A DNA stretch of 64,000 nucleotides, taken from the NCBI GenBank assembly GCA_051362555.1, contig CM120643.1:25424848-25488847 (forward strand). Direction: 5' to 3'. Source of the DNA: Lingula anatina (Eukaryota > Animalia > Brachiopoda). A program made the translations under genes and the position numbers. The notes under the pieces are model-generated. The model saw nothing but the letters and a program-made list of their open reading frames with translations, was not told the origin of the DNA and did not search any database. This document shows, in pieces, positions 1 to 64,000 of this stretch (positions within the stretch are counted from its first letter, which is position 1; the number at the start of each line of letters is the position of its first letter).

Positions 1-716
1 AAAGTGTTTGAAAGTTATGCAGGTAGGGGGCTAAAGCAATATTATATATGTTTTTTTAATTGTGGATAAAGCGAAATGTCTGCACCTTTGAAATCTTCCA
101 CTATCACAAGACCATTTAATTTTTGCAGATTTTGTGAAATCAGATATGATTTATGCTGCATGCATTGATGGATTTTGTGTGGGATTTTGGCACAAAAACA
201 ATCCACAAAGTTTCCTGGGGTCCAAAAGAAGTTTTAAGACTTATCTGAAGTATTAAGACTAAAATCATATTATAAAAAAGGAACTAAGGAGAAATCTACT
301 AGGAAAAGAAAGTTAACCTGTTTACTGCTAATGAAACACTTTTGAAATCAATTTCATAAGGATAAAGAAATGATATAAGATGTGTAATGCACAGAGATGT
401 ACAGCACATGTACATCAGTCATAGTTTTATCTGTATGTAGATGTTGTTCAGTATGTTATCAGGTTTAATTCTGTATTTTTAATTAACAAACACGATAAAA
501 ACTTGAAAATATAGTTGGTCTTGAAATTTTTGTCAGAAGATGATTCCCTGCAGAAGAAAATCTTTTGAAAATTTCATCACACTTGAAAAAGAGACTCTTG
601 ATAATTTTGAAAAGTTTGTCTCCAAATATCGCCATGTCTGATTCCAACATTTAAAGAAATTCGTTAATTTTTAAGTCAGGAAATTTTCAAGTTTTTACCC
701 TATTTTGCCACTTCAG

Positions 717-3593
717 GGCTGATGCAGTGTATCAAAGCATGAAGTCCATGTATGGGGCAGGGAGCTGCCACCTGCTGCAGATCAACTCCAGGTCCGTCAG
801 CAGCAAGGAGAACCTGAACAATGAACCTGATCCGTGGAGCCAGTTTATGCCAAAGAATGATTCGGTAAATGGACAGTTAATATTTTCATGCGTGCATCTC
901 ACGTAATATTGATTACAGACCCTCCCAAGGCATTAGAACGTTTTAAGAAGTCAATGGTTAATGGATATTTTCCTAATTTTAGAAGTGTTCTCTAGTAAAT
1001 AAAACCTGCTGTGACATGTAAGAAACTTCTAGAAAAATGATAAAATGCTTTACTTTGAAAAAGGCCTCGTCTTGAGCAATTTAGCCAAGTTGGCTTTGGC
1101 TCATTTGTTATTGAACACATGCTTCAGTGTGTTTTTGGAATAAAAAGACTGAAGAAGACAGTATCCACCCATTAATTGTATTACTATACTGTTGTATGTT
1201 ATAGGAGTCATTGGATATGGAAGCCAGCCTGTTCAGCAAGAATGACTCCAGTTTTCCCTCCAGGGTCACAGAAGGTGAGGGAACACTGCGCATGGAGACT
1301 GTCATAGAAGATGCTACAGAGGTCAAAGAAGGTACCAATCATAAAGATTACTGCTCATGTTTTGTACAAGCAGCATCAAACACCCTCTCTTTAGATAACT
1401 ATGACTGTTAATGCCATGGGCACTGTTTGCTGAATACACTTCTTGGCAATATCAGTCACTAAAATATACCATATTTTGTCAGTTTTTATCATGTTTTAAA
1501 GATTTGCCTGTTGTGGATATGATGTTTAAAAAAAAAAATTCTGTCACACCTTGCCTTTTTACCGCTGGCTCAATCGCCATTTTGTTTTTGCTGCCTTTTC
1601 AGAACCCAGCATGCAGAAGAGTGCCTCTGCCCCAGTGATGTCACACCCTCTAGATGACAACACGGTAGATGGTGGCTGGAGTGAAACGGCTGACAGAGGG
1701 CAGCAGCAGCAGCAAGACAGCACAGATGGCACCCCTGCAGACCCCTCTGCTCAATCTAAAGGCATTCCCAATCAAACACAAGCTAAAGCTCGGCCAGTAG
1801 TCAATGGCGATCTTGCTGCGTCTAGTCAGCATGGACTCTGTCTGACACCAAGCGACCATGACAGGCTGAAGATATTCATTCACGAGTTTTTGGTTCGAGG
1901 GCTGATACCATGGGCTGAGAGGATGATCAGGACTCTAAATGACCAGGTAAACTGTAGATTATTTCTTCATGCTGGAAATGGTTAATTAGTGTGGTGACAA
2001 AGAAACGGACAAAAAGTTTTGATATAAGGACTCGTATTGAAAATTTTGTCTTCCGCTCCCAATTTGCACATTTCAGAATAAATTTGAGGCATGGCTCACT
2101 ACTTGTGGTGGATAAATGTTTTGTATTTAAATCTGTATTGAAGCCATTCTATTAAAACCATTTGAAACAAACAACTTTTATCTTATATATTTGGCCATTT
2201 ATATCTCCAGGTGTCATCTCGTAAGCGTTCCTTATTCAGTGGTGCTAAGAAGTGGTTTGGTGGCTACAAACCCAATGACAAGCCTACGAACAATACAACA
2301 GTGGTGTAAGCATTTTATTCATCATCTTGTGCAGTACCTTTGATAGTGTAACGTTATTTCCATAGCATACAGAATTAACTAAGTTATTATTTGTTATCGG
2401 GAATTATACAGGTCAGATACTTAAACTTTGGGCCATCTATGGCTGTCCAGTTAGTCTTAATGCTGTCAGCTATACCAAAAAGCCAAACATGGGCAAAACA
2501 TAGATTGCAATTTTTGCTAAATTGTTCTTTCCCAATTCACATGTCCAGCTATACACCTGAAGCCCCAGAAATGCAGACACGGCGGCTGGCAGACCTGGCC
2601 TTCATGTTCCAGTTGTATGAAATAGCTTACCAGACATATCATGCCCTGAAGAGAGACTTCAACAATGATCATGCTTGGCTACACCACGCTGGAGCACTGG
2701 TTAGTCCTGTCTTGCATTAAACAGCCAGTGACACCTATAGTTGTGCACACAAGCAGCAGATATGTACATTGCTATACTTTACTTGCCTTCTAATGTAAAA
2801 GTTACTGTTTCTGTTGAGTTTAAATGTTAATTTCAGTGATGAATTACAATATAAGTAACTCCTTGGGTTTGATTCATCCTGGATAAGAAGTCTCCTTGTT
2901 TCGTGTGTGAATGCATTGGTGTTTGGTTGGAGGCTTGGAGGCTGTGTTTAAAATTTGTCTCTGCATGAGTGCAAAGGACTTCATTGTCATATTGAACCCC
3001 CAATTGCATCTGTTGAGACAGCATCATATCTACCACATTTTCCCTTGCAGGAAATGGCCAGCCTGGCAGTGTTTATGCAGGGTAGTCAGACACAGAGACA
3101 GTATCCAGCACATTATATAGAGTCTGCCATTGCCTCCTATCTCAACACGTGCAAGTAAGTCACATTGTTGATTGCATTAAGTTTGGCAGGAAGAGAATGT
3201 GGTTAAATGAATACAGTTTTATTTCACAGTTTACCTGGATTTTGACATTTTCTTTTTTTCTGTTTTCATTTCATTTTATTACATTTTCAGTCAGTTCTTA
3301 CAGTTTAATCTATTTATATTTTGTTGGCCTCTTCAGAAGATTATATTTGTTTTGGGTTAGAAAGAACATAGAACTCCTTTTTGTACACAGTTGGCTTTAT
3401 TTTCAGATTATTCAAAATTGCTGATAGCCGATAGCCGGTCACTAAAATAAAAAAAAAAAAAATACAATATAATATATTCAAAAGTATAATATAAAACAAT
3501 GATTCTCATAAATTAAAACAAATACACTTACATAAATTGTGGAGTCTATTTCTTATAAAGGAATCATGTCATTCTGTCCTTCTCCAGTAAAGT

Positions 3594-3679
<86 letters not shown>

Positions 3680-6600
3680 TCTCAGTAGGTGTGGTCTTTT
3701 GTATTCATGCATCACATGAGTGAGTGACCACATTCCACATTTGCTTGACTGAACAGTTTTTGTCAATATTTTGTGGATCCTAGAACAATATTTCAGGCCT
3801 TCATATCTTAAAACGTTGTTTATTTGTTTTGAAATGCTTGGCTTAGAAGTTTCTGTATGTGAAATTATTTATCTGTATGTGTTATTATCATAAATCTGCA
3901 AGTTAATTTGCTAGAGGGTTTTATTCACTCATGCTTTCAAAAAAAAATGAATGAGCAGATCTTTAAAGTTAAAGCAATAATAACTCTTCGTTTTGGCCAA
4001 AAAATGAATTTTCCTGGAGTAAACATCAATTTTCCCATACTTACCAATGGTTAATGAATCCATTTTTACATTCAAAGTTAGTCCCTGGTTTTTTTCTAAA
4101 AAGTTTGGTTTTTTGTTAAAATCTCTTAAGAAATTTTAACAGAGTATAGACATCAATGGAGGTCACGTGGTCTAAAGACAAGTTCAGATATCAGAATAAT
4201 AGCTATAACTGCTGTTTTTGTGGTAAAACAGAATATATTATATTTCTATGAGTTATTCACAAGGTTTTTATTGTGAAATATAGATCTCATATGAAGAGTT
4301 ATTATCCCTTTAATAATTATTTAAATTCTCCAGGTCTCCCCAGTTTGCCACCAGGGCCACTTTGATGAGCAAGTCTTTGAAGTTAATAATTATTACCATT
4401 CTCCAGGTCTCCCCAGTTTGCTACCAGGGCCACCTTGATGAGCACGGAGGCACTGAAGAGCAGAGGCATGTATGCAGAGGCAGCTATGCAGTTTATCAAG
4501 ATGACCAGTGAGGTGAGGGGACATAGTCACAATGTTTAAATTGCCTACTGGCTCTTAAGACTGGCATAAAACAGGAATAGTGACCAGTCACTGAAGAAAG
4601 TTTTAAACATAAACTGGTCCAACTTTAGTTTTACAGGCATTTATCATGGGTCCATTTTATCACAAGAGGGCGCCACTCCCATTAAGTACCATGGGCCTTT
4701 AAGGCAGAATCTAATTATGAGTTGGTCAGCTGGAAAGATATGATTTAGAGTTGCAATATGTCATTAAAGGAAAATAAAAGCTGCCCATAATGCCCTACAA
4801 ATTATAAAGTTGGATATTTACTGAAAAGTTGGACACTGAGGTGTTTAGTACTTTTTTAAGATGGTTTGGGAAAATTCTGAAAGACTCAGTCCTATTTCAT
4901 AGGATCAGATCTGATCTCAGTGGTCAGAAGTCCTTTTTAAAAATGAGCAAATGCATTTAATTTTTTTTCCATTGAATGAGAATTTGACTTAACAAAATTT
5001 TTTCATGTATCAATGATGTTGTCTGTCTTTAAGATTTACTAGACTGCTTTGTGGTTTCAATATTTTTTCATTTGGATTATGCATTTTATGAAGCCTCAGT
5101 GCTGTGGTTGTGACATCCCTTGTATTCTAGTATGATTATTATACACCCTGGGTGTTATTTTTGTTTGAGTTTTTCTTCTGTATATTTCAATGCAGTCGAT
5201 CAAGGTTTTTGGAGAGGTAAGTGAATACAATGCATTACGCATTGTTGTCTATGAAAGTGAATCAGAGTTGGTAGGAATTTTAAGTTAACATGATCAGAAT
5301 TTTCATTTCCTGTTTGAAATTTTTCTGTGTTCAAATGCTGTGATGACTTTGCAGTGAATTAGAAGAACTTTAACTTTCTGTAGAATGGTATCAGAAGGTG
5401 AAATTTTCGGTTTCGGAAATTAGTGAAGAGATTTGCCTCTATGACCCTAAGTCACAGTCAGGACAAGCTTATTATTTAGTGAAAAAAACTGAAACACACT
5501 CCAACCCATGTACAGGATTTATTTATTTATTTATTATACAAATTGTGTTTAGTTGTTGTATAAGGATCTTGCTGGGTTAAATTGTCACCTGTTGTGGTAG
5601 ACAAGCTACTCTGTCCTCAAAAAAGGAAAATGCTTCAAGGAAAAAAATTAATTGAAAATCACTGTTTTGGCTTTGAAAATGGGTAACTGACTTTTGGCAT
5701 GGCTCAGCGTATTCAGTTATTGGTTAAAAAGGTATTTAAGCGACTCTTAACATCAGTCACGCTACTTTTGCTGTGGCTGAACTTATTCAGCTATATGGCA
5801 GAAATAAGATTTATACTGAAATTAGCCCCGTGATGTTGCTTATTGTTGCATGGTATGTTTAATGAACACGATAATGCAATGTAATCCATGTAAAACTACG
5901 CTTGTAAGTTGGATATTTTGGTTCATTTTCGTGTGTATTTGTTGTAGTTGTCCTGACATTATTTGTTGTTCACCTGTAATTTTGTTTTTGTTATATTTTT
6001 TTCTCCAATTTCATTTTATAGTAAAATTGTGCTGTTAAATGTTTGTGTTTTGATTTTAATATGCTCCATATTGTCTTTAATGTTTTTTTCACAGTCTTTA
6101 TATGTAAGTATATCAGAGACCCTTCCCCTGGAGATCACCCATGTACAAAAAGTGATCTAAGGAGATATTTCCAAATCACCATTTTTTAAACAGCTTTCCA
6201 TAAAGTTGTCTTAATTTTTCTGCTTTTCTTATATTTTATCCTCATTGAAAAGTGTCTGGAACCATGTTTACGTTTTGAGAAGAGATGTTTTTTATAAATA
6301 ATATATCCTCAAATTTTAAGTGTCCCCAAACACTGGACTCATTCGACATTTGTAATATCCTTAAAAAAACCATATAAGATCTGCCTCTGATTTCACTGGC
6401 TTCACATTTACATTACATCACAAGCCCAAGCAATGTTTACAGCCGACTTTTGTAATTTATTCATTATATTCAATGCTGCAATTTTTTTCTCTCTTTCCAG
6501 GACTCAGACCTCCGCAGTGCCCTGATGCTGGAGCAGGCTGGCCACTGTTTTATCAACATGAAGCTGCCCATGGTGAGAAAGTACGCATTCCACATGATCC

Positions 6601-9600
6601 TGGCTGGACACAGGTTTAACAAGGCAGGCCAGAGACGCCACGCCCTCAGAGCCTACAGCCAGGCACTGCAGGTTTATAAGGGGAAAGACTGGATACTCGC
6701 AGAGGTAGGTTTCGCCGTAAATTTTCTGAATTAATTACTAGATATGTAATCTGTGCCAGATATATTTCTGCTGTGACTGAGGTAGCAGTAACACTAGCCA
6801 AAGCTAAAACCGACTTAAATTGGCTAAACAAAATAGGTTGACTTGACTTGTTTTAGTTAAATTGAAGCCATCAAAAGAAAAAAGTTACAAAAAGGAGTGA
6901 TTTGGCTAAACGAAGATATTGCTAGCGCTACTCCAGTGTGTCTGACACAATAATGATGTTGTGCCCTCCTCATTTGATGGAGCACCTAATGATTCTAAGA
7001 AGCTTATTGTTGTAGGAGAGCTGACAAATTTGAGTATTTTAACCCAACTTAATGCTTGATACTTGCAATGGAAAGTAAGACTGTTTTTAGCTTGGGAGAC
7101 CAGACATTTTCATTTTGCATGTCCAACAGATGTACATGACAATTTTCCTCAGTTTGACAGCTGAACTGATGTGATATATTTTAATAATTACATTTTGTTC
7201 GTGAATCATACCAAGTCTTGTTGAAATCATATAACACTATCGCTGATCCAGGGATAAATGAATATCAAAAAGAGACTTAACATCTAGTACACATTAATTT
7301 GTTCTAAATAAGACATAATCTAAACACATAGGTTTCTATGGAGATATAATTTATGAAGATGTTGTTAATACTCTGTTTAGGATCACATCAACTTCACAGT
7401 GGGCAGGCAGTCCTTTAATCTGAAACAGTTAGACAACGCTGCCTCAGCTCTCAGGCATCTGTTATGTAGGTCAAGTCAACAGACACCTGCTCAGCAGGGG
7501 GCATTTCTCAAGGAGTACCTGTTTGTATTCAAGGTAATGTGCTCAAAAAATAGTATTTTTTTTTCCACAAACATCTTTGGGGTCTTGAACATTGATGCTT
7601 TGTTCAAAATAATGCACGGCCTTTTTGTTTGCTGGTTTGTGCTTTATAAGACATACATTTCAAGAAATATGATACTTTTTTGCTTCAAAAAAAAAAAAAA
7701 ACAGCTTTCATTTAATGATTGAAATAATATAAATTGTTTTATCTGTTTATGCTAGTGGTTGTTAGAAGTCAACCTATAATATTCATTCCATCTTTAATAT
7801 TAAATATTAGAAGTACTTCTGTAAATTTCAGTGGATCTCCAATATTTAGTGACAGTTTGTAAAATACCTCTTTACTTATCCATAAAGTAACTAACATGTA
7901 AACTTTAAATATTGTTATATTCCAGCAACACCTTCAGCAAGGCTCCAGTGTTGACGGCCTGCCTCAGTTGCCTCTGCCTTCTGTCAATGGAAACACGGCT
8001 AAAGTACTGCTCTGTCAACCTGGGCAGTGTCCACAAGGTTGGCCTGCTTATATTATAGCCCTAATCACATGTGCTTGATTTCTATAATGACCATGCATTG
8101 TTTGCTGTAAGAATTTGTGTATCCATTCACAGTTGTAAATTTCCTTTGTTGTTTTAAGATATCAGTAGTGTTTGGGATCTTTCTTATTAGGAATGTGGCT
8201 TTGTTAATTTGAGGCACATTGAAATATGCATTACATATTTAATTAGTGACAGTTTTCAAATAGACATGAGTGAAAGATGTTATAAGCAACTTTGCCATCA
8301 GCATCAAGTTTGAGGATTGCATCTCTCTCACAGTAATTCATAATACACTTACTGTAGTTGTTGATGGGAAATGTCTTCTGCATTATACACTGGGCAAATA
8401 CATAAAAATTCAAATAATAATAATAGTAATAATATCAACAACAACAGTGGAAGTCTATGGTTTCTTTAGCTCACTGATTTGACCTTGCTGTTGATAATGG
8501 CAATCACAAACTAAGGAAGGCAGTGGCGGATTGAAGCTGTCTTCTGGGTCTTCCGGAAGACGGTCAAATTTCTAAGTTTACATTGATGAGTACCTAATTT
8601 TTCTGTCGGAAGACAGTCAAAAAATGGAGGATGGATCAAAAAAGATAATGTGGAAGACTGTCCCAAAATATCTCTGGATCCACCCCTTGAAGGATATCAC
8701 TTTTGCTGTTTTCTAGTTTGAAGTTTTTTCATTATTTGATACTAAGTTTCTAAGGCATTTAGTTTTTGGACATTTTGTGAATATATTTGATTCTTCAAAT
8801 TTTATATTCTTTTCCCAGGCAATAAGACCCCTGCCACAGGTGTTGGATTTATAGATGATGGAAGAAGCTTGTCTTGGATGGAACTTGAACAAAAGGTGGC
8901 AGCAACTGTATCCGGCAAACCTGGCAAAGTGCCAGCCAACTTCAAGCCCAGTGTCCAGTGCTTTTCTGACCTCACGAACAACAGTTCACACCCTGTGGCA
9001 GTCATAGGGGGTAAGTAGATTTTTTTTGACTGAAAAACAAAAATATTTTCAAGTTGAAGTATTTTCTTTTCATTTGCTTTATTTTGCATTGCATTTTTAA
9101 TCCATTAGGATTTTTCGTTTCTAGATTAAATCATAATAAATTTGATTGTCACAATCCTTGTTATAAATTGGCATATGGCAGAACTTGATTTATTTTCAGT
9201 GAAACAATATATCAGTATATGTATTCATTACAGAACCCATCTTTGTGGAGATTACATTGGTCAATCCACTGAAGATTTCACTGGTTTTGACTGACATTGT
9301 ATTACTGTGGAGTTTTCTACCTCATGTGGATGAAGAGCAAAATCAAGAAAAGCCCCCACAGTTGATCACCAATGAACATGTAGAAACTGGCAAAGTAAGT
9401 GACCATATTGTAGAATATGCCTCTTTATGGTGATACTGCTTGAAAAGAAATACTGTGTGTAAGATCTCCCAGGAACAGAGACTTTCACATTGACTTCTGT
9501 TATTTGAACTTGATCAAACAATATTTGTAATGAATTTTTGGTGTAATTGCATTCATATATTTATGATAATCGCTTATCTTTTCTGTTGCTGTTCATTTTC

Positions 9601-10101
9601 ATTATCTGTGTTGATACTAGAGCCACAGTTTCTGAGCCATATTTTAGATATTATAGTATATTTTTGTTATTTACTCAAATATAATCCTGCATGACACTTT
9701 CATTTTATTCCCAGAAAACTTTAGCCAATGAATTGGTAGAGAGTGAGGTGATTCCAGAGCTAGTTCTGGAGGCCCTGATGACGGAGCCTCTTCAGTTGTC
9801 TGTGATTCCTAAAAAAGAAGGAGAGCTGCACATAACTGGCATCGCCTATAACCTGGGTACAAGCAGTTCCAGCACAAACACCACCAGCGCCACCAGTGGC
9901 AATGTTATTGCCAATACTGGTGAGCAGAAGCCAAGTTTTATCAGTGGTATCTCTGTGAGGGGGAAGCAAGTGATAGAGGTGCAGGGGCCTCGCCTCAACG
10001 CTTCCAAAGTGGAGAAATGCAGCAAGATTTATGGCCCCGACAGGAGACTGGATGTGCGAATTGTGCCAAAGATGCCTCTGTTAGAGGTAAAGGATTTAAT
10101 C

Positions 10102-10154
<53 letters not shown>

Positions 10155-13100
10155 CAAAGTTGGAGAATTAGCTTAAGTTTAAATGGAATTTTGATCTTAC
10201 AATTAATCAAAGTTATTGAAAAATGAAATCATAATTTTCCGATGTAAACCAATATGCTTTATTGGATTTTCACAATTTTTGCCCTAAATACCTGTTCAAT
10301 ATTTGATACTTGTAATCTGAAAAAATGATATATGTATCAAAAATATTTTATTATATTTTGAGTATTCAAATGATTTCAAGTGATAATTTGGTCTGCAGCC
10401 AAAACTTCTTCCTGTTTTCAATTTATGCAATTTTTAACTGTATCTCTAAGACTTAATATATCTTTTGATTACACCATCATTGAACTGTTATTTTCTCTCA
10501 GGTAAACTTGTACGGTGTTCCCCAGACAATGATGTGTGGAGAGGTCCAACAACTGACAGTGGAGTTCATCAACAGGGGCCCTCTCCCTTTACACAAACTC
10601 TACATGGCCTGCTCCCATCCAAAATTCTGTACTTTTGGGAGCTCTGACACCCTCCCGCAGGCCTCTGCTCTATATCAGTACAACTCCCAGCAGACAGGGT
10701 CAGCAGTGCACAATGAACTTCACGTTGTAAAGGAATTATGGGCGGAGGACGCTCAGCAGGTGCCCTTAAAACGTGACATTTTAGACCAAGGGGGAGTGGT
10801 CAGTGTCCCACTGTGGATTAGGGGACTGGATATCAATGGAGTCCATAATGTGGATTTTCTGTTTTATTATGAACCAGTTGATAGGAAATGTCCATTGATG
10901 AGGTGAGTTCATTTCTACGATGTATATATTTCAAATGGTGTAGAATGTTTTCTTTCTTGTATCAAATCTTAATAAAAATGAGATGCAGCCTTTAAATTAT
11001 GTATATCATACATTTACATTATATTATATACGATGTATGCATTTCTTTTCACTGGTAAATGTAATTTGATCACTCCAGGCATCGTGTTGTCCGCCACACT
11101 GCTGTGATGAGGACCAGCAATGCGCTGAAGCTGACCTCCACTGCCCAGAAGCTGCCTCCCAGTAAGAGGGGACAACTGAACAGTCTGGTGCTGGCACTGG
11201 AGGCAGAGAAGGTGAGTGTGCTGCTGGCACATCTAACACAATGACTCCTTGATCTGAGTTGCATTTGACTGCACAGTACCATACCATACCATACCATACC
11301 ATACCATGTGAAAGTCACAGTACACTATCCCATGAAGTACTGTGCCAAATGATAGCTGCATTACATGTAACCACATTATACTATACTCGGGGGCGGATCC
11401 AGAGATATTTTCTGACAGTCTTCCAAATTATCATTGTTGATCCATCCTTCATTTTTGACCGTTTTCCAACAGAAAAAATTAGATACCCGTCAATGTAAAC
11501 TTGAAAATTTGATGTTTTTCGGGAAGACCCTGAAGACGGCTTCAATCTGCCCCTGATACTGACCTATAGCACAGCATGCCATACAATATGAAAGCTGCAG
11601 AACACCATATAATACCATGTGCTGGCTGCTGTACACTATACCATAACACACAATATCATAAAAAACATGTCATACCATGCACTGTAACATACCATACCAT
11701 ACCATACCATACCATACCTCCGTGTGACAGCTGCTGTCCTCTTCTGTTCCAGGTGTTTGATGCCAGTGTGCTGGAGGTGAGCTTACTGCAGGTGTCCTGT
11801 GCCAGCCCCACCTGGACACTGCATCACCTGAGTACCAGACCACATACAGGTGAGTTCTATAAGATAATATACACCTGGACACTGCATCACCTTAGTACCA
11901 GACCACATACAGGTGAGTTCTATAAGATAATATACACCTGGACACTGCATCACCTTAGTACCAGACCACATACAGGTGAGTTCTATAAGATAATATACAC
12001 CTGGACACTGCATCACCTGAGTACCAGACCACATACAGGTGAGTTCTAGAATTCATTCACACCTGGAATAAAGTGGATTTTATCATTTTGAACACTGTTG
12101 TATCCCAGTGTCAGGTCAAACAAGCATACACATATGCACGCAGGCATGCACGCACGAACGCACGCACGCACGCACAGGGATTAAGCATTTAATTTGTATT
12201 TTAACCTAAAAGCAGTTTTTACCTGTTCATAAATATCAGATACTGAGAATGACACTTGTGAAGTATTTGAGTCACTATCTTCATTTCCACTTGCTTATTA
12301 TTTTTTGACGCCTTTTATGATTTATTGAGAATAATAACTTGTATACATTTCAAATAGTTGTTGCTTTGCTTTAACATTAAATGAATAGAAACTTGGAACA
12401 AAATGCAGGATTTTAAAGTGATCATTCTTGTTAATTACAGATATGAAGTTAAGTGCCACAGAGTCATTATTGATGTCATTCAAGGCCACTAGGTGTCAGG
12501 ACTGTGCTGCAGGTAATTTTTTTGTGATGTTAAAATATACTAGTAGTGCTTGTAACTTTGTTCATTGTTACTCAGATGACATGACTTTTTTTTTCTGTAA
12601 TAGTTAACCAAAGGATTGTTTTGTTTGTTTTTTTACCTTTTACCAAATCTGCTTTTTCAACCAAATTGATTTTTTTCAAATAAATTGTCATTTTTTTTAT
12701 TACAGTGTCATCATCAAAGCTGATTTTCTCAGATGTCACATTTGATCAGCATCAGGTAAGAATTCAAAGTGATTTATGTAACCACAGCAGAAACCTGTTT
12801 AAATATAAGTTTTACATCAGCAATTATCATGATATTATAAAGAAAATAAATAATAAAAACAAAACTGTCATCATCTTTCAGATCAGTAGCACAGGCAGCC
12901 CATGCTGTGATTTCTGCTTTAAGTCTCGCCAGACGTGGAAGTTGGCGTCAAGTAGCAGTGAGGGGGATCCTTCTGTACCCCAGACCACCCCCACCCCACC
13001 GTCACAGGACCAGGGTCTGGAGGACCTGGCACATATAGATCTTAGTTTAATTGTTCTCTGGAAGGTGAGGATCAGGCACATATAGATCTTAGCTTAGTTG

Positions 13101-14643
13101 TTCTCTGGAAGGTAAGAATGTTAATAGCAGCAAGCTAACTACTGAGCATTAAGAAATTGCCTAAGATTTTCGTTAACGTTCACAAACTGGCAATTACTCA
13201 TTTGAAAGTTAGACTGTAGAAAGCAAAAATAATGCTCGATTCTTAACTTGATAATGACACCTGTTATGATTTTAAGGAGTCCTTAAAGTCTTTGAAACTG
13301 AAACTTTGAATTTGGTCATGCTGCTTAGAAAATATTTTGAAAACAATGATTGACCTTCACTTGCTTTGAATGGTTGACCATGAACTGAAAGCAAAACTTT
13401 TAATATAGGCAAGATTTTTCTCTATCTAGATCTTGCCCAGTCCATTTTGTTCATCAATATTATCTTCATAATCAGTTCAAGGTGGTGACAGAGAGTGGTG
13501 CTATAGGGACAATACAGGGACAACATCACCTCCATATAGACAGCCTGGATACCCCTGCCTACTCCCCTGCTGTGAGCAAGGTAGGGACAAATATATACAG
13601 AGATTGAAATATACAGAATTTAAAAAAGATTGTCCAAATTGTAAGTCCAGTGTTAGATTTAATAAAAACTTCCTTTTTGTGAAATATATCAAATATGTCC
13701 TTTTTGTGAACTGGACAAATCCATAGAATTATGCAGAAATTGATAATTTGCCTTAACATATTTTTGATATTGTGAAAAACTGAAATTTATTTGAGTATAA
13801 CTTGTAAGTATCTTGGCAACTGAAGGATATTACAAAGCAGCTATGTTTATTTTAACTGTTATATCTGATTTCGCTGCTGTTTTACCCATAGAAGTGGATG
13901 AGATTTTACTTGTTTTATGTACATTGTTTAGTGTATGGATTCTATAATTTCCCTGGTATTTTAATAGGTTGATAAACTTTGCCATTTAATTCCATGCATA
14001 CAGGTGCCTGTAGAGCATGCCCCAGTGAAAATAATCAAGGACCGCGCCCCTTCATTGCCAAGCCACCCCAATCCTGAACTGGTCTCTCAGCTACTCAAGA
14101 TATGCTTACGGCACAATATGACGGTACTGCATAATTTCCACAAGAACAGGTGAGTTAGCATATGCTGATAAGAAAATATATTACATTTATCCATTGTACT
14201 GTGTAATTTATTTTAGGAAATGAAAAACTAGCTTTTATATGTTTTACTGTGACTTTGGTGCATAATGCCAGATACTTCTTCATTTTCACTAATTTGAATA
14301 TGATGCAATGTGAGGAAAGTTGAGCGCTTTGTCTCAATAATTAGTCAAATGGCTGTCCTTAAATGAAGACCTTTTTTTTTTTTTGCTTAGAAGTATAACG
14401 ACTTACGGTATTTGCTTTAATGTCTTTAAACTTGTGTTAAAATTTCAGATGAAGGGAATACTGCTTTATAACTCATTTAAAAGTCAAATAATTGTGTTGT
14501 CATATATTTGTCAATTCAAATCCCGTATTATTGTTTATTTCAGGCTGTGTTACATGCCAGTTAGTATAGTGCTGCATAACACATCACAGAACACAGTGAA
14601 AGTTGATATGTCTTCCCGTGAACCCAGCTCACACAGGTACAGG

Positions 14644-14682
<39 letters not shown>

Positions 14683-15130
14683 GCGCGTGCGTTCAGTCGT
14701 GCACGTGGACGCACGCACATGCACATTTTACTTAAAATATCATTCACGTGCACATAAGATAATTTGTTTACGTGACAAAACATGCACACCAGATATGTGG
14801 CAATTCTGTGTAATATTACAATAATATTTCACACTCATCTTCAGATCCCATGCTGAATCCACAACCTCTGACATCATCCTGGAGCCAACATCGTCAGGTT
14901 TCAGCTGGTCTGGAAAAATCCACAGCACACTCCAGCTCCAGCCCCTAGAGACACACACACTCCACCTGGTGGCCTGTTTCAACTCCCCTGGAGTGTACAA
15001 TTTGAATAGGCTCCAGGTGGCAGCAGGGGTATTGAGGGAGTCCAGTGACCTTGACATTGATATGGTTGTACAGAAGCATCCAGCGCCATCTGTTGCCATA
15101 GTTAAACAAGAGCCTCTTACGTCAAGTTAG
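717..15130 (+). CDS. TRAPPC8: Trafficking protein particle complex subunit 8 (TRS85 homolog), 5'-partial, 23 coding exons in window
   Basis: Hand-spliced exons: 717-864, 1205-1331, 1603-1946, 2211-2305, 2549-2699, 3051-3154, 4407-4512, 6501-6704, 7381-7533, 7926-8037, 8819-9010, 9234-9394, 9715-10086, 10502-10902, 11079-11211, 11753-11849, 12441-12512, 12706-12755, 12882-13064, 13476-13580, 14004-14149, 14544-14636, 14845-15130 (TAG). Recognisable TRAPPC8 motifs: CHLLQINS, KIFIHEFLVRGLIPWAE, YTPEAPEMQTRRLADLAFMFQLYE, SEDSDLRSALMLEQAGHCF, RKYAFHMILAGHRFNKAGQ, LAEDHINFTVGRQS, QGPRLN..YGPDRRL, FLFYYE. Confidence 0.95.
3597..3678. repeat. (GT)n microsatellite
   Basis: About 40 uninterrupted GT units in a TRAPPC8 intron. 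Confidence 0.95.
4310..4444 (+). repeat. 73-bp-period tandem duplication containing the 3' splice site and first ~38 nt of a TRAPPC8 exon
   Basis: ttaataattatt..attctccagGTCTCCCCAGTTTGC.ACCAGGGCCAC.TTGATGAGCA occurs twice; exon starts at 4334 and 4407. Confidence 0.9.
5196..5216 (+). other. Candidate 21-nt in-frame microexon of TRAPPC8 (SIKVFGE)
   Basis: Pyrimidine tract + aatgcag acceptor, TCGATCAAGGTTTTTGGAGAG, then consensus donor gtaagt; lies in a phase-0 intron. Confidence 0.45.
6095..6103 (+). other. Candidate 9-nt in-frame microexon of TRAPPC8 (SLY)
   Basis: Long U-rich tract ending tttttttcacag, TCTTTATAT, then gtaagt; same phase-0 intron. Confidence 0.4.
8521..8688 (+). mobile_element. 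168-bp MITE, hAT-like termini with 5-bp TSD (copy 1)
   Basis: CAGTGGCGGAT...GGATCCACCCCTT, flanked by GAAGG on both sides; closely similar to 11388-11555 and 37289-37456. Confidence 0.9.
10104..10153. repeat. (TTTA)n microsatellite
   Basis: Direct read; explains the YLFI repeat in the ORF track. Confidence 0.9.
11388..11555 (-). mobile_element. 168-bp MITE, 5-bp TSD (copy 2, inverted), inserted in a degenerate (CCATA)n tract
   Basis: CGGGGGCGGATCCAG...AATCTGCCCCTG, flanked by ATACT on both sides; (CCATA)n runs at ~11276-11306 and ~11688-11717. Confidence 0.9.
11809..12048 (+). repeat. 63-bp minisatellite (~4 copies), each carrying the exon end and a CAG/gtgagt donor
   Basis: Units start at 11809, 11872, 11935, 11998; donor GT at 11850, 11913, 11976, 12039; open frame (GEFYKIIYTWTLHHLSTRPHT)n. 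Confidence 0.95.
13020..13116 (+). repeat. 47-bp tandem duplication of a TRAPPC8 exon end plus donor
   Basis: gaggac/t..ggcacatatagatcttag.tta.ttgttctctggaaggt occurs twice; donors at 13065 (gtgagg) and 13112 (gtaaga). Confidence 0.9.
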
Positions 15131-17830
15131 GTTCTTGTTTGTGAAAGAAGATGAGAAGACATGGATAGGAGGTTCAGTTGAGACGTAAATGGAAGTTGTG
15201 CTTCTTGAAATTTGTTCATGTATGAAAAAAAAAAATTTCATGCTGTTAAATGGTATTCTGCTTCATTGTGGTAAATTACAGTTAAAAGATGGGAGTGTGC
15301 AAAAATAATTGCCTTGTTTTCTTGTCATTGCTGTGAAACATGAACTTTGCCTTTTGCAGTTTATGTGATAATTGGTCAGAATGTGTGTGTACAGTCTGTC
15401 TGGGAGGCAAAATATGATTTTGTAAATTCGAAAAATCTGTCAAGATTTAGGTAGGAAATGAAAGATTTGTTTAATTCAGGGTTTTAAATTGCTGAAAATT
15501 AACTGTTGAGTGCAATTCTATATTTTCAATATAAAGTGTGAAACATGGTAATTCTAAATGAAAAATGTTATATTTCTTGAACAATTGCACTTCTGCGAAA
15601 GTTTGTGATCAAGTTGTTGGTATCTTTTCATCAGTGAATTTTCTGTATTGAGACAGCAGTGCTTGGCAATGGAAATAACTTGTATGTTATTTTTTAAAGT
15701 GCAACAACATGTACATAGATATGTAAACATCCCATTGGATTTTTTATTCCCTGTTGGTGCAAAATGGTATTTGTGGTACGAACATTTCAATGTCATACAT
15801 TGTTATATGAATCTGTGAAGTGCTACCCAATAGCACACAAACATGTAAGAATTCCAAGTATATTACAGAGCATCACTGCTCTACATTGCCATAAGGTATG
15901 TTAATAAGTTTCTTTAAGTCTTTGGTAGACGAAATAACTACCAAGCGGTGTCCAAGTCAAAGCTTCATTTTTATATGCTTGCATTAGTCAAACCAGAATA
16001 ATGTGTTTCAAAGGAAGTTGTAAAGGATAGAAAATGTTACGGTTGAATGACAGAAAGCCTGTTTGTTTGTTTGTTTGTGTATAAGTGTGTGCCTGTGTGT
16101 ATGTAAGGTAAAGAGAGGAGAGGAGTTTTATGTGAATTAAAAATTGTTAATTGACATTTTTTTCTGGGTAATTTAGTATAACTACATAATACTTGCACAA
16201 CCAACAACGGACCCATAGTGGTAATATATAAGCTGCTGACTTCATGAGCAATGAGTTACGTCCGCTCAGAAATGATCAATTTATTCATTCACCAAAAAAA
16301 GTTTAAATTTTAATTTGATTTCCGTAAAAATGTTTCCGATTTCTGAAACATGTGAATTAAGTGGTGTTTTTCTATATCAGTTGAAAATATCTCGTAATTC
16401 ATTGTGTTAACTACTTTTCTTTATGCCATCCTCCAGAAATGCGGTAGGTTATAGGTAAATCGTTCCAAGCTATTTATGTCTTCATCTTGATATCGTGTCG
16501 ATGCCTATTAACTGAGGGAACGTTTGTTATTGGTTGGTTATTTATGACGTCAGAGATGATATAATTTAAGCATCTGATAAGGATTTACTTATGTATTTTG
16601 TTCCCACATAATCAAAGCGTGATCAAGGAAATCTTCGTGGCTAAGGGTTGTTTGTTCGTTTTATTTTCTAGACGGTATGCGGTCAGGAAACCCGTTCAAA
16701 GCAGAGATAGTTGTCAAAGATTGTAGTAAAAACGATAAGAATGTAGCTTCGTGAAGTGTTCTGTAATATACGTGTACAGCGAGTTCACTACTAATAGAAC
16801 AAATTATATACAGCTACTTAAATAGACAATTTAACTACCAGAACTTGCATGCTCAATAAGCCTATGGTATAAGAATGACACTGAGTAATCTGGCCGCTTG
16901 CTACTTTCTAATTAAGATATTTAATATGATTCCAGACTGATAAATATGTTTTCGGGTATTCTGCTGTGTGATGTTTATGGGCAATGGCGTAAATGGAAAT
17001 GTATTTAAGATTTAAACAAGTTTTCTATGCGTATTTGTAAATACTAAAAACCGTGGATCATTTTCACATTTCATCTGTAAATGTTTTCAATGATGATTCA
17101 GTTTACAATAAGATACATTTATCTGGACTCAGCGTTTTCTGTGTTTGATGGCCTCTCCCACTAGAAGAAAAAAAATGCAATGAGTATTTCACATATTAAT
17201 TTAAGTAGTCTTTTAGACTGGTTTTCTCAATTACTATGATCCTGCGAATCCTCCGTATTTAAACCCTTGTTGCACTGTGCTTGTGACCTCTTCGAGAATG
17301 TCATTTTATCCAGTCTCACGCCCTTTAAAGTGACGATTTGTGTTTGTCAGCATTGCATTCATAGAGCCAAGTTCAAGAGCTTAAAATATTGTAGAATTTT
17401 CTCTTGCTACAAATTTTGTGGGAGTTGGTCAAAATCAGTACCCCAAGCGATGGAAAGCACGCTGTTACTGGAGTTCTAGCACTGACATCAAACCGATTGA
17501 AATTCATAATATTACGTGCAATTCGAAAACAAATAAATAGATAGATATAAAGGGGATTTAATTTGAACACCGATACCACAGATGAAGATCAAAGTGAGGC
17601 ATAGAAATATTTCTTTAAAATCACAAAAAAAGTACTTTACGGTAGCCTAGAGCCCCACACAAAGTTTGACCTGAAACATCGACAAAGCACCCCGATTTTA
17701 GTTACTGTTTCTTAAATTCCTTCATCTTTCACTTTTGGTTCCCGAAAAAAAAAATTTGGTGCGGGGAAGCAACGGTGCGGGGACGTAAAATGCAGAGGAG
17801 TATCGGAGTGGTGACGTAACGGTAAGGGGG

Positions 17831-18025
17831 AGTATAGGTATAGTATGGGTATAGGTATAAGAGCATGGGTATAGGTATATAAGTATGGGTATAGGTATAA
17901 GAGCATGGGTATAGGTATAGAAGTATAGGAGTATAGGTGTAAGAGTATATGTAGAGGTATAGAAGTATGGGTAAAGGTATAGGAGTATGATTACAGGTAT
18001 AGGAGTACGGGTAAAGGTATACATA
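17831..18025. repeat. Degenerate hexamer-based minisatellite (GGTATA/GAGTAT/AAGTAT)
   Basis: Direct read; produces the spurious YTYT/IPIL ORFs on the - strand. Confidence 0.85.
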
Positions 18026-18422
18026 TAGACACTTAACCAGCACAGTAATTCAATTGACTTTAACTTCTGTACTGAAAACACTGCATGATGCGTAAAATTA
18101 GCACTGGGACAGCCTGGACAAAATGGCCGCGTTCCTGCTGCAGATGTCCAGTTCCCATAGCTTTCTCAGTGCGGAGAAGAGATAAGAAAATTAAGGCTCC
18201 AACAGGTTGTTTCTAATTTTGGTTCATTTGTAGCGCTTTATTTTCAATCTCCCACAAGATTGTATTTAGTCTTAGGCTTCTTATGATAATAATACGCACA
18301 CGTAAATTCGTCCACATATTTCTGAATGTTTTTGAAATATTTTCTCCCCAAAATATGTTAGGACATTTCCCGCAGCAAGCCTCTCTACCAACTGTCACAG
18401 TCAAGGACACCCCTCATCAAAC

Positions 18423-20039
18423 ATGGTTGCAAGGATTTTCAACGTTCTGTTGCTAGTAAAAGTGACCGCACTCTATGTCCTCGAATACAATACCAGCTTT
18501 GCCCAAGTCAGCAGCCCGACAAAACTGACAGAACTGAACAGAGGAATTTACGAAATTGGAGAGAAATTGCATAAAGAATGTCCTTCCTTTTTCGACAGAA
18601 AGCTGGCTGAAAATTTGCTTATTCTGGGCAGACGACAGACGACAGAAACTGCGTCCATATTGAAGAAGCGCGACGCCATGTTAGACTTGGAGCTGAGACT
18701 GGCTGAGAAGACTTTAGCTCATTTGACGAAAGAGTATGAGACTTGTGTAAAAGGTACAGTGAGTAGCCATCTATCAAGAGGCATAGGAAACTTGAAAATC
18801 CCAAAATTTACCATTTTTGAAGTTTTTAATTGTTTTAACCATATTCATTGTCTAGGGTCTCTGGGTGAGTGGTGGCATCTTTAGGTGCTTTTTTTATTAT
18901 TGAAATGTCTCGTCATTTATATCTGCCATTCAATTTCTGTTGCAGCCGTTTTCGACTTTATCCACACCTGTTTAGATTCCAATCCTTTCATGCATAATGT
19001 AACATATTTCAACAGACTTACAGCACACCCCTTTCACTCCTCTCAAACATGAGAATTCTCCTCCTCGCGAAGGATTCCCTTCTTCTGTTCGATGTGTACA
19101 TGAGTGTTCAGTTATTTCATAGATTGTTCGTGTAATATTTACAACAGTGACGATGCTTGGGAAGGTGAGGGTTATCCACCGTCTTTGCCAGTTTCCTTAT
19201 TCCTGTATTTATACAAAAAATCATTTAACTACAATTATGTTTTTATTTTCGAAATATCTATATTCTTTTCAGGGCGCGACCCCTGTGCCAGCTCGCCTTG
19301 TTTAAACGGCTCCACTTGCTACGTCTTCAGTGGGAACGTATGGTGTGAATGTGTGTCGGGGTTTGGCGGAAAACACTGTGAAAAAGGTGTGTGCCTTAAA
19401 AAGAGACCTCTTTTAAAATAAGTGCAACTAGCTATCCGATATCGGTGATAAGGATAATACATGTGAAAGCCTTACAAATCAAGAAGAATAAATAGTTTTC
19501 GTGTGAAAAATGAGCCTTTTTTCCTGGCACCTGGTCTGCATTGAAAATTGTTTATGATCTATTTTTTATTTGTGGTTTTTTCGTTTGCTTCACTTCTATC
19601 TCTTGATTATACTTTGCACCCATTATGCATCAATGGGTCAATGATTTTACTAGTACAATAAGAAAAAAACATATTTTGTTTTTTACCATGAGTATATAAT
19701 TGTTCGAGCTTGAAATACGAGCTGATTTTAAATTGCTCTTGAGTGTGGTCGTAATATCACACTGGCGAACAGAAAGCAAAAATAATTTTAATCTTGATTA
19801 TATATAGGCCTGTGTGTATGTGTGTGTGAGTGCGTGTGCCTGTGCGTGTGTGCGCGTGTGCATGCGTGTGAATGTGTGTTTGTGTGTGTGTATGTGAATG
19901 TGTGTGTTTGTGTGTGTGTGTGTGTGTGTACTGGCTATAATGCTTTTGTCTTTTGTCATCAGAAATATAGACAATATGAGAAATTGAGAGGTAATTGTTT
20001 CGTTATTATCTCTTTTCAGATCTAGATAACGCAAAGTAA
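18423..20039 (+). CDS. Small putative secreted protein (~154-168 aa): signal peptide, helical region with GRR/KKR sites, single EGF-like domain
   Basis: Exons 18423-18753, optional 19123-19164, 19273-19386, 20020-20039 (DLDNAK*), all phase-1 junctions. EGF: [32 protein letters not shown]. Hydrophobic N-terminus [16 protein letters not shown]. The last exon is the least certain. Confidence 0.65.
19810..19929. repeat. Imperfect (GT)n microsatellite
   Basis: Direct read. Confidence 0.85.
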
Positions 20040-23000
20040 AGGGACACAGAGTGCTAGTCCTCTACACACAAAGGATGATTGGATTATTACAAAGTTCATC
20101 GAACTTATTTACTGAGAAATATCACATCATGTATGTTTTCTGCCACACAAAGTGATCTTAGAATTAAACAGTTGTAACCGAATGCTGTTGTCTTTTGCTA
20201 ATTAGCTAGGTGCGATGAAAGATTGCGTATTTTAGTGTTTTGTGTAGCATAGAATGAAAGTTCTGCAGATGTCATTAAGGTTACAGAAAACACCTTATAT
20301 AAATCACTTTATTATTTTTTTCAGTTAAGAAATTACCGTTAAACAATCATGCTAGAAATAGAATGCCATCATATTTGTATCCGTATTGAGCAACCACTCC
20401 TTCAGTATTTTGCTTCACATCCTGGTGTACCGTGCGGTGCTAATTTTACATCGCGACTGACACACCGACAAGGAAAGAAAGGAATGCTTACCTCTCTAAA
20501 AAAACATAATGTGTTCCACGACATACGCCAAATATTTTGAATTTAATGAAATTCGTTGCAATTTGATGAAGATCATACGTAAGTATATACATAAGTGAAG
20601 TACCTAAAAAAAGCAAAGGACACTAACAAACATAGACACGCGTGTTCCCATTAGCTTTTTAATTACCACCAAAACGTTTATATTAATCATAAACAGACTT
20701 ACGTTGTCATTACGTTGAATGATTGCACAAAACAAGGTGCAGGCACAGCAAGTGGGTCAATCACACTACATTGTATCTCTCTGCTTCCTCTATTTATCTA
20801 AATCATGCACTATTCTTGTACTGCCACCTACCCTCTCATTTCGATCCTAACCCCCTTCCTCGAGTCCCTTCCTAGACCCTAAAATCCTCTTAAAACCCTG
20901 ATTATTCTGAAGTATTTCGTGACAGGTAAAAATAAGACCATCACAATGTACATGCACTGTTACCCCGTCATTTGAGCTTAACTGAACCACGTGTGCCTTG
21001 ACCCTCGTCTCTCTCTTCTCAATGCCCTTTTCTTATTATACTCTTCCTTACTTCTCTCCCACGCCCCGTATATAGCTGTTAATCTCGGGCAGTTTAAACG
21101 CGTTTCATGACAGGTAATAGTTAAAATACAGACAGGTACATAAACAGGTATCCAAGCTTAATCCAACCACGCGTGACAGAGGACATTCCAGCTTCAATGT
21201 AGTCCAGAGCAAGCCCGTCTAAGGCCCCCACATCCGCACTGATTCATACTAAACAGAGGCCGATACAAATGAGGAAGAACTGTGGAATATTACCCTCAAT
21301 TCACGAGAAAGATAGAATGAGAGATAGAATGAATCCATGACGTTAACATACATCGGGAGCCTGTCGACGCGGTTTTATTGAGAGTGAAAGAAAATGGAAC
21401 TCGCTGTGACTGGGAGGATTAAATAGAGGTAGGTTAAGAGATACAGGTGTAACATGAAGGAAGACCTGTTATAAGGAAGTAGTTCAGCACCATAGCATAG
21501 CAAGCAGTAATACAGTAGTATAGGATGAAGACATGTAGACGACATTCCTTAGTAATAATACCTTTATCCCAAAGAAGAAACAGATCATTTTTTTCTCGTT
21601 TGCGAAACAAGATCGGTAAATGATAGGTCAAATAGAGGTGTATAACCAATAACTGTCTTGATTTATTTATTTTATTTTATTTCTTATTATTTTTATGCAT
21701 ACATATCCCGAATATTGAGGTGAAAAAAAAACTGACAGGCAGTAAGTATATAATAACTTACTTTGGTATATGATTTTCTACCGTATAATAACTTACTGCC
21801 TGTCATCTTTCACTGATTTTATATCCATAAGGTATCAAGGACTGTAAGTGTGGAGAGAATAGCCACGAGGGGCTTGGCACGTATCTTTCTCTGGCTATCT
21901 AAAGATGTTGTCCCCTTAAAGGAGTCGCAACATCACCCCTAACCTCTATTCGCGCCATCATTCAAAAGCGCCATATGAATGACAATGTTCGAATAGTGCT
22001 TTACAAGTGCATAAATAATCTTAGTTTGTCCCAAATATGACCCAAACCTAGACACAATATGCCATACATTGCCTTAAGACGTTCAGTTCTGCATTTAAGA
22101 ACAACAAATAAGTAGAATGACCCACATCTGTGACGCCAGTGTTTTTCACCTGTACTGCAGGTGTAGGTTTTTTATTGAAATAAAAAAGCAGGTCTCTTAA
22201 GGATGTCAACTGAAGAGCACCCTCGGCGTATTTTCGCGCCGTTTAACCAACTTCCCAACAAACCGAAAATAGACCACATTTTATTTGTGTATATTTTCAC
22301 GAATTTAGGTATGAAAAGAACTGAAACCGCACCCCGCCATTGTTTGCGCCTGCTGTTTTCATTCACAATTGTGCCCCAAATGTGTGGATATGGTATTACA
22401 ATAGAGAATCAATAGCAGCTAGGGGACTTCGTGTAGCAGTGGGTAGGAGTAATAACAGAGGGCCTGTGGAAGAGAAGACACTCCTAACGAGAAGTTAACA
22501 ACAACAACGGCGACAGCAACAGCAGGAAACGAAGGTACAACATGTTGAGTTTAAATCTATCACACTTTATACCCCTATCCGTAGATCTAAGTACGTAAAC
22601 CCGGTCCTCGGTCTTCGTATTTATTAAAGCCCTTTAAGGTATCACAAACCTACCTATGTCAGGTAGGTAATAATGTTGCACAGGACAAATAGACGGTGTG
22701 AGGTTATATTGGCGATATTTAAAGAAATACCAGTACAAGCGACAACAACGGCGATGGCTATCAAGTATCAGTTACAGTATTAAGCCGAGTCTCCAGTCAA
22801 AGATCTAAAATGAGCTGTTTTGTAATAGAGGTGTGTCTGAGTCTACAAGGACCTCTCAGGTGACATGTGACCAGTAGCTGGAACACACACTGTGTACACG
22901 TAATATTACTTTAAAGAAACAGGAACCAATGGAGAAAGTATAGCGACATCAATTTTGACAAGGTGGCTAGGTCAAGTAACGACAAGCGTAGCAGAAGAGA

Positions 23001-24097
23001 CACAGGGATTTACCTGACAGTAAGTTGTCAGCTTTGAGAATGCGGATATGCAACTACAGCTGCATGCCAATAATAGAAATTAAACTCTGTCAAACTAGTT
23101 GTGTTTACGAGAGATTTGGAGACGTATCCTGGATATATAAAGGTACGAGGAACGCGGATATAATGCCACACGGTAATACTTATTGTAGGGACTCTTAGCT
23201 TAGCAATTGAACAAGAAAGCTCCCCTGTCCGTTTTTACAGGTGTCTCTAGCGCCCAGACATTTTTAAGGCATGATAAACGGTAAGGCACAGAGCCATATT
23301 TTCTTTAAGCACAATAACATATCAGGTGAAAGCATTGATGGCGGGCAGCCAAGGAGACGCATGGACGGACACAAGACGGGATGGACACGGGACCCTTCTT
23401 CTGTTTTTAACTCCAATAAAATGTTAATTTATAGCCCATTACATGTAAATTTGTAAACTTAAAATACCGCTGACAAGTAAAACATGGCTGTTAAACGTTT
23501 TAACTCAGTGGTGCCCTGAGGCTGGTCTTAGATAATCGGAGTTACGATGTAAGTCAAGTTGATTATATGAAACCGTACACTTTTATATATATATTAATCT
23601 AGATGACGAAAATGTTACCAGAAATAAGATCAAAATGGCTTTAGCATTGTTGTGAACTATTCAAACCATGAAAATTACCTCCGCCCTCATTCAGGTATGA
23701 ACTGTATATGTACATAATTATGCACATTGTCCCAGAACGGACAAAACAGGTGGCGATTTCATTTCAATATCAAAAAGATTTTAAAGAAGTAAATATGTGT
23801 AAAAACCCAGAGCATCAGGTGCACATCCTGCTGAGGAAGGTACCTTCATTATCCCACATGAGGGTCTGTCGTTACCACACGTTTGTATAAATTCCATGGG
23901 TTGTAAGTGCATTCTCAGGTCTCAGGTATGCTATATAGCGGTCTTCGCATACTTTGTATTGTTGTAAGTCAATGAGAGATGTTTTGATGAGCGCTTAGCG
24001 TGAGTTCCAAGGCGTGATTGTGGGTTGAAGCCGGTGACTTGCCGACTTGTATCTTATTTTTATTGGAGACGTGGTGCACCTGTTACTGAGATGACTC

Positions 24098-24137
<40 letters not shown>

Positions 24138-25367
24138 AAACACACGCACAAGCACACACGCTCATTAAGCAGCTATCGTTCTTCCTTAAATGCAGACTAC
24201 TAATGTAAAAAATACACCTACAAATGTCCTGGACCAAATTTAAAACCAAACCACCATCACACAAAGTGACTTGCGTATTCTCGCCACCATATTCAGTGAC
24301 ATATTAATTTAGCATCTAAGAAACGACATTAATATCACCCCAATCCGCACTGTCACCCACCGCACATTTAGGCCTATATATATGTCACCACCCACAGTGT
24401 CCTAGACAATAGGCCTATATACAGCCAATGTTTCACCCATCTCTCCCCTCTCCGCAACGTCATAAACCGTTACAAGGTGCATCTTCCCTATCAGTACTTT
24501 GAAAGGGGGTGCAATAGCAAGGTATTGGAACCCCCTCCCCCTTCCTCCCAACACATAGGAAGCCGGGTTCACAGTTTTTTTAAACTTTTTGCCACACATA
24601 TACTGGTATAAGGATCGACATTTCTTAAAGATCTTATTTTAGGTGAATAAAGTTAAGGACACCCCGCTGTTGCTAGATCCGAATAGAACTTTTTAAGTTA
24701 TTTATATAAGAAATAAAGATATCTTGAGACAGAAAAGACAGATAGGTTATATATTATATATACTTACTAGTAAATCTTGGATCAAATTAAAACCATATTT
24801 GTGCTTATCTGATGTGGTATATGAGCCTATTAATTACACCATTAGTGTAAAGAAGGCTAACTCCCATTTAATGTTACTCTATCTAAGGAATAAAACTGAG
24901 CTGTTTCGGTGTTTTTGCCTTTTCGCCATTTCCTTAGTCTATTAAAAATCAAATAAATGAGGCTTTCAGTCTTCCCGTAAAAGCTATAAATTATTTTTTA
25001 TTTTCAATAAATATCATGTATATCACAACTCTCCAAAACAAAATATTGTCAGTATATAAGTCAGGATAATGTGTAAAAATATGTCTTCACAATTAATTAG
25101 GTCTAGCACATGTATATTCTTCATGGAAAATGTCTTCATTTACTATTTTCGTAGATTTCATGTGTAAATATTGCATTGAGGATAGAAATGTTTCTGTCCT
25201 CACAATTAGTATTAGGACTAGTATTTGGATAATTTCCATAGAAAATATCTGGCTTCATTTACTGGTTTATTAGAGCTCATTAAATATTGTTTTGTGATCC
25301 CCTGTCAGTGAAAAGCTGCAAAGCCAATGTTTCCCGTCAACTTCTACCCTACATGGAATGAGTTTTA

Positions 25368-25489
25368 TATTGTATTGTATTGTATTGTATTGCATTGTAT
25401 TGTATTGCATTGCATTATATTATATTGCATTGCATTGCATTGCATTGCATTGCATTGCACTGTATTGTATTGTATTGTATTGTATTGTA
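25368..25489. repeat. (ATTGT/ATTGC)n pentanucleotide repeat directly upstream of the acceptor at 25500
   Basis: Direct read; explains the CIVLY/CIALH ORF text. Confidence 0.9.
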
Positions 25490-25513
25490 ATTTCTTCCAG
25501 ACATGTAGCAATC

Positions 25514-28500
25514 ATGGGGTCTACTCTGCCGTGGGTGCCATGGGCACTGGTCATCGCAGGTCTGGTTTGGTTCGCGCTTGCGCAGGCGCAGCAGGACCCA
25601 CCAAACTCCTGCATCCCCCGGGAGAGATACCTCAGAATTCCTGGTGATGCTTACATAACGGCACTCCTAGACATACACCACCCAGACCCGGGGAGGCCGT
25701 GGAGGTGTGGCACGGGGGTGAACAAACGGGCCGTCTTAGAACTGGAGACAATGCTATGGGCAATAGATAGGATTAACACGGCTGGGTATTTTGGAGCCGG
25801 GAAACTAGGTGTGTTTTTAATCTCCGACCACCGGGCGTGCTAGTAGTCTGTTACAAAAACGTTGAAAAGTGGGATTTTGTACAGTATTTTAGTAGGGGTG
25901 TAATATCAGAGGGAATAGTATGTATTGTACACTCACATCACTTTCTTTCAGAGGACCTTCTAGCTGTGACTAAAATCTCAAAATTTGTTGAAGAATTTAT
26001 AAGAGCTTGAACAACTAAGAGCGAGTACACTTTAACAGTACCTAAGGGGGCGATTTCCCCTTTATTTTGTACATTCTAAACTTACTGACTGCTACAATAT
26101 TGCTATTAATTGATGACTGCCCAACACACATATGTCAATATTTTGTTTTGGAGAGTTGTGATATACATGATATTTATTGAAAATAAAAAATGTATTGGAA
26201 ACAACAAACACGCAATGTGTAGAATTTCTAACTAATTGACAACGAACTCATTCCACCGTTTTACAGTCTAAATTAAAACAGGTTTCAAACGGCGGGCATT
26301 ATTCTTCAAACATATCAAGGCTGTTAAGTTGCAAGTTTGAGACGTGTACTGTCTCACATCCCTCACACACAGTAACTGACGTGAAACAACACCTTAGTCT
26401 AACTGGCGAGATAAAAATACTCTAAAAATTACCCAACATGTCTCACTTACAGGTTTGGAGGTATACGATACATGTGGATTGAAGAATGATGCCGTACAGT
26501 TTGCCAGTGACAAGCTCTCATTTCTGTACGACTGCACGACCTCCTGTACTGCGAACGGCACTTTTCTGGGCCTGATAGGACCATCCAACTGTGATGCAGC
26601 CGACGCCGTGGCCACATTAATGAAGGGAAGAAATGTCACACAGGTGTTGACGTCAGAGTGCTCAAAACAATACGTCACAAGTGACGTCACAGCATACCCT
26701 TCTCTTTTCCGGACATTTCAACGACCTAAAACAAGGAACGAAGTGAGTTCGCTCATAAGTGAATGATAATATGCATGTACTCTTAATTGTGTGTATAGAT
26801 GCGTGTGCTAGTTTTTTAAAGTGATAATTAAATTTAGAATGAACTCTCACAAGTGAAAGACCAGTGTTTGGTTATAATCATGATATAGATCATTCTAAAG
26901 GTTTACCTATAATGATAGATAAATAAATAAACTCATATATCCTAAGAAATAGAAACGTTTTTCTTTCAGGCCCTGTTAGCATTGGTGAAGGACCTTCAGT
27001 GGTCCTTAGTAGGTGCAGTTTACACCAAAAGCCAGGAGTCCGTAGAACAATTCCAGGAATTCAAAGAAATGGCCAATAAAAATGGCATATGCATTGGTCA
27101 CTCGGAACCCGTCTTTCCTTCCATGAACATGAATAGTTTGGCACAGTGGGCGGCTGAAGAATATTTCGACTTGGGTTCAGCGACGGGCGCCAACATGGGA
27201 GTCGTGTACTTTGGAGACAATGAAATGTTAGTGGATTTATTTACTGAAATACAAACCAGAAACTTAAACAGAGATTTGAAGAATTTACACTGGATTCTGT
27301 CCACGGATCAGTTTTCTTCAAAAGAACTGTCAGATATAGAGAGTTATGGAGAAGGAGCTATTGTTGTATCAACCAAGTCTTTTTCTTTACAGCAAGTGAC
27401 TGAATTTATTACCAAACGCATCAACGAAGGAGCTGTTGCAACGCCAGAAAATCCCTGGCTTAAAAATCTCACTACTTCTGATGTGGTAATTAGCGAAACG
27501 ATGGTGCCATCGTTAGACGCTATATATTTGTATGCTAAAACATTAAAGGAGACGGGGGCTAGTCTCTGCTCTTCAAATAGTGGGAACATATGCCCAGAAG
27601 TTAACTACAATAGCATACGACAGCGCTTTGAAAACATACGTGTATTATATACCGACCTAGGTGACATGGCACCAAATGATTTTGTGTCCACTGGTAGGAA
27701 TATATCGTTCCAGTATGACCACCATTTACGAAGTTTAACAAACGATTCTCAACAACAGCTGCAACAGAATTATTTTCTTCTTGCGCAAAACTCTCCCCAG
27801 AATCCAAAACTTATTGGGAATTTCACCGAAGAGGGAGGATTCTACCTTGATAATTCAGAACTTACAATCAGAACTTCATCCTGTGCAAGTATATGCACCA
27901 ATTGTATTCAACAGGTGCGGCGAGATTACGACTTTTTCGTCAAAGAAGGGGATGTTTATATTTTAGCCTTGATGAAGCTACACAACAGAGCAAAAGACCC
28001 TTCGGACAAATATGGGTGCGGAGAGTACGATACCGTCTCCAACCCTTACCCTCAAGTGGAAGCTCTGCTCTTCGCTTTGGAAGAAATGTCCAACAAGACG
28101 GGGATCAACTTCGGGGCGATCGTGTATGACGCATGTGACAGTTCTGTCAGACTGACGAATATGCTTGGAAACTTTTTCAACAATGAGACGGGAGACCCAC
28201 ATTTTGCGTTGACCGTCAAGGGGAAGCCGCTGGACATCAACAAAGTCGTTGGGTGTATTGGCGCCTTCACGAGCACGGACACACTGACCGCTGCAGCGTT
28301 CTTGACTCATATGAAGCGTATTTTGGTGAGTTGAGGCGCATCATTAAAACCTTTATTTTGTTTCTAGATTAATAAAGTCGCCTGTGCCAAATACTGGTAC
28401 TGTTAACGTTGATGTAACGAGGAATTACTTTCAACCGATGTGATATGTTGGCAAAATATGCAATGAGTGTAAAACTGCTTCTACATAAAACAAGTGGGCA

Positions 28501-29955
28501 GAATTTTGCATTAAATGCTTATGAAAATCAAACTTGCTTTAAAGTCACTAGAACTTCAGAAAAGATCTCATTAATGCACTTTCACTATTGGTTCACTGAA
28601 AATGAAGATAACTTGTTGACTTTTTGCAGTCAATTGGTTTACGGCTGCAGTGACTGGTTTACATAATCAAGTATTGTAAACCACACAAAATTCAACAATT
28701 TATGTGACTTCATATTGATTTTTATGTGCCACAGGTCAGCTACTCCGCATCCAGTACCCTCTTAGACGACAGAAAGCGATTCCCATACTTCCTACGAACT
28801 CTACCATCTGACAGCAAGCAAGCTAAAGCCATTCTAGATATCATCAAACATTTAAAATCTAATTACGTGCATCTCGTGCATGTAGACAACGACTACGGAC
28901 GCACGGGGGCCTCTGCGTTCAAAGACCTTGCCCAAGAGAATGGTATTTGTATAACTCAGTCTACTCCCAAAATCCTTGACTTAGACGGGGGAAATGCCAT
29001 TGGGATCGCTGGGCAATTATTAGACTCAAACGATGCCAATATTGTTGTATTCTTTGGTGAAGATGATCACGCCATTAATTTTCTGTCCGGACTTAAGCAA
29101 GTCACAAGGGACATTATGAGACAATTTGTGTTCATTTTCTCCGAAGCCATCGCAGACGGGGAAGCCGAAATTCGGCGACAATTCCCTGATCTTGTATTAG
29201 GCTCCATATCGCTAAACGTGGACAATCAGCACAGGTGGCACACGTCATTTTACAACTACCTTTCCAAAAAGACTCCCGACTTCTCAGCTAACCCAATGTG
29301 GTTTAACGAATTCTGGGAACATAATTTTCAATGTAGTCTTGACAGCAGTTTCTCTAAAGACCGTAGTCTTTGTATGGGCAATGAACGCATTGCTAAAGCA
29401 TCGGTGCTGACAGGAAATCCATGGGTTCCGCCAATTATAACCGCGGCGCTGGCGCTGACGCAGGGACTGTCCGAGCTTCAGTGCCTTACCCCCCTCTCAA
29501 AGTGCGCCGTAGAGGACATAGTATCCAGCGTCGCGGGCACGACGCTGCAGTCTGAACAGGCCACGTCCTTCAGGCCGTTTGACGACAATGGGAATGGACT
29601 CATCGGATACAAAATATTTAGCTTTCAGAAAAACTCAAGTGGAACCATATACAAAGAGGTTAGTGAATTATTTGTGAATGTTACTTTTTTGTTGTACAGA
29701 TAAACCTAATTGTGATATTTTTGGATATTGATTTTCATTATCTACATTTTTTTTATTTATTTAAACAATCAAGAGGCGAATTCCAGACGTACGCAATTAC
29801 ACTGGTCCTTTGACAATGGGAAAACAATCACGTTTTTTATCATCTGACAAATAAATGTATTTCGCAACCTTCGATGTTGAATATTGGGATATGTCCATTG
29901 GAGTGGATTGTTGTATGTAATGTTAGCTCTTGCAGTGAGTACGTGAACATGCAAG

Positions 29956-30001
<46 letters not shown>

Positions 30002-32037
30002 CGCGCGCGTGCGTGTGTGTTAGTGTGTTTGTCAAGGTATTCATAAGAAGATCCTCATAATAAATTCACAGGTGGTTATTGTATTTACATTATCCGAAAT
30101 TTTGAACCAATGAAAATTGTATTTACATTAACCGAACTTATGAACCAATGAAAATATGTTCGTGAGAGAACAGTTTCATTAGCTCTGTATGTATCAATTT
30201 AAATTATTGTTTTTCTTTTTATCAAGAGCTTATAAAATATGTGGGTATTACCTCCAATATTTCTGTGACTGTCAGTCACCATCATCAGGGAGTAAATGAC
30301 TAGGGTCATTTCACCTGGAATGAAAATCCAGGTCAATTGCCCCTAATCACTGGCCAGAAATATTGGAGGTAATACCCACATATTTTATAAGCTCTTGGTA
30401 AAAAGAAAAACAATAATTTAAAAAATATGTTCGGTTGTAAAATAATGAATGTTCATTACAGGTTGGTTCTATATCCCCCAATGGCTCACTAGTTGGTCTC
30501 GAGGACAACGTATTTTACGCCAAAAATGGTGACGTCATCAGAGACTTCCAATCCACTTGTCAGGGAGCGGTGAAAGGCTGTGACTTTTGCGTAGTGAATG
30601 ATGGAGAGAAAGAAGAAGGACAAGAGGGTCTCGTTACGGCTCTGGTACTGGTGTCTGTGGTGCTTGCAGTAGGCCTCGTGGCTGTGGCTGTGTTTTTGTA
30701 TACTCGGTACAAAAACGGTAAGTAGGCCTACCTCTAAAGTACAGGGGTGATGCATTGTTTTTCACGTATAAGTGATGACAATAAGAATTACTAATTTAAA
30801 AGTCAGTAACACACTAATAAAATTAATGTAAGTACTTTGAGAAAATTTAAGAAAAATTGATAAAACATTTGAAATCTTTGTTTCAAATATGAGATGATTA
30901 TATATATGTAGTCACTTTTAAAATATCATAATAAAGATTTTATTTGGCGAAAAAATTGGTTTCACCAGCTGTTATCTTATTTCTTTTTCAGACAACTGCC
31001 AAGTGATAGCAAGGAGTTGTCTGGTCATCCATCGCCCAACATCCTCATCCTTCAAACAAAATGGTGTCCTTCACAACGAGACTCAATCGCAAACTCCCAT
31101 CCAAACGACAACACAAGATGACGCCGATATAGACTCCATCTACACGACGCCCGTGTCCGATAATTTCAATCGACTGGGTTTATTTTTTGGCCTTACTTCC
31201 AGCAGCGTGGACGGGAGCACAAGGAGTGCTGATTCTGACGTGGGTGCTGCCAATTACGGCCCTCCCCTACCAAAACGCAATAGCGAAAATGGCGGGCGGG
31301 GCCGAGCAAGCACTATGCCTTCAAGGTCGATCTCCTTGCCGCCAAAAGCGATGCGATCGTCTGCCGATGATTCCGAAGTTGAATCAGAACCTGCGTATTT
31401 ACAGATGAACAGATCGGAACCGGGATTTCCCATCAAACGCCAGCGTCCGTCAGCAAGAGATCCCCTGTCAGGTCTTGCCACTTTACCTAGAAATAACAGA
31501 AACAGACATCTTCAAAGAAATACTCCAGACCGGGATAGTTTAGAGATGTATCGCCATTCTGAAAGTGTCCATTATCACTCCTCTCCCTTGATTGACCAAT
31601 CACCGCCGGTCTCTCAACAGAAAAGTCGTCCATCAGACTCGGAACCGGTTCAGTACAGTACCTTGTCCATTCCCAGCACAAACGCGTACACTTCACCCCC
31701 GCGCGCCAGCGCACCAAGACCTACAGCTCTCTACTACCCGTCAAGTGATCGTCATCACACGTCCGGGGAGTCTGGCTCAAGCGGGCGTCTGTCCCCCATT
31801 CTTCCTAAACCCCAAGGGAACGCTGCCGTACCGTCACACTATGACCCGTACCCGTATTCGTATGTTAACAATGCCTATAGCCCAGAGCCCGCGCCTCAGG
31901 GGGACGACGGAAGTAAAAGCATTAGTTCCGTCATGCAGTATGAGAATCCGACTCCGAATTTACGTCGTCACGCGGCCGGCATGATACCAAACTGGTTGGA
32001 GTCGCAAACTGATGGACTCAGGTCCAAATATGTGTGA
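25514..32037 (+). CDS. Single-pass membrane protein with two tandem mGluR/class C GPCR-like Venus flytrap (ANF_receptor-type) domains and a Tyr-rich cytoplasmic tail, ~1388 aa
   Basis: Exons 25514-25808, 26453-26742, 26970-28325, 28735-29658, 30462-30717, 30992-32037 = 4167 nt, phases consistent. Signal peptide; VFT1 motifs PGDAYITALLDIH, LETMLWAIDRIN, LGLEVYDTC, LKDLQWSLVG-like, KNGICIG, ENPWL; VFT2 motifs EGDVYILALMKLH, VEALLFALEEM, FGAIVYDAC, VVGCIGAFTS, VSYSASSTLLDDRKRFPYFLRTLPSDSKQAKAI, DYGRTG, NPMWFNEFWEHNFQC, FDDNGNG; one TM helix; C-terminus SKYV. Confidence 0.85.
29959..30020. repeat. (GT)n microsatellite
   Basis: Direct read. Confidence 0.9.
30198..30423. mobile_element. Foldback/MITE-like element with ~68-bp terminal inverted repeats
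   Basis: tttaaattattgtttttcttttt.tcaagagcttataaaatatgtgggtattacctccaatatttctg is mirrored at the right end with 1 mismatch. Confidence 0.8.
30462..30717 (+). CDS. Transmembrane exon of the tandem-VFT receptor (absent from the ORF track)
   Basis: VGSISPNGSLVGLEDNVFYAKNGDVIRDFQSTCQGAVKGCDFCVVNDGEKEEGQEG-LVTALVLVSVVLAVGLVAVAVFLY-TRYKN; acceptor ttacag, donor gtaagt. Confidence 0.85.
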
Positions 32038-33517
32038 TATGCATACATATACCAGTACAAGGCAGCGTAAGCGTTTAGCTGCGAGCTCAGCTATCGACTT
32101 CTCAAGTCTGGTAGTCCAGTATGTTCCTAGCGTTTTCAGAGACGTAAGGAGGATATTAAACGATTTTCTAAGTTAGCGAAGGAGTGGCAGTGACCCAGTG
32201 GCGAGAAACTTGCGAAGCTGGCAGCGAAGCTGGTATCTCATATTGTGAACTGGACACGTGGTAATATCTTTATCATTGTGTACTTATCATGTGAAAATAT
32301 GTACATCTTCATGTATCATCTAAAACAGAAATATTTATCATGGACGATTTAAGTTTGTAATAAGCACACTTAATGTTCTTATTTAATGGTACGAAACTCT
32401 TTAAAAAAAGTATATGCTATTCTGTTAATGTATTCCACCAAACGTGTGAATCACTGTTTCTTTTATTTGCTCAATGATTAGCTCATCTGCATGTTCTTAA
32501 ATCCTTCTTGGATACAGTTTTTTTTAAATGTAAGCAACTATAGAATGGGTGTTAGTGCAGCATACAGAAATTCGAGCGTGTATGTTCACCCTACGTGCAG
32601 CTGTCAACTGGGACTGTCACTGCTATTACCTCTGCCATTTATTAAGTGATCGATATCATTGTTATTTGTGGTTTTTTTTTTTTTTTTGGTCTTTAGTAAT
32701 TTTCAAATTCATTTGTTTTTAACGCAAAGTCTCTTGAAGAACGTAAGACACGAACATGTCGAAATTGATGAAGTGTGAAAAGATACAGCATAATATTGTT
32801 TATTATTTTGTTCTTATACGCTGTGTTTATTTTTGTTGAAAATCACGTAATGATTTTTTTCCATTTTCCATTTATTTAGGTTAATTTCACCTCACTTCAC
32901 AATGCTTGCTGAGGCATTTGGCAAGAAATCTTGTGCACGTGCGTCCACTGTGTGGGCGTGCGCATGCGTGCACGTAGAACACGCGTGTTTGTATATGGTT
33001 ACCTATATATATGTATATATCTCATAATTTATATTATATACAACGGGAATATCATGATATGATGTGATGTATAGTGTAAAATATAGACAATATTTTGATG
33101 AATTATGAGCGTGTCATTTTTCATTTGACCCAAAAATGCCTGGTAACGCGTTTGAAATGATCTTATGAGTAATTTATGTTGAAGCTGGAGGTTTAGCATT
33201 TCATTGCGTTTTACAAGCGTGATATACTGGACTTATTTTTAAATAATGTAGAAAGACGGCCTCCTGCGAGGATCAAATATGATCGACTCACTTGACAGCT
33301 TGCCGCACAACCCTCTGATAGACAATGAAAAGATTCCTCGTGAGGAATACGCGACAAGCATTCAAGTGGGTCGGTCGTGTTTGATCCGTGGATCTGTTAC
33401 TCCGCTTTTTTAAATGTGACCTAAGCGTAACGGAGTTTTGACTATTGCTGACAAAAATCAACGGCACTGTCTGACTTGAAGAAATATTACTTTTTAGTGA
33501 TTTAACTATTATGTACG

Positions 33518-35297
33518 CAGTGGCGGATTTAGAGGGGGGGTCAGGGGGGTCATGGGGTTGCTAAAACTAAAACTCAGATATTAAAGTGCTCGTATACATG
33601 ATGAACTTTAACAACGTTGATCATAATACCATGTTCGCAGACTGGCGATGCACAGGATGAAATACATATGTACGGCTCACGGCCTATTGATTGTTATGGC
33701 AGACATATACATGTACAGCGAATCTGGCTCTCTCTGTAAGAAAGTAGAAAGTTACCATTTGACCCGTATCCTTCCATCGAAGATTCGCTGGTTCCGTGGT
33801 AACTCCGCCGGCTTGTAGACACGTGGGTTAAAATCCCAAGACTATCAATGCAATTTGTCTTTTTGCTGGAAATAATTTCTAAAAATTGCGTTTGATTTCG
33901 ATGATTGTACCTTGTTCGCCGACTGGCGATGTAGGGGATGAAATACATATGTACGGCTCACGGTCTGTTGATTGTTGTGGCAGACATATACCTGTAAAAA
34001 GTAGAAAGTTAACGTTTGATGCATAATCTACCAACGAAGCTACTCTAGCTCCGTGACGTGGTAATTTCGCCGTGTTGAGTACAACTAGACGCTGACACGA
34101 GGGTTCGAATCCTAAGACTCTCAAGGTAATCATTTTTTGCTGGAAATAATTTCTAAAAGTTCCGATTGATTATTATAAGAGGAAACCCGGGGTCAGACAC
34201 GGAGCGGTCGGTAGCGTGCTTGGATGCAAAAAAAAAAAAACCAAACCGTCTGCAAACCATGATTACGTCAAGTCACGAGTTCAAATCCCAGGTAGCGCTG
34301 TCAGTTCACCATAACAACTAGCTGGACCCGCAACAGAAAACGAATGCCGGCCCTTGTGTGTCCTAGCAAATTACCTTTTGCATAAACGTCCGGTATAGTG
34401 TTGTCTTAGACGAAATTTGATGCTTAATATAATATAAATTTGACAATCATTTTTTTCTACAACAATTATTTAGGTCGATAAAATGACACTTTTCAAAATG
34501 GCAGCCAAAACGGCCAAACTAGAGTTTGATCAACAACAATTAAAGGTACTATAGTGTGTTATATGTCTTTTCTAGTGTTTTAGGGGTTGTAGAATCCATT
34601 TCTGATGTTAATACTGAGATTGGTACATTTTACAGTGAGTTCAGTTACCATATGAGCTGACCTTTAACTGTCAAGCTAGACTGAAGTGCCAGAATGGAGA
34701 CAATGCACCACCTCAGTAATCTTGATCAATCAAAATGAGGAGTGATAAGATTTCCCCAACATCTGTTGGATGGGAATTCTAATGAAGAATCAATTATCCT
34801 TGCCAAAAAGTAAATTTATATTTTAAAACTATTACAGTTGGATAGATGATTCACCTTTGTTCTACATGTAAACAGCCGTAAGTAATCCCTGTCTTAAGCT
34901 GAGGCCAGCAAAAAAGAAGTCGCCTAAAGCATACTCATAGCTCAAATTTCTCATCAGAAATGGACTTTTTGACCCATTTTGCCTCTAAAATCACCTGTTC
35001 TTCAAGAGATTCTCAAGAGATTTCTAAAAAAAGTTATTATTTACACTACCCTATTAATATCTCGTCAAAACTGGATAAGGTGGTTGAACTGATTATAAAA
35101 AAAAAAAGAAATATATCAAAACTCTATTTCGCACAATACCATCGATGACATGCACACCCAATCACATTTTGAAGGCTTTGGTCTGCAATTGCGTTAGGAG
35201 TGACAGAAAGTGCTTAACACATTCCATCACTGAGTACTCCACCTTTGGTGTTTGGGATATTTGGAGGGGTGGTGGAACGAAACAGATGAATCGCCTA

Positions 35298-35334
<37 letters not shown>

Positions 35335-35971
35335 TTGAAATTGCCATACCACAGATACATTTAGGCTTATATGATTTTGACAAAGAAAAACCTTTTTTAT
35401 CCATTTCTAATATCGGACCCTTTGTATAATCCAAAATAGAGGGTCCCATTGGGAGGGGGTATTGATCACAGTTCATGGAAAATAAAATCAATTCACAAAT
35501 CACAGTAAATAAAACTTGATTCATATCTCAATGATAGGCCTTATAATGCGCGTCGAAAATCCTGAAAATCACGCGCCACTGCTGGGTACAACGACTTCTC
35601 TTCGAATTCACGCCGCATTTGCGAGTCATACGGGAATGGGGTGCTTCATGCTAAATAAAATGAACATATTTGACGAATTACCTGTAAGAATCCGGTAAAG
35701 TGGCGCGGTTAACAGTGTCGGGGTGTGTCAAGGGGGTCCTGACCGCCTTCGATTTCTAAGAAAAATCACACCAATGGTCCCCTATTGAAATTAGAATATG
35801 ACTAACTGAATCATATTTCTAAACCGCACCAAGTGGCACCGTTCGCACTTTAAAATACCAAATTATTTTCCGACCCCTTTAGCAGGCCCCGGCCCCACGC
35901 CAAGGGGGGGGGGGGGGGGGGTCGACTTCGCATCCGCAGACCCCCCTTCAAAAATCCTGGATCCGCCCCTG
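33518..35971. mobile_element. Composite: hAT-like MITE ends (CAGTGGCGGAT...GATCCGCCCCTG) enclosing ~2.2 kb of nested repeats
   Basis: Matching termini; flanks atgtacg / atgtagg; the left-end motif gggtcaggggggtcatg appears to resume near 35725 as gtcaagggggtcctgacc. Confidence 0.5.
33630..34300 (+). mobile_element. Two ~280-bp tandem units plus a third fragment with tRNA-like A/B boxes (tRNA-derived SINE-like)
   Basis: gactggcgatg...gatgaaatacatatgtacggctcacgg repeated at ~33640 and ~33921; B-box-like GGGTTCGAATCC (~34101) and GAGTTCAAATCCC (~34277); no intact cloverleaf seen. Confidence 0.55.
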
Positions 35972-36680
35972 ATGTAGGCCTACATGTACATGTAGCCTAT
36001 GTAACAATAATAAAACGGTTTACAATTAGGCCTATATTTCACTCAAAAGTACCTCTGTCAGGGTGGCCTCTGTACGTTCGAGGTTTAAATTTATAATTCA
36101 AATTCAGTTTTGCTACCTAATATAATATCTCGTCAAACTGGTTTAGGTGGCTGAATAGATTAAAAGAAAGAAAGATAGCAAAACTCTATTTCGCGCAATA
36201 CAATCGATGACATGCGCACCCAATCACATTTTGAAGGTTTTGGTCTGCAATTGTGTTAGGAGTGACAGAAAGTGTCTTAACACATTCCATCACTCCATCC
36301 ACCTTTGGTGTTTGGGATATTTGGAGGGGGGAAGGTGTGGAGGGAAACAGATGAATCGCCAAAGTTTTCGTTTTATTTTCAAATTTGAAATTGCTATTCC
36401 ACTCATACATTTCTATAATTTTGACAAAGAAGAACCTATGTATCTTCTAATATGTATAGCCCTAAATGGAGGACAGAGGGTCCCATTGGGAGGGGGTATT
36501 GATTACAGTTCATGTGAAATAAAATCAATTCACAAATCACAGTAAATAAAACTTGATTCATATCTCACTGATAATGCGAGTCGAAAATCCTGAAAATCAC
36601 ACGGGTACAACGGCTTCACGCCGCATTCGCGAGTCACGGGGATGTGGTGCTTCATCTAATAAAATGAACATATTTGATGC
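35050..36680 (+). repeat. ~600-bp diverged direct duplication (about 35050-35675 and 36112-36680)
   Basis: Colinear matches from taatatctcgtcaaa through taaaatgaacatatttga; the two ORF-track peptides MTCTPNHILK/MTCAPNHILK reflect it. Confidence 0.9.
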
Positions 36681-37288
36681 TTGACTGATGATGCCTCAGA
36701 AAAAAATTATTTATCTAAGTTTATTATTGAGCGTAAACGCCAAACAGTTATTACATGCACAATAACGATGTAAATATTTCTATGCTCTAAGGGGCATGCG
36801 GCGACCTGAAGGTCACAGTGGAGGTGAAAGCGGCGCCAGAAATTGACAAGCAAAACAGGTACGCTCATTCGAGCACCTGGAACTGAGGTATGTAAGGTGC
36901 GCTTGAAATGAGCAGCATTTATTTTTCATTTTTCAGTGATGTAAGTAAGTGTGTTCGGTACCTAATGAGTGCAGTTTATGTACGGTGTGTGCTGCAGTAG
37001 CAGGGTAATGTTTTGGTGTTTCAATGCCAGCTCAGCTGATCAGTTCTATCAATGTGGTTGAAGTAATTGTTGGAATCGCCAACTCCGTGTGGATTCTACA
37101 ATGTATTTAATATATATTAATACTATCGTGCTTCTGCCATTCAGTCAGTTCGATTACAGGATTCCGAACCGGTGGAAATGAACTGTGATGGCAAAAAGCA
37201 TTAAGGCTTCAATACCGATACTGGCTGGCCGTATTCCACAGTGTAGTACATGTTGCACATTTGAAGCGTGCCAGTATGTTGTTCTTAT

Positions 37289-37456
37289 CAGGGGCGGATG
37301 TAGGCCGTCTTCTGGGTCTTCCAGAAGACGGTCAAATTTTCAAGTTTACATTGACGGGTATCTATCTTTTTCTGTCGGAAGACGGTCAAAAATGGAAGAT
37401 GGATCAACAAAGATAATTTGGAAGACTGTCAGAAAATAACTCTGGATCCGCCCCTG
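37289..37456 (+). mobile_element. 168-bp MITE, 5-bp TSD (copy 3)
   Basis: CAGGGGCGGAT...ATCCGCCCCTG, flanked by CTTAT on both sides. Confidence 0.92.
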
Positions 37457-37714
37457 CTTATGTAGCTATTCGCTATCGGCATTTAGTGCATGCCATCGGC
37501 TTGTTGTTCATACGGTATAAGACTGATTTTTTATTTTATAGAATTTGGCATCCCTTATCACCTCTTTATTTGTATTTAATCGCCTTGTAATTTGTATTAA
37601 TGAGACGTTATGGCCATCGCATTAACCTTTTATTGATCTGTGGATTTGAGTGATTTAATTCACAAGCTGGTCATGAAAGAAAGATAAACAGTAGCAATTG
37701 AAAATGAGGTAAGA

Positions 37715-37761
<47 letters not shown>

Positions 37762-40700
37762 ATTGACACCCAAAATGCCCAGTTTGGACAATACTAACAA
37801 CAACTGCTGTGACCATGTTATTCCAGTAGAAATTAATCCAGTGTACCTGTTTACTTCTTATAGAATGGTGGGTAGCTTGCTTGTTTATATTGGATTAAAA
37901 GCCAACCATGCCCTTTTGTTATGGGTATTGCTGTCCCATGCGTGACCCTTTTGCACCCTGAGAAAAGGAGTGGATGGCTGAGATTTATTGAATTACACAG
38001 TATGGCAGAGTTATGGTCAGTGCTATGAGACACAGGGTACCCCATGGCCAGCTTTCTATGTAAGTAACACACCTGTAATACTCTGTGTCCCTGGTCATTC
38101 ACCTTGATGTACTTGCTTTAGCCACCTGCTCACACATGGAACAGAGGGGATACAAGGACAGTTACTTACACATTATATATGCTGGGTATGTATGCTGTAA
38201 ACCAACAGAGTAAACTTCTAGGTCTATGACTGCTGGAATTTTTCTATGTGCTGGTATTTTGGCAATTGTCGTTGGCTTGTTTATTGATTACATCAGCGTC
38301 AGGCACATGAAGCAAGTTTTAGTTAGAGAACTAAGCATAAAAAAGCAATTAGCTTATTGGAGGGGGGTGGATGAATTTAAATTTTTTTTGATTAAGTTCT
38401 CCTTAGCACCCCCTCAGTTTTTAGGCTGATGCATTTGGTATACCGTTGTAACCTTTCAGTCATCATTACTAATGTATAGGCTCAGGCTGACATACACAAT
38501 TTTCCTAATGCTGTTGATAACGTAACATAGCTCAGAAAAAAATGTCAGATACTCAAATTGATCTTCACCAATTTACCATTGATTTTTTCCCTTTTTCTAA
38601 ATATAAGCCAAAATATGCTGGAAAGATTCCTCCTTTTGTTGAACGTTTCATTAGCTTTGAGTTCAAGAGGTCCAGTTTTCTCAACACACTTCTATACTCC
38701 TAAAAGTTGCAGCCATAGGGTTTTTTATTGACTTTTTTTTATTTTGGCCTTTATTTTTAGACTTGGGAATCCATTTGAACTGCATGATACATACAATGGT
38801 CTCTCAAAACTATTTTGGTAACTTTGTCAATGCTTTTAGGATGTGCATTCTCAAATGAGTGAATGATGTAACTGTTGTTTACAAAGATGATGTTATTGAT
38901 TTTATGTCATACAATTTGAAGGGATCAGTTTCTGTGTATATTGAAGATTTTTTTCAAAGCCGACCCTTCACTCTTGAGCACTTAAGCAGACACTCATGTT
39001 AACTACACATTATGGAACTTATCAATTAGTAAGCATGTCAATACAGCAATTATATATTATCATAAACTACTGCAAAGCTGTTGCTGCAACCTGATATACC
39101 AAGCATAATAGAATTCTCTTTATTTTAAGCTATTATATGTTATTCCTGCTAATGTGATATACAATAAATATACATATAAACGTCTACATGGATATTTTGG
39201 GACTATAACAACAGTACCATTTGTGTAATTTGTACATGATGTGCATAGTGAGCACCCCCCCCCCCCCCCCCACACACACACTCCCCCCTCAAACCCCCCC
39301 CCCCCCCCCCCCCCAATGGTTGGATTGATGGGTGGGTGGATGATTGGGTAGACCTGTATACTAGTAGGCAAATGTATTGGATACTGGTACTAATGGATTG
39401 GTCATTTAATATATGTAGGTATTGTGATTATATATAGTTTATGAGTCTAAATTATTCACTGTATTTACAGAAACATAGAAATTCCCACCCCTCCATCACA
39501 CATGCCCATTGTTCTCATTTTTAAATGTGCATTTCTACTGATTTTTTTGTGCCAAATAATCCAAATTTGAACCCAGATCCTTTGTAATCCCCCCTCTCTC
39601 CCCGTCTCAAGATGGCTTGTTTAGAACTTCGTATTTGAAAAAAGAATCTGTGTATTTTAGTGTTAGAACATCAGCATTCATGTGAGGCTTGCAAGTGACA
39701 TGATGCATGGATGATGTTTCATGCTTGATGTACCAAAGTCATTTAAACAAATTTAAAGAGCATTTAATTTGCTACTTTAAGGAGGTAGATATATGGTGAT
39801 TTTTTTTTTTTTTAATGAGACATTAGACTTTGGATAATGCATTATTGCACATAACACGACAAAATGTATTTGATCAGAGGGTATTTCTCAAGTTTCTGTT
39901 TTTGGTTTAATATTTTTACTACTAAATGTAGCTGGTTTTATCATTTTTATTTACTAGTACAAAAAATTTGACTTCTCTCTTTACATGCTACTCCTTTGTA
40001 TATTAATAAAGTTGTACATGTGTAAGAATATGTCTACCATACATTTCTTCTGTTTACACATACAATTTCTGTACACCTGACTTATTGGTACATTGTTCTT
40101 CTGAATAGTTGTGACGGAATTAATGTTTACTTAAGCCATTGTTCGGTTTTGTTATAAATCTGCTAGTGCGGGGTTGTAAGACAAACGAAACCAGTATACG
40201 GACTATACGATCTGGACCACCTGAGCCTCTTGGTGATTCAGAAGTGAAATTTACTGAAGGTCAGTTTCAAAGTCATTCAGTTAGAACTATATCTGAGCGT
40301 TCAAGGTAAAACTGCTTGGCTTGTTAAGAATCTCAAATTGAATTGGGAACTTGCAACCTTCATTACAGAAATGAAATGAAAGAAACTGGGCCAAGCAATT
40401 ACTAAGTGGCGTACCTGGTTGGAGTCATTTCTGGACAGGCACCGAGGCTGAACTAGTCAAGTATGTTTAACGTATGTATACTCCTTGTACTTGTACGTCA
40501 GTGTCATTTCTCTCCTGAGCATGACAAAGCTTTAGAGGTGTTCTGGGACTCTTAGGTATTGCTAAGCTATCTAGGACAGGCGAAGCTGTTAGGTTTGTGT
40601 TTTTTATTGTGCACAAAGGTAAGATTATACATGTATCCAATGTTACATCACAGTAACTGCAATACCATAAGCCATATCACTTGGCTTAATTGTTATTATT

Positions 40701-43135
40701 CTCACCTACTCAGAATTCAGTATCAGATAGGAGGAAGATATATTTATAATTGTCTTGTGATCAGTTTGGAGCTAGAAAACAAACAAGAAATAGGGAGGAT
40801 TGATTATGATGCTTATTTCAAAAATTTCAAAAAGATAAAAAAGGAATGTTTTTTTTAAGCAATCCCTATAGCGAATTCAGTTAATGACAATGTCGGTGTA
40901 TTTTTAACTTTGATAATCAGGTATTTTAAAATAAAATGTGCCATTAACAGCTTAAGAGTATATTTTTAAGGTGAAAAAAAAAAATAAAAGCAGGAAGGGA
41001 AAATTTTGGACAAACATTCTTGAAATTTGTATGGTATGGTAAATGTGTAGGTTTGTGTGGCAGTGAATAAATGGAAGAGCATATGCAGACGAACTTAACA
41101 GGGGTACCTGGGTTGTAAGGTTAATGACGTAAGAAGATATTGGGTTCATATGTGGAAAAATTGCATCACAGTGACTGACGAAAAGAGCTGTTTTCTTCGG
41201 ATATTGAATTTCGCTCAACTGGTTCTTAAGGTGTGGTTTTGACTCAACACGGTGAAAATCTTCAAGCAGCCATTCTGTTTCACATCTGAAGGGAATAAAA
41301 TCACTGACAGAGAGAAAGGCTGTGAACGCTTGAGCAGATTGTGGAAAAATATTATCACTGATGAAGATCAGATGACGTATTATCATATTTGGAGAAGCTA
41401 CTTTGATCTTAGTTTTATTCCTTGGTGCAAATAATCCCACAGCGGATCACATTTTTCATGTTTCTGCATCAGCATACTGTCTCTCTTTATTGAGAGTGGT
41501 GAGTATATTTGAACATGTATGTTTTGCTTATAAGAAGCTGAAATATTTCAATCAGGTATTTTAAGAAGTCCAGAGTGAATTAATATCTCTGAGCAAACAT
41601 GTGAGGCCTATTTTTTTTCTGGAGAAAAAAATTCCATTCTTCTCTGTGCCGTAGGGCAAATATTTTTACCAAGTTGCCTAATGTATGTAATTAATATCTT
41701 CTGTGGCTCTGTGATAATAACTTGATATAGGGTTGCTGAACTGTGGCCACTATAAAGTTTACCTGGCTTGATCATTATGGTTTGATGCAGTGCCTGCAAC
41801 TACATACTACAGCATAGACTGCGTCTTTGGTTGTTTTTCAAGAAAAAACAAGTGAGCAAAGTTTAACATTAATGCATTAAGAGCCACTTATATTCTGACA
41901 AGGTTGCCCTTAATTTTACATGATTGTTTGCTTGTTGATTGCCCCGAAATGGAAGCAGAAATTCTGAGAGTAGGTTCTTATGTAAACTGTTATGTGTAAT
42001 TGCATTTTTTGACATTTACTTAACTTGGTGTGGCATTTGCAAAATTGACTTTTATTGTAAATATAATGAATTTGTAAGATGTTGTTTTTTTTTTCTTACT
42101 GAAATGATTGATTATTTGAGTGTAACGAGTGTGAGGGCATGCATGTGGGGGTACATATAACATCCTTACACGCATGCATGCACGCACAAATGCACATTGC
42201 TATACCTGCACATGCACGTTTATTTACTCAGACACATAACTAACAGAGATGTTCTTGAAAACCGTCTCTGTTATCCATGAGGTAGAGCTGAACTCTACCA
42301 AATAGACTGTAAACAAAAAAATCCCATCTCACTAATACCAGACAGGGTTTGTCTTAATTAAGTGCTGGAGTAAAATTGGTAATATACCTCACCACCTGTG
42401 GAAATTAAGGTTGATAGGGCAGAAACAGATGGGATGTCTATGGGAATGGTATTTTCTTTGAATCTCAAGACATGACTCGCTAGCAGATTTAAACTCAGAC
42501 GCAATTTTTTTTTTTCCTGGTTTAAAATCTGCAATCTGTTGTTTTTTCCCCCTTGATGATTTTCCGACCTTAAGTGCCTCCTAAACCCCGGGCTGTAAGG
42601 CCACCGAGCTATTTCTTCCTACACTTTTTCTTTTAACACAAATTCATGTCCATTAACTGTAAGGTAAAACTAGAAATGGCTTTTTCTTTAAAAAACTGTT
42701 GGAGGAACAGAACATGGGATATATTTAGAATTTAGCTGCATGTGTGGAATATTCTAACCTGATATGTATTGATACTACACAAAGTGTAAGGCATTAAATA
42801 TGATACTTTAATTTAAATAGAAACAAGAAAGGATTAATGTTATTTTTAATGTTTGAAGCTGCTAATAAGTGATGGTAGTCCAAATGGAAGCTAAAATTAC
42901 ATGTTCAGTAATAAGATTAGCCAGCATATTTTTATATCTGAAAAATATTATTACAAACCACAAGCAAGTATAAAGCGACCAGTAGTAAACAGCAAACTGA
43001 TGAGTGTTTGGGGATTCATGACGGGTCCCTAGAGAATATAGAATAAGTTTTCTGGAGTACGAAAACTTGTAGTAATTTACAGATGGAGAAGGACATAAGA
43101 GATCACTACGGGGACTTAGGGATGAAATAGTGTAA

Positions 43136-43350
43136 CACCCCATTTCCATAGATTAGATCGACCTACTTTAGATCGACCTAACTCCCTGGGGGTTCACGCT
43201 AAATAGCTGTCAGCCGGGCGGACACGAAAGTTAATTACCCTCTTACAGCTTATAGTAGGCGGGACGGATATTTAAGTTGGATTATCTGAAAGTAATCTAG
43301 TGAGACTCCCCGCGGGGATAGATAGATCTAAAATCTATGGGAATAGAGCC
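43136..43350 (-). mobile_element. 215-bp PIF/Harbinger-type MITE (copy 1)
   Basis: TAA TSD on both sides; imperfect TIR ..ATTTCCATAGAT / ATCTATGGGAATAGAGCC; inverted copy at 61367-61581. Confidence 0.88.
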
Positions 43351-46300
43351 TAAGTAACAAATTTCCTAGCCCAGAATTCAATGACAGCTAGGCCTGCTTT
43401 TGACACACATACCATTAAAACTATAGCTAGACCATCTGCATTAAGTTTAAAGCCTAATAGGTTCCCAGTAATATGTTTTTAGATAAAGAACTCTTTAACC
43501 ATGAGAAATGAGCATTTGCCAGTACTTACATAATTTCCAAATTTACTTAGTTCTCATGAAAATGCAATTTTCAAGCAGGTGTTTGCTTTTTCGTTAATTA
43601 AAAAGGATGCAGCAAGGCTTAGAGCACACCAGGTTGATAATAGCAAAATAGTAGGATGCTCATTTGAACTTCAAGTCTAGACTAAAAGAGGAAATTAGAC
43701 AACGCAAAATTACTGAGGCTCACATAAAGTGCATGTTGTAGCAATTACGCTTAAAACTTGGTTGGTTTGAAATGCAGTCTTTTATTAAAACGAGCCCAAG
43801 AAAGGTGCCGTATGCGTCATTTTATGGCAACATTGATTATGGATCCAGTTTAATGGTTCTGTGCCTTTTATGTAATCAGCTCATGGCTACAATGTCTGAG
43901 GATACATTTTGAAATGCTGACTACACAGTTTATTGTATCTCGGAGAGGGCGGATCGAGATAAGCTTACTAGCTAGGCAAGTGGTTTGCTGGGAAAAGGTC
44001 CCCACAAAAATTTGATCTAGGCACACAAAGGTATTTAATTTTGCAGAAAAAGACCCCCCCCCCCCCCCTTGATATTGCTAGTTACGGGCCTGGTGTCATG
44101 TACCATAAACAGCAGGTCAGGGTTTAGATTAGCAATATTTTTTATTTGAAGTGGCCAAATTTAATTGTGAGTTTACACTAATAAAGTAGATTTATGATAT
44201 AAAATGTATTCATGCGGCTGGATGGGCAGTGTATATAATATGTTATTTTATTTGTTTTAAATGGGCGGTTTTATCATCTCAGACTTTTTATAAGTGTTAA
44301 GACATGTAATATCAACTGTCTTTAATTGTGATGTTATAAAGTAATTTCAATGAACAGGAGTGTGAAATGAGCAATCAAAGATTTATGATCTTTTTTATCT
44401 ATGTAATAACCCTTGCCCCTGTATAGCCTATAGCAAGGGCAGGACAGACACTATTCAAGATTTGTTCAAACACAGGGGAAACTTAAAAGATGAATTGACA
44501 AAATGGAGTATTTTGACGTAAAATGCCATACACTCAAGGTGGGATTTTTATAGCCATCATTAGCTATAGTAACAAAATCCTAATATCATCCTTAAATTAG
44601 CGTAAGTACCTATACATTTGAAATGAAGGTTAAGTGAACAAACCACTTAAAAAAAGCAGCAGTTGATAATATTAACTTATAATGATGATAAAAAACCTAA
44701 TCAATCTAAAGAGACTAAATGTGTATCTGTTTTTGTTGATTATAGCAAGGTTTTTGATGAATGAGTGAAACAACATGCTTCATTATAGATAAGGTAAAAA
44801 AATGTTTGATCAATTGGACTTCGGGCTCATTTCCACTGAAACTATCATTCTACATAGGTGGATCCAACTTCGCAGAGACTCGCGCTGAATGCAGTTAGAT
44901 TAACACTCCTTCTGGCATTGAGTATAATACAGCCGGTGATTACACGGATATGTTGGAAACAAGAGGAAATTTGAACACCATGGCTCATAAGAAAAAAAGC
45001 CTTTTAGTAGGCTCTACAGAAATGATTTACTTTATCTCGTTGTTAGAAATACTACTTCATATTTTCACGCTGTTTGAGTTTGTGAGTGATTACCATAGTG
45101 GCAATAGGGAACAGACCCCATATGTGGTCAAATAATAAATTTAAGAAAAGTTGATTGTGTTACCGCATGCTGATACCACATGTAGGGCTATGAGGGGTCG
45201 CATGATCAATATTGCAACAACTTGTGTGATAACTTGCCATTTGAGAAAACTGGTGAATTCAGGAGGAGGGCTCTGGGACGGTGGCAAAAAGCATAATAAT
45301 ATAGATAATAAAGATTTTATAATGCTTCATTTGATGTGTCTGTGCCATGGTAGAGATAAAGACTTAGGGAGATTTGCAGATTACCTAGTAGGCAGCAGAT
45401 TGGCCAATCATGATTTTTGCATCGACAAGCATTTTTTTTTTTTAGGCAAAGGCCTATTAACACTTACATTATATGATCAAATTATGTTGGAATTTGTTAC
45501 AATAATTTAATTCAAGGCCTGCAAAGAAAGCTCTTTTTTGTTTGAAAGCTATAAAGCAAGTTTTGTTATTTGAAAATAGCATTATCTCAATTTCTCTGGA
45601 TCTTATCATATTTTAGTTGACCGTATTTAGCAGAGTACAAAGTCAAAAGTGGCTTATCCGGCATATTGTTTGATAATAAAACATGTTAAAAACATAAAGA
45701 CTTTACTACAAATAATTCTGGAATTTATAAAATTTATTTTGAGACCACATAAAGGCTCATAATGGCTTAAGATATTGCAACATCTTGCTTTCCATGAACT
45801 ATTCAAAAATTGATCAAGAATATGCATCTTGATACATTGTTAAGAAGTAATTGATAAGTTGAAGTCGACATTGGGCATCAAGAGAAAAATATTGAAACTC
45901 GCCATGTTTTGTCTCCTGTGATTTAAATTAAAAGCAGTTGTATTGATTTTGAAATATTGTACTTTTTCTTGGTGTCATTTAAGATTGGTAATTTTGGTAA
46001 GTTGTATAAATTTACTCTCATTGAAACTAATGCTGATTTAGATAATGATGTTAGTGAGATTAGCATTTGATATTTCACCAGTTTGAACTTTGTACTGTAT
46101 GAGCAATTCTTTACTGAGATTTATTAATAAATCTTGTGTTTCTGTTGTAGGTATGATTCCCTTGCCACTGCAGAAATATTGAAGAAAAAGAAGGAATGTT
46201 ATTGAAGCGGACACATACATAATGTACTAGTAGATGTGCAGTTGGTGAAGCCAGAGAATCGGATCCTCTTTGATCATATAAATGGGACAATGGATCATGC

Positions 46301-46409
46301 TGAAGTGAGAGAACTGACTGGTACCTGACCACAAAACCATGATCCTTATGACTTCCAATTACCCTCTACCTAAACAACATTGAAGCTTATGGCTTAGGAG
46401 TCCAGAACC

Positions 46410-49400
46410 ATGCTGCTTTTTCCTCTGTTCACCTTGCTTTGGTTTTGCCTTGCTGCGGGCCATGCTGAAGTGACAACGGCTGGAAGCACCACCATCAAAG
46501 ACAGCAGTACAGTACCACCCAGCAATAACAGTGACAGTATCAGTAACAATAACAAAGAGACCATTGAGGATAATGACACCATACAAAGAGGAACTACCAA
46601 TGGTACCTTGAGTACCGTTAGCACAAAGCGCCCTAGTACAACCACAAGCCGACCCCAACCATCGCCCAGTGACAGCTCTGGCGTTGATGTGATTGATCTC
46701 GGCCTTCTGCATGGTACCAATGATCCTCATTTTATTGATATAGGTGACAGTAACGACAGCAGCCATCATGGGAACCATTCTGTGCACTCCACGGATCACC
46801 CCACACATTCCCACGAGGGAATTCACGTCGCCAGTTGGAACTTTGACTATGTGAAAGCGCCTTTGGTCATAACTCTTTTCATTACTGTCGCAGGTTTTTG
46901 TAAATTAGGTGAGTGAACTAAAATCAGGCTAGATTTATGATTTATTTAGTGCAGCTTAAAGAGCTTGTTGTACTGTAAGAGGGTCGATATAAAGTCTTAA
47001 GTCGCATTTTACAGTGAAGGCAGGTCAATCCTTCTATTTTGGCTGTCTAATTGAGTTAAGCTTACCAAGGGCAGTAAATATTAAAAGAATTCCATACCAC
47101 CTAAATCACTTTTCATTAGGCAATGATAACATTTATTTTAGCAATATGTGCATGGTCACTTGTCGTATTTAGTTTGAAAAAAGGTCGACCTCTTTCTCTT
47201 TGTCAAAAATAGCAACTCCTCTTTTCTCCCACCTATGTCTCCACCCCCCTCCCCCTCCATTCACTGGGTGTGGTGTGTGACCAGTCATAGGCAGCAATAA
47301 CTTGGCCTGCAGAGAAAGGTCACTGCAAGAAAAGTCAACCTTTCTTCAATGTAAACAGGGTTCAGATGAAGACACCAAATGACCTAAACATTTTTTACTG
47401 TACTGTAATATGTAATCCATTATGTCAAGCATTCTGGTCATTTTAAGATATCAGCAAGAGTATTTCGCTTTTTTACATGTATAGAATTTTAGTAATTATA
47501 TCAATCATTGTCATTGAAACATATATATGTATCTTGAAGTTGGCAACAGAAGATATCCAAGACGGCATAAAATTGTGCCCATTTAGTAACAATTTTATGG
47601 CATGTCATTTTGGCTGTGAATAACAGATAAGTAATACCTACATTCATTTGAAACCTGTATACAGTTACTCGTCAATTGTCATAGTCAGCAGTGATTTCCT
47701 TACCAAAAGGTTTCTCATGTAACAGTTATTTTTTTAAAAGAAATGTCATCGTTTCACCAGAACATTCATAATGATGCCCTTTATAAATGAAAATACATCG
47801 GTACAATGTGTGTGTGGAATTTTTTTAATGTGATTTCCTGTCTTTGGTTCTCAAGTTTATTATCTGATCAGACTCTTATTTAACTCCTTTTTTTATGTGA
47901 AATGTTATTTGCGGGGGTATGCCTCTTTTCTCTTCTTGGAGATTGTTTTTCTGCATCAGTGGGCTTTTTATAATCACGCTGTTTTGTATTGGTAACATAT
48001 GTGTCTGCTTGAACTGTGCTCAGGTTTAAACGTACTTTAAGCACCTTTGGCAGGGCATTGAATGTGCATGCAAAGGGCTCGCTGTAGTAATTTCACAGAT
48101 TTAAACAGAATCTGTAAGTTGTAGTAATAATTAAGATTTTCTGAATTGATTGAAAAGTTCTGAAAGTTGAATTGTGGCCATGTCAGGAAACATGTTTTTA
48201 GGAATAGTTGAAATCATAATTCTAGAACAAAAATATTGTCAAAACAAAAGTCAGCTGTGATTGATCACCACATAATGAGACTTGTTTGATGTATCACAAA
48301 ATGACCCGATATTTCTTATCATCCCTCCTCAGACTTATATACCCTAGATTACTGAGACATCTGAGAGTAAAAAGGTCACCTTTTCAACAAGTTGAAACAA
48401 GACCAGATCTATTCACTAATTCGGCTCAAATGGGACATCGATCCTTCCATTGTAAAACCCAGACTGTTTCGAGGCAGAGCATTCCCAAGTTGCCAATCCA
48501 TGACATTTGTGCTGCACAAGTGAATACACAGCATCCAAATGTCTTCTGATATAATCAGCAGTATTGTGTGGTCCAAGAATGCAATCAAACCATGAGGCTG
48601 AGGATGAATTAACTGTATTGGCCATTTTGGTTATTGAAGACTTCATTGATTGCATGACCTGATGGTTACCTTTAGGACACTTAAATGTCCATTTGGTTAA
48701 TTGGATTTGACCACCTTATTGGCCACATAACCTGTTGGTTTGGCCAATTTTACTTAAATCGTAGGAGTTTGTATAATTCTGTTGTCCAGTTTGCGTCTAA
48801 TGGTAATTACTATATATCTGACTGCTGTAATACAAATGTTGATGGACAACTTAGTGTGAAGTTGTATTTCAAAATATTTTGATGGATACTTTTAAAAACT
48901 AATGCTCATGGACTCAAAACTCTTAAAGAGAGCTTAATTAATTCCAACCTTTACCCATACCCTAAATCATTCTAATATAATATGCTGTTGATACTGTATG
49001 TGATATTTTATGGTTGGAACTGGAGAAATTCTGTCTCTGTGGTGTTGTCTGTCTGATGACACGTGTTGTGCTGCAGGGCGTAATAAAGATAGGGGTTAAG
49101 CCAAAATTTTAAAATGATTCCAAATTCATTTTTTACTGAGACAGGCTGTTCGGGCTCCATATACCAGTAAAATGATAATGAAAATCTGAAAAAAAGATAT
49201 CCCATATTGACATGGAAAGTCCATACAACATCTAAGCAGCTGCCTGACTAATGCCCTGGACACAGAGGATATTGAGCCAATTGGTATCAGTTAATTTTCT
49301 TTTGCTAATACAGGAATATTTATTTGGCAAAATTTTACCAATTTTTTCTTTATTATAAAGACGTTAAAAGTCACCTGAAGCATTATCCTTCTGCAAAAAA

Positions 49401-52400
49401 GTGTCCACATTTGTATTTCACATCTCAAATCTGTGTTCAGCATTTAGTTTGGTTCATTGAGGCTAAGGCTGAAAATCAATTGGTTCATTTTCCTGCCCCA
49501 TTTTGATCATTCTCTTGACACAATATCGGATCTTGTAGTTGAGTACTAACAATCTGAACTTCAGATCAATAACTCCTTTCTGGATCTTAACCATTATGTC
49601 CTATTAGAAGGATTACTAGAAAGTTAAATATATAATTAATAATGAAACTGACATTGATTTGATCTAAACGTATTAATTAGGCTAACTTGTTTTGTTTGAA
49701 TTGGCCAAATGAAAATTTTGGTCAATTAAGGATGAAATGACAAAAGTGATTATGAAATTACAATCTTATTCATCAATAAGCATTACTAGTAAGTGAAAAT
49801 TCTTAGGGCACACCTTAATAACAAGAAGCAAATTCCGTGCTCTTTCAATATTGTATAAGTAAGATGTGCTGTGATTCAATAAATCATCTGAAGTGTAACA
49901 GGTGTGAAATGTTGGTATTTGATAAGAATGGTTCTAGCTACCAGCAATATGACAGTGGTAGAATATCATCACGTAACCAGTGCTTACCCAATGCACTTTC
50001 ATCATCACATATTGATAATTAATGTACACTGTATTCAGACTGTTTAGGTACTGGTATAATGTACATGTGAAGTGTAATTAATAAATATAAAGCTTGGTCA
50101 TTTTGACTCAACTTCACCTTTTACATCAAATCTTGAATTAAATAAAGTATGACAGGAGAGATATTGAATCTTGAGTCTGAACAATTTTGATTATCTGCCT
50201 GCTGAACAATTTTTATTTTCCATGTTTCAAGCAGACTTGACAAATTAAGCTGGATACAATTGTGTGCCATGGTATTTCACTTTTAATCTTTGTAATTTTT
50301 ATTGCACGGTCTTACAAATGAGAGTGGCTTTATATAGTGTAATATCCAGGAGAGATTACCAAAACATACTGGATGATTTTTTTTTCGGGGGATAACCCAA
50401 TTCATTCAACTTTCTACAGTTTTCCTGTGTACAAGGCAGAAGTATGTCTACACAGACAATCATGATGTAGTAGAGAGCATATTTCTTCAATAGTTAGTAT
50501 ATTTCTTCTATATAAAACAGTCTGTAAACTGCTGAGCAGTAGTTGTAGATGACACAGTGCATGGGTAACCAATGGCAGTCTATATACTGTATAACAGTGT
50601 TATCAGTGAACCCTTAGATTTATAATATTGACAAGAAATCATTTCCACTCATCATATGAATATCAGTCGTGCTGTAAGTCTAGGGTTTCCTTTTAAAAGA
50701 AGACTAAAAAAATCACAGCATGGTATTGATGAAGACAAGGTAGCAGCTATGTGTATTATTGAACAGTCTTTGGCTCTATGTTCACTTCAATCAGCTACAT
50801 ACAGTGTACATGTACAATAAAGGGAAACATTGATCAATAAAACATTTTTTATTCCTAAAAATACTATAATGAATTCCAGAGGAGAAACAAAAAATTACTG
50901 TTTATTGATGAAAGAAAATCCATTATGGTTAAATCTAATAAGCATTTTCCCCACATGACTGTTGCTGATTTTTTTTCTTAAATATTGGCAATGTTAAAGT
51001 TAACAAGTGGCAGCTTGCCATGTAGAGACTGGAATTAAATCTCATGGTCTTGCATTCACCCCCAAAGATCTCCCTAATTGTCCTCCTTAGATATTAAATC
51101 AACACAAAAGTGACATCAAAATGCTTTTTATTGATCTTGTTCACCCTGGTAAACTGTGACCCAAAGTGCCTTACCAATTCTTAATCAATAAAGCTTTTTC
51201 TTTTCATCTGACTGTAAAAATGTAGTAGTCAATGAATTTCAGAAAAAAACATATACTATTTCTGGCTTTGATTATTGCTAGCCATCAATATTGACAAAAT
51301 CAAACATCAATATTTTATCAATATTCATATTATATGAGTTTAAGGTCACAAAATAATGATTACAGTACTGCAGTGTAAGTAGATTGTATAGTTAACTGCA
51401 AGTGGGAAAGTTATTTAGCTAAATATTTATAATTTGGTTTGGAGAAAAAAATCAGAAAAGCCTTTAATGTTGAACTGTCTCTTCTATAATTTGCCTGTGG
51501 TTACTAAATAATTGATTGAAATAGCTTTTATTAGTGGCTGATAGATAAGATATATCTTTAGAACAAGGTAGTAGTTTGATTCTGTTTTATAGTCCTTTCA
51601 ACTATGGTGGGTGTACAGTACTTGTAAGTCTAGAGTAAAGTTTGAAAGGTTTTTGAGTAATAAAGACTGAAGCAGGCAAAAAAATTATGATTGTAGCCAA
51701 AGTTAGTATTTTAGTAAGTTTAATGTCATTCAAACTTTGGATTTTGAGATTTTAAGTTAAATTTATTGTTTATTCACTGAACCATAAAAGGACCAGATTT
51801 AAGTGATGTTTTGCTAAGAAGAAAGATTGCTCGTTGTTAGCTTATTCTGTTTGGCTTATGTTATTTCTGTTTATACCTATTCAACAAAGCTTTATTTTCT
51901 TGGAACTGATTTGAAAATGTTGCCACAAAACATTTTTGTGGTGCTGATTTTTTTTTTTTTTCATATTTTGTAGATAAGGTTGATTTTGATAAAGGTTGTA
52001 TTTCACTTCAACCTTCCCATCTCATCTTTGATTCATTTATTCTCAACTTCTCTAGTTTATGTTTCTTGGGAGATAAAATGTCTTCCTTGTCTGCTTACAA
52101 AATAGTCTTATCTATGATTATTCCGCAGTTTTTTTTTTTTTCAACTGAAGACTTTTTAAAAGGAGGTAATGTAACTCTCTGTAACCAGGTTCTGTTCATA
52201 TTACTTTATGTACGTCTTTTTAAGTGTTTTTTATGTCCCAAGTGCAGGGGTGATCCTGGGATCCAGGCAGGTGCAAGATTTATCACACCTGCACATAGTG
52301 GAGACTTTCTGGTTACCTTTAAGTTGGAGATGTCATTTAGTTTAACTTAACAGATTAGCTAGTCTGTCCTTGTATGCCTAGCATCTCAACCAGGTTATTA

Positions 52401-52674
52401 CAAGTGCCTATGCATTGAAAATGTACTAGATCATGCTGTTTTTTACACTAGGCTTTTTCCATTGAAAACATTTAATTGCATTTTAATAATAGAGCACTTG
52501 CTCTATTTCTATTACCCCAGAGTAACTCTTGACTGGGTTAATAAAATGCTCAGGGGAATGCCTGCTGCATACTTACATTATTACAGTGTAGTGCAATTAC
52601 ATTACAGCACGGAAAAGGGAGGGATGTGCATGTTACATGTACGTTGCAGATGCATTGCTGTTATACTCTCTCTT

Positions 52675-52708
<34 letters not shown>

Positions 52709-55700
52709 GTGCAATATAATATTATCCACAGGTGTGAACAGTGTTTTTTTCAATGGTAAAAGAAGAGCAATTGGGGCAAATATAAAATAGATAACAATTA
52801 TTTTTTACCATGATAATGCACAGGGTATAGGGATGAAAAAATCCTTAGTTTTGTCGCATTTTACTCATCATACTTTTTTCCTCTCATGCAGGGGGGGGGG
52901 TTAGATAAGGAGAGGCACATGCCCACTGTAAATGCATTTTAAGATATGTGGCATTTATATGACTTAACTATTATTTTTATTGTCATTTTCAGGATTCCAT
53001 CATGCTGATTTCCTATCATCTATAGTGCCTGAGTCTTGGTAAATATAGATTTGTCACATGCCTATTTGAAAAGCAAATATTCAGAATAATTACAATAATT
53101 AAGGTTCACATTGAAATGACAACTCAGTCAATGAGTGTCAGGAAAAATTTCTATTATTGCATACCTTTTTCTTGCAGTGTGGTTTTATTGATTGTATTTG
53201 TAGCATTTAATTTTGCTTTCTTTCTATCTTCTGTCTATTGATTGTAAACAATACCTTATAAAGTGACGTGTTATTTTTCAGTCTGCTAATTGTACTGGGG
53301 ACCCTTGTGGGCGTGATTTTATAGTGAGTATCTTTTAGTACTCTTCTAGTACTGGCAGTAAGTAGTATGTATAAAACTGTACCTATCAAAACAATACCTA
53401 TAGTATTTTAATATAATAAGATAATACCAACCAAGGATTAGGATATTAGGCGCAACATAAGTTTTGGTCACTGCTATAGTGCAGGTGTTTGGTATGGAAT
53501 GCCCTGTATTGTCTACATGAATTTATTAGTGCCTCGCCCCCCCCCCCCCTCCCCCCCCCCAGGGTTTGATTATACCGAGATCATTGGAGACCAATTTCTA
53601 ATTTCATGACTACAACTTGATCATTTTATTGTGTGATAGCAATTTTCATTGAGATAAAATATGTGAAATAGTTAACTATTAAGAACTACATTGGTTGATT
53701 TTTTTTTTAGTGAAAAAAATATCAGCAACTTCAACCTTAACTTTTTCAAGTGATTCAGATTAAAATCATTGCAAAAAATGAGTGGAAATTAGCATTTTAA
53801 GAAGCCAGCAACAAAAAAGAAGTTGGGTCCTTGTTGATGATGTTTTTTTGTTGTTCATTGGTGTTTGTGTTTTATTAATTTCCATGCAAGACTGAGAAAA
53901 GTTTTTTTCTTGTTCCTATATTTCCAGTTTTGCCAGGGATGACAGCGTGTTTCCCACTCGCCTTCCACCTGATGTCTTCTTCCTGTTCCTTCTGCCACCG
54001 TAAGTTGATGAATGAATGATTATATCATTACGCGCCCAAAGCCAGCAATTCCAAATAGGAAGGTGGTACTTTTTTTTTAAGGAGACCACAATAGCATATA
54101 ACCTAAATCATATTTTGGGCAATCATTCTATGGCCAAAAAGAAGGCTTTATTGAACCCCACAAACACACTGTCTATTATAGACCTGTGATACATGTATTT
54201 CACCCCTTTAAAACACTGGTATACATTCTGGGCTTCTTATTCTAGCATATTAACTTCATCTTAGCAAAATAGTGGCAATGTTTCAGCTTTTTGTAGCCAA
54301 TTAAAGCATAAAAGAGTGGAAAACTGTCCAAATTTGAATTCAATGTTTTTTAACATGTGTTTTTTTGCATTATTTTATACAAAATTTAAGTTTGTTAAGT
54401 CTTAAACTGGACAAAAATCAATTAAATTGAGTTCAATGACAGAACTTACAGCATTTTTCTTTCCTTTGCAACTGATGTCTCTGGCCCTTTTCTAAGAATC
54501 GGACAAGATCAGTTTAGTTGGGGGGTCTAGCCACCAAAGTGTTTTATTGCTCCAATCATTGGAAACTGTCTAAGCAACAAAACTACATCTTATTCTCTCC
54601 TACAAGATCACTGCAACACTTAGAATTACACTGGGGATATATAAGATCAAATAAAGTTTGCTAGACATCTCAATGGGCAATTGAAGCTGAACATGTAATT
54701 GTACTTGGCTGATTTTGTTTGCACTGAAAGCTTTGTTAGTTCTTGTTTCTGTGTCTTACGTTTGAAGGATAAAGCTTTCAAAGCTAGAATTCTCTTGATC
54801 GATCACTGTCTTCTGATTGACCAAGTTTGTATCACATATTTGACAGAAAGAAAACCACTTTTCTCCAAACATCTCCCACAATGCTAGTCCTTACACGACT
54901 TTAAAAGATCAAAGCTGTAAAAACATTACCGTTCAGCGTTACATATTGTCAGCAGCCCTAGTAATGTAAATGTCTTCTGGCCCTTAGAGGTTTCCCCTGG
55001 CCACATTGAAGGATGAGTTTTCTGGAGATAGTGGCACTTTTCATCTCATGACAACAGATTAGCACATTAGTAAACCTGTTATCCTTGTGCCTCCAGGGGT
55101 TGGAGATCATTGGAAGGTTAACATATGCATACGTTTCGGCATGAACACGTTTGCTATTTCATGCCAGAAATTTTGTGGATTTTTTCCTCCTGCAGTGTAC
55201 ATGCTATCCCATAACAACATGCATTTGGAGGATTCTTAACTTGAAAACATAGACTGTGTTTTTGGGAAAGCAGGGAGGGGGTGGGGGGTACACTTGAGAC
55301 TGGAATGGGGTGGGTTAAGCAGATGCACACTGTGCTTTCCCTGAATCTGCCATTTTATAATAAGGTCGTTACACAAAATTAACTGTGAGAAACTGCCAGT
55401 GGCTGCCACTCCCATGTTAGACTCTTCAGACATACTCGACGCTGTAATTTAAGGACAAATGGTCCAACCCAAAGTGCAAATCCATAGTCCTTCGAGACAT
55501 TGAATGTTGCACTAAATGAAATGAATATCAGAGAATTAGGTAGTAACAATGATGTTCAGACATTGTGGATGGACTGGTCTATGGTTTTGAAGCTTATACA
55601 TAATATATTATTTTCATATTCTGTGGTATACGTAAGATTATTTTCCCAAATATTAACAATTCAAAATTTCTTTTAAAATTGGTGTTCATTTTCATGTGAA

Positions 55701-58700
55701 AATTTTGTGGTTTTTGAAATAAAAATTAATTATTCTTCATTTAATTTTTTGCGATTGAAATAGTTAAATCACAAAGATTGCATTCCCATAACCACCATTG
55801 GTCTACATGGCTCGCCCCAACTCGGGGACTCTTGCTAAGTGCAATCAGCTAAACAGATTAACATGTCCCTTCCTGGTGTTTTAACAGTAGGAAACAGAGT
55901 AGAATAGAGATAAGCTGGTGATTAATCGAGTACATTGGAAACAAAATGAAGCGTGTCATTCAATTAAGCTGATTGCACTTAGCACGTCCCCACAGAATTG
56001 GAGACTGATGGTGTGTTTATTGGAATGGGGTCGTAGATTAGTAGTTTATCAGTCCAAATTGTAATAGATATTTATCTTTTTTTTTTTTTTTTTTCAGCAT
56101 TATTCTGGAGTCGGCCTATAGTCTTCATGACCGTGTGTTCTTCCAGAATGTTGGTACAGTGATTCTATATGCTGTGGTGGTGAGAGTTATATTTATAGCT
56201 TCAACAAATGTTCCTACCCAGAGTGCCACACCTTAACCAAAGCATGTTTTGGTATTTTTTAATACAGACAGTGCTTTCATTGTACTGTCATTACACAGTG
56301 ATTGCTTTCAAATTGAATATATATATATATATATTTTTAATTTTAAATGAATATGTTACCCATGTGGTTCCATCTGAGGCAGACTTTTCATCTACCTTGG
56401 CTCAGGTACATTGTAGTATACAAGATTTCAAAGTCTAGCAAAAAGACCTAATATAGTATTTAATCTTTTTAAGTTTTTTGATTTCATTTAATTACCTTAA
56501 AGAAGGATGAGATTGGGATTTTTTCATGTCTTATTTGATTTAATCATTTTCTGAAGTTGGATTGTACAACATTCAGTTAAGTTGACATTCTCGAATCAAA
56601 TATATCCTACTGTTTATTTTCATTTCAGGGGACAGTACTCAACTGTTTCCTACTTGGTAAGTGTCTGTTAACAATATCTTTTATTATATAATATATGTAA
56701 GCTTTAGATTTACCAGTTTTAAATTATCAAATTTTACGGCATTCTTGATTAGATTTAGGTGGATTTCCTTTTTGGTGGTGCATTTTCAATATAATTTGAG
56801 TCATAACTTACAGCCCCTTTGCAAATGTTTTTCGTAATTTGTACAAGAATGAATGCATTATAATAGTTATTTTGTGTGGAAAATATTACTGACAGTATGG
56901 AGCCAGTAGGATGACTCGTGACTTAGAAAACTCATAATAAACAATTTTTTAATCAGTGTCAAAAGCAATTTTCCCATCCATCATCCTTTGCTTCCCTGAT
57001 TTCAGTAGTACAAATGTGTGTATGTTGTACCCCTGATATTCACAGAAATATTTATTAGACTTCTCTGAGTCTTTTAATTAAAACAGACAAGCAAAATTAA
57101 TCAGTCTTGACAAAAATAATATTTAAAAGGTAAGTAGACTGTACAGTACATACTCTCTGATATCACTTAGTCTAGCCATTCAATAAGTACACATATTTCA
57201 TTTACTTTAAGCTAATAAAGGAATTGATGATAGAAGTTATTAAGCATTGTGATGGATTGCAATATCTTAATATATGTGTTTTTATTGTCTGTTTATTTTA
57301 ATAAAATCTCTTGAGTAATTCATATGTTTGATTAATGATATAATATATTTACTAGATGTCTTTTGTATTTTTTCTTGCTCTGGTTGTAGACTTACTATAT
57401 TGTCAGCCTTATGATATTTCCTAAGTATCAGAGCTGGGGGGGGGGGGGGGGGGGCTGAGAATTTCAGGGGCATTTGGTTGAAGTTGATCAGGCCAATCAC
57501 AAATTCATCAAAATCTTGGTGACAGTATTGATGGATGTGCCCCTGTGGTGCAGTAAACATAAGCCAAGCTTGCTGCTAATGTACGTCAGATCGTTATTAA
57601 ATCAGATGCATGCACAGATTAAAAAAAGCGTAGGGTGTACCGGTTCAGGTATACATGCCATATAATATATATTGCCACCCTCTAGCAATATATGCCTGGA
57701 ACTCTTATTGCTGACACTCGAGGTGTTCTGACAATAACGCTTGGGTGACAATGTATCGTCTTGCACAAAATACTTCTTAGTTAATACATGACTCTACTAG
57801 TGCTCTCATAGCTGGAGTAGATATGCATGTGCAAGTCAAGCAGTATAATTACATGATGCCAAATGAGGAGTCATACCCCAGCCAGTCATGGTTGATTAAA
57901 ACCATAATGATTAAAGCACTCACAGGGACAGTATTGTTACATTTTCTCTTGATGGATGATGTATTAATTTCAATATATATCACCGTGAATAATTTGGAAA
58001 AAAAAATGTAATGATCCCACTGTATTTTCCTGGCTGCTTGTTGGGAATTCATCTGACTAATTGCAATCAAGATAAAAGGTTTCTGGTGACAAAAAACAAG
58101 TTACTTCATATTACATCTCACTCCAAAGTTTCCATGATTAAAACACTGGCTGTACAGGTGCAGCCTCAGGAAAGAATCTTAATTTTCTGAGCAAAAACCA
58201 TGATCCTAGCCCAATTACACGACTGCAAAGATCATTGATCCATTATCATCAGTAGTACATGAATGGTTTTTGTTACAGTATTTTTGTGTTTTGACACACA
58301 TATTGATTCAGAGGAAAATTCTTTTTTTTTTTTTTTTTTTTTTTCGTAATTACCTGTTCCCACATTCTCATAAGGCTGGTTATTGATTTAGTGTATAAAA
58401 GTACACAAAAAACTTAATGATTAGAAATTTTATTTTTAGCACAATATTGTCTTGAAATGTACAGAAATAAATAGTTCTATTTTTAGCATCATTTTGTTTT
58501 GTAATAGCAGGCTGTACATGCTATATTCTATTAGTACATCTATTAAGTGTAAAGTACAAAAAATTTGATAAAGTTTTATTTTCAGAACAATTTTGTTTTA
58601 CAATCACCAGTCCTACATGTACTATTTATATGTTAAGTATAAAAGTGCAAAAAAGGTATAAAAGTAAATTTTATTTTGAGCTCAGTATTGTCTTGTAATT

Positions 58701-61700
58701 GCAGGTCCCACTATCTATGGGCTATCCTTGGTTGGGGCACTGGGAGAGATTGATATATCCTTCACAGAGTGCCTCCTCTTCAGTTCTCTCATAGTGGCTG
58801 TCGACCCTGTCGCTGTGAGTATCTGGAAATAGGGGATAGAACTACCAGAAGACAGTCCTATAGCTAGGCTAGGCTTCTGCCAGTCAGCTATAATGACATT
58901 TTTTCAAAGTTGAATAAAAGGATAAAACCTATTTAAGATTGTTAATAATAAAAGTCTCTTTTAAGACTATTCTAATACAACTTACTCTTAGTAGTAGACA
59001 CAGAAAATGCAAATCAGACCTTGGAAATAGTTGCACTGCATCAATTTTTGACAAATATTTCAAATAGACTAAGTGCATTCAATTATTAATGCATCTTTAA
59101 ATTAAAGTATTTAATCAAAAGCTGGTTTTGACAGTAAATATATGTAGCTTTCATATAATATTTTTTATCCTTCATTTTGCATCAACATTTGGGGCTGGCT
59201 GTGTCAAAGCTGATATTACCCAGCTTTTCATTATGACAAATAGGATAGAAACCTTACTTTAGAAAAAGAAAGAAGCATTGCATTTCGGTGATTAACCATT
59301 TAAACTAGGAGTGACACCTAGTGGTGAAACACAGACACCTGAAACCTGTGCATCTCCATATTTTCTTTCTTTTCTTTTTCAATCAATAAGTATTCATCTC
59401 TGATGTTATCACTGATCACAAAAAAAGACAATATCTATTATCTCAATTTTCATGATATTTATCTCATGTTTGACTGCCTGTCTGAAGAATACAGTTTGCT
59501 ACATTTGATTTAATGTATATTATATTCTAAGGGTGGAGCTATATCATTCAAATCATTGCTGTACAAATTATTATTTTATTTCTCTTTTTATTTAAAGGTT
59601 CTAGCCATTTTTGCAGAGATCGGTGTGAACAACGTGTTGTATATATTGGTATTTGGGGAGTCGTTACTGAATGGTAAGTCATGGCACCTAGAAAATGGAG
59701 AATATCAATGGTGACTGATTGTTTACACAGAAAATCTTGAAGCAAAGATCAAATTACTCCTCATCACACAATCAATATTTCGGGGCACTATGGTATTACT
59801 TGGTTGTCAGGACATAAAGGAAAGAAGCTTTACTGCTGATCATGAGCACTTGGATATTGTCTGTATACATGCCAGTGTTATTAATTTGCATGGCACAGTA
59901 CCAAACTACAATGGATACCAAAAAATGTGGGCTAGCTGCTGAATGTTGAAAGATGATAATGCAGAAAAGAAAAGGAAATCATTTAACGGATGGTTAACAA
60001 CCAAACATCAAAACACAGGAATCCATGAGATAGTAATATGAGGATGTAATCCTTTACAAATTGATAAAACAGGATGTTATGAAATGGCTTCCCCCCTCCC
60101 CCCACAAAAACAAACAAAAAAAAGGGGATAAATAAATAAAAAAAATTCATATCAAGTATTCTTATGTCAGAAATTATGACTGTGCTTTTGTCAAATTTTT
60201 CATTGTACTTTGGAACGTCCTTTGGAAAATTTAGAAAATCTTACTTGCTCATGGTGGACTTTCATGATCATTCATCGTGATCCAAAACACTCAAGTCCTC
60301 CTGCAGGTATATTGTTAGGACAGTAGTTTGCTTTCTCAAGCTTAATTACCTATCTATCCTTAGAGAATACTGACTTTATCTCTTCAATTAAGTTAGTCAA
60401 AGTAATAAAAGAGATTACAGTTTTTGTAGCATCTCCTCCCGGAAATTTGCTTTCTACAGTCAAAAAAAATTTCATCAAAAGGTACATGATTAGCAAACTA
60501 GCTGCAGAGCTTTTGTTGTAGAAACTGCAAACTCGCAAGATTTAAATCCCTTCAGTATTCCAATATTCATTATTTCTTTTTTCAACATTTATTATTTTTA
60601 GTAGACTTTAATATTATTTGTCATTACATAAGTCAACTTCCTTAATTATCAGAGCTCTGTCTTTTTAGCCAATAATAACTAAAAACATTTTGGGGAAATA
60701 CAATCAATTGATTTTTGGAATTTAGAAATTACCATGGCCAAGAATTGCACGAGACATTTTATTAGGGAAAACATCCAGCAGTGAAATATTGACTCTGTTA
60801 TCATGCCTTCTGGGATTTGTTCTTCTTCCAAATAGATCCCAAAGGGAGCAAATCATATCTTTTTGGTGATACCTAAATTACGGTGCAATGCCGCACATTA
60901 ACCCAGTAGACCTTAGAAGAATGAAGTCTATAGCATTCTTATCAGAAATAATTCCCCAGCAAAAAGGTCCCTGGAGACCAAAATGCATTTTCTGCCATAA
61001 CACCAGAAATCTTTATGCTGCTTAACATATAAGTACTGGTAACGACTGCTGGAATTAGTCCTGCACGACTTGGGCTCTGTTTACAACCAAGTTGATCCCC
61101 GGACTAACTGAGCTGTGGATCAAATATGGCACAAAAGCATACTTCTTAATCCCTTACATAATCCTCTACCCCTGCAGGAACAGCAAACATGGGATGGGGG
61201 GGGGGGGGGGGTATCATTAGGGATTTATGTGGCAGGCTTAATTTCAAGTGTGCGCCATATTTGATCCACAGCTCAGTTAGCGAAGCAACTTAGTTGTGAA
61301 CAGAGTCTTGAACAGTCATTGTACTTTAGCTTCTTACATGTGTGCATCATCTGCAAATGTATGTTAGGCTCTATTCCCATAGATTTTAGATCGATCTATC
61401 CCCGTGGGGAGTCTCACTAGATTACTTTCAGATAATCCGACTTAAATGTCCGTCCCGCCTACTACAAGCTGTAAGGGGGTAATTAACTTTCATGTCCGCC
61501 CAGCTGACAGCTATTTAGCGTGAACCCCCAGGGAGTTAGGTTGATCTAAAGTAGGTTGATCTTATCTATGGAAATGGGGTGTTAGATTATGATATACATG
61601 TTTTGGCAGATATTTGTGTTGAGATTTATGAGAAAAAGACCTGGCAGTCTAGAAAATATATATTGTTTAACAGTCTTACCACCTAATTGTGTTATCTTTG

Positions 61701-63766
61701 ATATGATCTTTTAACCTGACGTTAAAATTAACATGCAATTGCACTTTCATTGTCATTTGCTTTTTGGTTTTTGTAATTTAGATGTTTGATTGGGGTGATC
61801 AACCTTGTAACAAAATCAATACAATTCACTGGAAATAAGATTGCATCTCACGCAGTGAAGAGGGATTATATAGATTCTTTCCCAAGGTTACAATTTTGTT
61901 TAAGTACATTGGATTGGTTCATTATACTTCTAATTAGCAGTTTATCTTCATCGCACACTTTCCTGATTATTATGTCATGTTTCAACAGAATGATTTGGCT
62001 TAGTGTCACATATGGAATGTGATCCAGACATTTGCACAGAGTTAGATATGTTACAGTCTTGAAACAGATATGGATATGTTTGAATCTTGAAAGGTGGCTG
62101 TCACCCTAGCTGAGTCTCAAATTAATAATGATTGGTAACTCAGCAGTATAAATGTATAATTTTGTGATAGATTAGCCTACGTCCTTATTGTAATATATAA
62201 TTGCACGCCCATAGGCAGGGGGTGGGTTTGGGGGTTCAAACAAATTGTCCTTTTTGCCAGGAAAAGATCTGCTCTGGGTAAAAATTGATCTAGGTGCACA
62301 AAGGTTTCATGGTCAAAGGTCCACTTTAGAAAAGAATCTTTGAAATTTCTGGCTACTGGCCTGAATTGCAAGTTTATAGGGACCATTTCCAGGCCCTATC
62401 GTACTAACTGTGGATCGATCTATCACTTAGGGTATTCTCGCTAAATTGCTATCAGCTTAAGCAGCTTAAATGTCTGTCACGCCTACTCAAGCTGCTAGGG
62501 GGTATTTAATTATCGTTTAGCAGCTTCAGTAGGCATGCCAGACATTAAAATCACTTAAGCTGAAAGCAATTTAGTGAGAAACCCCTTGGAGATGGTTCAA
62601 TCCTGTTAGGTTGATCTAGGTATGGGAACCCAGTCACAGCAGTTTGTTTGAACCATTTGAAGATTTTTTTATCTATTAGCCATTTCTGTAAAGCATCAAA
62701 ATGGTGCCAGTAAGTGGTTTGTCAGAGAAGAAAAGGATGTAAATAAGTTAAGTCATCAGCAATCATCAAAAAGCTTTAGCAGCACAATTAGTACATCTTT
62801 TCTGAAATTTGGTTAATATATTTATTTGCTAAATGTGCATTAGGAAATTTTAGGTTTGTGTTCCCCATAGCAAAGTGCAGATAATGGTAGAATTTGATGC
62901 AATACTTTCTCCCATCTATTGACATTCTAATGACTAATTGTCTTTTTTTTCTCAAGGCCACTATTAATACTGTAACAGTTAAGTGCTATAAATTATCATG
63001 TTGATGTACTTTGCAGATGCAGTGACAGTGGTTCTTTACAACACAATGAAGAGCTTTCTAGGAATTCACGAGGCAGATGTAGGACAGGTATGTGGTTAAT
63101 AATGAATGGATGGGTTGAAATGATGTTTGAGTGGATGCCAGAAAAAATGAAGAGATTGATGATTGGGATAATGAATAAAGCAACAAATTCAATATTAATT
63201 TGTGATAAATATCATATCATAAAAGGATATGGCTTGAGCATAAGCAAGGGAAGAGGGTTTACAGAAATAATGGTACTAGTACTTTTGTCTGGAAAAAGTG
63301 TTGCTCTGAATCTATAAATACGTTACATGTATGGATATGAGGTTTTGCAGTAAAAAGGTGTATTTTTTCAGCAAATTAATCTTTCCCTTTGAAATTGCTA
63401 CCTGCAAGCCTATAGCTGATTATAACAGTGAGATGATAGAACTTTTCCCAAATGTCATCAGTTGCCCTGAATTCTATGATCTTACGATCTGTTATCTATC
63501 TGCTCATCCAAGGGGAATTCAGATATTATTAAAAATTATTTATCCTAGCTTTCCTTTTTTTTTCAAAGATTGAACCTGGTTGAGTGCACCCTGCTAATGA
63601 TATATGATAATAATTTAAAATCTACACTGATTTAATTCATCCATGCCATTGCAGATCTTCCTGGCAGTTGCAGCGTTCTTTACTGTAAGTTTAGGAGGTC
63701 TTGCCATTGGAGTCGTGCTTGGAATTTTAACAGCCTTTGGAACCAAGTTCACAGAGCATGTGCGGG
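46410..63766 (+). CDS. Plasma-membrane Na+/H+ exchanger (SLC9A, NHE2/NHE3-like), 3'-partial
   Basis: Exons 46410-46908, 52993-53038, 53282-53323, 53928-53999, 56098-56179, 56629-56656, 58705-58814, 59598-59673, 63017-63087, 63655-63766, phases consistent. Motifs: [98 protein letters not shown]. The vertebrate paralogue cannot be assigned. Confidence 0.93.
58344..58730 (+). repeat. Old degenerate tandem array (~100-bp units) resembling the acceptor region of NHE exon 58705
   Basis: ttttattttNagNNcaNtNttgtNttNNaat..cag recurs at ~58428, ~58476, ~58574 and ~58669, most copies preceded by a taagt.taaaagt.caaaaaa-like motif. Confidence 0.6.
61072..61308. mobile_element. Palindromic MITE (Harbinger-like termini)
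   Basis: GGCTCTGTTTACAAC..ctaactgagctgtggatcaaatatggcac is mirrored by gcgccatatttgatccacagctcagttag..GTTGTGAACAGAGTC. Confidence 0.75.
61367..61581 (+). mobile_element. 215-bp PIF/Harbinger-type MITE (copy 2)
   Basis: TTA TSD on both sides; reverse complement of 43136-43350 with scattered substitutions. Confidence 0.88.
62380..62632. mobile_element. Diverged relative of the 215-bp Harbinger MITE, internally palindromic
   Basis: Shares gatcgatctatc, cttaaatgtc.gtc.cgcctact, taggttgatcta; the arms tctcgctaaattgct.tcagcttaag and cttaagctgaaagcaatttagtgaga are complementary. Confidence 0.6.
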
Positions 63767-64000
63767 GTAAGATGGTATTTGATATATGTTATTGCAGTGA
63801 AATCCAACTCTTTTTTTTAGCAACATGTAAGCACCAGTTTACATTTAGCATTTGCTTTAATCTTGCTGATACTGTACCTGCATTAAATCTTATGTTGGAC
63901 TACTGTGCCACTATGCGAATTGTACATTGGCATAGTAGAAATATCATTATCTTGTTGTTGTTGTTGTTTTTATTAATTTTTCTGATTATTTTAGTTATGG

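Follow-up and report, generated by a model that had tools for sequence, protein, structure and literature searches.

Gene structure and protein layout

The 64-kb window (the whole stretch of Lingula anatina DNA analysed here) contains, on its forward strand, a gene whose six exons have GT-AG ends and join in phase to give 1388 amino acids and a stop codon. Its features, including those of the protein projected onto the DNA, are as follows (VFT1 and VFT2 are the first and second Venus flytrap domains).

25514..25808, + strand: exon 1, with the start codon, signal peptide (aa ~1-25) and start of VFT1; RNA depth and junction
25628..27914 across introns, + strand: VFT1, aa 39-510; pocket degenerate in the Lingula copy
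26453..26742, + strand: exon 2, VFT1, aa 99-195; weak ANF_receptor match (E 3.7e-4); RNA
26970..28325, + strand: exon 3, remainder of VFT1, first Cys linker and beginning of VFT2, aa 196-647; RNA
27882..27905, + strand: three-Cys linker 1 (C500, C504, C507), kept in 43, 43 and 42 of 43 aligned proteins
27933..30590 across introns, + strand: VFT2, aa 517-998; alpha-amino-acid pocket retained
28735..29658, + strand: exon 4, VFT2, aa 648-955, including pocket residues S653, D673, Y701 and E784; RNA
30462..30717, + strand: exon 5, aa 956-1040, covering the last part of VFT2, Cys linker 2 and the single transmembrane helix; RNA
30558..30590, + strand: three-Cys linker 2 (C988, C995, C998), kept in 43, 42 and 42 of 43 aligned proteins
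30642..30698, + strand: core segment (aa 1016-1034) of the only transmembrane helix; hydropathy 3.14; AlphaFold2 likewise models a single helix in P0001, which is near-identical
30992..32037, + strand: coding part of exon 6, a disordered tail of 348 aa that is rich in Ser and Pro and contains 16 tyrosines; stop codon 32035-32037; RNA
31396..31407, + strand: Y1176-L-Q-M, Lingula's relaxed match to the tail motif Y-[LI]-x-P/hydrophobic
32038..33228, + strand: likely 3' untranslated region, with read depth up to about 33.2 kb; end approximate

This structure agrees with the phase-consistent six-exon reading frame of about 1388 residues proposed in the preliminary description, and runs X7 and X8 contain RNA reads across every one of its junctions (5/5). 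The two junctions singled out in that description were both recovered from runs X1, X7 and X8, 29658>30462 in 2+6+12 reads and the transmembrane-to-tail junction 30717>30992 in 2+8+20 reads; both are absent from run X4, in which coverage of the gene is very low. Runs were chosen by species label, and the mapping span (24500-33500) holds 5 further joints and 57 loose ends besides the joints listed. The RefSeq entry XP_013384017.1 (P0002; Lingula anatina LOC106154264, uncharacterized) is equal in length to our frame and differs from it by 23 substitutions. Among the 36 of about 500 read differences that were classed, we counted 15 synonymous and 18 non-synonymous codons and 0 stops (no selection test).

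The Lingula gene is spliced and expressed, and its product is a single-pass membrane protein that carries two flytraps of the mGluR type. The layout of this protein is a signal peptide, VFT1, a linker with three cysteines, VFT2, a second three-cysteine linker, one helix and a disordered tail. Hydrophobic windows are restricted to aa 5-23 and 1016-1034, and the earlier claim of one helix is upheld by hydropathy and AlphaFold2, on which our count is based. Pfam matches to P0002 (E<=0.1) comprise two ANF_receptor stretches and Peripla_BP_6 and no other domain; apart from the extra Peripla_BP_6 this is what had been predicted, 7tm_3, kinase and cyclase all being without a match. The linkers carry three cysteines each and the nine-cysteine domain NCD3G has no Pfam match in P0002; the tail has no Pfam match to a tyrosine kinase domain and is modelled at pLDDT <50 across nearly its whole length, and neither Pfam nor AlphaFold2 places a cyclase domain in the protein. 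Across the 64-kb window, tblastn found no 7TM region and a 7TM profile built from 28 relatives found none among 2909 six-frame segments (best E 0.27). By flytrap sequence, the best PDB matches are of the mGluR/CaSR type (phmmer E 2e-37).

A two-flytrap family and its probable descent

The same layout is common to 43 of 155 collected proteins, 11 of which are named and come from Lingula, bivalves and gastropods. Pfam matches to 7tm_3, NCD3G, kinase or cyclase domains number 0 among these 43. An abalone member is predicted by AlphaFold2 to form two flytraps and one helix (pLDDT 87.7, pTM 0.77), with a flexible stalk before the helix (pLDDT about 50), and the top Foldseek matches of this model are mGlu2/3/5 (E 9e-37). 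In two relatives the complete frame (1131 and 1137 aa) fits within a single contig (3.7 and 3.6 kb). A literature search found no description of a two-flytrap single-pass family, and these proteins constitute a mollusc-brachiopod family that is widespread and apparently undescribed. Its members are labelled in databases as uncharacterized or with the automatic name mGluR, and word-index homolog searches returned only 1, 4 and 3 proteins.

The mismatch with mGluR/CaSR, Venus kinase receptors, receptor cyclases and NPR-C noted in the preliminary description holds throughout. Class C GPCRs (mGluR/CaSR/T1R; PDB 1ewk, 6n4y, 5cnj, 5k5s) resemble the Lingula protein in flytrap sequence and fold and in the lobe-2 cysteine, and resemble its VFT2 in the alpha-amino-acid pocket, whereas the Lingula protein has two serial flytraps, three-Cys linkers in place of NCD3G, and one helix rather than seven. 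NPR-C, which has no enzyme domain, and the receptor guanylyl cyclases likewise combine an ANF_receptor domain with a single pass; however, they have one peptide-binding flytrap (and in NPR-C a short tail), whereas the Lingula protein has two, a 348-aa tail and best PDB matches to mGluR/CaSR. Two serial flytraps followed by one helix also occur in BvgS/EvgS sensor kinases, which end in a histidine kinase, and in trypanosome receptor adenylate cyclases, which end in a cyclase. The latter are so described in PMC6027212, and both groups are likened to the Lingula protein by layout alone. Venus kinase receptors are invertebrate proteins with a flytrap and a single helix that are activated by L-amino acids (PMC3703292); they share with Lingula VFT2 an aromatic residue at the position of the mGlu1 glutamate-binding Lys, but possess one flytrap and a tyrosine kinase where the Lingula protein has two flytraps and no kinase. 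In the flatworm truncated mGluR SmGBP the flytrap binds ligand, the 7TM domain is lost, and a dimer is found at the body surface (PMC3206071); SmGBP differs in having one flytrap in 488 aa, the glutamate Arg retained, and no CRD, C-terminal helix or cytoplasmic tail.

The nearest kin of the family are 21 of the 155 proteins, class C GPCRs in which 2-5 flytraps precede a 7TM domain, which occur in the same phyla as the single-pass proteins (scallop, snail). Such multi-flytrap receptors are found in invertebrate bilaterians (Saccoglossus LOC100374272, Tubulanus LOC141898800, Physella LOC131957655; uncharacterized) and share with the Lingula protein tandem flytraps, matching short Cys linkers and the lack of NCD3G; they differ in their number of flytraps, in 7tm_3 (21 of 21), in pockets that are mostly degenerate and in the tail tyrosine motif described below (0 of 28 7TM proteins tested). 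In domain trees, from which SmGBP, GABA-B, VKR and NPR were excluded, VFT1 falls beside the first domains of multi-flytrap GPCRs (support 100/97) and VFT2 beside the inner domains of five-flytrap GPCRs (97/94), while monophyly of single-pass VFT1 receives 76/90 only. Because both flytraps sit among those of multi-flytrap GPCRs, the 7TM domain was likely lost, and, as judged from sequence, the single-pass family likely descends from multi-flytrap class C GPCRs. A topology uniting VFT2 and the final flytrap of the five-flytrap GPCRs, a group defined (like the other AU-tested group) after the trees had been inspected, is not rejected by the AU test (p-AU 0.37), so the single helix may be either the former TM1 or a new one. 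The single helices of the 43 proteins match the 7TM profile weakly (best E 0.004). Duplication of the flytrap within the single-pass lineage, which would place VFT1 and VFT2 in one clade, was rejected (p-AU 0.003).

Ligand pocket, cytoplasmic tail and a candidate signalling mode

The alpha-amino-acid pocket of mGlu1, which we take to be S165, T188, D208, Y236 and D318, is retained in full in Lingula VFT2 (5/5: S630, S653, D673, Y701, E784) and at none of these positions in VFT1 (0/5: C145, C168, P190, E218, T307), which has lost the pocket and retained its cysteines. An amino-acid sensor as proposed earlier would, in this copy, have a pocket in the second flytrap alone. Across the family, full 5/5 pockets occur in 31 of 42 VFT2 and 27 of 43 VFT1 domains, as against 15 of 69 domains of GPCRs with 4-5 flytraps. 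In contrast to mGluR proper, VFT2 is missing the Arg and Lys that hold the glutamate side chain in mGlu1: Q557 stands in the Arg column, P876/W877 close to the Lys column (where the alignment could be off by one), and Arg is absent from the commonest letters of the family in the R78 column. Because the pocket residues are kept, the ligand of VFT2 is likely an L-amino acid, and one other than glutamate. Complex prediction of two VFT2 copies without an alignment gave a score of 0.00, which speaks neither for nor against a dimer.

The tails are diverse, with lengths between 17 and 755 aa, and only 4 pairs can be aligned. Many relatives have tails of <70 aa with little content beyond one tyrosine motif, while the subclade of the Lingula protein has a median tail of 350 aa and numerous tyrosines. 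An atlas search with the Lingula tail gave no usable match. The motif Y-[LI]-x-P, which was picked after inspection of the tails and may be generic (unrelated mollusc single-pass proteins lay outside the comparison), occurs in 27 of the 43 family tails (shuffled mean 2.6, maximum 8 of 1000) and in 9 of 18 held-out proteins (0.45). It is present in both subclades and in none of the 28 tails of 7TM relatives. ITIM, YxN, YxxM, NPxY and PPxY are without enrichment in family tails. The adaptor docking proposed earlier thus gains a tyrosine motif at the level of the family, but the Lingula copy carries its relaxed form only, the strict motif being absent from a tail that offers YLQM and four YxxP. 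A C-terminal V/I/L is found in 17 of 19 proteins of the Lingula subclade (2.9) and, without enrichment, in 6 of 24 of subclade B; it is also enriched among 7TM relatives (13 of 28), and the Lingula C-terminus, SKYV, differs from the class I PDZ motif.

We consider it an even chance that the two-flytrap single-pass receptor binds an L-amino acid in VFT2 and signals through tail tyrosines that dock adaptors. An L-amino acid other than glutamate would enter the VFT2 pocket, as its residues suggest, and closure of the flytrap would be relayed via the conserved lobe-2 cysteines (C236, C719) and the three-Cys linkers; in mGluRs, a disulfide from lobe 2 to the CRD passes closure onward. By analogy with class C receptors the protein would form dimers; Lingula VFT1 would serve as a spacer or dimer contact without sensing. 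A cytoplasmic tyrosine kinase would phosphorylate tail tyrosines, and adaptors of the SH2 or PDZ type could dock on the tail. A point against this mechanism is that one helix behind a flexible stalk makes a weak lever.

To our knowledge, the flytraps of animals report via 7TM domains, channels, kinases or cyclases, and a family that combined an intact amino-acid pocket with nothing but a tail bearing a tyrosine motif would extend this set by another type of output; if our reading is true, it would also be an example of a GPCR lineage turned single-pass receptor. Molluscs sense waterborne amino acids. Furthermore, receptor surveys select by the 7TM domain or drop sequences without it, according to two such studies (PMC6307864, PMC11682238), and on these two grounds the family supplies overlooked, testable receptor candidates. 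More tentatively, and with somewhat less confidence than in the mechanism itself, a multi-flytrap class C GPCR may have exchanged its 7TM domain for a single helix with a phosphotyrosine/PDZ tail, and so given rise to an expanded lophotrochozoan (mollusc, brachiopod) system of amino-acid chemoreceptors, each chain having two pockets for sensing, working without G protein, channel or enzyme of its own, and missed by GPCR surveys that filter on 7TM.

Alternative explanations

The main rival, which is rather unlikely, is an accessory subunit whose flytraps pair with those of multi-flytrap 7TM receptors and provide or adjust the site for the ligand, G-protein coupling being left to the partner, or else a decoy subunit. 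Labour is divided between subunits in this manner in GABA-B and T1R heterodimers. Co-occurrence of the two types in scallop and snail as nearest kin would suit such pairing, as would the complementary state of their pockets, mostly degenerate in the GPCRs (15 of 69 full) and mostly intact in the single-pass proteins, and the usual dimerisation of class C flytraps (PMC6027212). However, the tail motif is kept in the family and missing from the 7TM relatives (0 of 28), which for that reason suggests an output of the family's own, and in our set, itself gathered from a single-pass query, 43 single-pass proteins stand against 21 multi-flytrap 7TM receptors.

We regard as improbable an NPR-C-like clearance or uptake receptor that binds and internalises its ligand and uses its tail tyrosine for trafficking. 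The absence of a catalytic domain and the short tails of many relatives, with little but one tyrosine motif, would fit, yet the +3 residue of that motif is Pro, whereas YxxPhi sorting signals carry a bulky hydrophobic residue there; NPxY is not enriched, and the tails of the Lingula subclade are long and rich in tyrosines. Slightly less probable still is a role in adhesion or synapse organisation, in which the flytraps would bind proteins and the PDZ-type end would provide anchorage to scaffolds. The long ectodomain on a single helix, the C-terminal V/I/L of the Lingula subclade and a Lingula VFT1 that lacks a pocket but retains cysteines are in keeping with this, but binding of proteins alone would not need the small-molecule pocket that most family domains keep.

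Finally, a class C GPCR gene that was wrongly modelled or is truncated, its 7TM exons lying elsewhere, for which the short reads, the 24500-33500 mapping span and its 5 additional joints and 57 loose ends leave some room, is very improbable given the 30 reads from 3 runs across the transmembrane-to-tail junction, the 64-kb window without a 7TM segment, the repetition of the layout in 43 proteins and the whole frames of two relatives (1131 and 1137 aa) on 3.7- and 3.6-kb contigs.

Structure and transcription of the Lingula gene

The six-exon gene with two flytraps at 25514..32037 (forward strand), which the preliminary description had read as an open frame of about 1388 aa, is real and expressed. 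Its exons join in phase across GT-AG introns throughout, and in the resulting 1388-aa protein two windows are hydrophobic (aa 5-23 and 1016-1034). The RefSeq model LOC106154264 (P0002) has the same structure and length, with 23 substitutions relative to the window. Four RNA runs, picked by species label, were aligned to window 24500-33500: X7 and X8 cover every exon and all five junctions, X1 contains the last two of the five, and no junction was seen in X4, where the gene is scarcely covered. The joins 29658>30462 and 30717>30992, for which RNA confirmation had been proposed, are both present in X1, X7 and X8, and 30 reads from three runs span the junction between the helix and tail exons. 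Most reads diverge from the window by 1-10%; rare isoforms are possible, because 15 of the 20 joints are among those listed and the runs are of short reads.

Of the 23 substitutions, 18 fall within aa 131-490 (the first flytrap, VFT1; window 26549-27854), one in the second flytrap (VFT2) and four in the tail, a concentration that may reflect relaxed constraint or a mosaic haplotype. A second RefSeq model, LOC106154266 (P0001), is partial (953 aa), 98% identical and devoid of most of VFT1. The window carries one gene copy and the contigs bearing P0001 and P0002 are equal in length; P0001 may be a tandem duplicate or a haplotype artefact.

As anticipated, Pfam assigns two ANF_receptor stretches to P0002, without any 7tm_3, NCD3G, kinase or cyclase domain. 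VFT1 and VFT2 share 25% identity across 270 residues, and the closest solved structures by sequence are mGlu5, 4, 7, 8 and 1, followed by CaSR. Structure prediction for Lingula covers P0001 only, in which AlphaFold2 predicts a folded VFT2 and a single long helix and leaves the tail at pLDDT <50. For P0004, a relative from abalone, the model shows both flytraps and the single helix (pLDDT 87.7, pTM 0.77), and its top Foldseek matches are mGlu2/3/5.

A single-pass family and its probable origin

A phmmer search with P0004 returned 2846 matches, and 155 proteins, drawn from the best 150 of these together with others, were classed using our own profile and hydropathy. The Lingula architecture recurs in 43 of them, a lower bound in a set skewed to the abalone query; the others comprise 19 partial one-helix proteins, 21 that combine 2-5 flytraps with a 7TM, 7 GPCRs of the canonical one-flytrap type, and 65 that are fragmentary or lack a helix. 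Pfam finds 7tm_3, NCD3G, kinase or cyclase in none of the 43. Species names were obtained for 11 of the 13 checked (Lingula (3), Batillaria (2), Pecten, Haliotis, Patella, Pinctada, Aplysia and Potamilus). The first ESM Atlas cluster (105 members, representative 1283 aa, ANF_receptor 100%, 7tm_3 not listed) is automatically named mGluR 6/7/8. In the cluster of P0066, a 2385-aa model joining the Lingula paralog LOC106158345 to rabankyrin-5 is likely an annotation fusion.

All 21 multi-flytrap GPCRs (P0015, P0021, P0038, P0042, P0045, P0049, P0076, P0077, P0125, P0134 and 11 more) have 7tm_3 and none has NCD3G. Nine of the ten checked are assigned to species (Tubulanus, Physella, Argopecten, Saccoglossus, Anneissia, Acanthaster and, with three, Branchiostoma), thus spanning a nemertean, molluscs, a hemichordate, echinoderms and amphioxus, and their pockets are mostly degenerate.

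In a FastTree analysis of 170 flytrap domains, single-pass VFT1 and VFT2 form two separate clades, both nested within multi-flytrap GPCR domains. Further trees used hand-picked subsets of 76 and 63 rows (LG+G4 without mixture) and an outgroup of six canonical class C domains, with GABA-B, VKR, NPR and SmGBP left out. There VFT1 joins the first domains of multi-flytrap GPCRs (support 100/97) and VFT2 joins domains 2-4 of five-flytrap GPCRs (97/94), with single-pass monophyly at 76/90 for VFT1 and 94/86 for VFT2. A single VFT1+VFT2 clade is rejected (p-AU 0.003); grouping VFT2 with the last flytrap of five-flytrap GPCRs is not (p-AU 0.37). The phylogeny suggests that the tandem flytraps were inherited from a multi-flytrap GPCR and that the 7TM was lost, given that it is retained by canonical as well as multi-flytrap relatives to either side.

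The preliminary description held that this architecture matches none of mGluR/CaSR, Venus kinase receptors, receptor guanylyl cyclases and NPR-C. We concur: the protein falls outside every named flytrap receptor family, and SmGBP, NPR-C and VKR are each a partial precedent. We found no description of the layout in animals in full-text searches, which ran largely outside the subscription journals, and a genome paper or domain table may mention it. The Lingula protein belongs to a broad single-pass branch of the class C GPCRs that is apparently undescribed.

Ligand pocket, tail and putative signalling

Pocket positions were transferred by alignment to the mGlu1 structure 1ewk, using the numbering and residue roles of mGlu1, in which an Arg and a Lys hold the glutamate side chain. 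These residues agree with the mGlu3 residues given in PMC3206071. Lingula VFT2 keeps all five alpha-amino/alpha-carboxyl residues (S630, S653, D673, Y701, E784), with Q557 at the Arg position and P876/W877 close to that of the Lys, whereas VFT1 keeps 0/5 and sits on a long branch (1.47). All five are kept in 27/43 family VFT1 and 31/42 family VFT2 domains, and in 15/69 domains of 4-5-flytrap GPCRs. Because the full set is commonly kept, and Lingula VFT2 lacks the glutamate side-chain residues, the likely ligands of the family are amino acids but not glutamate, which would generally have two binding sites and in Lingula a single one. The lobe-2 cysteines C236 (42/43) and C719 (43/43) and the three-Cys linkers (42-43 of 43) are conserved in an alignment where P0153 replaces P0020.

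Family tails (17-755 aa) are alignable in four pairs only. The pattern Y-[LI]-x-P, picked after inspecting the 43 tails, occurs in 27 of them (shuffled mean 2.6, maximum 8 in 1000), in both subclades (11/19 and 16/24), in 9/18 held-out partial proteins (shuffled 0.45) and in 0/28 tails of 7TM relatives; the relaxed Y-[LI]-x-[PVILAM] occurs in 38/43 (shuffled 8.0). Phosphorylated Y-x-x-P and Y-[LI]-x-hydrophobic motifs are SH2-domain docking sites. The earlier suggestion of an adaptor-docking receptor gains from the family motif, enriched relative to shuffled tails and to 7TM relatives. Counting against it, the Lingula copy offers no more than YLQM at Y1176, four YxxP and a C-terminus outside PDZ class I, and family tails show no enrichment of ITIM, YxN, YxxM, NPxY or PPxY. 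A C-terminal V/I/L is found in 17/19 members of the Lingula subclade, yet also in 13/28 7TM relatives.

We give roughly even chances to a single-pass amino-acid receptor, its workings conjectured from sequence anatomy: amino acid binding would close VFT2, the Cys-tethered linker would shift the helices within a dimer, a cytoplasmic kinase would phosphorylate the tail, and adaptors would dock there. A co-receptor for multi-flytrap GPCRs, the lineage within which both flytraps nest, is a distinctly weaker candidate, and the tyrosine motif is one that tails of 7TM relatives lack. A clearance receptor is improbable, and an adhesion protein marginally more so. An artefactual layout is scarcely credible: a profile built from 28 7TM relatives finds no match in six frames of the whole window.

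Neighbouring features of the window

1-15130, forward strand: TRAPPC8-like multi-exon gene (Pfam TRAPPC-Trs85)
18336-19421, forward strand: exons of an EGF-domain gene, whose product also has a helical stretch and probably a signal peptide
30198-30422, intron 4 of the gene: MITE-like element, inverted arms of 68 nt (99% complementary) with 89 nt between
46398-64000, forward strand: exons resembling those of a Na+/H+ exchanger gene

Two frames tested across 46398-64000 gave no Na+/H+ exchanger Pfam match. Read depth is elevated over the MITE-like element, from other copies.
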